Positions 1 through 41,081 of a stretch of DNA of 41,081 nt are shown here, piece after piece. Numbering within the stretch: position 1 is the first letter of the stretch; each line of letters starts with the position of its first letter. The translations under genes were made by a program, and so were the position numbers. Source of the stretch: a virus; IMG/VR virus record IMGVR_UViG_3300045988_078321; one strand, 5' to 3'. The notes beneath the pieces were generated by a model, which did not search any database, was not told where the DNA came from, and worked only from the letters and a program-made list of their open reading frames with translations.

Positions 1-55
1 TAAACCAATAAAAAACAAAAGTCATGAGTTTAGTTGCAACCAGACTGCAAAATTG
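1..55. repeat. Terminal direct repeat, exact copy of 41027..41081 (circular-assembly overlap)
   Basis: The first 55 nt (taaaccaataaaaaacaaaagtcatgag...caaaattg) are identical to the last 55 nt. The capsid ORF start is duplicated at the 3' end. Confidence 0.95.
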
Positions 56-1136
56 GCGGGTAGAAAACCCCGAGTTCGATATAAACATGACCCGCCCGTG
101 CGAATACGGCGCACTCGATTTTTTCATCGAGCAGACCGACGCGCAAAATTCTATTATCTCCCCTCATCTTCGCGACCGCGCATTCGAGTCGATTGGTAAC
201 ACGGTTCAGATTCCTGTTATCAACTACGACGGAGATGTACAGGTTAGCAATGTTCGTTCGTGCGTGATTGCCGACGACGAAAATACCTCGGCGCTGTACA
301 CCGTTGTATGGGCCACGTACGCAATCGGGTTCACGATGGTGCCCGCTGCATACATGAACAACGAAATCTCCTACGACCATGATTTCATTCGGAAGATGGA
401 GAAGACAACCCGGGCACTCGCGAATGCTCTCGACCAAGGGGCTGTGTCCGCTCTTGAAGCAGCAAAAACCCAAGTGTTGAAAGACAAGTTGAATTACCAG
501 TTCGCCGGTAATGTTATCGAGGTGCCGACGCAGATGGCTACGGAAATCATGGGCGACATCGACCCGATTATGCGAGCCAACTGTTTCCCGGAAATGATTC
601 ACATCGTAGGAAATGCCGGTGTCGATAGCCTTATTCGCAAACTCGCACAGCATGACGTTTACAACGACGTCAACAAGCGCATGGAGTATGCGAACAAAGT
701 GCTGCACTACACTAACAACGTCGTGAATGAAGCCGGGAAAAACGGTACATTCTTTGCTGTCGCAGATGGTAACGTGGGTGTGCTTACTCGCGTAGACCGT
801 GAAGCATTGCGCCGAACCCGTGCTAATTTCCACGAATGGGACGTTGTTCGCCTGCCCTACATCGACCTGCCCGTAGGTTCGCATTACTACACGTCGGTTG
901 GAGACCAGTCGCAGATTGCCGGAGCGGCAACGCAGGATTTGACCTGTGCGCTGAAAGAGTACTTTGGATTCTCCGTCGATGTTGCGTTCTTGGTGGCCTA
1001 CAACAGCGACCCGGTAACGGTAGCAAACCCGGTAATCAAGGCCGAAATCGCCGCAAGAGCAGAAAATACGCCTCTTGGTATGCCGGTCTACGTTACCAAC
1101 GACGCCGAGACGCCAATCTACACTCAAACGGTGTAA
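24..1136 (+). CDS. Major capsid protein (candidate, assigned by position)
   Basis: 370-aa ORF with an ATG start, immediately downstream of a coiled-coil scaffold-like gene in the circular map. Locally elevated GC (about 50% in hand-counted lines). Followed by a strong hairpin plus T-run terminator. Confidence 0.65.
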   Translation: MSLVATRLQNWRVENPEFDINMTRPCEYGALDFFIEQTDAQNSIISPHLRDRAFESIGNTVQIPVINYDGDVQVSNVRSCVIADDENTSALYTVVWATYAIGFTMVPAAYMNNEISYDHDFIRKMEKTTRALANALDQGAVSALEAAKTQVLKDKLNYQFAGNVIEVPTQMATEIMGDIDPIMRANCFPEMIHIVGNAGVDSLIRKLAQHDVYNDVNKRMEYANKVLHYTNNVVNEAGKNGTFFAVADGNVGVLTRVDREALRRTRANFHEWDVVRLPYIDLPVGSHYYTSVGDQSQIAGAATQDLTCALKEYFGFSVDVAFLVAYNSDPVTVANPVIKAEIAARAENTPLGMPVYVTNDAETPIYTQTV

Positions 1137-1157
1137 ATTTACATTTCTGCCAATCAT

Positions 1158-1190
1158 GGGGGCGGGGAAGGAACCCCCGTCCCCTTTTTT
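1158..1190 (+). terminator. Rho-independent terminator after the capsid gene
   Basis: GGGGGCGGGG-aaggaa-CCCCCGTCCCC forms a 10-bp stem with one G-U pair, followed by TTTTTT. Confidence 0.8.
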
Positions 1191-1200
1191 ATTTATAGCC

Positions 1201-2541
1201 ATGTACAGAATAAAAGAAATACAAGATGCGTTATTGCATGTAGTCGGATGGGAGCAGGCTTACAACCCGGCTAAATCAATAGATGAAGAGTTAACACAGA
1301 CTGAAAGCGGCCTTTATTTTCAAGGGGCTCACCCTCTTGTAACTCTCGATAGTATGGCGGCGATAATGCCCGATGAATGGAATTTTCAGTACCCAGAATG
1401 GAATATGATTTTGCCGTATAAGGCCGGGCAAAAAGTACGTCATAACGACATTGTTTGGATTGCCAAAATAGACAATACGGGGCAAGAGCCTACCGCCAGC
1501 GATTTCAATGATGATTTCAGCCGTGACGATTATGGTAACCCGTATTGGAAACCATATAACGTCATATCCGATTTTCTTGAAAGATTGACAAGGAATGGTA
1601 TAGCAACGGCAATACAGACATTTACACAGATTAAACAACTCGAAAAAGAAACGAGAAATCTTTTAGAACGCCGTACATTTTTTGACGGCGCCGGGCGTAT
1701 ACGGGCGACAGTACAAAATTCGCATAAATTAGTAGGGTTTGAAATTGTTCCGGTTCGCGCTATGGGTGTGACGGCAAAAATTGAAAAGATAGGTTTGCAA
1801 ATGACCGGGGGAACAGGAGTTGTACGAATGTATCTTTTTCATTCTTCACAGATAGACCCGATTAAAACCTTTGATTTGAATTTTACGGTTACAAATGGAG
1901 GGTTTCAGTGGTTTGCGATAGATGATTGTTATCTGCCGTATATAAGCGATTCTAACAATGCCGGAGGGTCTTGGTTCTTGTGTTATAATCAAGACGAGTT
2001 ACCCGCAGGAATGGAGGCAATAAATGTTTCAAAAGACTGGAGCCGTGAGCCTTGCGGAACATGCAACATCGGCTCTATTGAAGCATGGCGAGAAATGACC
2101 AAGTATTTACAAGTTTCTCCATTCATGTACAATGCGCCGGAGACATTTGAGGAGTTCCCGGAGTTGTGGGACATCGCAAACACAATTTACACAAATACAA
2201 GAAACTACGGGTTGAACTGTGAAATTACGGTAGGCTGCGACCTAACCGATTTTATCATTTCCCAGAGACAAATTTTTCAAACTGTCATACAAAGACAAGT
2301 CGCTGCGATTGCATTGAGAACCCTTGCAATTAATCCAGATGTAAGGGTCAATCGTATACAATCGAATGCAACGCGAATGGACATACTATATGAACTCGAT
2401 GGCAATACGGCAGGCGTTCGACCCGGCGGGTTGGGGTATGAACTGAAGAAGTCATACGACGCGTTGCAGTTAGATACACAAGGCCTTGACCGAATTTGCC
2501 TTTCTTGTAATAACAGGGGCGTTAAATACCGTACTGTATGA
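1201..2541 (+). CDS. Virion structural protein with a CBM5/12-like carbohydrate-binding motif
   Basis: 446 aa counted from the ATG at 1201. The listed upstream start at 1075 would span the terminator. The motif YKAGQKVRHNDIVWIAKIDNTGQEP resembles the chitin-binding type 3 / CBM5_12 signature. Confidence 0.6.
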   Translation: MYRIKEIQDALLHVVGWEQAYNPAKSIDEELTQTESGLYFQGAHPLVTLDSMAAIMPDEWNFQYPEWNMILPYKAGQKVRHNDIVWIAKIDNTGQEPTASDFNDDFSRDDYGNPYWKPYNVISDFLERLTRNGIATAIQTFTQIKQLEKETRNLLERRTFFDGAGRIRATVQNSHKLVGFEIVPVRAMGVTAKIEKIGLQMTGGTGVVRMYLFHSSQIDPIKTFDLNFTVTNGGFQWFAIDDCYLPYISDSNNAGGSWFLCYNQDELPAGMEAINVSKDWSREPCGTCNIGSIEAWREMTKYLQVSPFMYNAPETFEEFPELWDIANTIYTNTRNYGLNCEITVGCDLTDFIISQRQIFQTVIQRQVAAIALRTLAINPDVRVNRIQSNATRMDILYELDGNTAGVRPGGLGYELKKSYDALQLDTQGLDRICLSCNNRGVKYRTV

Positions 2542-2993
2542 AAGTTATAACCGATTTGCGAAATAAGGTTGCACAAGCCGAAAACAACATAAATAGCGGT
2601 AAATGGGTGCAGCAAATAATATACGACAATGAGGCGTATATCGTTGACCTCAATGCTGAAGAACAGTTGTATGAACAGGGTGTAAATAACCTTGGTGTAA
2701 GTATTTCGGATTATGCGCCTTATTCGCCGGTTACAATCGAGATAAAAAAGGCAAAGGGCCAACCAACCAATCGTGTAACCCTGCGAGATGAGGGCGATTT
2801 TGAATCCTCTTTTTTCCTCGAGGTAGGGCAAAATCAATTCGAAATAAAAGCGTCAGACTGGAAGACTGAAGAATTGATAAAAAAATACGGTAGGCAGATT
2901 TTAGGATTGACAAATGAAAACATAGAGAAATTGATTTGGGATTTCATCTATCCCGATTTGTTATCAAAACTCAAAAATGAATTATATGGTTAG
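2538..2993 (+). CDS. Head-tail connector / neck protein candidate
   Basis: 151 aa, with an ATGA overlap to the upstream gene. The segment TLRDEGDFESSF resembles the L-x-D-T-G-x-L segment of gp10-like connector proteins. Assigned by position in the structural module. Confidence 0.45.
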   Translation: MKVITDLRNKVAQAENNINSGKWVQQIIYDNEAYIVDLNAEEQLYEQGVNNLGVSISDYAPYSPVTIEIKKAKGQPTNRVTLRDEGDFESSFFLEVGQNQFEIKASDWKTEELIKKYGRQILGLTNENIEKLIWDFIYPDLLSKLKNELYG

Positions 2994-3561
2994 AAATGTA
3001 AAAGCGCCAACGGTTGAAAATCCCGAGTTGCTCGACAAGATTATAGCAAATATTCAAAATGGTTTGGTCGACAATATTGGGTGGCTTGACAAGGCATTCG
3101 GAAGAGCTGAAAGGCTCGTGAAATATGATGTAAACGGCAAAAAAATCTACACACCTAATGTGTACGCCGGAGAGAATGATTACACATGTGTGACGCCAGA
3201 TTCAGGCATCGGAAATTTTTCTTTTTTCTGGATAGATGACCCCCAGAATGTAGAATGGGAACCCGGCGTCTCAATAGGTATTAAAGCACCCTTTTCTCTT
3301 ATTGTATGGTTTGATTTTCGAACGATAACCAATAGCTCAAATATTAGAGACAAAGAAAGTGTAAAAAGGCAGATTTTAGATGTTCTTAATGGGGGATTCT
3401 GGCTAAAATCTGGAAGCATAACAGTGAACAAAGTATATGAACTTGCGGAAAACATATACAAGGGTTTTAGTCTCGACGAGATAGATAATCAATTTCTTAT
3501 GCACCCTTACGGTGGATTTAGATTTGAAGGAGAGTTACAAATTTCAGAGAATTGCGTATGA
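2977..3561 (+). CDS. Virion structural protein (tail/neck module, function unknown)
   Basis: 194-aa ORF. ATG at 2977, with an alternative in-frame ATG at 2986. It overlaps the upstream stop and lies upstream of the chaperone-position gene and the tape measure gene. Confidence 0.5.
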   Translation: MNYMVRNVKAPTVENPELLDKIIANIQNGLVDNIGWLDKAFGRAERLVKYDVNGKKIYTPNVYAGENDYTCVTPDSGIGNFSFFWIDDPQNVEWEPGVSIGIKAPFSLIVWFDFRTITNSSNIRDKESVKRQILDVLNGGFWLKSGSITVNKVYELAENIYKGFSLDEIDNQFLMHPYGGFRFEGELQISENCV

Positions 3562-3815
3562 TTACATTTGTTTTTCAAATAGTTTTAGTATCGCTTTTGG
3601 CTTCGTTCTTGTTGTCTTTGGCGATAAAGTGGGGCATCGTTGAATATGTACAGGTTCATGGTAATGCCTTTTTTTCAAAAATGTTTAGTTGCTATTTCTG
3701 CCTTTCGTTTTGGTCTGGTGTAATTGTTTCGATTGTTTTCGCAATTTTCACGGGCGATTTGTTATTTTTGTTTTGTCCTATATTTTCAACCAACGTAACA
3801 AAGAAAATGATATGA
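3558..3815 (+). CDS. Small integral membrane protein (about 3 TM segments)
   Basis: ATG at 3558 in an ATGA overlap with the upstream stop; the listed 3552 start is TTG. Hydrophobic stretches are FVFQIVLVSLLASFLLSLAI, CYFCLSFWSGVIVSIVFAIF and LLFLFCPIF. A CxxC-x3-W motif is present. Confidence 0.55.
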   Translation: MITFVFQIVLVSLLASFLLSLAIKWGIVEYVQVHGNAFFSKMFSCYFCLSFWSGVIVSIVFAIFTGDLLFLFCPIFSTNVTKKMI

Positions 3816-4585
3816 AGACCTTAAGACTCGGCAAAAATGATGTTGAAATCTACGATTCTATCGAAGACCTCCCGATAATGAGATTTCACAAATACAACAA
3901 AATGTTGCTCGTCGATTCTGGTATAGGTTCAGACCTTGCAGATTTCGACCGGCACATAGAAAAAGCTATGCAGTTTGTAAAAAATCAATCTACAAGCATG
4001 GCAATAACCGAACTTGAAAATATGCGTCAAAACGTGTATTTCATTCAATCGAATCTCTCACCACGATGCTTGGCGTTCGCTGTACTGGTGACCAAAATAA
4101 ACGGCGAAGAGTGTAATGATATTTCAGACGAAGCACTACACAAAATTGTCCAGCGACTCGGGAATGTGCCGATAAAAGAATTGACCGCTCAATTAGATGC
4201 GGTCAAAAAAAAAATAGATGAAGAGTTGAGATTGTATTTTCCCCAGGTATTCGAAGATGCTGCAATAAAGGAGTATTTCGAACAACTTAGAAGAAGAACA
4301 ATTGTAATTCTTCAAACGGTCATATCTGGGGAAACAACCGAAGCGCAAAGAAAAGAAATCGATAACATAACTGGCGAACTTATAACGTACTTTGCACCGC
4401 ATAATTTCGTAGGAAGCGATAGCGCAGAGATTAAACACGACAAGCAATTTGAAAAAATGTGCTTGCTATTATCACAAAATCTTCACGTTGACCCCAAAAA
4501 ATTCACCGTTATCGAGTATTACAATGCGTTTGAGTACATGCAAGAAGAGGCAAAAAGAGTAAAAGGCCAAAATAAGGCGAAATAA
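3812..4585 (+). CDS. Tail assembly chaperone-position protein
   Basis: 257 aa from the ATG at 3812, in an ATGA overlap with the upstream gene. It lies immediately upstream of the tape measure gene and contains an A10 tract at 4205..4214. Confidence 0.5.
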   Translation: MKTLRLGKNDVEIYDSIEDLPIMRFHKYNKMLLVDSGIGSDLADFDRHIEKAMQFVKNQSTSMAITELENMRQNVYFIQSNLSPRCLAFAVLVTKINGEECNDISDEALHKIVQRLGNVPIKELTAQLDAVKKKIDEELRLYFPQVFEDAAIKEYFEQLRRRTIVILQTVISGETTEAQRKEIDNITGELITYFAPHNFVGSDSAEIKHDKQFEKMCLLLSQNLHVDPKKFTVIEYYNAFEYMQEEAKRVKGQNKAK

Positions 4586-4671
4586 GCGACGATAATGTGA
4601 TTATTGATAAATTACACTATCGGAAAAAGAAAATGCAATAGAAGCGAAATTCATAAAAAAATAACGAGACA

Positions 4672-7600
4672 ATGGCAGAGAACAATAATCCGATTAAATA
4701 TTCGGACTTGATAAAGCCCGATAATTCTATTACCGAGCTAATTAAACAACTCGACCAGTTATCCGATGCGTACACCAACGCATTGCAAAACATTAAAAAC
4801 GAAGCAATACAGTTGTCTGCAACTTTGCAAAAAGTTTCCGGCGCCACGGACACCGGACGAAAAGCAACACAAAAAGCAGCAGACGACGCCGACCGGCTTG
4901 CGCGCGCTCAAAGAGAATTGGCGTTTGCGGAAAGCGAAACCGCAAAGCAAATAGCAGAGTTGAAACAAGCCCAGCAAGAAGCAAACCAGATTAACAAATT
5001 GACCGTAAAACTCAATCAATCCGCAGAGGGTAGTTACAACAGACTTTCCGCACAATATTCTTTGAATAAAATTTACATTAACAATATGACCAAGGCGGAA
5101 AGAGAAAACACAGAAGAAGGTCGAAAGCTCGTGGCCCAGACGCGCGAAATTTATGAAGAGATGAAGCGATTGCAAAAAGAGACGGGCAAAAATCAACTCA
5201 ATGTTGGTAATTATACAGAGGCCTCCGATGCGTTGATTGAGTATGGGGATAGATTGAAAGAGACTTTAGGGCTCAATTCTAAATTCGGCGAAAGTCTTTT
5301 GGCCCTTGGACGTGGAGGCGAAGATAGTAAATCGGTATTTACATCGATGGCCGACGGCGCAAAAGCCCTCGGAAAAACATTGCTTACGTTGCTGTCCAAC
5401 CCCGTATTTTTAGCGATAGCAGGAATAGCCGCTGCCGGCGCCGCGTTCAAATGGTGGTATGACTATAACGCCGGATTGGTAGAGGCAACGAGATTGACGC
5501 AACAATTTACCAATAAACAGGGTGACGATTTACAGGCATTCAGAAACGAGGTGCAGGCAACGGCCGACATGTTCAATTCTGATTTCAAAGAAACCCTAAT
5601 AGCCACCAATGCAGTAGCACAGCAGTTTGGTATTTCTGCAAACGAAGCTCTTAAATTAGTGCAAGATGGATTCATCGCCGGAGGTGACGCAAACGGTGAA
5701 TTTTTAGATACGTTGAAAGAATATCCGGCGTATTTCAAGGAAGCGGGGATTTCAGCCGACCAGTTTGTCGCAATAGTAGCACAAACGAATAAGATGGGCA
5801 TTTTTTCCGACAAGGGCGTCGATGCAATCAAGGAGGCAAATTTGCGCCTTCGCGAAATGACAACGGCAACCGCCTCAGCATTAGAAGGTATCGGGATTTC
5901 TTCAGAACAGGTTCAAGCCGATTTACAAAGTGGAGCCAAAACAACATTCGATGTAATACAAGATGTTTCGGAAAGACTTTCGGAGTTGCCAGATAGTGCG
6001 GCGGTAGTTGGAACCGCGATTGCTGATATTTTCGGCGGGCCCGGAGAAGATGCTGGGTTGCAGTATCTTCGAACTCTCAAAGATATATCTACAGATTTGG
6101 ACACAGTAAAAGAAAAAGCCGGTGTTCTTGGTGAGTTGCAAGAAGAACAGTTGAAGAGTCAAATTGAGTTGCAAAACGCGTTATCTGGACTTTTCGATTT
6201 GACAGGTGGGAATTTTGAGACATTGACCACAAAGGCAAAAATATTCTTCAACCAAGGGCTGACCGCCCTAATTAAGGGCGTTATAAGCCTCGCTAATTAT
6301 TTTATCGAAATATACAACGAAAGTTTGCTTTTGCGCGCCGTATGGAACAGTATATCGGTTGTTGTAAAGAATTTTTTTGATGGCGTCGGGAATCTGTTTA
6401 ATTTCTTCATTGATACCGTTAAAGCAGTTGGAACAGCGTTAAAAGGTGCTTTTACCCTTAATTTCAAAGAATTAAAAAGGGGATTGAGTGATTTTGCATT
6501 GTCGTACAAAAAACTTGCAACCGCCCAAATTAAAGATATGAGCAAAAACGCCAAAGAAGCATTCGAAGGAATGAATAAAAAAATAAAGCCAATAACTATC
6601 CCGGTATCTGTTGAGACAGGGGAGACCGGCAAAGGCTCTGGCGTTGTAACCGGAACAGTAACAACCGCAAATAAGGGAGATAACGTCGAAGATAAAACAA
6701 AAGAAATTGAACAGGCATATAAAAAAAATATAGAGTTGACCAGAAAATTACAAGATGAGCAACTCAAATTAGAAGACGATGAATGGGCCAAAAAAAGGCA
6801 GAAAACGATATATCAGTATGATAGGCAAATAGAAGACCTTCGGCACCAGTTAGACACAGAAAAAGAGCTAAACAAAGAGGGCCGAGAAAAAATATTAGAA
6901 ACGATTGTTGCATTAGAAGCACAGAAGACTGCCGACCTGTTGGCAATCGAAAATGAAAGGCAAAATAAGGAACTTGAGATGCAGAAAAAAGGCATCGAAT
7001 TGAGATTGTCCGCCGTTAAAAAAGGCACAGAGGAAGAAATAAAATTACGTCTTCAATTACTTGAAGTCGAAAAACAGATTGCAATTCAACAAAGTGGTCA
7101 AGGCGAACAAGATGCAATTATAAAAGGATTTGAACAAAGCCGAATGGCTATAAATGACGAGTATTTGCAATTGCAATTAGAAGCATTTGACAAACAACAA
7201 GAGTTGGCACAAAGTGAATTTGACCTTTTGAAAAATTCAGAAGAAAAGAAAACACAATATCGATTGCAGGCAGAAAAAGCAAGATGGCAGAAAATTCTTG
7301 AAATCAACAAGGAAGCGAGCAATAAATTGTCAGATGTAGATGTGGCGATTATTGAAAACACTATAAAGAAAATCGACCAAGAAATCGAGAGTTCGAAAAA
7401 GGCCGAAAAGAGTAACGATATATATGGTCTTTTTGGCCTCAATCTAACGGACGAACAAAAAGAAGGCATAAACACGTCTTTGCAATATGCAATCGATGCA
7501 CTAAACGAGTATTCAGAGGCTCGCGTAGAAGCAGCCAATAATGCAGTGGAGCAAGCAGAAAAAGAGGTGGATGCGGCGCAATCTGCATTAGACGCTGAAA

Positions 7601-8262
7601 GGCAAGCAGCAGCGAATGGGTATGCAAACAATGTAGCCCAAGCGCAAAAAGAATTAAACCTTGCCAAAAAGAATCAAGACAAAGCAATACAAGAGCAGAA
7701 AAAGGCCCAGCAAGAACAAGAAGCAATTCAAACATTGCAACAAGTTGGCAATCTTGTTACTGCCTCGGCCTTAATTTGGGCACAACTTGGATTCCCGGCT
7801 GCGATACCCGCAATTGCTTTAATGTGGGCCAGTTTTGCAGCATCTAAGATAAAAGCCTTTCAAATGGCAAGCACCGGAACAGAAACATACGGAGATGGCA
7901 CAGTTGAGTTGCTGCAAGGAGGTTCGCACCAATCCGGGAACGATGTTGATTTAGGCACAAAACCGGACGGTACCAAACGACGAGCAGAAGGTGGGGAATT
8001 TTTTGCCGTGATAAATAAACGCAGTTCGCGAATGTATCGGCGTGTCATTCCCGACGTTATTAAGAGCCTCAATAATGGTACATTCTTGAACAAATATGCA
8101 GGAACAGAAAATGGAAATGTAAATGTGACATTTGCCCCAAAGAATGGACGATTAGAAAAAGACGTGGAAAAAATTCGCCAGCAGACAGAAAAGAAAATAT
8201 ACGTCGGCGACGGCGTAATTGTTGAGCAATACAAGAACCTTAAAAAGAGAATTAGAAAATGA
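4672..8262 (+). CDS. Tail tape measure protein
   Basis: 1196 aa. Long coiled-coil segments rich in Q, E, K and A. Hydrophobic glycine/alanine segments (LAIAGIAAAGAAF, ALIWAQLGFPAAIPAIALMWASFAA). A TMP-core-like segment (AQQFGISANEALKLVQDGFIAGG...GVDAIKEANLRLREM). Confidence 0.9.
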   Translation: MAENNNPIKYSDLIKPDNSITELIKQLDQLSDAYTNALQNIKNEAIQLSATLQKVSGATDTGRKATQKAADDADRLARAQRELAFAESETAKQIAELKQAQQEANQINKLTVKLNQSAEGSYNRLSAQYSLNKIYINNMTKAERENTEEGRKLVAQTREIYEEMKRLQKETGKNQLNVGNYTEASDALIEYGDRLKETLGLNSKFGESLLALGRGGEDSKSVFTSMADGAKALGKTLLTLLSNPVFLAIAGIAAAGAAFKWWYDYNAGLVEATRLTQQFTNKQGDDLQAFRNEVQATADMFNSDFKETLIATNAVAQQFGISANEALKLVQDGFIAGGDANGEFLDTLKEYPAYFKEAGISADQFVAIVAQTNKMGIFSDKGVDAIKEANLRLREMTTATASALEGIGISSEQVQADLQSGAKTTFDVIQDVSERLSELPDSAAVVGTAIADIFGGPGEDAGLQYLRTLKDISTDLDTVKEKAGVLGELQEEQLKSQIELQNALSGLFDLTGGNFETLTTKAKIFFNQGLTALIKGVISLANYFIEIYNESLLLRAVWNSISVVVKNFFDGVGNLFNFFIDTVKAVGTALKGAFTLNFKELKRGLSDFALSYKKLATAQIKDMSKNAKEAFEGMNKKIKPITIPVSVETGETGKGSGVVTGTVTTANKGDNVEDKTKEIEQAYKKNIELTRKLQDEQLKLEDDEWAKKRQKTIYQYDRQIEDLRHQLDTEKELNKEGREKILETIVALEAQKTADLLAIENERQNKELEMQKKGIELRLSAVKKGTEEEIKLRLQLLEVEKQIAIQQSGQGEQDAIIKGFEQSRMAINDEYLQLQLEAFDKQQELAQSEFDLLKNSEEKKTQYRLQAEKARWQKILEINKEASNKLSDVDVAIIENTIKKIDQEIESSKKAEKSNDIYGLFGLNLTDEQKEGINTSLQYAIDALNEYSEARVEAANNAVEQAEKEVDAAQSALDAERQAAANGYANNVAQAQKELNLAKKNQDKAIQEQKKAQQEQEAIQTLQQVGNLVTASALIWAQLGFPAAIPAIALMWASFAASKIKAFQMASTGTETYGDGTVELLQGGSHQSGNDVDLGTKPDGTKRRAEGGEFFAVINKRSSRMYRRVIPDVIKSLNNGTFLNKYAGTENGNVNVTFAPKNGRLEKDVEKIRQQTEKKIYVGDGVIVEQYKNLKKRIRK

Positions 8263-10721
8263 AAAATCCGATATATAGATTTTTTTTGGTTGATAGATAC
8301 AATAACCAATTTGTCAATTTCTCTTCCGGAGAACTTGACACCGAAGATGGCAGTGTTACAAGCTCGAAAACACACCAAACAAGCGATTTCGCAGAGGTAG
8401 ACGTTCATAGCTGCATTTGTGCCTATGGCTATACAGAATTGTGCGTATATGATGAAAATAAGGAATACATTAACGGCATTGATTCGGATGTTACAGGTGC
8501 GCCGGGCTATGTGATTTTACCGGAGACTGCAAAATACATTCGTGCTTCGACAGAAAACACAAACACGGACAAAGTGAAAATCTTTGTCGGGAAACGCAGT
8601 TACCCGATTTATGGCCAAGACCTTAGAAAGAGTTACCAGAAAGAAGAAAGTGAACAATTCTTTCGGGAAAAATTAGAAGGCGATTTGTTTTTTGTCGGGT
8701 CTGATTTTGACTACATAAATAGTCAAGATATAGAATTTGAATATGGTGTTGTTATCTTCAAGTCTAACGATTTCAAATTCTATTTTGGGCAAACATTTTC
8801 AAAGTATTATGATGGAAAATTCGCAAAGACAGATTGCGAGTTTGACGCCGACAACAAACAGGTAAATGTTAGCGTTGAAACAATAGACGAATATAACGAC
8901 ATTCTCGCCGGAATAGAAAATGAGTACGATTTGGTTCGCCTTGCGCCAGAAATTGAAAGTATCAACTATAAAAAAAGGCCTATTCTTCAAGTCGCAATTC
9001 CTGGGGATAGCGTTGTTTCATGCTATTGGGGAGGTAATTTTTTCGAAATAGACGCCGATGTTCCAGATGATGAAAATGTGCTTTACAGGGATTATTATTT
9101 TGCGAAGTCATTGGAATATAGAAATGGTTATGCAACAGTAACGAGAATTACAGAAGATGCAGCAGGTGCGTATGCTGGTAAAATTGTATATATCAACAAA
9201 GATCACCTGTCGTGGGAGTTGAAAAATTCAAATGATTATAGACTTTCTTGCGCAAGTACAAAAGTCAAAGAAAATAATTACATTCATGTTATAAATTTGT
9301 ATTCTCCAAATGGTACACAATTATTTCCACAATTGCGGTATAAAGATGTGAAATTTCCTTCAACTATTACATTTAGAAAAGACGATGTAATAGTTGAATT
9401 TGTTGGACTTGCAAACATTTCTTTGTTCATGCGTTATATAACAGATGTTGAAAGCGTAAATGGTGTACCTACGAACACAATACCGGAAAATGATTTTGTG
9501 ACAAACAATCAAAATTATAAGCGTTGTATTCCCTACAAAAATGAAGATTGTTTTAATTTCAATTATGCTTTGTCCGATGAATCAACGATATATGGCAAAG
9601 GGTATAACGGAAAGTATTTTACACAACCGTATACATGGGCGTATGTATACTATTACATGACAGGCCGAAATTCTTGGAATTACATATCATTATGGTTTAC
9701 ACCTCCGGGGTTCGATGCTGTGCAGGAAAGTTTAATGTGGTCAGATATTAGATTGAACGACGCATTTCCTATATATTCATGTATACAAAAGCTAATACAA
9801 CAGATTGCGCCAAATGTTACGCATGAGGGTACGACGCAATACAGCGAATTTTTGTACAATCAACCGAATGTTATATCGGGGTATTCGTTTACCTTGTTTT
9901 TAACCCCAAAAACAAACATTCTTTCGTCATACTATAAAATACCCGCGCAGACTGCAAAAATAACGCTGCGCTCAATCTTTGACATGCTACGCGACACGTT
10001 TAGATGTTATTGGTTCGTTGAAAATGGTAGATTAAGGATTGAACACATTTCTTTCTTCCAGAACGGCGGGTCTTACGAGGATAATAATAGACAAATATCG
10101 ATAGATGCAACACAAATAGTTAATGCAAGAACGGGCAAAACATGGGCATTCGGTACAAACAAATGGACTTATGATAAAGAAGAAATACCAGAGCGGTATG
10201 AATTTTCATGGGGTGATGATACAACCGAAAATTTTGCCGGAAATCCTATTGTCGTAAAAAGCAATTTTGTATCGAAAGGAAATATAAAAGAAATTACAAT
10301 ATCGGATTATAACCCCGATGTTGATTTAATGTTGCTGAATCCTTCAGCTATGAATAAAGATGGGTTTGCGTTACTTGCGGCAACCGGCACATCTGGAAAT
10401 TATACGCTGCCAATAGCTCGGTTTAACGTCGGAACCCAAGAATTTCGATTGCAAAATGGTTATGTTGCATTTTATGTTCTTCAACCGTTATACTACATAT
10501 ATGACCTTCCGGCCAAAATTGTAGAAATAAACGGCATTGAAACGACCGCAAGAAATACAACAAAAAATAAAATACAAGACATAACCCTGCCCGTCGGGAT
10601 AGATGACCCGGAAACGAAAAATCTAATTAAAACGGGTCTCGGTCTTGGTGTTATTAACGAATTATCTATAAATTTACAGAGCCGTATGGCCAAAATAGAA
10701 TTGAGCTATGAAACAAACTAA
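8259..10721 (+). CDS. Distal tail / baseplate protein (Dit/Tal position)
   Basis: 820-aa ORF with an ATGA overlap to the tape measure stop. Assigned by position only. Confidence 0.55.
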   Translation: MKNPIYRFFLVDRYNNQFVNFSSGELDTEDGSVTSSKTHQTSDFAEVDVHSCICAYGYTELCVYDENKEYINGIDSDVTGAPGYVILPETAKYIRASTENTNTDKVKIFVGKRSYPIYGQDLRKSYQKEESEQFFREKLEGDLFFVGSDFDYINSQDIEFEYGVVIFKSNDFKFYFGQTFSKYYDGKFAKTDCEFDADNKQVNVSVETIDEYNDILAGIENEYDLVRLAPEIESINYKKRPILQVAIPGDSVVSCYWGGNFFEIDADVPDDENVLYRDYYFAKSLEYRNGYATVTRITEDAAGAYAGKIVYINKDHLSWELKNSNDYRLSCASTKVKENNYIHVINLYSPNGTQLFPQLRYKDVKFPSTITFRKDDVIVEFVGLANISLFMRYITDVESVNGVPTNTIPENDFVTNNQNYKRCIPYKNEDCFNFNYALSDESTIYGKGYNGKYFTQPYTWAYVYYYMTGRNSWNYISLWFTPPGFDAVQESLMWSDIRLNDAFPIYSCIQKLIQQIAPNVTHEGTTQYSEFLYNQPNVISGYSFTLFLTPKTNILSSYYKIPAQTAKITLRSIFDMLRDTFRCYWFVENGRLRIEHISFFQNGGSYEDNNRQISIDATQIVNARTGKTWAFGTNKWTYDKEEIPERYEFSWGDDTTENFAGNPIVVKSNFVSKGNIKEITISDYNPDVDLMLLNPSAMNKDGFALLAATGTSGNYTLPIARFNVGTQEFRLQNGYVAFYVLQPLYYIYDLPAKIVEINGIETTARNTTKNKIQDITLPVGIDDPETKNLIKTGLGLGVINELSINLQSRMAKIELSYETN

Positions 10722-11577
10722 CAATCTTTCACCTCTGCCTATATATACAAGTATAGAATGGCAGAACTATCGGCTGCCTTGGTCTTTTGGCGAGATTATG
10801 AGGCCATATTTTTGCCCGGCAAACGGTATGCTTCCTTTTCAATTTTCACGAACTCACTCTGAACAAACGAATATAACCGTTAAATTGTACGACAAGGCTG
10901 GGAATTTCATTCTCGATGTAACGTCTACGTTGGTGCAAAATGGGTTGGAAATCTTGCAATATCCAGAACGCGGGTACGATGTTATAATGTTCCCCGGAGT
11001 AGCTATGATACAGGTGGGCGGTTACTATTTCCAAGAAGGTTTTTATTTCCTCGAAATAACGTCCGGCGGTAACAACTGGTATAGCGATGTAATTTGTTTT
11101 GTCAAGACAAGCATGAAGCAATACATCGAAATTTCGTGGTATGATATTGACGACCTTTTTTATTCTGGTGGGCAAATACCATACTCGGAAGGGTACAAAA
11201 ACAAAATCTACATTAAGGGCGAAATTTGCCGGCCAGAATATGATTTTGAAGAAGAGGTAACAGAGCGCGATGGATATACATTCCCGCAATACCAGATTTC
11301 GAAGAAAACGTATAAATTCACTTTTACGGCGCCCGAATCGATGTGCGATGTTATGCGCCTTATACGGTTATCGGATTTTGTTACGATTAAGTGGCGAGGC
11401 CTTACATACCAAGTCGATAGCTTCCTTATGACAGTTACATGGGAAGAGCAGGCTAATATAGCGAGTGTAGAGGTAGAATTTCAGACTGATACAATAGTGA
11501 AAAAGATAGGAAGGGGGTGGATACCAACCAACAAAGGAGATTTTAACGACGATTTCAATAACGATTTTAATTCTTAA
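10708..11577 (+). CDS. Baseplate / tail tip protein
   Basis: 289-aa ORF that overlaps the upstream gene by 14 nt and lies between the baseplate gene and the fibre genes. Confidence 0.5.
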   Translation: MKQTNNLSPLPIYTSIEWQNYRLPWSFGEIMRPYFCPANGMLPFQFSRTHSEQTNITVKLYDKAGNFILDVTSTLVQNGLEILQYPERGYDVIMFPGVAMIQVGGYYFQEGFYFLEITSGGNNWYSDVICFVKTSMKQYIEISWYDIDDLFYSGGQIPYSEGYKNKIYIKGEICRPEYDFEEEVTERDGYTFPQYQISKKTYKFTFTAPESMCDVMRLIRLSDFVTIKWRGLTYQVDSFLMTVTWEEQANIASVEVEFQTDTIVKKIGRGWIPTNKGDFNDDFNNDFNS

Positions 11578-11580
11578 ATT

Positions 11581-12732
11581 ATGGCTAACTATAAAGTGCT
11601 TAAAAATAACATAGAAAGCACTATAAAACAAAACGGAAACCAAGAGATTACAGGACAGTTGTTGCAAAACACATTACTCGAAATTGTAAACTCGCTAACG
11701 ATTGGTAAACAATTTGTTGGGATTGCCGACCCTTCAACTACGCCTCTCGCGGCTAATACAGATGCAAATGTTTTCTACATTGCAATAACGCCGGGCGTTT
11801 ACTCTAATTTCCAAGGGGTAGGAGGTGCAACCCTAACGCTCAATTCTGGAAATATAGGTGTTATTTACAATCAATTTGGTTTTTGGCTTATATCTCAAAG
11901 GTCAATTTCATTTGCTCAAAATTCTATTCCAGCATCGAGCCTTCAAGATGTCACAATACCAGAGATTACAACAGATTTTCAAAATGCGTCAGAGGAAGAT
12001 GTTCCGGCAGCCAAGTTGACGAACTCTTTGTTTGTTAACAAGGTGAACATTTACGGTCTCTTTTCTATGCGACCTTTTGCTAATAGAGTTGCATCTGGAT
12101 TAGATATTACTGAAAGAAAAATTGCCGTGTATCACCCCCTTATATCGCTTTATAATGATTCAGACATCGGCAACCTGTTGCCTTTCCAAGAAATCGAGTT
12201 GGTTCTTATGGTGTATCAACGAAAAACAGGTAAAAAGAGAACCAAACAAGCAGAGCGAGGAACAGATAAAAAAGGTTGGTGCGCGTCTTGTGAAAAAGAA
12301 TGGGTGACATTAAAGGAGGTCCAATTGGGCCAAAATTTGACTTTCCAATTAACAGAAGCGGCAGCCGGTTCAGAATACGTTTTAATCGACGAAAAAACAG
12401 TGCTTGATTGGATTGTCAAAAATTATGTTGTAATAGAAGGGATTGCAAGGAATCAAATGTCACAATATGACAGCGAATCGCTTAAAAATTATGATTTTGG
12501 AAAGGTTTGGTTTGGAAGAGCTGGATTTCAAAAATCAAGATTTTTCGGGCTTGCTATTCGTGCTCGTAATCCCCAATGGACAGGTGAAGTAGGTTTCAAT
12601 GATACGCGAGCAAATGGTATAAATAGATACCTTTATACGGCTGTGTGCGCGTTTAAGGCTAAAATAAGCCCGACAATGGGTACGGATTCATCAGGAGTGA
12701 AAAACATGATAGGAATTTCAATGTTAGGCTAA
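11581..12732 (+). CDS. Tail fibre / receptor-binding protein 1
   Basis: 383 aa. Its N-terminal ~80 aa are paralogous to the next gene (MANYKVLKNNIESTIKQNGNQEITGQLL... versus MSNYNNLKTAIQQVIKKNGKQEITGNIL...). Confidence 0.6.
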   Translation: MANYKVLKNNIESTIKQNGNQEITGQLLQNTLLEIVNSLTIGKQFVGIADPSTTPLAANTDANVFYIAITPGVYSNFQGVGGATLTLNSGNIGVIYNQFGFWLISQRSISFAQNSIPASSLQDVTIPEITTDFQNASEEDVPAAKLTNSLFVNKVNIYGLFSMRPFANRVASGLDITERKIAVYHPLISLYNDSDIGNLLPFQEIELVLMVYQRKTGKKRTKQAERGTDKKGWCASCEKEWVTLKEVQLGQNLTFQLTEAAAGSEYVLIDEKTVLDWIVKNYVVIEGIARNQMSQYDSESLKNYDFGKVWFGRAGFQKSRFFGLAIRARNPQWTGEVGFNDTRANGINRYLYTAVCAFKAKISPTMGTDSSGVKNMIGISMLG

Positions 12733-12743
12733 AACAAAATAAT

Positions 12744-14174
12744 ATGAGCAATTACAACAACCTAAAAACAGCTATTCAGCAAGTAATAAAGAAGAATGGT
12801 AAACAGGAAATTACCGGGAACATTCTGAAAAGTGCGTTACTTGCAATGGTAAATAGTATTGGCGAAAATTACCAATACGTAGGAATAGCAACACCAGAGT
12901 TAGACCCGGGTAGCCCAGACCAGAATGTGATGTACATAACATCGAAAAATGGTGTGTACACTAATTTCAATAATTTGCAAGTAGAAAATGAAATTGCCGT
13001 TTTGACATTCAACGGAGCATGGGCAAAACAGACAATTTATAGCCTCGAAACGATTAACGATGTGCAGAGCCGAGCATCACAGGTGTATGAAAACCTTGCA
13101 GCTATCGAGGCAAGCGGAGAGACTAACCCTAACAAAATCTACATTGATGGGGAGACTCTAATACCTTATGTTTATAAAGATGGAAAGTTTATGCCTTTCA
13201 AAGGAGAAGTGAATAATGAATATTACAATGAAAATATTTATATACCTTTCTACAAATGCTCTTTGCCGACACAACATAAAAAATCAGAATTTGCAATTCC
13301 TATAAATGGAGATTTAGATGATTTATTTGTTTTTTCATATATAAATTTTGAAAGTTCTCAAATAAGACGTGTAAAAAATGGGAAAGTAATATGGGAGATA
13401 TTACAAAATATTTATATAGGTATGTTGTATAAACATACTGTAAACAATGACGTAGTTTTTTATGGTAATTATGCTTTTGTAAGAGGTAGAATTACAGGAC
13501 TTGCAAAAATAGATTTAAGCGATGGAATAGTCGAATTTAACAAAGAAGTAATAACAGAATATGAAAATATAAGTCTATATAAAGATTATATAATTGCAAC
13601 GGGGGAAAATAAAATTGTAATTATTGACCCAAACTCATTCTCTGTTTATAAACAAATAGATATTGAAGGTGGCAAGACTAATTCTATAAATAGTTATGCT
13701 GACAGGGTTTTAATTTCTTGCAGTAAAAATTTATACATTATAAAAGATATTGATTCTGACCCAATTGTAATATCAGGAAGCAATATTATAAGTGCATACT
13801 ACATAAAACATTTAATAAATTCAAATGTTGATTCTTATCTTTTATACGATAGTGGTATAACAAGACTTTTAACAGAAGATAGTAGTATAGACTTAACATC
13901 TAATGAAATTTTTAATTCACTTGGATTTTCTCCTCAATTTGTTATAAATAATTCTGCTTATGCAGGTAATGCAATTATATATTGTGTTTGCCATAACGGA
14001 TATTTAACAATAGTAGGATATGATAATACAATAAAATTACAATCATTAGTAAGTGATTTTATTACTTATAGCAGAGTCGAAGAAGTTATGAAATACTTCG
14101 GCAATGACTATTATATAAGGAGAGTAGGAGACATTTTTTATAAAGTAAAAATTATTGGTTATGCCGAAAATTAA
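12744..14174 (+). CDS. Tail fibre / receptor-binding protein 2, with an AT-rich, repeat-like (possibly beta-propeller) C-terminal domain
   Basis: 476 aa. It shares the N-terminal module with the upstream gene. From about 13200 onward the DNA drops to roughly 18-32% GC in hand-counted lines. Confidence 0.6.
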   Translation: MSNYNNLKTAIQQVIKKNGKQEITGNILKSALLAMVNSIGENYQYVGIATPELDPGSPDQNVMYITSKNGVYTNFNNLQVENEIAVLTFNGAWAKQTIYSLETINDVQSRASQVYENLAAIEASGETNPNKIYIDGETLIPYVYKDGKFMPFKGEVNNEYYNENIYIPFYKCSLPTQHKKSEFAIPINGDLDDLFVFSYINFESSQIRRVKNGKVIWEILQNIYIGMLYKHTVNNDVVFYGNYAFVRGRITGLAKIDLSDGIVEFNKEVITEYENISLYKDYIIATGENKIVIIDPNSFSVYKQIDIEGGKTNSINSYADRVLISCSKNLYIIKDIDSDPIVISGSNIISAYYIKHLINSNVDSYLLYDSGITRLLTEDSSIDLTSNEIFNSLGFSPQFVINNSAYAGNAIIYCVCHNGYLTIVGYDNTIKLQSLVSDFITYSRVEEVMKYFGNDYYIRRVGDIFYKVKIIGYAEN

Positions 14175-14820
14175 AATAGACATTGAAAATAAAGTTACCA
14201 ATATCTATAATGGTGACGAAGAAAAACAAGGTTGGATAGAAATAGATTCTATTCCCGAACCCGAACAAAAAGAAGGATATATACCTGTCACTTATTATAG
14301 AGATGGGAAAATAGTCTATGAGTATGAGGCTATACCCGAAATGCCGGAAGAAGAAATTCCAGAGGTAGATGAAATCGAGATGATGAAAGCATCGACAGAA
14401 GAAAAGGTAAAAACCATGTTCTTCGCCTCTGGAATACCTTCTGTAATCAACAGATTTGGCCTTTCAAATAAAGAGGCTATTTCGGTTAAAGAGATGTTTC
14501 CATGGTGGAATAAAGACCTCGGAGAGGTGGTAAAAGGTGAACGATACAATTATGGCGAAAATCTCTGGGAGGTAGTTCAATCACATACTACACAAGAAAA
14601 TTGGGCACCGAGCCTTCAAACGTCGAGCCTTTGGAAAGTGGTTAATGTTGAAAACGAAGGAACAGAAGAAGATGCAATACCGTACACGCCACCGATGGAA
14701 ATTTTCGCCGGAAAGTATTACACGCAGAACGGCGTAAAGTACAAATGTACACGTGACAGTGGAATACCGTTGAGCCACGACCTTAGTGCATTGGTCGGTC
14801 TATATGTTGAGATTGTATAA
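14161..14820 (+). CDS. CBM5/12-like carbohydrate-binding protein (fibre accessory or distal fibre protein)
   Basis: ATG at 14161; the listed 14155 start is TTG. The segment VKGERYNYGENLWEVVQSHTTQENWAPSLQTSSLW matches the chitin-binding type 3 pattern (G-x-x-Y-x-G-x-x-W/Y...H-T-x-x-x-x-W-x-P...LW). Confidence 0.6.
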   Translation: MPKIKIDIENKVTNIYNGDEEKQGWIEIDSIPEPEQKEGYIPVTYYRDGKIVYEYEAIPEMPEEEIPEVDEIEMMKASTEEKVKTMFFASGIPSVINRFGLSNKEAISVKEMFPWWNKDLGEVVKGERYNYGENLWEVVQSHTTQENWAPSLQTSSLWKVVNVENEGTEEDAIPYTPPMEIFAGKYYTQNGVKYKCTRDSGIPLSHDLSALVGLYVEIV

Positions 14821-14825
14821 AAAAA

Positions 14826-14844
14826 ATAGGGCATTCAGCCCTAT
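14826..14844. other. Hairpin ATAGGGC-attca-GCCCTAT, preceded by an A-run (atypical terminator)
   Basis: 7-bp perfect stem. There is no downstream T-run on the + strand; the A-run lies upstream. Confidence 0.4.
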
Positions 14845-14925
14845 ACAGTTATCGTAAAGACTACCATTAAGACAGTTATCGTAAAGACTACCATTAAGAC
14901 AGTTATCGTAAAGACTACCATCGAG
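14845..14925. repeat. 3 x 27-bp tandem direct repeat (ACAGTTATCGTAAAGACTACCATTAAG)
   Basis: Copies at 14845..14871 and 14872..14898 are identical. The copy at 14899..14925 differs only near its 3' end (CATCGAG). Intergenic, 17 nt upstream of the holin-candidate ATG. Confidence 0.95.
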
Positions 14926-14942
14926 ACAAAAGTAATAAAAAA

Positions 14943-15473
14943 ATGAAACTAAAAGAAGAAATGGAAAGAATTTTTAATTTCGAGCAGATGCGGATTATAG
15001 CGGTGTCTATAATTAGCCCAGTAATGGCGATTACAACCCCGATAAAAGGGTTTATTTGGGCGCTTGTAGTGATGTTTGCCTTCAATATCTTTGCGGGCAT
15101 GAGAGCCGACGGTGTAGCAATAAAGCACTGTAAAAATTTTTCATTCAAGAAATTCAAAAATGCGCTTATTGAGCTGCTTTTGTATCTCCTGATTGTTCAG
15201 GTGGTTTACATTGTAATGCGGAGTTGTGGAGATGAGGATGCCGCGTTGATTGTAATTAAGACGTTGACGTATGTGTTTATGTATGTGTACTTACAAAATG
15301 CCTTTCGCAATCTTATACTCGCATACCCCCAAAAAATTGCATTCCGGGTAGTATACCACATAATTCGATTTGAATTTACACGGGCTTTACCTTCGCATAT
15401 TCAACCTATAATTCAGCGATTAGAAGAAGAGTTCGGTAAAGATGAGAAACAGAAAAAAAAACAAAAAAAATGA
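14943..15473 (+). CDS. Holin candidate (multi-pass membrane protein)
   Basis: 176 aa with about 4 hydrophobic helices and a Lys-rich C-terminal tail (KDEKQKKKQKK). ATGA overlap with the endolysin gene. Confidence 0.55.
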   Translation: MKLKEEMERIFNFEQMRIIAVSIISPVMAITTPIKGFIWALVVMFAFNIFAGMRADGVAIKHCKNFSFKKFKNALIELLLYLLIVQVVYIVMRSCGDEDAALIVIKTLTYVFMYVYLQNAFRNLILAYPQKIAFRVVYHIIRFEFTRALPSHIQPIIQRLEEEFGKDEKQKKKQKK

Positions 15474-16063
15474 ACAGAAGGACAGTAATAATTCTTGACA
15501 ATGGCCATGGCATTGAAACGCCTGGGAAACGGTCTCCAGTATGGGGTGATGGCTCGCAATTATATGAATGGTTGTTCAACAGAGACATTGTCAATAGTAT
15601 AGCAATCATGTTATCGAATGAAAATGTAAAATTCAACATTCTTGTTCCAGAACCATCTGATATATCATTGAAAGAGCGATGCAATCGTGCAAACGAAATT
15701 TACAAAAAAAACGGTGGAAATGCTGTGCTTTTCAGTATTCACGGTAATGCAGGGGGTGGCACAGGCTGGGAATGTTACACGAGCGCAGGAGATACGCAAG
15801 CCGATGAGATTGCAACAGAATTGTGCAAACAGGCAGAAAAAGAGTTTGCGCCGGAAGGCTGGAAGATGAGATTCGATTATACAGACGGAGACCCAGACAA
15901 AGAAAGTCAATTCTATATTTTGAAGCATACGGTTTGCCCAGCGGTATTATCCGAAAACTTTTTCTATGATAATGAAAAGGATTGCCGTTTGATGTTATCC
16001 GACGCAGGGCGTGAACGTATCGCAAAAATTCATTATTTAACCGTTAAAGAGATTTTGAAATGA
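15470..16063 (+). CDS. N-acetylmuramoyl-L-alanine amidase endolysin (Amidase_3 type)
   Basis: Motifs ILDNGHGIETPG, LFSIHGNAGGG and PAVLSENFFYDN match the MurNAc-LAA zinc amidase signature. Confidence 0.9.
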   Translation: MNRRTVIILDNGHGIETPGKRSPVWGDGSQLYEWLFNRDIVNSIAIMLSNENVKFNILVPEPSDISLKERCNRANEIYKKNGGNAVLFSIHGNAGGGTGWECYTSAGDTQADEIATELCKQAEKEFAPEGWKMRFDYTDGDPDKESQFYILKHTVCPAVLSENFFYDNEKDCRLMLSDAGRERIAKIHYLTVKEILK

Positions 16064-16076
16064 CAAAACAGGAGCC

Positions 16077-16688
16077 ATGAAAAAATATATCATAATATCA
16101 ATTATTGGATTGATTGTTGCCTCGTTGGTGACGATAGCAATTCAGCAAAACAGAATTTCAAACCTTAAAAAAGAGCGCGACAAATATCGCGAAAATACTG
16201 AAATTCTTTTGGGCCAAGTAGAGCAGTATGCGACAAAAGACAGTTTGCACGCCGCAACCGTTGGGGTTCTTCGATTGAAAATCGAGGAATACGAAAAATA
16301 TAGGTCTGCCGATGCCCAACTAATCGAAACTCTGAAAACTAAAAACAGAGAATTGCAGCAAGTAACCACGACGCAATTGCAGACGATTGATTCAATTCGG
16401 GCAACAGTGCAAGATAGTGTGTATATATATAACAACGACACCGTTGAATTGCAATGTATAGACGTACATAACCAGTGGTTCGATTTGCAAGGCTGTGTCT
16501 CTAATGGTGAATTTAATGGAGAATATGAAAGTAGAGAAAGCCTATTGATTGCAATGACTGTACAATACAAAAGATTCCTCGGATTTCTATGGAAGACAAA
16601 CAAGATAAAAAACAGGAAAGTTGACATAATTTCAAGAAACCCAAACACGAAAATTGTAGGATTTGAGGTTGTTGAAATCGAAAAATAA
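16077..16688 (+). CDS. Spanin-like lysis accessory protein (N-terminal TM plus coiled coil)
   Basis: 203 aa. N-terminal anchor IIISIIGLIVASLVTIAI, then a heptad-like segment rich in K, E and Q. It is the last gene of the lysis cassette and is followed by a terminator. Confidence 0.45.
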   Translation: MKKYIIISIIGLIVASLVTIAIQQNRISNLKKERDKYRENTEILLGQVEQYATKDSLHAATVGVLRLKIEEYEKYRSADAQLIETLKTKNRELQQVTTTQLQTIDSIRATVQDSVYIYNNDTVELQCIDVHNQWFDLQGCVSNGEFNGEYESRESLLIAMTVQYKRFLGFLWKTNKIKNRKVDIISRNPNTKIVGFEVVEIEK

Positions 16689-16689
16689 T

Positions 16690-16697
16690 TATATTTG
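16690..16697 (+). promoter_or_regulatory. Isolated -7-type box TATATTTG, 34 nt upstream of a terminator
   Basis: Exact TAnnTTTG directly after the stop codon. There is no well-spaced -33 TTTG. The same arrangement recurs at 18654..18661. Confidence 0.3.
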
Positions 16698-16730
16698 CAA
16701 GGAAATACGATTCTTGCTATCGACGAAGGA

Positions 16731-16759
16731 GGGTTAGCCGAACGGTTAGCCCTTTTTTT
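16731..16759 (+). terminator. Rho-independent terminator of the lysis operon
   Basis: GGGTTAGCC-gaac-GGTTAGCCC forms a 9-bp stem with G-U pairs, followed by TTTTTTT. Confidence 0.8.
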
Positions 16760-16933
16760 GATATAATGAATTTTAGGCCGTTTTTAGGCCCGTATTTGCA
16801 TTATCGCATTTTTATGGCATAATATACCATCGAGATAATAAAACGCCTTAAAAATGAAAATTCTCCAAAAATAACTCTTGAAGGGCACAAAAGAATTTTT
16901 TTTATCGAAAATCACAAAAAACAAAGAGAAAAT

Positions 16934-17000
16934 TTTGGTAATTAAAAAAGCAGTTGTATATTTGCATCGTAATCAAACAACCGACCGGGCGGGTTCCCGG
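16934..17000 (+). promoter_or_regulatory. Cassette 1: Bacteroidota-type promoter plus CCGGG leader hairpin
   Basis: TTTG (16934..16937), N19, TATATTTG (16957..16964). Hairpin CCGGG-cgggtt-CCCGG at 16985..17000, with 19 nt to the ATG at 17020. Confidence 0.8.
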
Positions 17001-17019
17001 GAAATAAAAAATAGAAAAT

Positions 17020-17331
17020 ATGAAAGCAAACGAAATCGTATGGAAGAGCGTATGTAATCGTTATTTCAGTGCAAACGCGAAAAGTGTTCAATACAAACAA
17101 TCGATGAAATGGGGTAGTGTATTCCCAACCACAAAGGCACAAGCAAAATATTTCATTGAAGAACGTGTGCAAATGGACGTCTTAAACAACAAAGACGTTG
17201 AGCGTGTAGAATATTTGCTGAACAAACACGGTTACACAGGAGAGTATAAATTCACAAAATCGCGTGAGTGGGTTCGTCTCGAAAATTACGAAGACCTGTA
17301 CAGCGCATTGAAAAAAGAATATAACATCTAA
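17020..17331 (+). CDS. Early small protein, unknown function
   Basis: 103-aa ORF starting 19 nt after the cassette-1 hairpin. Confidence 0.7.
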   Translation: MKANEIVWKSVCNRYFSANAKSVQYKQSMKWGSVFPTTKAQAKYFIEERVQMDVLNNKDVERVEYLLNKHGYTGEYKFTKSREWVRLENYEDLYSALKKEYNI

Positions 17332-17343
17332 ACTTACAAAACA

Positions 17344-17547
17344 ATGACACTAAATTTTAACGATTGGCTTATCAAAGTACAAAAATGCGAAGGAGATAAC
17401 AATGTTTTTGTCGCCGAATTTTACATACCAAAAACAGACGGCTCCAAATGTTTCCAGCAGTTCTATAAGTACATAGGGAACAGCAAGACAACACACAGTT
17501 TTATACTTGAAAGAGTGAAAAGAATAATTGAAACATTTTACCAATAA
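17344..17547 (+). CDS. Early small protein, unknown function
   Basis: 67-aa ORF with an ATG start, tightly spaced after the upstream gene and followed by a hairpin. Confidence 0.55.
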   Translation: MTLNFNDWLIKVQKCEGDNNVFVAEFYIPKTDGSKCFQQFYKYIGNSKTTHSFILERVKRIIETFYQ

Positions 17548-17552
17548 TCAAC

Positions 17553-17579
17553 GCCGGGGATATTCCCCGGCTCTTTATT
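17553..17579 (+). terminator. Hairpin GCCGGGGA-tat-TCCCCGGC plus a T-rich tail (weak terminator or attenuator)
   Basis: 8-bp perfect GC-rich stem followed by TCTTTATTA. The next ATG is at 17580. Confidence 0.45.
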
Positions 17580-18050
17580 ATGAGCGAAATAATAGCAGAC
17601 ATTAAAAGCATTTTATCTTTACCATTGGTCCCCAGGCAAAGAAAATACTATGAGGATTTAATCGCAGTTGCGAAGCCTGTAAAAATCTCCCGTGCGCACG
17701 ATGTTATCGATTCGTACATGCTTGATTTCATAAAGCACGTTGTAAAACCAGAGAAAAAAAGATGTTACAGGAATGCGCATCTTTTGTGCGAGGCATTTCC
17801 GGACATGGTAACATACTGTGAAGGAAGGGCGAATGTTCCAATTCCTATTGATCACGCATTTAACAAGGTCGGCGAGTATTACATCGATGTAACATTTGAG
17901 TTTGCATTGAGAGAAGACCCCAGCCAATACGATTACGCTATTTTTGGCGAATATACAGCAAATGAAATTTCAAAAATAGTGAGAAAAACGGGGTCTTATG
18001 GCGAATATTACAACTATCTGTGGAAAGACAAAAACCCCCTCGCGATTTAG
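17580..18050 (+). CDS. Small protein with a transglutaminase/papain-like Cys-His-Asp arrangement (tentative)
   Basis: 156 aa. RCYRNAHLLCEAF...YCEG...IDHAFNKVGEYYIDVT resembles the C...(V/Y)xG...HAW...D core of the transglutaminase-like fold. Confidence 0.35.
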   Translation: MSEIIADIKSILSLPLVPRQRKYYEDLIAVAKPVKISRAHDVIDSYMLDFIKHVVKPEKKRCYRNAHLLCEAFPDMVTYCEGRANVPIPIDHAFNKVGEYYIDVTFEFALREDPSQYDYAIFGEYTANEISKIVRKTGSYGEYYNYLWKDKNPLAI

Positions 18051-18176
18051 TCGGGAGGGGGCGGAAGGAGGTACGCAGTAACCGAGAGCGAAATGTGGTA
18101 ATGCGACACCACAAAAATAGTAAAAATTATTTGTTCACGAAAAAAACAGATAAAAATAAAAAAACAAAGAGAAAAT

Positions 18177-18243
18177 TTTGGTAATAAAAGAAATGGTTGT
18201 ATATTTGCATCATAATCAAATAACCGACCGGGCGGGTTCTCGG
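18177..18243 (+). promoter_or_regulatory. Cassette 2: promoter plus leader hairpin (stem has a G-U pair)
   Basis: TTTG (18177..18180), N19, TATATTTG (18200..18207). Hairpin CCGGG-cgggtt-CTCGG at 18228..18243, with 18 nt to the ATG at 18262. Confidence 0.8.
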
Positions 18244-18261
18244 AACAAAAATAATTCAAAT

Positions 18262-18642
18262 ATGAAAAAGTACATTTTAGTTAAGACACAAAAAGGTTCA
18301 AAGTATCTTTATCAAGTAAAAGACGAACAGGGTAATGTAGTGGCAAAAAGAACATCTACGCGCGATTACGTTGCTTGCACATCTAACGGTGAATTTTATT
18401 TCGGACGTGTAGACCTAATAGGTAAAGGAGACCACGGGAGACAACTGAATCAAATATACAAGTTGATAAACGACCCCAGAGGATTATATGAAGATATTGC
18501 GAGAATATTCGTACCATCGTATCGCTCTGTATGGAAAAAAGAAAATCCGTTTGATGAATGGTATAACTCGAAAGATATGGAGTACTGGAAAGACAGGAAA
18601 ACAAAACTCGAAAATATCGCTTATTTGCAGTCTGGGGAATAA
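18262..18642 (+). CDS. Early small protein, unknown function
   Basis: 126 aa from the ATG at 18262 (MKKYILVK...). The listed start at 18178 is a TTG that would run through the promoter and hairpin. Confidence 0.7.
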   Translation: MKKYILVKTQKGSKYLYQVKDEQGNVVAKRTSTRDYVACTSNGEFYFGRVDLIGKGDHGRQLNQIYKLINDPRGLYEDIARIFVPSYRSVWKKENPFDEWYNSKDMEYWKDRKTKLENIAYLQSGE

Positions 18643-18653
18643 CAAAAAACAAT

Positions 18654-18661
18654 TATATTTG
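18654..18661 (+). promoter_or_regulatory. Isolated -7-type box TATATTTG, 41 nt upstream of a terminator
   Basis: AATTATATTTG is shared with 16687..16697. It lies directly after a stop codon. Confidence 0.3.
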
Positions 18662-18701
18662 TACTGTATTTTTGTAGTTTTATCACATAGGTAAATAAGG
18701 A

Positions 18702-18730
18702 GGGTTGGCCGTAAGGTTAGCCCTTTTTTT
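18702..18730 (+). terminator. Rho-independent terminator
   Basis: GGGTTGGCC-gtaa-GGTTAGCCC followed by TTTTTTT. Confidence 0.8.
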
Positions 18731-18906
18731 GATATAATGAATTTTAGGCCGTTTTTAGGCCCGTATTTGCGTTCTTATATTTTTCTGGCATAACATACCA
18801 TTGAGATGATAAAACGCCTTAAAAACGAAAATTCGCCAAAAATAACTCTTAAAGGGCACAAAAGAAATTTTTTTATCGAAAATCACAAAAAAAATAAAGA
18901 GAAAAT

Positions 18907-18977
18907 TTTGGTAATTAAAAAAACGATTGTATATTTGCATCGTCAACATAAGACAAACAGACCGGGCTGATACCCGG
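18907..18977 (+). promoter_or_regulatory. Cassette 3: promoter plus leader hairpin (different loop)
   Basis: TTTG (18907..18910), N19, TATATTTG (18930..18937). Hairpin CCGGG-ctgata-CCCGG at 18962..18977, with 19 nt to the ATG at 18997. Confidence 0.8.
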
Positions 18978-18996
18978 GAAATAAAAAACAAAAGTT

Positions 18997-19245
18997 ATGA
19001 GCGCAGAAAAATATTACGAAGGTCTCGAATACACAACAACCGAAATTAACCGTAATTTCAAGATTAAGGTAAACGGAATGTTTGAGGGTAAAAAAATCAA
19101 TAAATTAGTCGGTGTTTATGGTCTTATTAATCTTGTAGGTATAGAGATGGCGAACAAACTTTTTCGCCGTGCATTTCGTAGTACAGACGATGCCCAGCAT
19201 TGTAAATTGCGCAGAGGATTGAAAATTTCGTTCTATTGCTATTAA
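18997..19245 (+). CDS. Early small protein, unknown function
   Basis: 82-aa ORF behind cassette 3. Confidence 0.65.
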   Translation: MSAEKYYEGLEYTTTEINRNFKIKVNGMFEGKKINKLVGVYGLINLVGIEMANKLFRRAFRSTDDAQHCKLRRGLKISFYCY

Positions 19246-19259
19246 AAATAGATTTTATT

Positions 19260-19320
19260 TTTGGTAATTAAAAAAGTAATTGTATATTTGCGTCATAAAA
19301 CCGACCGGGCGGGTTCCCGG
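19260..19320 (+). promoter_or_regulatory. Cassette 4: promoter plus leader hairpin
   Basis: TTTG (19260..19263), N19, TATATTTG (19283..19290). Hairpin CCGGG-cgggtt-CCCGG at 19305..19320, with 17 nt to the ATG at 19338. Confidence 0.8.
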
Positions 19321-19337
19321 AATAAAACTATAACAAA

Positions 19338-19664
19338 ATGGAAACACAAGATACATCTTTGATTAAGCCTGCAAGTTTAATGGCTATTCGCAGGTTTGTT
19401 GAAAATAAAATCATAACGGATTGCGAAGAGTACATTGAGCGTGATAAAATATTGCACGATGAGTTTTCAGAACCTGTTGAATGCGATGATGAAACCCTAT
19501 ATGTGGACGTAGAATGGGAGGGCTACAACGGAAGACGATGGACAAAAGGCAATTATTTTACACCGGAAGAATCAGATGGTGAAATTGTATTGATGTACAC
19601 AGTGAAAATATATGATGAGGACGAAATACAATGCGGAGAATTTAATGACAAAATATTCATCTAA
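19338..19664 (+). CDS. Highly acidic early small protein (anti-defence / DNA-mimic candidate)
   Basis: 108 aa. By my count about 28 D/E versus 11 K/R. It sits behind cassette 4 and directly upstream of an HTH gene. Confidence 0.7.
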   Translation: METQDTSLIKPASLMAIRRFVENKIITDCEEYIERDKILHDEFSEPVECDDETLYVDVEWEGYNGRRWTKGNYFTPEESDGEIVLMYTVKIYDEDEIQCGEFNDKIFI

Positions 19665-19677
19665 AAACAATATAGCT

Positions 19678-19908
19678 ATGAAATTGAGAGTAAATGAAGC
19701 AATTGCCCGTTCAGAGGCAAACGGAAAAAAGGTTTTCAAAAAAGACATCGCAGCACGTTTATTTGCCGGGGCGAGTGAAGCAGCCCAGCAAGTAAACATG
19801 ACGAATTTGTGTTCGGGCGTAACAAAAAGAATTTTGCCCGAATGGGTTGTGATTATTTGTGAAATGTGCGGTTGCTCCGCCGATTACCTTTTCGGGTTGG
19901 AGGATTGA
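19678..19908 (+). CDS. XRE/Cro-type helix-turn-helix transcriptional regulator
   Basis: KKDIAARLF...QQVNMTNLCSGVTKRILPEWVVIICEMCGCSADYLFGL is a typical HTH_3 pattern with the C-terminal DYLFG. The start is uncertain: in-frame ATGs at 19678, 19645 and 19612. Confidence 0.75.
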   Translation: MKLRVNEAIARSEANGKKVFKKDIAARLFAGASEAAQQVNMTNLCSGVTKRILPEWVVIICEMCGCSADYLFGLED

Positions 19909-19911
19909 GGA

Positions 19912-20097
19912 ATGAAAGCGGAAAAGAAAATAATCGCGGTTGTAAATGCCGCATTTTCTGAAAAATTCCAACGCCGTTTAATTGTCGTTTTATTAACGAT
20001 ATTTGGCGTTCTTGCGCTTATGATGGCGCGTTTCAATGGTGCGCATGTAGTAACATCGGCGGTGTGTTTTATTGCCGCGTTTTTGGTTAAAAAATAA
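19912..20097 (+). CDS. Small membrane protein
   Basis: 61 aa with two hydrophobic segments (LIVVLLTIFGVLALMM, VVTSAVCFIAAFLV). Confidence 0.5.
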   Translation: MKAEKKIIAVVNAAFSEKFQRRLIVVLLTIFGVLALMMARFNGAHVVTSAVCFIAAFLVKK

Positions 20098-20105
20098 ACA
20101 GTAAT

Positions 20106-21164
20106 ATGAGAGCGAAACGTAATGCGGTCAAAGATACCGCGAAGACATTGCAAAAAGTAGAGCCCAAAAAGAAAAAGGCATCTATAAAAGAAATTGTACC
20201 ACCTTTTATCCCTGTTGAAAATGAAGGTGCAACAGGAGCATTCGAAATTGCACCGGGAATGAGTGCCGAACAAATGAAGGCGTTATTCTTTGATGAAAAA
20301 ACATTGATAGAACCGCCGTATAAGGTGTGGCAGTTGAATAGTAGCACGGGGCGATATTACTACACATTCGAAGATAATGGCCCAGTCTTCTACCCTTCAG
20401 TAACAACGATTCTATCACAGACAATGCCGAAATCTGAATTTCTTATCAAATGGGTTGCGAGCATGGGGTATGATGAGGCAGAAAGGTATAAGGCAGAACG
20501 GGCGGCTTATGGAACATTTATGCACGCTCAATTTGAAAGCCTTTTGATAAACAGGCTTTACAATTTGGACGAACTGAAAGACAAGTTGAAAGAATACACA
20601 ATTCAACAGCGATTGCCGGACAATTTTATTCATTACTGCGATGACTTGAAAAAGGACATTTTGTCTTTTGCTCAATTTGTTGTTGATTACGATGTACAGC
20701 CGTTGGCTGTTGAAATCGCACTGGTACACCCAGACTTAAAATATGCCGGTATGATTGATTTGCCGTGCAGAATGAGGGCAAAAATAGGTAGCGATGAGCG
20801 TATAAATGCGATTGTCGATTTCAAGAGTGGGAGGAAGAATTTCTATGAGGACAACGAATTGCAACTTGCATTTTACAGAGAGTTGTGGAATTGGAATTTC
20901 CCGGAAACAGAGATAACGAGAATTTTCAATTTCAGCCCGAAAGATTGGCGGAAGAAACCAACGTACAACCTAAAAGAGCAGACCAAAAGCCCAAATATTG
21001 CAAAGATGCCTTATTTGCTCGAAATCGCAGCTATTAACGACGAAAAGGCCGAAAATACATTTACAGCTATTAGCGGGGTTATTTCTCTCGATGAGGTTAG
21101 CACCTTGCCCGCTTGTGTTACAACTCTTACATTGTCCGAAATCGTAAAAAACAAAACAAAATGA
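20106..21164 (+). CDS. PD-(D/E)XK family nuclease (RecB/Cas4-like exonuclease)
   Basis: YPSVTTIL...GTFMHAQFE...GMIDLPC...AIVDFKSGRK...LQLAFY fits the H/E ... D ... (D/E)xK ... Y motif order. Confidence 0.7.
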   Translation: MRAKRNAVKDTAKTLQKVEPKKKKASIKEIVPPFIPVENEGATGAFEIAPGMSAEQMKALFFDEKTLIEPPYKVWQLNSSTGRYYYTFEDNGPVFYPSVTTILSQTMPKSEFLIKWVASMGYDEAERYKAERAAYGTFMHAQFESLLINRLYNLDELKDKLKEYTIQQRLPDNFIHYCDDLKKDILSFAQFVVDYDVQPLAVEIALVHPDLKYAGMIDLPCRMRAKIGSDERINAIVDFKSGRKNFYEDNELQLAFYRELWNWNFPETEITRIFNFSPKDWRKKPTYNLKEQTKSPNIAKMPYLLEIAAINDEKAENTFTAISGVISLDEVSTLPACVTTLTLSEIVKNKTK

Positions 21165-21874
21165 AGGGAAGAATCGAAAGGCCCGAAGCACACAAGCCTC
21201 GGTTAGTTTTGCCGCGAGTCGGTAAAATAAGAATAGGCGTGAAGAACGCGAAAGGATACCCGCAAAGTCTCGACTATTTCATCGCAACGGGTAAGTATGC
21301 AGGATTGTTTTTACAGGCGTATGGTGATAAGCCGCAAATAATACAAATTGTCTTTCCGGACGATGACCCAGAAAAAGTATGTTGCGAGCGGTATGAGTAT
21401 CGAGACGATGAAGGGAATCTGGTAGCATATGGAGACGGTTGTAATTTCGATGTATGGAACCCCAAGACCAAAAGATACGAGTCGTTCAGCGCGAAAGATT
21501 ACCCTCAAATAATGCAGTCGATACAAAATCGATACCCTACGAAATTATCGCAAAAGACCGGCGATGGCTGGAGGGTTAGATTAACCCTAAATTTCATTAT
21601 ACCACTCGTTAGGGGTGTTGCGGGTATATGGACGTTTGAGACAAATGGAAACGCATCAACAATACCGCAAATTCGTGAGACATTCGATTGCATGTTGCTC
21701 GAAAGAGGATTCTGCAAAGGCATAATTTTCGACTTGTCTGTTCAATTTGCCGTATCCCAGAAACCCGGTGTAAATTCAAGATACCCCGTTGTATCGCTTA
21801 TTCCAAACGAAAGCGCGGACAATGTTCTGAAAGTAAAGAAGGCTTATGAGCCAATAATGGAGGTTAAAAAATGA
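21161..21874 (+). CDS. phiC31 gp3-like (RDF-like family) protein, recombination/replication module (tentative)
   Basis: 237 aa from the ATG at 21161, in an ATGA overlap. The N-terminal LPRVGKIRIGVKNAKGYPQSLDYF resembles the vG-x-IRlG...P-x-x-LD-x-F signature I recall for that family. Confidence 0.4.
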   Translation: MKGRIERPEAHKPRLVLPRVGKIRIGVKNAKGYPQSLDYFIATGKYAGLFLQAYGDKPQIIQIVFPDDDPEKVCCERYEYRDDEGNLVAYGDGCNFDVWNPKTKRYESFSAKDYPQIMQSIQNRYPTKLSQKTGDGWRVRLTLNFIIPLVRGVAGIWTFETNGNASTIPQIRETFDCMLLERGFCKGIIFDLSVQFAVSQKPGVNSRYPVVSLIPNESADNVLKVKKAYEPIMEVKK

Positions 21875-22665
21875 CTGTGCGTGATAGTAATTTTGTTACC
21901 ATTTTGGCCCCGATGGTAACAATCCTAAAATTAAAAGGGAATGAACTTTTGGTGTTTGCTCTTATTCATGGATTCAGCCAAGACGGCGAGAGTACTTTTA
22001 AGGGCTCTTTGAAATATTTGAATGAGTGGACAGGTTTGGACAAAACAACGATTCTTAGAATCTTGAAAAACCTGTGCGAAAAAGAGTATATAACAAAACA
22101 TGAAGGAAGCAAAAACGGGGTAAAAGTCTGTGAATATTCGTCTAATTATTGGGAGGTAATGGGGTGGTTGCAAAATACCACCACCCCCGGTTGCAAAATG
22201 CAACTACCCCGGTTGCAAAATACCACCACCCCCCTGGTTGCAAAATGCAACCCTATATATATATATAATAATATAGATAATAATATAGATAATAATATAG
22301 ATAATCCGATGGTTGAAACATCGTCTATTTTTAGTGCTGAAATGGTAGAAGAAAAAAAATTGAGGGGGACAACGGAGCCGCGAAAGTGTTTGTTCGTAAA
22401 TAGTCGTTTCTCCAAACTTGAGGATTTTTTGAAATGCTTCGATAAACCAGAGTATGAAGAAATAGACATGGTGTATTACTACCATGCGGTAGCAGATTGG
22501 AGCGCAAGTAAAGGAAGAATGCAGAAAGATTGGATAGCACAAACAAGGAATTTTGTTCGTTCCGATAGAGATAAAGGGAAATTACATCTCAAGCAGGAAT
22601 ATCAACAGAAGAAACAAAAAATAGATGTAGCAAGCGCTATTGAATACCTCGAAAATGAATTGTAA
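21871..22665 (+). CDS. Replication initiator / replisome organiser (winged-helix N-terminus)
   Basis: LLVFALIHGFSQDG...FKGSLKYLNEWTGLDKTTILRILKNLCEKEYI is wHTH-like. The gene carries iterons and an AT-rich tract internally. Confidence 0.6.
   Translation: MTVRDSNFVTILAPMVTILKLKGNELLVFALIHGFSQDGESTFKGSLKYLNEWTGLDKTTILRILKNLCEKEYITKHEGSKNGVKVCEYSSNYWEVMGWLQNTTTPGCKMQLPRLQNTTTPLVAKCNPIYIYNNIDNNIDNNIDNPMVETSSIFSAEMVEEKKLRGTTEPRKCLFVNSRFSKLEDFLKCFDKPEYEEIDMVYYYHAVADWSASKGRMQKDWIAQTRNFVRSDRDKGKLHLKQEYQQKKQKIDVASAIEYLENEL
22166..22253. repeat. Origin iterons: 4 x GGTTGCAAAAT(A/G)C, arranged as 2 x ~45 bp
   Basis: Iteron units start at 22166, 22189, 22211 and 22236. Confidence 0.9.
22254..22305. repeat. 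AT-rich tract with a (TA)n run and 3.25 x 12-bp repeat AATAATATAGAT (DNA-unwinding-element candidate)
   Basis: 12-mer copies at 22267, 22279 and 22291. Translated as NNIDNNIDNNID. Confidence 0.9.
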
Positions 22666-22667
22666 CT

Positions 22668-23597
22668 ATGATTCCAGATAAAAAAACAAATATCAATTCT
22701 TTGTCTTTAACGACCAAGAACAATCGAACAAAAGCGATAGAGATTCGACGAAGAATGGCGGAGGTTCCCGAACTTATGGCTGGATTGTCTAAAATAGAGA
22801 CATATATATTTTCCGCATCAACTAAATTGCAGATAAATGAACTAACAGATGAGATTCTCGTCAAAAAGTCGGCCCAACTGTTCAGATTCATTGCGATAGA
22901 TGTTGGATACACAATACCTTCACAAAATGATTGGAGCTATATATGCACCAGATTGTTAGATGTTTTGAAAAGGTATTTTTCAAATTTGACTTTGTCTGAA
23001 ATTAAGTTGGCTTTTGAACTGGCATTGACTGGTAGTCTCGATGACTATTTGCCAAGAGATGGCCGAGGTGATCCAGATAAGAAACATTACCAACAGTTCA
23101 ATGTTGACTACTTTTGCAAAATTCTGAACGCATATATCAAAAAAAGAGGTGAAGTAATCGAGAAGGTATATAAATCGTTACCGGCCCCGGAAATACAAGT
23201 TGAAGAAAAAGAAAAATACCACCAACTTTCATTCAATAGGTTGTTGAATGTTTTTTTGCGTTACAAATACAAGGGCACATTTAGGCTTGGTCTTGTTGAT
23301 GGAATGTTTTTTTACAATATACTTAAAAAGGCATCTATAATCGATGAAATAAAAGAACAAGATGAAGACAGAAGAAAGGCTCTATCTATTTACTTGCAAA
23401 GGGTTGCAAAAGGGTTTACAAATAGGTATGAAGCATACAGGGTTCAGAAAAAAAGGGTATATTCCCCAGAACTCGATTTTATTGCCTTTGAAATTGCGAG
23501 AGACAAGGAAATTCAAAGAGCTTTTTATTTTATTGCCAGCAATGAGATTCAAATGACAGATTTATTAACGTCTTATTTTAGAGGGAATGAGTATTGA
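22668..23597 (+). CDS. Replication-module protein, unknown function
   Basis: 309-aa ORF immediately after the initiator. No NTPase motif was seen. Confidence 0.65.
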   Translation: MIPDKKTNINSLSLTTKNNRTKAIEIRRRMAEVPELMAGLSKIETYIFSASTKLQINELTDEILVKKSAQLFRFIAIDVGYTIPSQNDWSYICTRLLDVLKRYFSNLTLSEIKLAFELALTGSLDDYLPRDGRGDPDKKHYQQFNVDYFCKILNAYIKKRGEVIEKVYKSLPAPEIQVEEKEKYHQLSFNRLLNVFLRYKYKGTFRLGLVDGMFFYNILKKASIIDEIKEQDEDRRKALSIYLQRVAKGFTNRYEAYRVQKKRVYSPELDFIAFEIARDKEIQRAFYFIASNEIQMTDLLTSYFRGNEY

Positions 23598-24123
23598 TTG
23601 CGTTATTGGAATTGACCCCGGGAAAATGGGGGCAATTGCCGTATTTAGACCCGGCAAAAAAGTAGAGGTAATCAAAATGCCAAAAGAATTGTCCTACTTG
23701 AAAGAATGGTTTACATACATGAAGAGTATTTGCGAGCCTATTGCCTTTGTTGAGAAATTGCAGTTGCGCCCGGACGATTTAACGGAGAATCCGGGAAAGG
23801 CTTTTCGTGTTCAAAAAATGCTCTCCGATTTTGAGCGGCTCAAAGCAATAATAGAGTTCTGTAATGTGCCTTATGTTCTTGTGCATCCCCAAAAATGGCA
23901 AAATGAACTCAATCTAAAAATAAAAGGGGAAGAAAAGCCGCAAAGGAAGCGGCGATACAAAGATGTTGCCGCACAATATTACCCGGGAATAAAGGTAACA
24001 ATGCAAAATTGCGATGCACTTTTAATCATGCACTTTGGGCGGCATGTTCTCGTTGCGAATCCTACATGGGTTCGGTCTAATCTCCCGACAAGAATACTTA
24101 TGGGCTTTTTAGGGCCCAAATAA
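23587..24123 (+). CDS. RuvC-like Holliday junction resolvase
   Basis: VIGIDPGKMGAIAV (Asp 1), FVEKLQ (Glu) and NCDALLIMHFG (C-terminal Asp) match the phage RuvC pattern. Confidence 0.75.
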   Translation: MSIDCVIGIDPGKMGAIAVFRPGKKVEVIKMPKELSYLKEWFTYMKSICEPIAFVEKLQLRPDDLTENPGKAFRVQKMLSDFERLKAIIEFCNVPYVLVHPQKWQNELNLKIKGEEKPQRKRRYKDVAAQYYPGIKVTMQNCDALLIMHFGRHVLVANPTWVRSNLPTRILMGFLGPK

Positions 24124-24139
24124 GCGATTTATTTATAAA

Positions 24140-24361
24140 ATGGGTAGATATATGATATTTGAAGAAAAACACCCGGAAAACGAAAATTCCAAAGAAATAA
24201 CTATGAAGGAATTTTTATTGCTTGTTAAGGACATGAGGCACCAACAACGCCGGTATGAAAGATTTGGTAAAATGGAAATAAAAGAAACAAAGGAAAGAGC
24301 CGAGCAGAAAGTAGATGAAGCACTCGGAAAGATTTTTAACTCACAAATGAAATTATTTTGA
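24140..24361 (+). CDS. Small hypothetical protein
   Basis: 73-aa ORF, rich in charged residues. Confidence 0.5.
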   Translation: MGRYMIFEEKHPENENSKEITMKEFLLLVKDMRHQQRRYERFGKMEIKETKERAEQKVDEALGKIFNSQMKLF

Positions 24362-24362
24362 C

Positions 24363-24815
24363 ATGGATATAAACCAAATAGAACGAGAATTTGCCGAGAA
24401 AATTGAAAAGGCATTGAGAAATAACGACTATAAAAAAGTAGACAATCTTATGCGGCAATTTGACCGAATCAAAAACACCCGGGAATGTGTGCCAGCGAAG
24501 AAAATAACTGACGAAATGACGCCGGAAGATAAAGAGCGATGCAACACTCTTTTGCGGGTAATTCCTGTATTGTCTGATATTATTGAGGGCACAGGAATTG
24601 ACTTATTGGAGATGCTGAAAAAATACGACGGCAGCGTGTCTCTTCCAATGCTTGAAATAATAAAACGAATCAATTACCTTTCAAAAAAGGTTAGAGAGAT
24701 TGTTGACAATGTTAAAAGCGAATCATTCGCAGAATCATTTGGGGATACATGCGATTATTTGAAAGATGTGATATTTGATTTTTTTGAAAAAGAACAAAAT
24801 GATACGAGTTTTTGA
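24363..24815 (+). CDS. Hypothetical protein
   Basis: 150-aa ORF whose start is 2 nt after the upstream stop. Confidence 0.65.
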   Translation: MDINQIEREFAEKIEKALRNNDYKKVDNLMRQFDRIKNTRECVPAKKITDEMTPEDKERCNTLLRVIPVLSDIIEGTGIDLLEMLKKYDGSVSLPMLEIIKRINYLSKKVREIVDNVKSESFAESFGDTCDYLKDVIFDFFEKEQNDTSF

Positions 24816-26127
24816 AGCGTTTGCAGGATATGGAAGCCAGTCTATGGGGCTCGAAAGGCTGAAACAAGACTATCCGCAGTTCGATTATGAGGTTGTAGGA
24901 ATTAGCGAGATTGACAAATACGCTGTAAAAGCGTACAACGCCACGCATGAGCCAACAGCCAATTATGGAGATATATGCCTCATAGATTGGGATAGCGTAC
25001 CCGATTTTGACTTGTTCACCTATTCTTTTCCATGCCAGGACATATCGAGTGCAGGCAGGCAAAGAGGACTTGAAGCCGGTAGTGGTACGAGAAGCAGCCT
25101 TTTATGGGAATGCAGAAAAGCAATAGAAACAAAACGTCCGAAATATCTGCTCATGGAGAACGTAAAGGCACTTGTAAACAAAAAGTTTATCAATCATTTT
25201 AACGATTGGTTGCTTTATTTGGATAGCCTGGGATATAGCAATTTTTGGCAAGTCCTTAATGCCAAAGACTACGGTGTTCCTCAAAACAGAGAGCGGGTTT
25301 TTGTCGTGTCTATACTTGGGAATAACGAGCAGTATAAATTCCCAAACACGTTTGAGCTTATAAAACGATTAAGTGACGTTTTGGAAGAGTGTGTAGATGA
25401 AAAATATTATTTGTCCGAAAAGTTTTATAATTGTATTTTATCGCATACAAACAGAAAGATTCAAGAAGGATGCGGGTTTAAGCCTCAATTTATTACAAGT
25501 AATGAAGCGCCTGGCACAATTACAACAAAATACGGGCAAAGGTCAACAGACCCATACATTATCCAAAACGGGAGAGGATATGTAGAAACAAAAGAATTTG
25601 AGTTATGCCCAACTATTACCAGCCACGGATTCGAACGAAATAATTTTGCTTTTGTATCATACACAAGAGATAAAAAAGGTAATGTAGTTGACAGGCATTT
25701 GAAAGATGTATCAAACACAGTGCACACATCGACAGGTAGCGGAGGTAATACCGATTGTTTTGTATTTGAAACAAAAATTAAACAGTTATGCAATATATTG
25801 AAAGAGGGTAATTATTCTAATCCGAAGAGAGGCAGAGTTTATTGCGTAGATGGTATTAGTCCTACGCTTGACACTATGGCAGGAGGTGGACGCGAGCAAA
25901 AAATATTATCTAAGTACAATCGTATCCGCAAACTTACACATCGTGAATGTTTCCGCTTAATGGGAGTATCTGAAACTGATATAGATAAAATACAATCGGC
26001 CGGTATAAGCAACAGACAGCAGTACAAGATGGCAGGAAATAGTATTGTTGTAGATGTATTGTATTTTATATTTAAGAATCTTTTTTTTGAAAGGCCAAAA
26101 ATATTTCAATTGAAATTATTTAAATAA
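24799..26127 (+). CDS. dcm: DNA (cytosine-5)-methyltransferase with an oversized variable region
   Basis: Motifs: FAGYGS (I), FPCQDIS (IV), ENV (VI), QNRERVF (VIII), RECFRLMG (IX), GNSIVV (X). 442 aa from the ATG at 24799. Confidence 0.92.
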   Translation: MIRVFEAFAGYGSQSMGLERLKQDYPQFDYEVVGISEIDKYAVKAYNATHEPTANYGDICLIDWDSVPDFDLFTYSFPCQDISSAGRQRGLEAGSGTRSSLLWECRKAIETKRPKYLLMENVKALVNKKFINHFNDWLLYLDSLGYSNFWQVLNAKDYGVPQNRERVFVVSILGNNEQYKFPNTFELIKRLSDVLEECVDEKYYLSEKFYNCILSHTNRKIQEGCGFKPQFITSNEAPGTITTKYGQRSTDPYIIQNGRGYVETKEFELCPTITSHGFERNNFAFVSYTRDKKGNVVDRHLKDVSNTVHTSTGSGGNTDCFVFETKIKQLCNILKEGNYSNPKRGRVYCVDGISPTLDTMAGGGREQKILSKYNRIRKLTHRECFRLMGVSETDIDKIQSAGISNRQQYKMAGNSIVVDVLYFIFKNLFFERPKIFQLKLFK

Positions 26128-26144
26128 AAAACAAAGAATAATCT

Positions 26145-26214
26145 TTTGTAATTAAAATAATAGTCTTATATTTGCATCGTCAATATAAGACAAACCGACC
26201 GGGCGGGTTCCCGG
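26145..26214 (+). promoter_or_regulatory. Cassette 5: promoter plus leader hairpin
   Basis: TTTG (26145..26148), N18, TATATTTG (26167..26174). Hairpin CCGGG-cgggtt-CCCGG at 26199..26214, with 18 nt to the ATG at 26233. Confidence 0.8.
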
Positions 26215-26232
26215 GAATAAAAATTATAAGAT

Positions 26233-26385
26233 ATGATTAAAAGAAAACAAATTAAGGTAAACCGAGAAAGAGCAATAACTATTGCTATGAATCACAATTG
26301 TGTAAGTAAAGAAATTGCACAAGGTTACACCGATTCAGAACTGAAGGAGGTTTTAAGACAATTAAAATTAAAACCGAATTTCTAA
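26233..26385 (+). CDS. Small protein (50 aa), not in the supplied ORF track
   Basis: The ATG sits at the cassette-typical spacing. Translation: MIKRKQIKVNRERAITIAMNHNCVSKEIAQGYTDSELKEVLRQLKLKPNF. Its TAA overlaps the next ATG (TAATG). Confidence 0.45.
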   Translation: MIKRKQIKVNRERAITIAMNHNCVSKEIAQGYTDSELKEVLRQLKLKPNF

Positions 26386-26573
26386 TGGAAAAGTTCGTTG
26401 ATGACACAGGAGCAACCAGACATGCAATGAGTTATGATGAACTTAAAAAATTGTATAAATTCATAGACAATTTTATTGCAGATTGCACGGTTGAGGAGGT
26501 AAAAGAATGTAGAGACGCATTTATAAAAATTGAGACGTTGATACATCAAAGAATGAGAATGAAAATAAAATAA
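26385..26573 (+). CDS. Small hypothetical protein
   Basis: 62-aa ORF whose ATG (26385..26387) shares one base with the TAA stop of the upstream small ORF (TAATG). Confidence 0.5.
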   Translation: MEKFVDDTGATRHAMSYDELKKLYKFIDNFIADCTVEEVKECRDAFIKIETLIHQRMRMKIK

Positions 26574-26582
26574 ATTAAGTAT

Positions 26583-26918
26583 ATGAGAGCGAATCAAACA
26601 TTAGATGCAAGGGTATATGTAGGTACCTACGCGAAGTATAACAACGGTAATATCGACGGCGCATGGATTAGTCTCAATAGTTGCGATAGTTACGAAGATT
26701 TTTTGAAAAAATGTGCAACTATACACCAAGACGAGGCCGACCCCGAATATATGATACAAGACTGCGAAAATATGCCGGATATGACTAAATTACCTATTCT
26801 ACTCGAGCACAAGACAGGGTCTATTCATTTTGTAGATGAAAGGCTTAGCGTTTGGAGTTATTTGAAAAAACATTACACCCGTTGGGCATACATCAAAGAC
26901 TTAATTCCGGAGGAGTGA
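26583..26918 (+). CDS. ArdA-like antirestriction protein (short form)
   Basis: VYVGTYAKYNNGNIDGAWISL...YEDF...DPEYMIQDCENMP parallels the ArdA N-terminal pattern (VYIANLGKYNEGELVGAWF...EYAIHDYE.LP in Tn916 Orf18, from memory). Only 111 aa. Confidence 0.55.
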   Translation: MRANQTLDARVYVGTYAKYNNGNIDGAWISLNSCDSYEDFLKKCATIHQDEADPEYMIQDCENMPDMTKLPILLEHKTGSIHFVDERLSVWSYLKKHYTRWAYIKDLIPEE

Positions 26919-26921
26919 GAG

Positions 26922-27221
26922 ATGGGAGAATCAATCAAGAATGACAGAAAAGACGGCAAGGTAATGATGGAGTTGTTGCCTTGGCCGGAGCTTGAAGAGA
27001 TTGCGAAAGTATATACTGCAGGAGCCAAAAAATACGGCCCTCACAACTGGGAGAATTTGCCAAACGGTTACGAGCGATACAAAGGCGCCATGCTACGGCA
27101 CCTTACCGAGGTGGAGAAAGGCAATGCCATAGACCAGGATACCGGCTGCCTCCATGCAGCACAAGTCGCATGGAATGCTATTGCTATGCTGCATTTCAAG
27201 ATGAACGAATACAAAGAATAG
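26922..27221 (+). CDS. DUF5664-like protein (dATP/dGTP diphosphohydrolase N-terminal-like domain)
   Basis: KNDRKDGKVMMELLPWPELEEIAKVYTAGAKKYGPHNWEN...AMLRHL...G...DQDTGCLHAAQVAWNAIAML fits the K-x-D-x-GK...GA-x-KYG-x-x-NW...RH...D-x-x-(S/T)G-x-x-H pattern. Confidence 0.5.
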   Translation: MGESIKNDRKDGKVMMELLPWPELEEIAKVYTAGAKKYGPHNWENLPNGYERYKGAMLRHLTEVEKGNAIDQDTGCLHAAQVAWNAIAMLHFKMNEYKE

Positions 27222-27225
27222 AATT

Positions 27226-27912
27226 ATGAGAAAAATCATTCAAGAGATAGAGGAATCGGTACGCAAAAACGGGAATGACCGGCAGCAAGGGCTGGCGATA
27301 TGGCTCGACTACCTTATTGACCTGTTCGATGTGAAATACATTATGGACGGCACGTTTGAAAAACACCTTGTCGAGAAATCCGAAAAGGATGAGAATCTGT
27401 ACAACGCTACTATCATGTGGTTAGAAATTGTTGCAAAGAAAATCGACGAGGGCGGTTGGATAGATGTGTTCGGTGAAATATACGAGGAGATGTATCAATC
27501 GAAGGGGAAATCTTCGATGCTCGGTCAGTTCTTTACGCCGAAAGGATTATGCGACCTTATGGCAAACATGAACGAGCCTACCAATGGAAAGATAGGCGAC
27601 CCGGCGTGTGGTTCTGGCCGGACGTTGCTCGCTGCATACGTCAAGAACAAAAAGGCGTACTACATAGGAGAGGACATAGACGGTATAAGTTGCAAGATGT
27701 CCGCGTTGAATCTTATGATTCACGGAGCACGCGGTCGTGTTGTCTGCCACGACACGCTTGCTAACCCGGTATACTTTAATTGGGGATATGAGATAAACGA
27801 GGTGCGTTACCCTTTTCCAGCCCCGTTTTATTCTCTTCGACTTATATCGAATGTAAAGCCAGACAAACCAAGAGAGATTGAAAAAAGAGTTGAACAACTG
27901 AAATTATTTTAG
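27226..27912 (+). CDS. Minimal N6-adenine-MTase-like protein (SAM-binding motifs; degenerate motif IV; no TRD)
   Basis: GQFFTPKGLCDLM (X), IGDPACGSGRTLL (I), GEDIDGISCKMSALNLMIHG (II/III) and LANPVYF in place of NPPY/F. Only about 45 aa follow motif IV. Confidence 0.55.
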   Translation: MRKIIQEIEESVRKNGNDRQQGLAIWLDYLIDLFDVKYIMDGTFEKHLVEKSEKDENLYNATIMWLEIVAKKIDEGGWIDVFGEIYEEMYQSKGKSSMLGQFFTPKGLCDLMANMNEPTNGKIGDPACGSGRTLLAAYVKNKKAYYIGEDIDGISCKMSALNLMIHGARGRVVCHDTLANPVYFNWGYEINEVRYPFPAPFYSLRLISNVKPDKPREIEKRVEQLKLF

Positions 27913-27913
27913 T

Positions 27914-28489
27914 ATGAAAAGAACCTATATAAATCAGTTGCCAAAAGGAGAAAACGGCACTGTAAAAAATGCAAAAATTGAAAACGGCCAGCTTATTGTT
28001 GAGGTGGAGTTTGAGAAAGAGTTTGAGCCGAAAGATGGGGATTTTTTAATCACTGAACGGGGGATCGTATTTATATTTAATCCTCATTATGAATCACCCT
28101 GTGTTCCATTCTACATCGGAACAAATTTTCTTGGAGAACTTATAGTGCACAAGGAAAATGAAATATCCGGTTATGGCCAGATTGAAGATTGTCGCTATGC
28201 CACAGAGCAAGAAAAGGCCAATTTTCTTTTATTGCTTGAAACGAAATTCCGAAAGCGTTGGAACGCAGAAAAGAAATGTTTGGAGGATATAAGATGGCGA
28301 GCAGAGAAAAAAGGATTGTATTATTTTTTGGTATTCTGTGAGATAACTTATGTACATAGTTGTATTGATATTCGTATATCTCGTGATAATATCCGATATG
28401 ATACTGGTAACTATTTCAAGACCCGAGAAGCTGCGCAAAAAGTTGCAGACGAAATCCAAAAGATTTTCAAAAATTCAGAAGCATTATGA
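27914..28489 (+). CDS. Hypothetical protein
   Basis: 191-aa ORF whose start is 2 nt after the upstream stop. Confidence 0.65.
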   Translation: MKRTYINQLPKGENGTVKNAKIENGQLIVEVEFEKEFEPKDGDFLITERGIVFIFNPHYESPCVPFYIGTNFLGELIVHKENEISGYGQIEDCRYATEQEKANFLLLLETKFRKRWNAEKKCLEDIRWRAEKKGLYYFLVFCEITYVHSCIDIRISRDNIRYDTGNYFKTREAAQKVADEIQKIFKNSEAL

Positions 28490-28556
28490 TATGAAAGTGT
28501 ATATAACGAAATGGGCATTGACCAAGTTATGCGAAAAATGATAGAGAGAAGAAACA

Positions 28557-28988
28557 ATGAAAAACAGAGAAATCACAGCAACGGGGACAATTAACCACGA
28601 CGGCCGTTTGGTTATGTATATGGGAGAAATAAACGAGTTTTTTGCCGGTTGGAAAGGACAGAGGGTTATAGCTCGTTTTACTATTGCATCGCCCGGGACA
28701 TCTGAAGCATTGCGTGGCTATTACTTTAATTGTGTTGTCCCAACATTTCGGCGCGCACTTTGGGATACCGGCGATAGAATGACGGAAGAGCAGGCAGAAA
28801 GAAAAATGCGAGAATATTCTCCAATAATGCACGAAGAGGTTGCCGACGTAAATACTGGGAAATATACACATATTCTTCGAAGTGTAGCCGAATTGTCAAA
28901 TGCCGAGCTAATTGAGCACATAGAAACTATAAAGCAGATTGCTGCCGAAGAGTTTAATGTATATATCGAAGACCCAATGATTTTATAG
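28557..28988 (+). CDS. Hypothetical protein
   Basis: 143-aa ORF. Confidence 0.65.
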   Translation: MKNREITATGTINHDGRLVMYMGEINEFFAGWKGQRVIARFTIASPGTSEALRGYYFNCVVPTFRRALWDTGDRMTEEQAERKMREYSPIMHEEVADVNTGKYTHILRSVAELSNAELIEHIETIKQIAAEEFNVYIEDPMIL

Positions 28989-28989
28989 T

Positions 28990-29178
28990 ATGTTTTGTAA
29001 ATGTGGGGAAAAACCGAAAATGTATCCTTTGCCAAGTTGGCGAATTATACGTTATAAATATACGCCCTGCGGATATAGCAGAATAGTCTGTAAAAAATGC
29101 GGGTGCACATGGATTTCACGAGCGGCGAAATATGTAGAAAAAACACAAAATGATGAAAAGAGATTATTTAATCAATAA
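28990..29178 (+). CDS. Small zinc-ribbon-like protein
   Basis: 62 aa with CKCG...C...CKKCGC cysteine pairs. Confidence 0.45.
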   Translation: MFCKCGEKPKMYPLPSWRIIRYKYTPCGYSRIVCKKCGCTWISRAAKYVEKTQNDEKRLFNQ

Positions 29179-29182
29179 CCGC

Positions 29183-29200
29183 GCCGGGCGGGTTCCCGGC
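29183..29200 (+). promoter_or_regulatory. Leader hairpin copy 6 (GCCGGG-cgggtt-CCCGGC), with no recognisable promoter
   Basis: Same stem and loop as cassettes 1, 4 and 5, extended by one G-C pair. 18 nt lie between the core CCCGG arm (ends 29199) and the ATG at 29218. Confidence 0.75.
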
Positions 29201-29217
29201 AACTAAATAAAAACATT

Positions 29218-29832
29218 ATGAGCGAAAAAAAAGAAAACATGGTACAGGTACCGAGCGAAAAGGCTTTTGCTTTATCAAAAGTGAAAATGTTGAAAGACGA
29301 TGGTCTTGATGTGCATTATGAGGTCACCGAAACGGTTGGTAACGAGAGTTATGTGAACAAATATCACGTTGAAAGCGTGAAAGACATTCACCCAGATTTG
29401 CGAAATTGTTTCAACCGGTTGCGCCCTATAATGGTCAGAATCTTCAACATTACATCGTTTCTTTCGATGGTTGAGACGGAAGATTTCAAGGCTACAAAAT
29501 CGCAGCAAGAGAAGGCGAGAGAATTTGCCGATGAGATGCTTAAAAATATAGAGGTTCGCGGCATTTCGTACTCTGGGAAAGATGACAATGTTGGCGTTGT
29601 TCTTACCGGTCTTTTTACTGTTTCGAACAACCAAAAAACAGCCATAAATTCGCCCCGAATCAAATACAGTACTGAAACATTCGGTTTTGAAGAAGAGTTG
29701 GAAGACATCGCGGCAGACATCGAACGGGAGGTTTACGCGTTTCTTTTCAAGGGTAAAAAGGCGCAATTAGGATTATTCGGCGCCGATGGAGAGCCGGCCG
29801 AAAATTATGCTCTTGACCCTGAGAAACAGTAA
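29218..29832 (+). CDS. Hypothetical protein
   Basis: 204-aa ORF behind hairpin copy 6. Confidence 0.7.
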   Translation: MSEKKENMVQVPSEKAFALSKVKMLKDDGLDVHYEVTETVGNESYVNKYHVESVKDIHPDLRNCFNRLRPIMVRIFNITSFLSMVETEDFKATKSQQEKAREFADEMLKNIEVRGISYSGKDDNVGVVLTGLFTVSNNQKTAINSPRIKYSTETFGFEEELEDIAADIEREVYAFLFKGKKAQLGLFGADGEPAENYALDPEKQ

Positions 29833-29835
29833 GGA

Positions 29836-30294
29836 ATGGAACCGATTTTAATACAAGACCGGGAAGAATACAATTATGTAACCGATAGAGGGTTTTGCCC
29901 TCTATTGGATTACAAAAATTTCAAGATTGATATAAATTTGCGAATCGAAATACAAAGAGAGATGTTTGGGCGATGCGTTATCGGTCGCGGGGAAATACCG
30001 CAAGCTAACGAGCGCTTTTTTCGCTGGGTATGGGCTCACAAGCCGCACCAATGCGAAGAATGTTTGAAGCCATTGCACAACTATTCCGCCGTATATTGTT
30101 CGCATATATTGACCCGTGGGGCATACCCGGAGGCGGCGCACGATGCAAGGAATATAAATATACTTTGCTTTGAACACCATAGCCAATGGGAAAACGGAGA
30201 TAAAAGTAAAATGCGAATATTTCCCGGAAATGTTCGGACGATGGAGTTAATAAAAAAAGAGTATGGAAGTTTGGAAAGAGATACACGGATATAA
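29836..30294 (+). CDS. HNH / NinG-like nuclease-fold protein (tentative)
   Basis: CEECLKPL...CSHILTRGAYPEAAHDARNINILCFEHHSQWE fits a CxxC...H...N...CxxHH beta-beta-alpha-metal pattern. Confidence 0.45.
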   Translation: MEPILIQDREEYNYVTDRGFCPLLDYKNFKIDINLRIEIQREMFGRCVIGRGEIPQANERFFRWVWAHKPHQCEECLKPLHNYSAVYCSHILTRGAYPEAAHDARNINILCFEHHSQWENGDKSKMRIFPGNVRTMELIKKEYGSLERDTRI

Positions 30295-30667
30295 CGAACG
30301 TTACGAGTTCAGCAATTACGGGCGTGTTCGTTCTAATGATATGATTGTAAACGGTAGGTTACAGAATTGCCACCATAAAAAAGGGCGCATATTGAAACCG
30401 TATACCGATAAAGAGGGATACAAAGGCGTTGTTTTATGTGTCAATCAAAAACGCAAAACGTTTCGGTTACATAGATTAGTTGCGGCGGCTTTTATTCCGA
30501 ACCCGGACAATTTGCCGGAAATCGACCATATCGACGGCGACCGAGCCAATAACCGTGCGGGCAACTTACGTTGGTGTACCCGGAAACAAAATGCCAACAA
30601 TCCAATAACCCGGAAACGGGTTGCAGTTTCTAAAATAGGAGAACGAAACCCGAATTATAAGAAATGA
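30263..30667 (+). CDS. HNH homing endonuclease (NUMOD4 + HNH_3 type)
   Basis: WKEIHGYNERYEFSNYGRVRS (NUMOD4-like) and LHRLVAAAFIPNPDNLPEIDHIDGDRANNRAGNLRWCTRKQN (HNH_3). Confidence 0.9.
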   Translation: MEVWKEIHGYNERYEFSNYGRVRSNDMIVNGRLQNCHHKKGRILKPYTDKEGYKGVVLCVNQKRKTFRLHRLVAAAFIPNPDNLPEIDHIDGDRANNRAGNLRWCTRKQNANNPITRKRVAVSKIGERNPNYKK

Positions 30668-31017
30668 GAACAAAAAAGAGAACACCCGATTACGGGGCAA
30701 TTTCCCGCCGCTCTATTAAAAGAGATTTTCAAATGATGCAATTATATCATCAAGAAGAGAAAACGCCGGAAATCGAAAATTTGCCGGAAATAAATACTCA
30801 AAAAAGGATTTTATATTTGTCGCAAAAAAGTGAATATTTCAAGTATTGCAAATACATAGTCGGTAAATTGGTAAGGCTTAAACAGAAATCAAATATCGGT
30901 TCAAATTCATGGTATTGTGAATTTGTCCATGATTATGATAGAATGGCCCTTAACAAGGTAGCCGGTTGGAGTGAGAATAAAAAACTTTATTTGTTTGACG
31001 GTGTTAAGTTTAGATAA
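30664..31017 (+). CDS. Hypothetical protein
   Basis: 117-aa ORF with an ATGA overlap to the HNH gene. Confidence 0.6.
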   Translation: MRTKKRTPDYGAISRRSIKRDFQMMQLYHQEEKTPEIENLPEINTQKRILYLSQKSEYFKYCKYIVGKLVRLKQKSNIGSNSWYCEFVHDYDRMALNKVAGWSENKKLYLFDGVKFR

Positions 31018-31018
31018 C

Positions 31019-31141
31019 ATGAAGATAAAAGCAAAAACGGGATTTAAGGTCGTATTTTGGGCCTTTGCTATTTTTACAATCGCTTCATATATTTGGGCGA
31101 TTGCAAGTTTGATTTTAATCGTTAAATACATTTTGTTATGA
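31019..31141 (+). CDS. Small single-pass membrane protein (40 aa), not in the supplied ORF track
   Basis: MKIKAKTGFKVVFWAFAIFTIASYIWAIASLILIVKYILL. It exactly fills the gap between two genes, and its stop overlaps the ssb ATG (ATGA). Confidence 0.35.
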   Translation: MKIKAKTGFKVVFWAFAIFTIASYIWAIASLILIVKYILL

Positions 31142-31548
31142 GTGTCAACAGAGTTGTGTTGCTGGGGAACACAGGAAAAGACCCAGAATTTAAGGAGTTC
31201 GACAATGGAGGTTGCGTTGCTCAATTTTCATTAGCAACAACCAAACCCGGTTATAAAACAAAAGACGGGAAAGAGGTGCAAGAGCGCACCGAATGGCATA
31301 ATATTGTAGCCCTTAACAATTTGGCTAAAATTTCGCATCAGTACGTCAAAAAAGGCGATAGGCTGTATATTGAGGGCGAGTTGAGAACACGCAGTTATGA
31401 GGATTCAAGCGGCGTTAAACGATACATTACAGAGGTGTATGCAAACAAAATAGAATTGTTGACTCCAAAACCAACAACGCAAGCACCTCCGCCTTCTCCG
31501 GAATGTTATAATCAAGAACCTCAACAGGAAGGTGGATTGCCTTTTTAG
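31138..31548 (+). CDS. ssb: Single-stranded DNA-binding protein
   Basis: OB-fold pattern NRVVLLGNTGKDPE...TEWHNIVA...KGDRLYIEGELRTRSY, with a Pro/Gln-rich linker and a C-terminal GGLPF tail. Confidence 0.95.
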   Translation: MSVNRVVLLGNTGKDPEFKEFDNGGCVAQFSLATTKPGYKTKDGKEVQERTEWHNIVALNNLAKISHQYVKKGDRLYIEGELRTRSYEDSSGVKRYITEVYANKIELLTPKPTTQAPPPSPECYNQEPQQEGGLPF

Positions 31549-31551
31549 TGT

Positions 31552-31743
31552 ATGAGAGAGATAAAAATACAAATTCCAAACGATAGCCGGTTAGTAGGGG
31601 TTAGAACAGAGGGCAATGTTATAATCGTGTCCTATGAGCCAGCACCTAAATCGGTTATCGTTGGATTTCTGGGCAAAAACAAGAGAGCAAAAACCGATGT
31701 AGAAATAATCATTAAAACAAAAAACGATGCAATATCCGAGTAA
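31552..31743 (+). CDS. Small hypothetical protein
   Basis: 63-aa ORF. Confidence 0.5.
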   Translation: MREIKIQIPNDSRLVGVRTEGNVIIVSYEPAPKSVIVGFLGKNKRAKTDVEIIIKTKNDAISE

Positions 31744-32236
31744 AGAATACAATCCAGAAAAGCACGATGTTTTTAACGCCTTGACCGTTAAACAGCCTTA
31801 TGCCGATGATTTAGTTACGGCTTCGAGAAAAGACGAAGATGGAAATATCTATGGTGTGAAATCAATCGAGGTTAGAAGCCGAAATACAACATACCGAGGC
31901 GATGTTCTTATATGTTCATCGAGAAACCCGGTGTTACCCAACCTTCAAAGTGGGGTTACATTGGGGCTTGTTGAACTGTATGATGTTAAGCCCGTTTCTG
32001 AATTTACCCCGGAAGATTGGGAGAACACGCGAATACCTGTTGAAAAAAGAGCAAAAGTAACAAAGGGTTATGGCTGGTTGATGCGAAACCCCAGGCGCGT
32101 TATTGAATTTCCAATCAAAGGACAGTTGGGAATATACAAGATTGTGTACACAAAGGGGGAGATTATAACATACCCCCAAAAAATAGTGATAGACAAAAAG
32201 GGGTGGAAGCACATACAGAAGGAGGCGAAAAAATGA
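31727..32236 (+). CDS. ASCH (PUA-fold) domain protein
   Basis: LTVKQPYADDLV...KSIEVRSRNTTYRGDVLICSS resembles the ASCH pattern (KQPWA...K..E.R....yrG.llIh). Confidence 0.55.
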   Translation: MQYPSKEYNPEKHDVFNALTVKQPYADDLVTASRKDEDGNIYGVKSIEVRSRNTTYRGDVLICSSRNPVLPNLQSGVTLGLVELYDVKPVSEFTPEDWENTRIPVEKRAKVTKGYGWLMRNPRRVIEFPIKGQLGIYKIVYTKGEIITYPQKIVIDKKGWKHIQKEAKK

Positions 32237-32421
32237 TTTCCGGGAATTACATACGGGGGAAATGGGGTTTATTCATAACGGCTTACTTTGTAAGAAAATC
32301 CGAAATATACATTTTGCCTTCGATTGTATGTAGTCTTACATACAAATACGACAAACGATTCCGTTTGCAATTTCAATTTATAAAACTGGTAGTAACTATT
32401 AGTGTTGTAATTCTGCGATGA
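32233..32421 (+). CDS. Small hypothetical protein (weak call)
   Basis: 62 aa from the ATG at 32233. ATGA overlaps at both ends suggest translational coupling. Confidence 0.35.
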   Translation: MISGNYIRGKWGLFITAYFVRKSEIYILPSIVCSLTYKYDKRFRLQFQFIKLVVTISVVILR

Positions 32422-32972
32422 AAAAAGAAATTATAGGCAACAACGAAAAAGAGTTGTTAGAACTTATACAAAAAGTGACTGGTGATGAGAATATGGTTGT
32501 TTCAATTGGTAAAAATGACATTGTTGTAACGGCATTTTCATCAAGTCCGGAGAGTTTGATTTCAGCAGTAAAAAACTGTATTGGGAATCGGTTGGTAAAG
32601 TTTTATGAAAAATACAGTTATTGCACATTTGTTGTATCCACAGAGGAAGGCCAAAAAATTTCACAGAAAGAAATTTTTCAGATGTTCAGTACGCTTTTTG
32701 GTGAAGATGTGCATAAGAGAAACAACAAACTCAAAGAAGAGGTTTTCGAATATTTTGAGGCATCGAAAAATTATTGGCTAAATCCTTCGCAAGTTACCTA
32801 TGATGCAATGATTGATGAACTTAGCGATACAATGGCCGTTATGCTTCATATCTGTTCAATCCTCAATAAAACCCCGGAGCAACTTTTGTTGATGGCGTAT
32901 GACAAGGTAAAAGGACGATTGAATAATCCAAATTACAAACGAAGTCACCCATATAAAGAGAAAATATTTTGA
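32418..32972 (+). CDS. MazG-like nucleotide pyrophosphohydrolase domain protein (tentative)
   Basis: LKEEVFEYFEA...IDELSDTMAVMLHICSIL resembles the EExxE...E/DxxD helical pair of MazG. Confidence 0.4.
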   Translation: MKKEIIGNNEKELLELIQKVTGDENMVVSIGKNDIVVTAFSSSPESLISAVKNCIGNRLVKFYEKYSYCTFVVSTEEGQKISQKEIFQMFSTLFGEDVHKRNNKLKEEVFEYFEASKNYWLNPSQVTYDAMIDELSDTMAVMLHICSILNKTPEQLLLMAYDKVKGRLNNPNYKRSHPYKEKIF

Positions 32973-32998
32973 AATAAAAAGAATAATTTTTATTTTTG
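32968..32998 (+). promoter_or_regulatory. Bacteroidota-type promoter upstream of the ParB-MTase / terminase block
   Basis: TTTG (32968..32971), N19, TATTTTTG (32991..32998). It overlaps the upstream stop codon. Confidence 0.65.
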
Positions 32999-33068
32999 TT
33001 CTGATAAAACTAAAAAGCCATACAGGAAATCAATATTTACGAAATAGACGAAAATAACGCGTGTATTT

Positions 33069-33117
33069 GCGTTTTTATTTGAAATATGATAGAATTATCA
33101 TTTCAAACACGAAACGC
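33069..33117. promoter_or_regulatory. Imperfect palindrome / leader hairpin (operator or RNA-structure candidate)
   Basis: Pairings: GCGTTT/AAACGC (33069..33074 with 33112..33117), TTTGAAAT/ATTTCAAA (33078..33085 with 33100..33107), GATA/TATC (33088..33091 with 33096..33099). 17 nt to the ATG at 33135. Confidence 0.6.
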
Positions 33118-33134
33118 GCTTAAAACAAAAATTT

Positions 33135-34403
33135 ATGGAAAATAACATACAAATAAAATTCGTTCCGGTAGAAGACTGCGAATTTAATGAAGGGCAGATA
33201 CCTGGGTGTCCATCTAATCCGAGAACGAGAGAGGAAGAAAGGCAAAAGAAGCTCGAAAAGAGTATTGAAGAACTCCCAGAAATGACAGTGGCAAGAGCAT
33301 GCCTTGTTTACAAGTATAACGGAAAATATGTTGTCATCGGAGGTAATAGACGACTCGAAGCGCATCGGGCCCTAAACAAGAAAAAAATTCCGGTAATTGA
33401 AATACCGGAAAATACACCTATCGACAAAATACGTCGTATCGCAATCATTGACAACGAAAGTACAGGTAAAACGGATTGGCAAAAAATCAAAGAAGAGTGG
33501 AATTTGGAAGAGATAAAAGATTGGGGCGTTGATTTACCGCAGGATTGGAATTTTCCTGAAGAAGTTGTAAAAGAAGCAAAAGAGGACGACTTTTCAGAGG
33601 AAGATGCTAAAGACGTAGAAACGCGTGTCAAGATTGGAGAGATTTGGCAGTTAGGTGAACATCGCCTTATGTGTGGAGATAGCACGGATGCCGCTTCTGT
33701 TGCTCTTCTTATGGATGGGCAGAAGGCGGATATGGTGTTTACAGACCCGCCGTATGGTGTTTCAATAGGGGACAAAAATAAGGCATTAAACAGCGTCCAG
33801 AAGGCTGGATGCTGTACCGAGAACATAGCCAACGACAATATATCTGTCAATGATTTATATCCCATTCTGGTAAAAGCAATGATTAATTGCCGTGAAAACT
33901 GTAAAGATTGCGCCTGTTATTATATCACATCACCACAAGGAGGAGAACTTGGTTTGATGATGATGATGATGATGATGATGAAAGACGCAGGATTACCAGT
34001 AAGGCACATGCTTATCTGGGAGAAAAATTGTGCGACATTCAGTCTCGGAAGGTTGGATTACGATTACCAACATGAACCTATTTTCTATACATGGACAAAA
34101 TCCCATAAGAATTATCGAAATGGCGAATTTAGGACGACCATTTGGAAATACGACAAACCTCGCAAGTGCGACTTACATCCAACGATGAAGCCCGTAGAGC
34201 TTGTAGCGAATTGCATGATGGATGCAAGCGTTGAAGGCGACATCGTCTTGGATATGTTCGGTGGAAGCGGAACAACGATAATAGCTGCTGAACAATTAGC
34301 TCGTAGAGCGAGGCTTATGGAACTTGACCCACACTACTGCGACGTTATAATAGCACGTTGGGAGAAACTTACAGGGAAGGAGGCTGTAAAGATTTATGGC
34401 TAA
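33135..34403 (+). CDS. ParB-like nuclease domain fused to a DNA methyltransferase (N6A/N4C, beta-class motif order)
   Basis: VVIGGNRRLEAH (ParB/Srx box), VFTDPPYGV (motif IV), then DMFGGSGTTIIAAEQL (motif I). Contains an 8-Met run. Confidence 0.9.
   Translation: MENNIQIKFVPVEDCEFNEGQIPGCPSNPRTREEERQKKLEKSIEELPEMTVARACLVYKYNGKYVVIGGNRRLEAHRALNKKKIPVIEIPENTPIDKIRRIAIIDNESTGKTDWQKIKEEWNLEEIKDWGVDLPQDWNFPEEVVKEAKEDDFSEEDAKDVETRVKIGEIWQLGEHRLMCGDSTDAASVALLMDGQKADMVFTDPPYGVSIGDKNKALNSVQKAGCCTENIANDNISVNDLYPILVKAMINCRENCKDCACYYITSPQGGELGLMMMMMMMMKDAGLPVRHMLIWEKNCATFSLGRLDYDYQHEPIFYTWTKSHKNYRNGEFRTTIWKYDKPRKCDLHPTMKPVELVANCMMDASVEGDIVLDMFGGSGTTIIAAEQLARRARLMELDPHYCDVIIARWEKLTGKEAVKIYG
33957..33980 (+). 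repeat. (ATG)8 trinucleotide microsatellite, in frame (MMMMMMMM)
   Basis: Eight consecutive ATG codons between MTase motif IV and motif I. Confidence 0.95.
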
Positions 34404-34920
34404 ATACAACAAAGAAATCGTCAAAAAAATCTGCGAATACATTCGTGATGGAGATTCGAAGAAATTAGCCAGCAAAAAGGCCGGAATAAGCGAAAGCACA
34501 TTTCACGAATGGGCGAATACAAAACCCGAGTTTTTGGAGGCTATAAAAAAGGCAAAGGAAGAATTTCAAGAAACTATCACGGGAAAACTCGAAGCTACAT
34601 TGTGGAAGCGGGCAATGGGTTACGAGGTTACCGAGACAGAAACGGAATTTGTCCGAGATAAAGAAGGCAACCCGGTTGTTAAGAGTCAGAAAAAAAAGGT
34701 AAAGCACATACAGCCAGATACTGGCGCCTTAATTTTCGCCTTAACCAACGTAGCCCCGGATAAGTGGGTTAATAGGCAGAAAACAGAAATACAGTCCAGA
34801 ATTGAAACGACTGAAGATTTAAGTGCCTTTGAAAATCTGCCCGAAGGTCTTTTGTTTGAGATTGCTGATAAAATTCAACAACAGCAGTATGAAGCAACAA
34901 GAGAAAACAAAAGCGAGTAA
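34396..34920 (+). CDS. terS: Terminase small subunit
   Basis: 174 aa with an N-terminal HTH-like segment (ASKKAGISESTFHEWANTKPEFLEAIKKAKEE). It lies immediately upstream of TerL. Confidence 0.65.
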   Translation: MAKYNKEIVKKICEYIRDGDSKKLASKKAGISESTFHEWANTKPEFLEAIKKAKEEFQETITGKLEATLWKRAMGYEVTETETEFVRDKEGNPVVKSQKKKVKHIQPDTGALIFALTNVAPDKWVNRQKTEIQSRIETTEDLSAFENLPEGLLFEIADKIQQQQYEATRENKSE

Positions 34921-35092
34921 GAAACAAATTGAAGAGATACACACATGCGGCGAATGTTTATTTGCGCAGTGGTATTACACCCCGGGTAATCTGGACACCC
35001 GGGGCTCTCCTATTTGTTGCAGATGCAAATATTCAAAGAGGGCGAGAATAAGAAGCGAAAGATGTTGTAGTAACTGGAAAGGTAAAAAATGA
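34889..35092 (+). CDS. Small Cys-rich (zinc-binding?) protein (weak call)
   Basis: 67 aa from the ATG at 34889, with CGEC...CCRC...CC. It bridges terS and terL, with an ATGA overlap to terL. Confidence 0.35.
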   Translation: MKQQEKTKASKKQIEEIHTCGECLFAQWYYTPGNLDTRGSPICCRCKYSKRARIRSERCCSNWKGKK

Positions 35093-36609
35093 ACAATAAG
35101 GCAATACAATCAATAGTGAAACTTGCGGCGAGAAAGAGGCTAATCAATTTTGCGAGGTATACGCAACCAAATTTCGTCGTGGAGCCTTTTCATGCAATAT
35201 ACTATGAAATTCTCGATAGGTTTGCACACGGTAAGATAAAAAAGTTGATTATTCAACAGCCGCCCCAGCATGGAAAATCGGAGGGGTCGAGTAGGAAATT
35301 GCCTGCATTTATTTTGGGCCTTAATCCAGATAAAAAAATATGTATCGGTTCATACGCCTCAACAATCGCGCGCGATTTCAATCGCGATGTTCAAAGAATA
35401 ATCGACACAAAGAGCTATCGCGAATTATTCCCAAATACATTTCTAAACGGCTCAAACGTCGTAACAATGGCAAACACCTATTTGAGAAATTCCGATGTGA
35501 TAGAAATGGTTGGGCACAAAGGTAGTTTGCGTGTCGTTGGCCGTGGTGGCTCTCTTACCTCGAAAACCGTCGATATTTCAATTCTCGACGACGTATATAA
35601 GGATTACGCCGAAGGTAACAGCCCGATAGTTCGCGAATCTGCGTGGAAATGGTATACAACTGTTGTAAGAACACGTTTGCATAACGATAGTCAAGAATTG
35701 ATAGTGTTTACACGATGGCATGACGATGATTTGATTGGAAGAATAGAAAAAAGCGGCGAAAAGGTAATCGACGTACATTCATGGTCAGATTTGGAAAATG
35801 TAGAAAAGAGTGCTTGGGTAAGAATCAATTTCGAGGCATTGAAAACAGGGCAGCCGACAGAATTAGACCCAAGACAGCCGGGGGAAGCATTATGGGAAAG
35901 CCGGCACAGCAGGGAAAAACTCGAAGCACAGAGGGCACTCGACCCTGTACAATTTGAGTGTCTTTACCAAGGTAACCCGGGGTCTGCCGAAGGTAGGTTA
36001 TATTCTCCTTTCAAAACATGGGTTGAGAAAAGCGAATACGGGCAGTATATAAGAACAGGGGCTTACATAGATGTGGCCGATGAAGGTGATGACCTTCTAT
36101 TTGCAGCGACATACGAAATTTACAAGTCCGACAATATGGCGTACAATGAAAAGACAAGAAGAATGGAGCCTATATTGTTCGCCCTTATTACCGATATGGA
36201 GATGACCGACGAAAATACAGATGTAACAACGGTAACGGTGCCAGCTATGATTAACCGCAACGGAGTACAAAAAGTGTGGGTTGAAAGTAACAACGGAGGC
36301 GCAGGCTATGAAAAGGTAATACGAAAGAAAATGCGCGCAATGACAGAGCCGTTTTACCAAGGGGGTAACAAAGAAAGCCGAATAATTACAAACTCCGCAA
36401 TGGTAAACACGCAGATTGTGATGCCGTTTGGGTGGGAGAATAGATACCCCAAAATATACGAGCATATAACCGGATTTTTGAGAAATTTTTCGGCAAATAG
36501 GCATGATGACCCCGAAGATGCGTTAACCGGCATATACGAAAAAGAGATTGCGGACGGGTTTGTTATGCCATACGGACACGAACATAGAGGTGTAAGGAGA
36601 CGCAATTAG
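35089..36609 (+). CDS. terL: Terminase large subunit
   Basis: Walker A-like QPPQHGKSE, Walker B ISILDDVYKD and the coupling motif VFTRWHDDDLIGR. 506 aa with a C-terminal nuclease-sized domain. Confidence 0.9.
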   Translation: MNNKAIQSIVKLAARKRLINFARYTQPNFVVEPFHAIYYEILDRFAHGKIKKLIIQQPPQHGKSEGSSRKLPAFILGLNPDKKICIGSYASTIARDFNRDVQRIIDTKSYRELFPNTFLNGSNVVTMANTYLRNSDVIEMVGHKGSLRVVGRGGSLTSKTVDISILDDVYKDYAEGNSPIVRESAWKWYTTVVRTRLHNDSQELIVFTRWHDDDLIGRIEKSGEKVIDVHSWSDLENVEKSAWVRINFEALKTGQPTELDPRQPGEALWESRHSREKLEAQRALDPVQFECLYQGNPGSAEGRLYSPFKTWVEKSEYGQYIRTGAYIDVADEGDDLLFAATYEIYKSDNMAYNEKTRRMEPILFALITDMEMTDENTDVTTVTVPAMINRNGVQKVWVESNNGGAGYEKVIRKKMRAMTEPFYQGGNKESRIITNSAMVNTQIVMPFGWENRYPKIYEHITGFLRNFSANRHDDPEDALTGIYEKEIADGFVMPYGHEHRGVRRRN

Positions 36610-36650
36610 AAAAAAAATTGTTATAAACAAATTTATTCCGATAAAATTTA

Positions 36651-36658
36651 TACTTTTG
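36651..36658 (+). promoter_or_regulatory. Candidate -7 box TACTTTTG upstream of the GC-rich structural gene
   Basis: Matches TAnnTTTG. There is no clean -33 TTTG at N19-21. Confidence 0.35.
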
Positions 36659-36720
36659 TATCGAAGGGTTAAGGGAAAGCCCGAAAGTGAAATTATTTTT
36701 TAACGTTAAAACAAAAAACT

Positions 36721-37374
36721 ATGATTTGTAAATGCCCGGCGGCAAATGCTTTGCCCGATATTCCCGCCGTAACGTGCCCCGAAAGTTTTGGGCAGATTCA
36801 AAAAGTTGCCTTTCAACGATTGATGAAAGACGCGAGTACTAAAAATTTCTTTGACAGTGCCGGAGAGCCGCCCAAAGATATTACGAAACTCGCATCGTGG
36901 ACGCCTTTGCTCGTAGCATCTGACAGCACGAAAGTAGTAGTATCCCCGTATATCCAAGCACCCACCGCAGAAGCAGGCGCGGCCCGTACCTTCGGAGGAG
37001 GAAATGAAACCCCCGACGGCATCGAAGAAGTCATCGGCCGGGATTCCACGCCGTTCACTGGAGTCTTTCGCAAGGTACCGCAATCTATTATCAAAGCGAT
37101 AAAGGAATTGCAATGCGAAAGCTATGGCGACAATCTGGGTGTGTTCCTGTTCGACAACAACGGAAACATCGGCGCAATCCAAGATGCAACCACGAAAACC
37201 AAGTATTACCCAATTCCTATCCGGTCGCTTTTTGTCGGAGATAAGACCCTCGGAGGGTTTGAGGCGCCCGATAACAACGCGATTCAGTGGTCATTCCTGC
37301 CCAATTGGTCGGACAATCTGGCTATCGTTACGCCGGAGGATTTCAACCCCTTAACCGACCTTAAAAAGGCGTAA
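36721..37374 (+). CDS. Abundant virion structural protein candidate (possible major tail/tube protein)
   Basis: 217 aa after a 111-nt intergenic region. Its GC (48-68% in hand-counted lines) resembles the capsid gene and is well above the genome background. Confidence 0.4.
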   Translation: MICKCPAANALPDIPAVTCPESFGQIQKVAFQRLMKDASTKNFFDSAGEPPKDITKLASWTPLLVASDSTKVVVSPYIQAPTAEAGAARTFGGGNETPDGIEEVIGRDSTPFTGVFRKVPQSIIKAIKELQCESYGDNLGVFLFDNNGNIGAIQDATTKTKYYPIPIRSLFVGDKTLGGFEAPDNNAIQWSFLPNWSDNLAIVTPEDFNPLTDLKKA

Positions 37375-37386
37375 AAGAAAAGATTT

Positions 37387-37602
37387 ATGGCAAAAGAGAC
37401 AAAGGTAGTGTTAGTATGCCCAAAGCATAACATAACGCGAGAATTTGAGGCCAGCCACGCAGAAAGGATTCTTAGAATGAAAAATAACGGTGGTTGGCAG
37501 TTACCGGAAAAAACCAACTTTGAATTTGACGAAAATGGGCTTAGATATAAGAGAAATAAAAAATCGGATAGCGGAGCCCCGGAACAGGGCAGCGATAAGT
37601 AA
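37387..37602 (+). CDS. Small hypothetical protein (overlaps the 5' end of the portal ORF)
   Basis: 71-aa ORF with an ATG start that overlaps the portal reading frame by 68-113 nt. Confidence 0.4.
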   Translation: MAKETKVVLVCPKHNITREFEASHAERILRMKNNGGWQLPEKTNFEFDENGLRYKRNKKSDSGAPEQGSDK

Positions 37603-39256
37603 GGCTATATTCCACCAGAATCGGATTCGCTTCCACGCGCAAACCGTTGTAACGCCTTACATAGCACAGCCGTTAACCGACTTTTTGGCTTTTGTTTCTA
37701 ACCTTATTCCTCACGACAAGTTTAAGATTTTCAAAACATTGTTCCGTTACCCCGTTAAAACCAACGAGGTAACGGGCATTTGTTTTGATAAATTGAGCCG
37801 AATTTTCGACGGAAGAAACCCGGCTTTCAACTACCAATTTCTCAATACAGAACAACGAGATGATTGGGAGTATTACAGACAGAATATTCTGAAGGAGCCG
37901 GAAATCTGGAGTACCAAGGGGTGGGAATTTTTCAAAACCGAAATAAACAGTGTTTTGATTGTCGATATGCCGGCCGAGCAGGCTCCAGGCGATAAATATC
38001 CAGCGCCGTATTTCTATTGGTTGCCTATTGAAAGCGTCGTATCTTATGATGCTGACAAAACAACCGGGATTATGAACTGGATTATTTTCAAACAACGAGA
38101 CGATAAAATTGCGGTTATAGATGATGAAAGTTACCGAGTTTTCAAAGTTGAAAGTGGAAATATCGGAACCTTGATTATCGAGAATCATCACGATTTAGGC
38201 TATTGCCCGGCTCGTTTCTTTTGGAATGAATCAATAAGCCTTCAGGACCCAGATGTTAAAGCGTCGCCACTATCCAAACAATTAGAGAGCTTGGATTGGT
38301 ACCTTTTTTATCACATTTCAAAAAGACATCTCGATTTATATGGCGCTTATCCGATTTACTCGGGTTATGAGCAAAGTTGTGATTTCAGTAATGGCCTAAA
38401 CGGAGATTACTGTGATGGTGGATTTTTGAAAGATAAACAAGGCCACTATAAACTCGATGCTTCCGGCATTCTTATGAGGTGCCCAAAATGTGGAGACAAG
38501 AGAATCGCTGGTGTTGGGTCTTTCGTTGAAATTCCTGTTCCAGATGGAGACAAGCAACCGGATTTGAGAAACCCCGTTCAAATGCTGACCGTCGACCGCA
38601 ATAGTCTTGATTATAATGTTAGCGAAGAAGAGAGATTGCGAACTGATATAATCACGGCCGTTGTAGGGACAAACGAAGAAATAACCACCCGTGATGCGTT
38701 GAATGAGCAACAAATACAAGCAAATTTTGAGAGCCAGAGTACAATTCTCAATAGGGTAAAAAAGGGTTTTGAAGAGGCTCAACAGTTTGTTGATGAAACA
38801 ATTTGTCGATTGCGGTATGGTAGTGATTTTGTGTCGGCTAAAATCAACCTCGGTACAGAGTTCTATTTGTTCGATGTTGAGAAATTGAGAGAACGATACA
38901 AAATTGCGAAAGAAACAGGTGCAAGCGAATCAGAGTTGGACATGCTTCAAAATCGCATTCTTGAAACGGAATACAGGAACGACCCCACGCAAATGCAAAG
39001 AATGTTGATTTTGGCAGATTTGGAGCCTTACCGGCACATGACGCGCGATGAGGTTATAAATCTGTTTGACAAAAATTTAATTTCGAGAGATGAGTTGCTC
39101 GTTAAATTGAATTTTTCTACATTTGTGAAGCGGTTTGAGCGCGAGAATGCTAATATATTAGAGTTCGGCACGCAAATACCGTATACCGAAAAAATAAACA
39201 AAATAACTAAAAGATTCAAAGAGTATGCAAGTGAAAACCGACAGCGGGAAGATTAA
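37535..39256 (+). CDS. Portal protein (candidate, by size and position)
   Basis: 573 aa from the first ATG at 37535; the listed 37490 start is GTG. It lies between terL and the scaffold/capsid genes. Confidence 0.55.
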   Translation: MGLDIREIKNRIAEPRNRAAISKAIFHQNRIRFHAQTVVTPYIAQPLTDFLAFVSNLIPHDKFKIFKTLFRYPVKTNEVTGICFDKLSRIFDGRNPAFNYQFLNTEQRDDWEYYRQNILKEPEIWSTKGWEFFKTEINSVLIVDMPAEQAPGDKYPAPYFYWLPIESVVSYDADKTTGIMNWIIFKQRDDKIAVIDDESYRVFKVESGNIGTLIIENHHDLGYCPARFFWNESISLQDPDVKASPLSKQLESLDWYLFYHISKRHLDLYGAYPIYSGYEQSCDFSNGLNGDYCDGGFLKDKQGHYKLDASGILMRCPKCGDKRIAGVGSFVEIPVPDGDKQPDLRNPVQMLTVDRNSLDYNVSEEERLRTDIITAVVGTNEEITTRDALNEQQIQANFESQSTILNRVKKGFEEAQQFVDETICRLRYGSDFVSAKINLGTEFYLFDVEKLRERYKIAKETGASESELDMLQNRILETEYRNDPTQMQRMLILADLEPYRHMTRDEVINLFDKNLISRDELLVKLNFSTFVKRFERENANILEFGTQIPYTEKINKITKRFKEYASENRQRED

Positions 39257-39746
39257 AGACGTTGATTTGCTTGACGTAACCCCGCAAAATTTCATTGTTC
39301 CGAAAGGCGAAGAACATTTGTATCATTGCCGAATCGAGATTAAAAAATTTGACCCGGAGACAGGCGAAAGAAAATCGAAGCCCCGGATTCAGGTTTTTGG
39401 CAAAAAGTCTTTTGAGACTTTTGTGCTTCACAATCTCCGAAAACAAGGTTATACCGTTGATGTTTTGCACGACCCCAACGAATGGGTTAAAGCTAAAAAG
39501 GCAGAGGCGGAAAAGGCTGCACAGGAGAAAGCGAAAGCAGATGCAGAGGCAAGCGAGAACGCAAAGCAGGAAGAGCGCGAGAAAATGCGCGCGGAAATCC
39601 TCGCCGAACTTGAAGAATCCGGGATGATTGTGAAATCCAAGAAGAAAAGCGGAAAAGGTAAAAAGGCCGAGACCAATCCCGAGACCGTAGAAACGGACGA
39701 AGGAACGGAGACTGAAACCGCCGAAGAGATTGAAGAAAAAGAGTAA
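39225..39746 (+). CDS. Head-module protein with a charged low-complexity C-terminal tail
   Basis: 173 aa. The C-terminal half is rich in K, E and A (AEAEKAAQEKAKADAEASENAKQEEREK...). Confidence 0.55.
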   Translation: MQVKTDSGKIKDVDLLDVTPQNFIVPKGEEHLYHCRIEIKKFDPETGERKSKPRIQVFGKKSFETFVLHNLRKQGYTVDVLHDPNEWVKAKKAEAEKAAQEKAKADAEASENAKQEEREKMRAEILAELEESGMIVKSKKKSGKGKKAETNPETVETDEGTETETAEEIEEKE

Positions 39747-39767
39747 CAACAAAAAAACAAAAAAATC

Positions 39768-40037
39768 ATGGCACAGATTGCACAACAAGACAATTTGGTT
39801 ATAACAACCACTACCACGGCCGCCGCGCTTGATGGTAATACGAAAAGTAAACTCGTTGAATGTATCGAGGGAGGCACGATTTCAGACGTTGTTTTGGTTA
39901 CTACTGAAGTAGCAAACAAAGTGAATAGTTCGAAGGTTGTAAGTTGGCTTACCGACACTACCGGAGACTCTCCCAAATACACAATCGTAATTGTTAACGC
40001 AAATACCGGCGCGCTTGCAAGCATCGCCCTTAACTAA
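39768..40037 (+). CDS. Small head-module protein
   Basis: 89-aa ORF rich in Thr, Val and Ala, lying between the portal and scaffold genes. Confidence 0.5.
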   Translation: MAQIAQQDNLVITTTTTAAALDGNTKSKLVECIEGGTISDVVLVTTEVANKVNSSKVVSWLTDTTGDSPKYTIVIVNANTGALASIALN

Positions 40038-40049
40038 AAAGAAGAAACT

Positions 40050-40997
40050 ATGCTAACGAGAGAAATTTTAATTGCGAATGCGGCATTGTCTACTTTGACC
40101 GACGAGCAGATTGCCGCAATTACCAATTTGTCGCAAAACGACGAAAATAGCGTAATTGCCAAAAAAACCGGTGAAATCTACGGTGCCCTCGATGCGGACA
40201 TTTTGACCGTTTCGGGCATTGCAAAGAATGGCACTGAAAAAACCTACGACTACGCTAAAAGGGTACTTAGTGAGTTGAAGGGTAAAATCGAGACTCTGCC
40301 CCAGATGCAAAGCCAGATTGACAGCCTTACGAAAGAAAAAGCGCGATTGGAAAAAGCAATCGCCGACGGCACGGCTGATGCAGAAACGGCCAAGGCATTG
40401 AAACAGGCAAAGGCGGATTTGTCGAGCATTACGTCGCAGTTCAACGAACTCAACACAAAGTATCAAGAAGCAGAAACAAGGCACAGGGCTGAAATTTTTG
40501 GCTTGCAGGTAGACAACGAACTGCGCGTTGCTTCCTCTGGTCTCAAATTCAAAGCCGGTTTGCCCGAAACGGTAACACGCGTTATTCTCGGGCAAGCTAT
40601 GGAGAAGATTAAGGGCATGAACCCCGAGATGATAGACGATGGTAAAGGGGGCAAGATTCTCGCCTTCAAGGGTGAAGATGGCGCGATTATGAGAAACCCC
40701 AACAACCAACTGAATCCCTACACCCCCGGCGAACTTTTGACGAGCGAACTCGAAAAGATGGGCGTTTTGGACATGGGTAGAAAAGCCGCGGGCGGAGAAA
40801 CACAATCGCCGAGAGAAGACGGTTCGGGTGATTCAACGGTTATTGATATTTCCGGTGCCAGAAATCAATCGGAGGCTTACGATGCAATCGCGGACGCTCT
40901 CAAAGCACAAGGCATTGCCGTAGGAACAAAAGAATTTCAATCGGCGATGAATCAAGCATGGCAAGACAACAACGTCAAAGCATTACCGACGAGATAA
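40050..40997 (+). CDS. Capsid scaffolding protein
   Basis: 315 aa with a central coiled coil (LKGKIETLPQMQSQIDSLTKEKARLEKAIADG...). It lies directly upstream of the capsid gene in the circular map. Confidence 0.6.
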   Translation: MLTREILIANAALSTLTDEQIAAITNLSQNDENSVIAKKTGEIYGALDADILTVSGIAKNGTEKTYDYAKRVLSELKGKIETLPQMQSQIDSLTKEKARLEKAIADGTADAETAKALKQAKADLSSITSQFNELNTKYQEAETRHRAEIFGLQVDNELRVASSGLKFKAGLPETVTRVILGQAMEKIKGMNPEMIDDGKGGKILAFKGEDGAIMRNPNNQLNPYTPGELLTSELEKMGVLDMGRKAAGGETQSPREDGSGDSTVIDISGARNQSEAYDAIADALKAQGIAVGTKEFQSAMNQAWQDNNVKALPTR

Positions 40998-41026
40998 CCG
41001 GGTCAAGGGTAAACCCCAAAAAATTA

Positions 41027-41081
41027 TAAACCAATAAAAAACAAAAGTCATGAGTTTAGTTGCAACCAGACTGCAAAATTG
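41027..41081. repeat. Terminal direct repeat, exact copy of 1..55
   Basis: Identical 55-mer that includes the first 32 nt of the capsid ORF. Confidence 0.95.

What the first reader, a model, noticed from the sequence alone, without database searches (positions are those of the whole stretch)
16930..19337. Dispersed regulatory cassette: host-type promoter plus conserved CCGGG leader hairpin at a fixed distance from start codons
Four copies occur within 2.4 kb, and two more lie at 26145..26214 and 29183..29200. Each copy has the same order of elements:
- AAACAAAGAGAAAA-TTTG;
- N19 (N18 in the 26-kb copy);
- TATATTTG;
- about 20-25 nt;
- CCGGG-6 nt loop-CCCGG;
- a 17-19 nt A-rich spacer, then the ATG.

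The promoter part matches the published Bacteroides consensus (-33 TTTG, -7 TAnnTTTG).

The hairpin appears to be selected as RNA on the + strand. In copy 3 the loop changes completely (ctgata versus cgggtt) while the stem is kept. In copy 2 one stem position becomes a G-U pair (CTCGG), which pairs in + strand RNA but would be a C-A mismatch on the other strand.

The distance from the hairpin to the start codon is 19, 18, 19, 17, 18 and 18 nt. That invariance points to a role in translation initiation or mRNA 5'-end protection in a host clade that lacks Shine-Dalgarno pairing, or to a binding site for a phage regulator.

The arrangement recalls the promoter-early stem-loop (PeSL) mobile cassettes of T4-type phages. 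I know of no equivalent described for Bacteroidota phages.
Basis: partly seen in the sequence, partly recalled or inferred. Interest (0 to 1): 0.8.

Follow-up and report, generated by a model that had tools for sequence, protein, structure and literature searches.

The report
Leader RNA pseudoknot before phage start codons
A gut Bacteroidales phage carries six copies of a small GC-rich RNA hairpin, probably a miniature pseudoknot, parked 17-19 bases upstream of start codons; five sit behind host-type promoters, the motif is conserved with compensatory changes across a whole phage family, it matches no described RNA family, and it also marks the points where these phages swap gene modules.

Summary
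The window, a circularly assembled phage genome of about 41 kb, has five Bacteroides-type promoters (TTTG-N18/19-TAnnTTTG). Each is followed by a CCGGG-N6-CCCGG hairpin. A sixth hairpin has no promoter.

The element is conserved in PDS1-like Bacteroides, Parabacteroides and Alistipes siphophages and in an Elizabethkingia phage. The stem is kept through compensatory changes and through G-U intermediates that pair only in + strand RNA.

Two points change the picture.
- About 43% of family copies have no promoter. They lie between cistrons, 5-8 nt after a stop codon and 15-22 nt before the next ATG. The hairpin therefore belongs with the start codon, not with the promoter.
- Three bases of the 5' flank covary with the first three loop bases in at least seven combinations. 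This implies a compact H-type pseudoknot.

My best reading is a structured 5' boundary for an A-rich translation start region that lacks a Shine-Dalgarno sequence. It would raise or protect expression of the downstream gene. The function is inferred, not shown.

At the DNA level the cassettes coincide with module indels and mosaic junctions, as PeSLs do, but the element fails the PeSL architecture. No Rfam family or paper describing it was found.

The parts
16916..16964 (+). Promoter 1: A-rich upstream block, -33 TTTG (16934-16937), -7 TATATTTG (16957-16964)
   Evidence: Pattern match, repeat families D1/D3/D5/D6, and the same layout in relatives. The start site is not mapped. The 5th base after the -7 box is a purine in all five window copies and in the common family leaders.
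16981..17000 (+). Element 1: flank CCG (16981-83), linker A, stem CCGGG (16985-89), loop CGGGTT, stem CCCGG (16996-17000). Followed by a 19-nt A-rich spacer and ATG 17020 (103-aa ORF).
   Evidence: 45.8 bits; hairpin present in the MFE fold.
18159..18207 (+). Promoter 2 (-33 at 18177-18180, -7 at 18200-18207)
18224..18243 (+). Element 2: CCG-A-CCGGG-CGGGTT-CTCGG, with one G-U pair. Followed by an 18-nt spacer and ATG 18262 (126-aa ORF).
   Evidence: (40.9 bits). The same G-U variant and its fully compensated form CCGAG/CTCGG occur in relatives.
18889..18937 (+). Promoter 3 (-33 at 18907-18910, -7 at 18930-18937)
18958..18977 (+). Element 3: CAG-A-CCGGG-CTGATA-CCCGG. Flank CAG and loop CUG have changed together relative to CCG/CGG. 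Followed by a 19-nt spacer and ATG 18997 (82-aa ORF, phrog_32997).
   Evidence: 33.5 bits; pair 8:21 A-U.
19247..19290 (+). Promoter 4 (-33 at 19260-19263, -7 at 19283-19290)
   Evidence: The promoter, the element and most of the spacer (window about 19252-19340, ending at the ATG) form a roughly 89-nt indel relative to the near-identical contig L129.
19301..19320 (+). Element 4: CCG-A-CCGGG-CGGGTT-CCCGG. Followed by a 17-nt spacer and ATG 19338 (108-aa ORF).
   Evidence: (46.2 bits).
26126..26174 (+). Promoter 5 (-33 at 26145-26148, N18, -7 at 26167-26174)
26195..26214 (+). Element 5: CCG-A-CCGGG-CGGGTT-CCCGG. Followed by an 18-nt spacer and ATG 26233 (50-aa ORF). A mosaic junction with L129 lies at its 3' edge.
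   Evidence: (43.7 bits).
29179..29200 (+). Element 6, without a promoter: stop TAA 29176-78, flank CCG, linker C, 6-bp stem GCCGGG/CCCGGC, loop CGGGTT. Followed by a spacer and ATG 29218 (204-aa ORF).
   Evidence: (24.9 bits, not in the seed).
16726..16932 (+). 207-nt direct repeat upstream of cassette 1. The second copy is at 18697-18903, upstream of cassette 3.
   Evidence: family D2, 90% identity. Function unknown.
32968..32998 (+). Promoter-like site of the same type, with the A-rich upstream block ATAAAGAGAAAA, but no element. A 136-nt leader runs to ATG 33135 (ParB-N/DNA methylase).
   Evidence: (D3).

Best explanation
The finding contains two separable modules.

**Module 1 is a host-type promoter.** It is a Bacteroides primary-sigma promoter, with -33 TTTG(GTAAT), -7 TAnnTTTG and an A-rich upstream block. 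It drives early and middle operons from the host RNA polymerase.

**Module 2 is a cis-acting RNA element.** It is transcribed on the + strand and sits immediately 5' of the translation start region.
- It has a 5-7 bp all-G/C stem with a 6-7 nt loop.
- The first three loop bases pair with three bases of the 5' flank across a 1-nt linker.
- This gives a compact H-type pseudoknot of about 20 nt.
- A 15-22 nt unstructured spacer follows. It is rich in A (0.8-0.9 at -11 to -13, 0.7 at -3), which is the Bacteroidota substitute for a Shine-Dalgarno site. The ATG comes next.

**Proposed mechanism (inferred, not shown).** The knot is a stable 5' boundary that sits just outside two ribosome footprints. 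One is the ribosome terminating on the upstream cistron, whose stop codon lies 5-8 nt before the stem. The other is the ribosome initiating on the downstream ATG. The knot is therefore never melted by translation.
- It would keep the A-rich start region single-stranded.
- It would shield that region and the downstream cistron from 5'-end-dependent endonucleolytic decay. The hosts have RNase E/G-family enzymes and RNase Y but no 5'-3' exonuclease.
- It might also dock the 30S subunit.
- The net effect would be higher output of the gene behind it.

**DNA-level by-product (shown by comparison).** The repeated promoter-plus-knot cassettes serve as homology linkers at which gene modules are gained, lost and exchanged.

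**Sub-confidences.** RNA stem real and selected: 0.9. Pseudoknot: 0.7. Tied to the start codon rather than the promoter: 0.85. Positive boundary or stabiliser role: 0.45.
For: **Occurrence.**
- The counts in the window are far above chance.
- The element is conserved in the cultured phages BKO1-3, PDS1, AS73P1, PD491P1, C1_85S2P and TCUEAP2, and in IMG/VR contigs found through the promoter alone or through a protein alone.

**Stem.**
- In 121 unique contexts the stem cells are 578 Watson-Crick, 14 G-U, 3 A-C and 10 other.
- On the model-fitted alignment A3, 97.8% of cells are paired and 24 cells are changed on both sides. The covariation score is 0.204 against 0.063 in shuffles (0 of 500 reach it) and at most 0.051 when partners are slid.

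**Second helix.**
- On A3, which was not fitted to this helix, 93.4% of cells pair. Pair 7:22 is C-G in 42 rows, A-U in 40 and other in 14.
- On the structure-blind MAFFT alignment A1, 87.8% pair.
- In my own scan, 104 of 164 elements are fully paired in register. Shifted registers give at most 20, and shuffles give a mean of 40 and a maximum of 56.
- The distinct complementary types are ACG/CGU, CCG/CGG, CAG/CUG, CCC/GGG, CCU/AGG, GCG/CGC and CGG/CCG.
- All six window copies fit, including the double change in copy 3.

**Independence from the promoter and link to the ATG**.
- 111 of 260 hits have no promoter.
- The upstream stop lies 5-8 nt before the stem in 33 of 44 unique promoter-less copies that have an identifiable upstream ORF.
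- The ATG lies 15-22 nt after the stem in 104 of 121 unique copies.

**Spacer.** The composition matches the published Bacteroidota start signal (PMC7366714). The modal host 5' UTR is 23 nt (PMC7366714).

**Host RNases.** Bacteroidota lack RNase J and rely on RNase E/G-family enzymes and RNase Y, with cuts preferring A (PMC10234816).

**Several sequence variants coexist in one genome**. This argues for recognition of shape or stability rather than of one sequence.

**Recombination role.**
- Relative to L129 there is a 730-bp module indel bounded by cassettes 2 and 3, an indel of about 89 nt that holds cassette 4, and a junction at element 5.
- Intergenic gaps with an element hold a similarity breakpoint in 80% of cases against 57% without one (odds ratio 3.1).
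Against: - No transcript, structure-probing or expression data exist. Start sites, RNA folding and any effect on expression are all untested.
- MFE z-scores of the six leaders are unremarkable, from -2.2 to +0.5. The case rests on covariation, not thermodynamics.
- The second helix is only 3 bp, and 14 of 96 rows break its outer pair. Much of the A-U/C-G split could reflect two lineages whose flank and loop are inherited together. At that outer pair, A-C mismatches are as common as G-U.
- L129 carries CCG flanks with CUG loops, which is a mismatch.
- Sequences are related, so the shuffle controls overstate significance.
- A class with purine-rich loops sits only 7 nt from its ATG. There the structure would lie inside the ribosome footprint and would more likely repress than help.
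- The breakpoint enrichment over other intergenic gaps is modest, and element-bearing gaps are longer.
Confidence: 0.5

Rival explanations
1. The element is an operator for a trans-acting RNA-binding protein, phage-encoded or host. Binding at the knot, possibly spreading over the A-rich spacer, would shut off or time the translation of early and middle genes. This is how T4 gp32 nucleates at its leader pseudoknot, and how RegA-type translational repressors act.
For: - The element sits upstream of many early and middle genes and none of the structural genes (with the annotations).
- The linker is conserved as A in 116 of 164 elements, and the loop tail is U-rich in 116 of 164.
- The layout of pseudoknot, unstructured A/U-rich stretch and start codon parallels T4 gene 32 (PMC3014915).
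- The class 7 nt from the ATG would block initiation if stabilised.
- The phage encodes an SSB (31138-31548) and several small basic proteins of unknown function.
Against: - Stems and loops of different sequence coexist in one genome. PDS1 has CCGGG, CGGGG and a 7-bp stem, and loops CGUUUU, CGGGUU and GGAGUA. This is hard to reconcile with one sequence-specific protein.
- No RNA-binding domain was found in the ten proteins scanned, nine of them encoded just downstream of the cassettes.
- The spacing just outside the ribosome footprint is not required for an operator.
Confidence: 0.25
2. The element acts on transcription. It would be a nut/boxB-like or put-like RNA in the nascent transcript that makes host RNA polymerase resistant to terminators further down these one-directional operons.
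For: - A small GC hairpin lies shortly after early promoters, as with lambda nutL (my own knowledge).
- U-tract terminator-like hairpins exist inside or between the operons, for example at 17553-17571.
- All genes lie on one strand.
Against: - The tight coupling to start codons and to upstream stop codons, including 111 promoter-less intercistronic copies, is not expected for an antitermination site.
- The loop is 6-7 nt rather than a GNRA-like pentaloop, and no boxA-like conserved block was seen beyond the 3-nt flank.
- No N-like protein was identified, but I did not search for one specifically. The only protein scans were Pfam and PHROGs on ten ORFs and a reading of translated ORFs.
Confidence: 0.1
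3. There is no RNA function. The palindrome would be a DNA site, such as an operator for a dimeric regulator or a recombination target. Alternatively it is simply repeated DNA kept similar by gene conversion, and its position before genes is incidental.
For: - The cassettes coincide with indels and mosaic junctions.
- Copies within a genome are similar, which fits conversion.
- A palindrome keeps its symmetry when a dimeric protein's specificity changes.
Against: - Single-base stem variants are strongly biased to those that stay paired in + strand RNA. G-U outnumbers A-C 14 to 3, and two of the three A-C cases are at the stem base.
- Different stem sequences coexist in one genome.
- Flank-loop complementarity is asymmetric and has no meaning for a palindromic DNA site.
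- The position relative to stop and start codons is constrained to a few nucleotides.
Confidence: 0.05
4. The hairpin is an intrinsic terminator or attenuator, either for upstream + strand transcription, as the stem-loop of a PeSL is, or for antisense transcription on the - strand.
For: The consensus scan flags three copies as terminator-like on the - strand, with tails UCGGUUGUUU, UCGGUUUUAU and UCUGUUUGUC.
Against: - On the + strand the stem is followed by an A-rich tract, not U.
- Promoter-linked copies lie downstream of their own promoter and would abort their own transcripts.
- On the - strand the tail starts with UCGG, and the G-U variants become A-C mismatches.
- A separate U-tract terminator-like hairpin is present where termination is plausible, at 17553-17571. 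By eye, 18706-18734 looks like another, but the scan does not list it.
Confidence: 0.03

Closest known systems
PeSL (promoter-early stem-loop) cassettes of T4-type phages (Arbiol et al. 2010, PMC2839356; Comeau et al. 2014, PMC4122927)
   Same: - Both are repeated intergenic cassettes of about 100 bp with a strong host-type early promoter, an AT-rich upstream block and a G/C-run stem-loop.
- Both sit in front of small genes of unknown function.
- In both, close relatives differ by indels and replacements whose ends fall inside the cassettes.
   Different: - In PeSLs the stem-loop lies between, over or next to the promoter hexamers and works as a terminator. The cassette ends in a Shine-Dalgarno site.
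- Here the structure lies in the transcribed leader at a set distance from the ATG and has no U tract.
- It shows RNA covariation, including a second helix.
- It often occurs without any promoter.
- It is followed by an A-rich start region with no Shine-Dalgarno sequence.
- Mini-circles were not tested.
Autoregulatory leader pseudoknot of T4/T2 gene 32 mRNA (reviewed in PMC3014915)
   Same: Both are compact H-type pseudoknots at the 5' side of a phage mRNA leader, followed by an unstructured A/U-rich stretch that runs into the start region. As I recall, the T2 knot also has a single-nucleotide first loop (my own knowledge; not in the passages I read).
   Different: - Gene 32 has one knot, 67 nt upstream of one gene, bound by that gene's own product.
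- Here the knot is smaller (3 + 5-7 bp) and lies 15-22 nt from the ATG.
- It is present at 4-6 genes per genome, none of them the SSB gene.
- No binding protein is known.
Bacteroides phage promoter-leader parts used for expression (phage B124-14 promoter/RBS; Whitaker et al. 2017, cited in PMC11554821 and PMC10746243)
   Same: Both are host-type -33/-7 promoters repeated in a Bacteroides siphophage, followed by short A-rich leaders that give strong expression without a Shine-Dalgarno sequence.
   Different: B124-14 and B40-8 leaders have no such hairpin. The covariance model finds nothing in either genome. I could not read the original paper.
Intercistronic or 5' stabiliser stem-loops of bacterial and phage mRNAs (E. 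coli ompA 5' hairpin, REP elements, T7 RNase III sites; my own knowledge)
   Same: Both are stable G/C structures in leaders or between cistrons that are not melted by ribosomes and could set the boundaries of mRNA decay.
   Different: - The known examples lie at the very 5' end, protect the upstream cistron's 3' end, or are RNase III substrates.
- This element lies 5-15 nt from the predicted 5' end and is too short for RNase III.
- It has a conserved distance to the downstream ATG and a pseudoknot signature.

Membership tests
Bacteroides sigma-ABfr (primary sigma) promoter | -7 motif TAnnTTTG | tested here: met
   TATATTTG is present in all five cassette promoters. The consensus is as cited in PMC7366714.
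Bacteroides sigma-ABfr (primary sigma) promoter | -33 TTTG at the right spacing, and more matches than chance | tested here: met
   TTTG-N19 in four copies and N18 in one. There are 9 matches against 2.2 expected, and 0 of 100 shuffles reach 9.
Bacteroides sigma-ABfr (primary sigma) promoter | Transcription starts a few bases downstream of the -7 box | not testable with these tools
   No transcript data. The 5th base after the box is a purine in all five window leaders and in the common family leaders. This is only suggestive.
PeSL cassette (T4-type phages) | Strong host-type early promoter with an AT-rich upstream region, in intergenic space before small ORFans | tested here: met
   Nine of the ten proteins scanned have no annotated function.
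PeSL cassette (T4-type phages) | Stem-loop placed in or around the promoter, upstream of the start site, acting as a terminator of upstream transcription | tested here: not met
   The stem lies 14-24 nt downstream of the -7 box, is followed by an A-rich tract, and occurs without a promoter in 111 of 260 family copies. PeSL definition from PMC2839356.
PeSL cassette (T4-type phages) | Indels and replacements between close relatives bounded by the cassettes | tested here: met
   Window against L129: a 730-bp module between cassettes 2 and 3, an indel of about 89 nt holding cassette 4, and a junction at element 5. The family-wide enrichment is modest.
PeSL cassette (T4-type phages) | Mini-circles formed by recombination between cassettes | not testable with these tools
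   This needs inverse PCR on infected cells.
H-type RNA pseudoknot | Two helices in crossing order, each supported by covariation | tested here: met
   Stem 2. Flank-loop helix: with seven complementary combinations and register and shuffle controls. Caveats: the helix is 3 bp, the sequences are related, and about 12-15% of rows are exceptions.
H-type RNA pseudoknot | Loop lengths that can span the grooves | tested here: inconclusive
   The layout is linker 1 nt, no base between stem 2 and the flank partner, and loop tail 3-4 nt. It is compatible with known small knots according to my own knowledge of pseudoknot geometry. No 3D modelling was done.
T4 gene 32-type autoregulatory leader | Located on the mRNA of the SSB gene and bound by its product | tested here: not met
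   The SSB-like gene 31138-31548 has a promoter-like site at 31064 but no element. Binding is not testable.
Lambda-type nut site (boxA + boxB) | 5-bp stem with a purine-rich pentaloop, a conserved boxA upstream, and an N protein with an arginine-rich motif | tested here: not met
   The loop is 6-7 nt (CGUUUU or CGGGUU). There is no conserved block beyond the 3-nt flank. No N-like protein was recognised, but I made no dedicated search for one.
Intrinsic terminator | G/C hairpin followed directly by a U tract | tested here: not met
   The + strand tail is A-rich. The - strand tails begin with UCGG, and the G-U variants would be A-C there.
Any Rfam 15 family | Match at the gathering score, or a plausible weaker match over the element | tested here: not met
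   There were 0 matches at gathering score over the whole window. At E up to 5 over 16700-19400, none overlaps an element.

The most novel reading that the evidence does not exclude
The element would be a previously undescribed class of miniature H-type pseudoknot serving as a portable 'start-site module' for mRNAs in a phylum that does not use Shine-Dalgarno pairing. Placed one ribosome footprint upstream of the ATG, it would actively recruit or position the Bacteroidota 30S subunit, for example through S1 or the platform proteins that sequester the anti-SD. Alternatively it would block scanning by RNase E/G. Either way it would give phage messages an expression advantage. The same 20-100 bp unit would double as the homology linker through which this phage family shuffles early genes.
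Probability: 0.3. Interest if true: 0.8.

Novelty: new variant of a known kind. Interest (0 to 1): 0.66.

Why it matters
How ribosomes choose start sites in Bacteroidota, which ignore Shine-Dalgarno pairing, is still only partly understood. So far only base-composition signals are known. A structured RNA conserved at a set distance from many phage start codons gives a concrete, mutable handle on that question. It also bears on mRNA decay in a phylum without a 5'-3' exonuclease.

There is practical value too. Phage-derived promoter-leader parts are already the strongest expression tools for gut Bacteroides. A small portable element that boosts or insulates expression would be useful for engineering these bacteria.

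For phage evolution, it extends the idea of regulatory cassettes as recombination linkers, known from T4-type phages, to an abundant group of human-gut siphophages.

Tried and rejected
- **Rfam.** No family matched at gathering score or at permissive thresholds. No tRNA or tmRNA genes were found.
- **Thermodynamic significance.** RNAfold predicts the hairpin in all six leaders, but MFE z-scores against dinucleotide shuffles are not significant. I do not use energy as evidence.
- **Same thing as the published B124-14 'phage promoter'?** No. B124-14 and B40-8 have the promoter type but no hairpin. The original paper could not be read.
- **Host-genome origin.** A scan of 185,579 species genomes found only chance hits in high-GC taxa, plus gut MAG contigs of 40-46 kb that look like mis-binned phage genomes.
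- **Wider phage range.** The element is absent from Croceibacter phage P2559S, which shares proteins with this family.
- **Alignment register.** The first pair count, on the MAFFT alignment A1, was degraded because 7-nt-loop variants are off register. I replaced it with a model-based alignment.
- **Genome-wide hairpin count.** An unrestricted count of '4 G/C pairs plus one free pair' was swamped by chance sites in coding DNA. I restricted it to promoter leaders and then to model hits.
- **Alternative hairpin.** An extended, mutually exclusive hairpin AAAACG/CGUUUU fits only one variant. Just the 3 bp next to the stem are conserved, which favours a pseudoknot.
- **Minus-strand terminator.** Rejected.
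- **Protein functions.** Nine proteins encoded just downstream of the cassettes gave no informative Pfam or PHROG function. I made no structure predictions.

Full report
**What the window is.** The first 55 bases are repeated exactly at the end. The window is therefore a circularly assembled genome of about 41,026 bp. All long ORFs lie on the + strand.

The early region is about 70% identical in DNA to cultured siphophages of Bacteroides (BKO1-3, C1_85S2P), Parabacteroides (PDS1, PD491P1), Alistipes (AS73P1) and Elizabethkingia (TCUEAP2). The gene order is the same: structural genes, lysis genes, small early genes, then replication and recombination genes. One IMG/VR contig (L068 = L129) is nearly identical to the window.

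**Checking the observation.** The Bacteroides promoter pattern TTTG-N17-21-TAnnTTTG occurs 9 times against 2.2 expected. Five of these, at 16934, 18177, 18907, 19260 and 26145, sit in repeats of 64-86% identity over about 100 nt.

CCGGG-N6-CCCGG with at most one mismatch occurs 8 times against 0.34 expected. Six are the reported hairpins.

A covariance model of the hairpin with its flanks (R1) finds exactly six sites in the window. All are on the + strand, at 24.9-46.2 bits, with the next hit at 12.2 bits. The sixth copy was not in the seed.

Three details in the finding need correction.
- The 29184 copy has no promoter. It begins 5 nt after the stop codon of the upstream ORF.
- The distance from the -7 box to the stem is 14-24 nt.
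- Copies 1 and 3 share a further 207-nt repeat upstream.

**The cassette is a family trait.** I collected relatives in three ways, none of which used the hairpin:
- the cultured phages;
- IMG/VR contigs that match only the promoter pattern;
- IMG/VR contigs that encode a homologue of the protein at window 22668-23597.

Nearly every promoter of this type in the family is followed by a G/C hairpin. B124-14 and B40-8, the source of the published Bacteroides 'phage promoter', have the promoter type but no hairpin. Croceibacter phage P2559S lacks it too.

Bacterial genomes hold no copies apart from chance hits in high-GC taxa and phage-sized gut MAG contigs. Rfam has no matching family.

**The stem is selected as RNA on the + strand.** Model R1 finds 262 hits at E ≤ 1 in 1.6 Mb of family DNA, all on the coding strand. 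The model is itself strand-asymmetric, so the strand bias is weak evidence.

I analysed 260 of these hits, which reduce to 121 unique contexts. Their stem cells are 578 Watson-Crick, 14 G-U, 3 A-C and 10 other.

The stem occurs as CCGGG/CCCGG, CGGGG/CCCCG, CCCGG/CCGGG and CCGAG/CUCGG. The one-step G-U forms CCGGG/CUCGG (window copy 2), CCGGG/CCUGG and CUGGG/CCCGG are also present. The wider set adds CUGGG/CCCAG, GCAGG/CCUGC and CGCAC/GUGCG.

On the model-based alignment A3:
- 97.8% of cells pair;
- 24 cells in 3 of 5 pairs are changed on both sides;
- the covariation score is 0.204, against 0.063 in shuffles (0 of 500 reach it) and at most 0.051 with slid partners.

That alignment leans towards the structure, and the sequences are related, so these figures are not probabilities. 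The excess of G-U over A-C is the cleanest argument. A DNA palindrome or a - strand RNA would not show it.

**The hairpin belongs with the start codon, not with the promoter.** Of the 260 hits analysed, 111 have no promoter within 60 nt. The same holds for 51 of the 121 unique contexts. These copies lie between cistrons.

The stop codon of the upstream ORF ends 5-8 nt before the stem in 33 of the 44 unique promoter-less copies with an identifiable upstream ORF. The next ATG follows at 15-22 nt, with modes at 19 and 21, in 104 of 121 unique copies. Window copy 6 is of this kind.

The spacer is A-rich with position-specific peaks: A is 0.80-0.91 at -11 to -13 and 0.70 at -3. This is the signature reported for efficiently translated Bacteroidota mRNAs, which lack Shine-Dalgarno sites (PMC7366714).

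The modal 5' UTR of B. thetaiotaomicron mRNAs is 23 nt (PMC7366714). The spacer therefore looks like a standard host leader with a structure at its 5' side.

The elements occur only in the early and middle regions, never among the structural genes.

**Probably a pseudoknot.** The three bases at -4 to -2 before the stem are complementary to the first three loop bases. A single linker base separates them from the stem, and it is A in 116 of 164 elements.

On A3, which was not fitted to this helix, 93.4% of cells pair. The outer pair is C-G in 42 rows, A-U in 40 and unpaired in 14. The inner pairs also show C-G, G-C and A-U swaps. On the structure-blind MAFFT alignment of promoter-selected leaders, 87.8% pair.

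I then ran a scan that defines elements only by stem, A-rich spacer and ORF start.
- 104 of 164 elements are fully paired in this register.
- Shifted registers give at most 20.
- Shuffled partners give a mean of 40 and a maximum of 56.
- Another 15 elements are mis-scored only because an A-U pair extends the stem.

The distinct complementary combinations are ACG/CGU, CCG/CGG, CAG/CUG, CCC/GGG, CCU/AGG, GCG/CGC and CGG/CCG, plus G-U versions.

In the window, five copies have CCG/CGG. Its flank changed together with its loop.

Only these 3 bp are conserved, which matters for choosing between models. The longer alternative hairpin AAAACG/CGUUUU fits one variant only. A 3-bp helix closing a 6-nt loop would be worthless on its own but makes sense stacked on the G/C stem.

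The strand order is flank, 1-nt linker, stem 5' arm, loop bases 1-3, 3-4 nt tail, stem 3' arm. That is a classical H-type pseudoknot. The linker stays at 1 nt when the stem grows to 6 or 7 bp.

Caveats apply.
- The helix is short.
- 12-15% of rows break it, including the L129 copies with CCG and CUG.
- Flank and loop lie 10 nt apart and can be inherited as a block.
- At the outer pair, A-C is as frequent as G-U.

I put the pseudoknot at about 0.7.

**How it most likely works.** The anatomy and the selection on RNA pairing are shown. The function is inferred. Three observations point to a structural role in cis.
- The structure lies as close to the upstream stop and to the downstream ATG as ribosome footprints allow.
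- It is made only of G-C pairs in a genome that is AT-rich around it.
- It tolerates different sequences within one genome.

Gut Bacteroidota have no 5'-3' exonuclease. They degrade mRNA through RNase E/G-family enzymes and RNase Y, with cuts that prefer A (PMC10234816). An A-rich start region is therefore an exposed target.

A knot between the 5' end, or an upstream cleavage site, and the start region could block access from the 5' side. It could also keep the start region unpaired.

It might instead help dock the 30S subunit. From my own knowledge, pseudoknots are high-affinity ligands of ribosomal protein S1. I could not verify this in the library here.

The main rival is a protein operator of the T4 gene 32 or RegA kind (PMC3014915). 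It is favoured by the restriction to early and middle genes, and by a class with purine-rich loops (GGAGUA, GGGAAUA, AGGGAUA, GGGGAUA) that sits only 7 nt from its ATG. Antitermination, termination and a pure DNA role fit the data poorly; see the rival explanations.

**Role in genome mosaicism.** Comparison with the near-identical contig L129 shows three differences at the cassettes.
- The 730 bp between the hairpins of cassettes 2 and 3 are absent from L129, which has one chimeric cassette instead. The segment holds a 126-aa gene, what looks by eye like a terminator, the 207-nt repeat and promoter 3.
- Promoter 4, its element and most of its spacer form an indel of about 89 nt, flanked by AAAAT(A/G)G. 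In L129 the two genes are separated only by TAAAAATG.
- Identity ends at the 3' edge of element 5. There L129 continues with a different gene, whose spacer matches that of AS73P1.

Other family members show the same downstream gene behind different promoters, with the switch at the hairpin.

Across the family, intergenic gaps with an element hold an end of a high-identity match in 80% of cases, against 57% for other gaps (odds ratio 3.1). The data are not independent and element gaps are longer, so this is modest support.

This behaviour matches PeSL cassettes of T4-type phages (PMC2839356). The architecture does not match, because the PeSL stem-loop is a terminator in or next to the promoter.

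**Novelty.** The promoter type is known, and so is the idea of regulatory cassettes as recombination linkers. I found no description of the start-codon-linked RNA element or its pseudoknot signature. It is absent from Rfam, the phiPDS1 paper and full-text searches. I file it as a new variant of a known kind, a cis-acting leader RNA structure within a phage regulatory cassette.

Noticed in passing
window 1-55 and 41027-41081: An exact 55-nt terminal duplication. The window is a circularly assembled complete genome of about 41,026 bp, so the duplication is an assembly overlap rather than a biological repeat.
   Followed up: partly
window 22166-22251 and 22259-22305: Three copies of a 22-25 nt repeat (GGTTGCAAAATRCNACYACCCC) are followed by three 12-nt AT-rich repeats (ATATAGATAATA). 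Both lie inside ORF 21871-22665, which corresponds by position to the 'replication initiator A' gene of PDS1. The arrangement looks like iterons plus an AT-rich stretch, that is, a replication origin inside the initiator gene, as in lambda O.
   Followed up: no
window 14845-14928: Three tandem copies of a 27-nt unit (ACAGTTATCGTAAAGACTACCATTAAG) lie in the gap between ORFs 14155-14820 and 14943-15473, just before the lysis genes. L129 has them too. Function unknown.
   Followed up: no
window 16726-16932 and 18697-18903: A 207-nt direct repeat (90% identity) lies upstream of cassettes 1 and 3, beyond the promoter. It could hold further regulatory sites or a small RNA. A weak sub-threshold Rfam hit to the Bacteroidetes sRNA family FopS lies at 18666-18733 (21.8 bits against 56 needed, E = 3), which is probably chance.
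   Followed up: partly
window 17553-17571: A strong hairpin GCCGGGG-ATA-TCCCCGGC followed by TCTTTATT lies only 8 nt before ATG 17580, inside the first early operon. It is a candidate terminator or attenuator within the operon, and it differs in kind from the six elements because it has a U-rich tail.
   Followed up: partly
window 32953-33134: A promoter of the cassette type, with ATAAAGAGAAAA upstream, has no element. Instead it has a 136-nt leader containing a near-perfect 26-nt palindrome (TGAAATATGATAGAATTATCATTTCA). It lies ahead of a ParB-N/DNA methylase gene and the packaging genes, and may be a differently regulated (late?) promoter.
   Followed up: no
L002 (PDS1) 4546-4616; L001 (BKO1-3) near 11601 on the - strand; L003 13962-14032; not in the window: A second class of the element has purine-rich, Shine-Dalgarno-like loops (GGAGUA, GGGAAUA, AGGGAUA, GGGGAUA) and sits only 7 nt from the ATG of a conserved gene (MRIKESD.../MKIKESE...). 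Deposited annotations pick other start codons, one of them reading through the promoter. It could be a regulated or repressed start site.
   Followed up: partly
L003 (AS73P1) 28930-29030; L114: Some leaders carry two structures in tandem, GGGGG-ACAAU-CCCCC followed by the standard element, or two elements about 40 nt apart.
   Followed up: no
L213, L231, L232, L254 (MAG labelled Propionibacterium sp., contig 45,644 bp); L210, L218, L219, L226, L248: Gut MAG contigs of 40-46 kb assigned to Propionibacterium, Clostridia, Faecousia, Enterousia and others carry the element, four times on one contig. They are very likely mis-binned phage genomes of this family, so host assignments taken from those bins would be wrong.
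   Followed up: no
L001 gp22 and L002 gp_4, with their window counterparts (82-aa ORF 18997-19245; 203-aa ORF 16077-16688): Deposited names such as 'ribosomal large subunit pseudouridine synthase B', 'RNase E' and 'RNA polymerase sigma factor' for small phage proteins in this family look unreliable. For the one window counterpart I scanned, the 82-aa ORF, the only match was a PHROG of unknown function and Pfam gave nothing. I did not scan ORF 16077-16688.
   Followed up: partly

What the first reader, a model, noticed from the sequence alone, without database searches (positions are those of the whole stretch)
18997..19908. Anti-CRISPR-like (acr-aca) operon architecture: strong promoters, small orphan genes, then an HTH regulator
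Two small orphan genes sit directly upstream of a 76-aa XRE-type HTH gene (19678..19908). The orphans are 82 aa and 108 aa, and each has its own consensus promoter. The 108-aa protein is extremely acidic, with about 28 D/E versus 11 K/R by my count.

Small genes behind strong early promoters and followed by a conserved HTH (Aca) that represses the operon is the established signature used to find anti-CRISPR and other anti-defence loci. Acidic small proteins are often DNA mimics; Ocr, ArdA and AcrF2 are examples.

The same HTH is also the obvious candidate to bind the repeated cassettes. The anti-defence function itself is inference only.
Basis: inference. Interest (0 to 1): 0.65.

Follow-up and report, generated by a model that had tools for sequence, protein, structure and literature searches.

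The report
Phage early genes with core regulator
This is the early-gene region of a lytic gut Bacteroidota phage, where repeated copies of a strong promoter plus an RNA hairpin drive small genes and a conserved DNA-binding regulator; in outline it resembles an anti-CRISPR locus, but none of its proteins matches a known anti-CRISPR component.

Summary
The three ORFs are real, and the 108-aa protein has exactly 28 D/E against 11 K/R (pI 4.17), the most acidic protein in the genome. Both small genes sit behind perfect Bacteroidetes-type promoters (TTTG-N19-TAnnTTTG). These belong to a five-copy cassette that also carries a conserved 5'-UTR hairpin.

Three points in the finding fail. The 82-aa gene is not an orphan: it is phrog_32997 and occurs in 62 of 86 related loci. 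The HTH matches no Pfam, NCBIfam or PDB sequence, although its predicted fold is Cro/C-protein-like. The HTH is a core gene of one 40-48 kb phage clade, always followed by the exonuclease and replication genes, so it is not a mobile Aca.

The gene just upstream of the HTH is a strongly acidic protein in nearly every locus examined. In 82 of 85 loci it is a zinc-ribbon protein; orf108 is a rare replacement with no demonstrable homology to it.

The hairpin stems covary while the HTH stays 88-100% identical, so the hairpin acts as RNA structure rather than as the HTH operator.

A fifth cassette at 26145 drives an ArdA-like anti-restriction gene, so early anti-defence is plausible. Anti-CRISPR function has no support.

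The best reading is a PeSL-like early-gene cassette system with a Cro/C-protein-like core regulator.

The parts
16726..16757 (+). Intrinsic terminator ending the late/lysis operon. It is the first element of the 207-nt repeat 16726-16932.
   Evidence: RNA fold gives -21.3 kcal/mol, z -4.7, followed by a U-run.
16934..17000 (+). Cassette copy 1: promoter 16934-16964 and 5'-UTR hairpin 16985-17000. It drives orf103, orf67 and orf156.
18177..18243 (+). Cassette copy 2: promoter 18177-18207 and a hairpin with one mismatch. It drives orf126 (18262-18642).
   Evidence: orf126 occurs in 21 of 86 related loci.
18697..18728 (+). Second copy of the intrinsic terminator, inside the 207-nt repeat 18697-18903. 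It closes the orf126 unit.
   Evidence: RNA fold gives -19.1 kcal/mol, z -3.9.
18907..18977 (+). Cassette copy 3: promoter 18907-18937 and hairpin 18962-18977 (loop variant CTGATA). It drives orf82.
18997..19245 (+). orf82: a basic (pI 9.6), conserved early gene of unknown function, not an orphan.
   Evidence: phrog_32997 at E 3e-32; 13 phage records; 62 of 86 loci. In relatives it is the first gene after the first early promoter.
19260..19320 (+). Cassette copy 4: promoter 19260-19290 and hairpin 19305-19320, which ends 17 nt before the orf108 ATG.
19338..19664 (+). orf108: an extremely acidic, lineage-specific protein in the 'acidic slot' directly upstream of the HTH.
   Evidence: pI 4.17. 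Only three of the loci compared carry it (window, L006, L011). Only two other clusters exist in 1.8e9 representatives. AF2 pLDDT is 77, one helix plus four strands, with no fold match.
19678..19908 (+). 76-aa five-helix HTH regulator, a core gene of the clade.
   Evidence: AF2 pLDDT 96.9; Foldseek hits C.Csp231I, 434 Cro, P22 c2. Present in 37 cultured phages, 379 IMG/VR loci and all 86 loci compared. Recognition helix QQVNMT is conserved.
19912..20097 (+). 61-aa hydrophobic protein (likely membrane protein, judged from its sequence), conserved downstream of the HTH.
   Evidence: 63 loci
20106..21164 (+). PD-(D/E)XK exonuclease, next gene in the same operon.
   Evidence: phrog_298 at E 1e-35; PF12705 weak
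21158..21874 (+). Gp3-like protein (PF18897), followed by a replication initiator at 21871-22665.
26145..26214 (+). Cassette copy 5: the same promoter and hairpin. It drives orf50, orf62, the ArdA-like gene, a MazZ-like gene and an N6-methyltransferase.
26583..26918 (+). ArdA N-domain anti-restriction protein. This is the only gene under a cassette that is recognisable as anti-defence.
   Evidence: PF07275 at 48.7 bits against a cut-off of 27; phrog_2059; weak hit to PDB 2w82 ArdA
29184..29199 (+). Hairpin-only copy with no promoter, 19 nt before the gene starting at 29218.
   Evidence: The same arrangement occurs in BKO1-3.

Best explanation
The interval lies in the early-gene region of a complete, roughly 41-kb lytic Bacteroidota siphovirus related to Bacteroides phage BKO1-3, Parabacteroides phage PDS1 and, more distantly, B40-8.

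Five copies of a roughly 90-nt regulatory cassette each start a transcription unit. A cassette consists of a perfect host-type -33/-7 promoter, a short GC hairpin in the 5' UTR and an A-rich leader. The copies also act as recombination points at which early genes are gained, lost and reordered.

The copy at 18907 drives orf82, a conserved early gene. The copy at 19260 drives the conserved operon: acidic protein, HTH, membrane protein, exonuclease, Gp3-like protein, replication initiator.

The HTH is a Cro/C-protein-like core regulator of this clade. It most likely feeds back on the early promoters to switch early transcription off as replication begins. Its operator is more likely in promoter DNA than in the hairpin; one candidate is the imperfect palindrome TTTTGGTAA|TTAAAAAA over the -33 box.

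orf108 fills a slot that almost always holds a strongly acidic small protein. It most likely inhibits a host nucleic-acid-binding protein by charge mimicry.

Shown: the ORFs, promoters, cassettes, hairpin covariation, synteny, fold of the HTH and acidity of the slot.
Inferred: timing of expression, repression by the HTH and any inhibitor function of orf108.
For: Genome and relatives: the window ends are identical, so the genome is circular and complete, and all genes are on one strand. Relatives are collinear.

Promoters and cassettes.

Hairpins:
- The hairpin is the minimum-energy structure of every leader.
- In 83 of 85 loci there is a hairpin of at least 5 bp in the 34 nt before the slot gene, against 24% of random 34-mers. 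Three different stem sequences occur.
- One pair in type A covaries through three Watson-Crick types; four of five pairs in type B covary.

Shuffling: the only indel between the window and its 94%-identical relative L006 (18252-18878) is bounded by cassette copies. A 207-nt terminator-plus-promoter duplication is present. Early genes have patchy distributions.

HTH:
- Fold.
- Core status and restriction to phage-sized contigs.
- No other transcription factor is annotated in collinear BKO1-3.

Acidic slot: pI is 4.05-4.65 for the zinc-ribbon family, for orf108 and for an unrelated 132-aa protein in L100.

Early anti-defence precedent:
- An identical cassette drives an ArdA-like gene.
- In the related B. 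fragilis phage Bf12P1, the earliest-expressed module is five small genes of unknown function, transcribed from two Bacteroides-type promoters (PMC13139388).
Against: No expression or binding data exist for this phage.

The palindrome over the -33 box is AT-rich and low-complexity. As a 15-mer it is not enriched beyond the cassettes themselves, so it may simply be part of the promoter.

The hairpin's function is unknown.

orf108 has no detectable relative of known function, and its AF2 model has only moderate confidence (pLDDT 77).

The early module of Bf12P1 could not be mapped gene for gene onto this region, because the supplementary tables were not available.
Confidence: 0.55

Rival explanations
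1. Aca-like anti-defence regulon. The HTH works like Aca1 or Aca2: it represses the cassette promoters on DNA and also binds the 5'-UTR hairpins as RNA to block translation. It would coordinate several adjacent anti-defence operons, with orf82, orf108, the ArdA-like unit and others as the payload.
For: Published Aca regulons have this shape: a promoter inverted repeat, 5'-UTR hairpins, several neighbouring operons, and hairpins between genes inside operons (PMC13551039).

The same features occur here:
- Five cassette copies, plus hairpin-only copies between genes.
- One cassette drives an ArdA-like gene.
- The HTH is the only regulator seen.
- The type A hairpin is largely invariant (CGA-CNGGG-CG..-CCCNG), which would suit sequence-specific recognition.
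Against: - Type B hairpin stems differ at 3-4 of 5 pairs while the HTH is 88-100% identical.
- B40-8-like phages keep the recognition helix but have no hairpin.
- The HTH matches no solved Aca by sequence, and none appears in the top 50 fold hits.
- The HTH sits in fixed synteny with replication genes and is absent from bacterial chromosomes and other mobile elements.
- orf82 is conserved from gut Bacteroides phages to a marine Croceibacter phage, which is unlike arms-race cargo.
Confidence: 0.17
2. True anti-CRISPR operon. orf82, orf108 or both inhibit a host CRISPR-Cas system, and the HTH is their Aca.
For: Support comes only from the architecture and the acidity of orf108. In phage Bf12P1, an early gene was reported to resemble AcrIF9 by structure modelling; the authors present this as speculation (PMC13139388).
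Against: - No sequence or fold similarity to any solved Acr.
- orf82 is conserved across hosts of different classes.
- In 82 of 85 loci the slot upstream of the HTH holds one conserved family.
- Nothing links the locus to CRISPR in particular rather than to any other host target.
Confidence: 0.06
3. The acidic protein belongs functionally to the recombination module. It would inhibit a host nuclease in the manner of lambda Gam or T7 gp5.9, protecting phage DNA ends for the exonuclease/annealase system encoded just downstream. Under this reading the HTH regulates something other than the cassettes, for example later promoters or the origin.
For: An acidic small protein precedes a recombination exonuclease in three separate contexts:
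- The window (orf108 ... PD-(D/E)XK exonuclease).
- B40-8 and Barc2635 (X ... Erf).
- An unrelated phage-like contig, where the 40%-identical orf108 homologue P0122 heads an operon ending in a YqaJ exonuclease.

That Gam and gp5.9 are acidic DNA mimics encoded beside recombination genes is established knowledge, not something tested here.
Against: - No fold or sequence match to Gam or gp5.9; none appears in the listed fold hits (top 50) and no PDB sequence matches.
- The synteny evidence rests on few independent cases.
- The HTH and a membrane protein lie between the acidic gene and the exonuclease.
Confidence: 0.12
4. The acidic protein is a partner or antagonist of the HTH itself. As a DNA mimic it would bind the HTH's DNA-binding face, as Prx does with ComR or SinI with SinR, and so tune the early switch.
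For: The acidic gene and the HTH are adjacent in nearly every locus. Foldseek hits for the HTH include ComR-Prx and Rep-Ant complexes.
Against: The HTH stays about 92% identical between genomes whose acidic-slot genes are unrelated (orf108 versus the zinc-ribbon family). A specific protein-protein interface is therefore unlikely.
Confidence: 0.06

Closest known systems
Aca-regulated anti-defence operons (Aca1, Aca2; PMC13551039, PMC6765145)
   Same: A small HTH dimer-type regulator is encoded in the same operon as small early genes behind a strong promoter. Several neighbouring operons share one regulatory motif. Structured hairpins occur in 5' UTRs and between genes.
   Different: - The HTH belongs to no described Aca family. 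It is a core gene restricted to one phage clade and is followed by replication genes.
- No validated or recognisable Acr is present.
- There is no clear GC-containing inverted repeat over the promoter.
- Hairpin stems covary independently of the HTH.
PeSL cassettes of T4-type phages (PMC2839356, PMC4122927)
   Same: Multi-copy composite motifs of an early promoter plus a stem-loop flank small variable ORFs. Indels and replacements between close relatives break at the cassettes.
   Different: - A different phage group (siphovirus of Bacteroidota) and a different promoter type (-33/-7).
- The stem-loop lies downstream of the promoter in the 5' UTR, at a fixed distance from the start codon, and has no U-run. 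It is therefore not a terminator.
- A separate true terminator sits upstream of two of the copies.
Cro and restriction-modification controller (C) proteins, e.g. C.Csp231I and 434 Cro
   Same: These are the best structural matches to the HTH (TM 0.46-0.65). They are small five-helix proteins that set the timing of a short genetic programme by feeding back on their own promoter.
   Different: There is no sequence-profile match. Operator and dimerisation are untested. No restriction-modification or lysogeny module is attached.
Acidic DNA-mimic inhibitors (T7 Ocr, ArdA, lambda Gam, T7 gp5.9)
   Same: orf108 is small, made early, and carries a net charge of about -17.
   Different: There is no fold or sequence similarity to any of them. 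The genome's real ArdA-type protein is a different gene (26583-26918).
Early gene module of Bacteroides phage Bf12P1 (PMC13139388)
   Same: It is a related B. fragilis siphovirus, 89% identical to Barc2635, which carries the same HTH family. Its earliest transcripts come from a cluster of five small unknown genes behind two Bacteroides-type promoters.
   Different: Gene-for-gene correspondence could not be established. B40-8/Barc2635-type promoters lack the GC hairpin.

Membership tests
acr-aca operon | The regulator belongs to a described Aca family | tested here: not met
   phmmer and a 37-sequence profile against all PDB chains gave no relevant hit at E<=10; from memory, not checked here, that set should include the solved Aca1 and Aca2 structures. 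No Aca appears in the top 50 Foldseek hits. No Pfam or NCBIfam hit. Caveat: no dedicated Aca HMM library was available, so families without solved structures were not tested.
acr-aca operon | The upstream gene is a known or validated anti-CRISPR | tested here: not met
   orf82 and orf108 have no PDB sequence hit. The orf108 model has no PDB or BFVD fold match; the best TM is 0.58, to an uncharacterised Pandoravirus protein. No structure was predicted for orf82. No Acr HMM database was available.
acr-aca operon | An inverted-repeat operator overlaps the operon promoter | tested here: inconclusive
   The only inverted repeat in promoter DNA is an imperfect AT palindrome, TTTTGGTAATTA/TAATTAAAAAAA, over the -33 box. 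It is not enriched beyond the cassettes. The GC inverted repeat lies downstream of the -7 box, in the transcribed leader.
acr-aca operon | The regulator is shared among diverse mobile elements, with variable cargo upstream | tested here: not met
   The HTH is found only on 40-48 kb phage contigs or fragments of them. There are no chromosomal copies in the 185,579 species-representative genomes. In 82 of 85 loci the gene directly upstream is one conserved family.
acr-aca operon | A structured RNA motif lies in the 5' UTR (Aca1, Aca2, Aca10, Aca12) | tested here: met
   A covarying hairpin of at least 5 bp sits at a fixed distance from the start codon in 83 of 85 loci. Whether the HTH binds it is untested.
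acr-aca operon | The regulator binds and represses the operon promoter | not testable with these tools
   This needs EMSA and reporter assays.
XRE/Cro/lambda-repressor-like HTH | Five-helix bundle with a helix-turn-helix | tested here: met
   AF2 pLDDT 96.9 with five helices. Foldseek probability is 0.85-1.0 for C.Csp231I, 434 Cro, P22 c2 and SinR.
XRE/Cro/lambda-repressor-like HTH | Match to a curated sequence profile such as HTH_3 or HTH_31 | tested here: not met
   No Pfam family at E<=0.1 and no NCBIfam family at E<=1. Precomputed Pfam is '-' for all 120 listed homologues.
PeSL-type mobile regulatory cassette | Multi-copy composite of an early promoter plus a stem-loop flanking variable small ORFs | tested here: met
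   Five copies in the window and 1-7 promoter matches per related locus or locus fragment. The flanked genes have patchy distributions.
PeSL-type mobile regulatory cassette | Indel or replacement breakpoints between close relatives fall at the cassettes | tested here: met
   Window versus L006: the only indel (18252-18878) is bounded by cassette copies. The window lineage carries a type A cassette with orf108 where other genomes carry a type B cassette with gene X.
PeSL-type mobile regulatory cassette | The stem-loop acts as a terminator within the composite motif | tested here: not met
   The hairpin lies downstream of the promoter and is followed by an A-rich leader, not a U-run. Separate true terminators lie at 16726-16757 and 18697-18728.
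ArdA / Ocr-type DNA-mimic anti-restriction protein (applied to orf108) | Sequence or fold similarity to ArdA or Ocr | tested here: not met
   No Pfam or PHROG hit and no fold match. By contrast, 26583-26918 does match ArdA PF07275.
ArdA / Ocr-type DNA-mimic anti-restriction protein (applied to orf108) | Strong net negative charge | tested here: met
   28 D/E against 11 K/R, pI 4.17, the most acidic of 58 proteins. This feature is necessary but far from sufficient.

The most novel reading that the evidence does not exclude
The Pfam-less HTH is the founding member of a new Aca-like family in Bacteroidota phages. It would control a genome-wide early anti-defence regulon of five or more units, including an ArdA-like gene, through both promoter DNA and the conserved 5'-UTR hairpins. 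The position-conserved, sequence-variable acidic slot beside it would encode interchangeable DNA-mimic inhibitors of host defence nucleases.
Probability: 0.15. Interest if true: 0.75.

Novelty: new variant of a known kind. Interest (0 to 1): 0.45.

Why it matters
Almost nothing is known about how lytic phages of gut Bacteroidota time their gene expression or evade host defences.

This locus offers three testable handles. All are conserved across hundreds of gut phage genomes, and cultured relatives exist in which to test them (PDS1, BKO1-3, C1_85S2P, AS73P1).
- A portable, very strong promoter-plus-leader cassette. It could also be useful as a genetic part for Bacteroides.
- A covarying 5'-UTR hairpin in a phylum whose mRNAs lack Shine-Dalgarno sequences.
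- A core regulator paired with a slot that almost always encodes a highly acidic protein.

If the regulator proves to work like an Aca, guilt-by-association searches for anti-defence genes would extend to Bacteroidota phages.

Tried and rejected
- Rfam: nothing at gathering thresholds for the whole window, and only chance-level hits at E<=1 in 16600-20200. No tRNAs.
- PADLOC: no hit for any of the eight early proteins.
- orf108 homologues: tblastn against 50,697 phage records found nothing. The word-indexed search found one cluster. An exhaustive HMMER search found one more real homologue (P0122, 40% identity), plus a short motif hit to a Gram-positive surface-repeat protein that I regard as spurious.
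- Is orf108 a diverged copy of the conserved zinc-ribbon protein X? hhalign gave 0.2% probability, and 2.4% with a broader alignment. hmmsearch gave 1-2 bits. Only two short collinear motifs are shared (FVENKIITD ~ LLKNKVIED; GNYFTPEE ~ GDYYTPNS). Homology is therefore unproven and is not claimed.
- Hairpin as the HTH operator: rejected as the primary reading, because of stem covariation and the hairpin's absence in B40-8-like phages.
- Terminator-like hairpin at 20057-20077, which would have closed a three-gene operon after the membrane protein: not better than shuffled sequence (z -0.19). Relatives have overlapping genes at this point.
- Mapping the Bf12P1 early genes 16-20 onto this region: not possible, because no supplementary text is held and the genome is not in the collections.
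- Caveat on method: the hairpin sets were collected with a pattern that required perfect stems, so their '% paired' values hold by construction. One search repeats the test without that bias.
Full report
**What the window is.** The first and last 55 nt are identical. The window is therefore a complete, circularly permuted genome of about 41,026 bp, with essentially all long ORFs on the + strand. The region around the finding matches, at about 70% nucleotide identity, cultured lytic siphoviruses of Bacteroidota: Bacteroides phages BKO1-3 and C1_85S2P, Parabacteroides phages PDS1 and PD491P1, Alistipes phage AS73P1 and Elizabethkingia phage TCUEAP2. These genomes are collinear. The order is a lysis module ending in a DUF6549 gene, an intergenic promoter region, a run of small genes, an 80-aa HTH, a small membrane protein, an exonuclease, a Gp3-like protein and a replication initiator.

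**Checking the observation.** The three ORFs are at the stated coordinates.
- orf108 has 28 D/E and 11 K/R, pI 4.17. It is the most acidic of 58 predicted proteins, at net -0.157 per residue against -0.087 for the next.
- Both small genes have their own promoter, but of the Bacteroidetes kind: TTTG, 19 nt, TAnnTTTG. The window has 8 exact matches against 1.5 expected. As sigma-70 promoters they are mediocre.
- The 76-aa start at 19678 agrees with the N-termini of cultured-phage homologues.

Three details are wrong or unsupported.
- orf82 is not an orphan. It is phrog_32997 at E 3e-32. It occurs in 13 phage records, including Croceibacter phage P2559S, and in 62 of 86 related loci.
- The HTH matches no Pfam, NCBIfam or PDB sequence, even as a 37-sequence profile. 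Its AF2 model (pLDDT 96.9) is nevertheless a five-helix bundle. The best structural matches are the restriction-modification controller protein C.Csp231I, 434 Cro, P22 c2 and SinR.
- The HTH does not close an operon. The membrane protein, exonuclease (phrog_298), Gp3-like protein (PF18897) and replication initiator follow with gaps of a few nucleotides or overlaps. The one terminator-like hairpin in between is no better than shuffled sequence.

**The cassettes.** The promoters belong to a repeat family with five full copies, starting at 16934, 18177, 18907, 19260 and 26145. Each copy has an A-rich upstream stretch, TTTTGGTAATTAAAA over the -33 box and TATATTTG at -7. About 19 nt further on comes the hairpin CCGGG-N6-CCCGG. 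There are 6 hairpin matches in the window against 0.09 expected. An A-rich leader of about 17-21 nt then runs to the ATG.

Hairpin-only copies lie before the genes at 29218 and, in a variant form, 17580. The hairpin is the minimum-energy structure of every leader. Two copies are preceded by a 207-nt duplication that carries a strong intrinsic terminator (16726-16757 and 18697-18728; z -4.7 and -3.9). The region therefore splits into separate units:
- orf103-orf67-orf156
- orf126, followed by a terminator
- orf82
- orf108-HTH-membrane protein-exonuclease and onward

**Comparative evidence.** I collected 80 IMG/VR loci (of 379 that encode the HTH), 16 loci from species-representative genomes, and the cultured relatives.

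*Gene distribution.* HTH 86 of 86 loci, exonuclease 80, Gp3-like 78, orf156 68, orf82 62, orf126 21. orf103, orf67 and orf108 occur only in three of the loci compared: the window, L006 and L011.

*Restriction to the clade.* All genome-collection hits lie on 40-48 kb contigs, or fragments, binned into MAGs of unrelated taxa. They are phage genomes, not chromosomal copies. The same holds for the 120 listed protein-database homologues. The HTH is thus a core gene of one phage clade.

*Cassette-bounded rearrangement.* Against the 94%-identical L006, the only indel (18252-18878: orf126, terminator and duplicated segment) is bounded by cassette copies. Gene order also differs from that of relatives, where the orf82 homologue is the first early gene. 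This behaviour matches that described for PeSL promoter/stem-loop cassettes in T4-type phages (PMC2839356, PMC4122927).

**The hairpin is an RNA feature.** Two classes exist.
- Type A: CGA-C[C/G/U]GGG-CGKKUW-CCC[G/C/A]G, about 130 copies. It varies at one pair, through three Watson-Crick combinations and never singly.
- Type B: sits 7 nt before the gene upstream of the HTH. It keeps a GGGRAUA loop while the stem is CGCAC/GUGCG, CCGGG/CCCGG or CCCGG/CCGGG.

Those sets were selected for perfect stems, so I repeated the test without that bias. In 83 of 85 loci the 34 nt before the gene fold into a hairpin of at least 5 bp at a fixed distance from the ATG, against 24% of random 34-mers.

In these same loci the HTH is 88-100% identical. 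The recognition helix (QQVNMT) is conserved even in B40-8 and Barc2635, whose promoters have no such hairpin. The hairpin is therefore an RNA-level element. Its role is untested; mRNA stability, processing or control of translation are all possible. It is not the obvious operator of the HTH. The only inverted repeat in promoter DNA is the imperfect AT-rich palindrome over the -33 box, which is a weak candidate. No Rfam family matches.

**The acidic slot.** In 82 of 85 loci the gene directly upstream of the HTH is a 131-147-aa protein, here called X. It has pI 4.05-4.65 and a C-terminal CPxCGG...CxxCG zinc ribbon, and it is phrog_33979 in B40-8. The window lineage instead has orf108, behind a type A rather than a type B leader, so the whole promoter-leader-gene module was exchanged. 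One distant relative (L100) has a third, unrelated acidic protein with pI 4.18.

Homology between orf108 and X is not demonstrable: hhalign gives 0.2-2.4% and HMM scores are 1-2 bits, with only two short collinear motifs. orf108 has one 90% relative and one 40% relative among 1.8 billion representatives. The 40% relative heads an early operon in an unrelated phage-like contig that also ends in a recombination exonuclease. The orf108 model (pLDDT 77; one long helix and four strands) has no PDB or viral fold match.

Position and charge are thus conserved while sequence is not. That pattern fits an inhibitor acting by charge mimicry, but the target is unknown.

**Bearing on the acr-aca reading.**

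*In favour:*
- The shape resembles recently described Aca regulons, which have several operons, 5'-UTR hairpins, and hairpins between genes (PMC13551039).
- The fifth cassette drives orf50, orf62, an ArdA N-domain protein (PF07275, 48.7 bits), a MazZ-like domain and an N6-methyltransferase, directly after a C5-methyltransferase. At least one cassette unit therefore carries a recognisable anti-restriction gene.
- In the related phage Bf12P1 the earliest transcripts are five small unknown genes (PMC13139388).

*Against:*
- There is no similarity to any Acr or Aca.
- The regulator is a clade-bound core gene in an operon with replication functions.
- orf82 is broadly conserved.
- The slot next to the HTH is mostly one conserved family.
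- Nothing points to CRISPR in particular.

**Verdict.** This is an early-gene region organised by mobile promoter-plus-hairpin cassettes, with a Cro/C-protein-like core regulator and an adjacent acidic-protein slot. An anti-defence role for some cassette-driven genes is plausible. An anti-CRISPR role is unsupported.

Noticed in passing
window 24775-27912: An anti-restriction island sits under an identical cassette (26145-26214). It comprises a C5-methyltransferase (PF00145), orf50, orf62, an ArdA N-domain protein at 26583-26918 (PF07275, phrog_2059), a MazZ-like dATP/dGTP diphosphohydrolase N-domain at 26922-27221 (PF18909) and an N6-methyltransferase at 27226-27912 (PF02384).
   Followed up: partly
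window 1-55 and 41027-41081: The two ends are identical over 55 nt. The window is therefore a circularly closed assembly of a complete genome of about 41,026 bp.
   Followed up: no
window 14845-14928: Three tandem copies of a 27-nt unit (ACAGTTATCGTAAAGACTACCATTAAG; two perfect, one 93%) lie in an intergenic gap. A hairpin (TAGGGCATTCAGCCCTA) precedes them and the gene at 14943 follows. Function unknown.
   Followed up: no
window 16726-16932 and 18697-18903: A 207-nt duplication at 90% identity carries a strong intrinsic terminator and the upstream part of the cassette. It looks like the footprint of the insertion of an early-gene unit.
   Followed up: yes
window 17553-17571 and 29184-29199: GC hairpins without a promoter lie just before the start codons at 17580 and 29218. 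The second is conserved at the same place in BKO1-3 (record position about 415).
   Followed up: partly
L002 9105-9215 (BKO1-3); L001 8893-8952: Iteron-like direct repeats of 22-30 nt lie between the Gp3-like gene and the replication initiator. They are a likely replication origin.
   Followed up: no
L091-L106 (genome-contig hits): Whole phage genomes of this clade (40-48 kb contigs) are binned into MAGs labelled Propionibacterium, Alphaproteobacteria, Clostridia, Acutalibacteraceae and others. This is binning contamination in public MAGs.
   Followed up: no
L001 5494-6060; L004 4347-4967: The GenBank start codons of the acidic zinc-ribbon gene in C1_85S2P and PDS1 lie upstream of the gene's own promoter and hairpin. 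The likely true starts are L001 5626 and L004 4533. The product name 'ribosomal large subunit pseudouridine synthase B', given to the orf82 homologue in BKO1-3 and to the DUF6549 gene in PDS1, looks like an annotation artefact.
   Followed up: partly
L007 1916-2257; L008 3-344: The only distant homologue of orf108 (P0122, 40% identity, also acidic) is the first gene of an early operon on an unrelated phage-like contig. It lies next to a divergently transcribed gene and upstream of a GerE-type HTH and a YqaJ exonuclease.
   Followed up: partly
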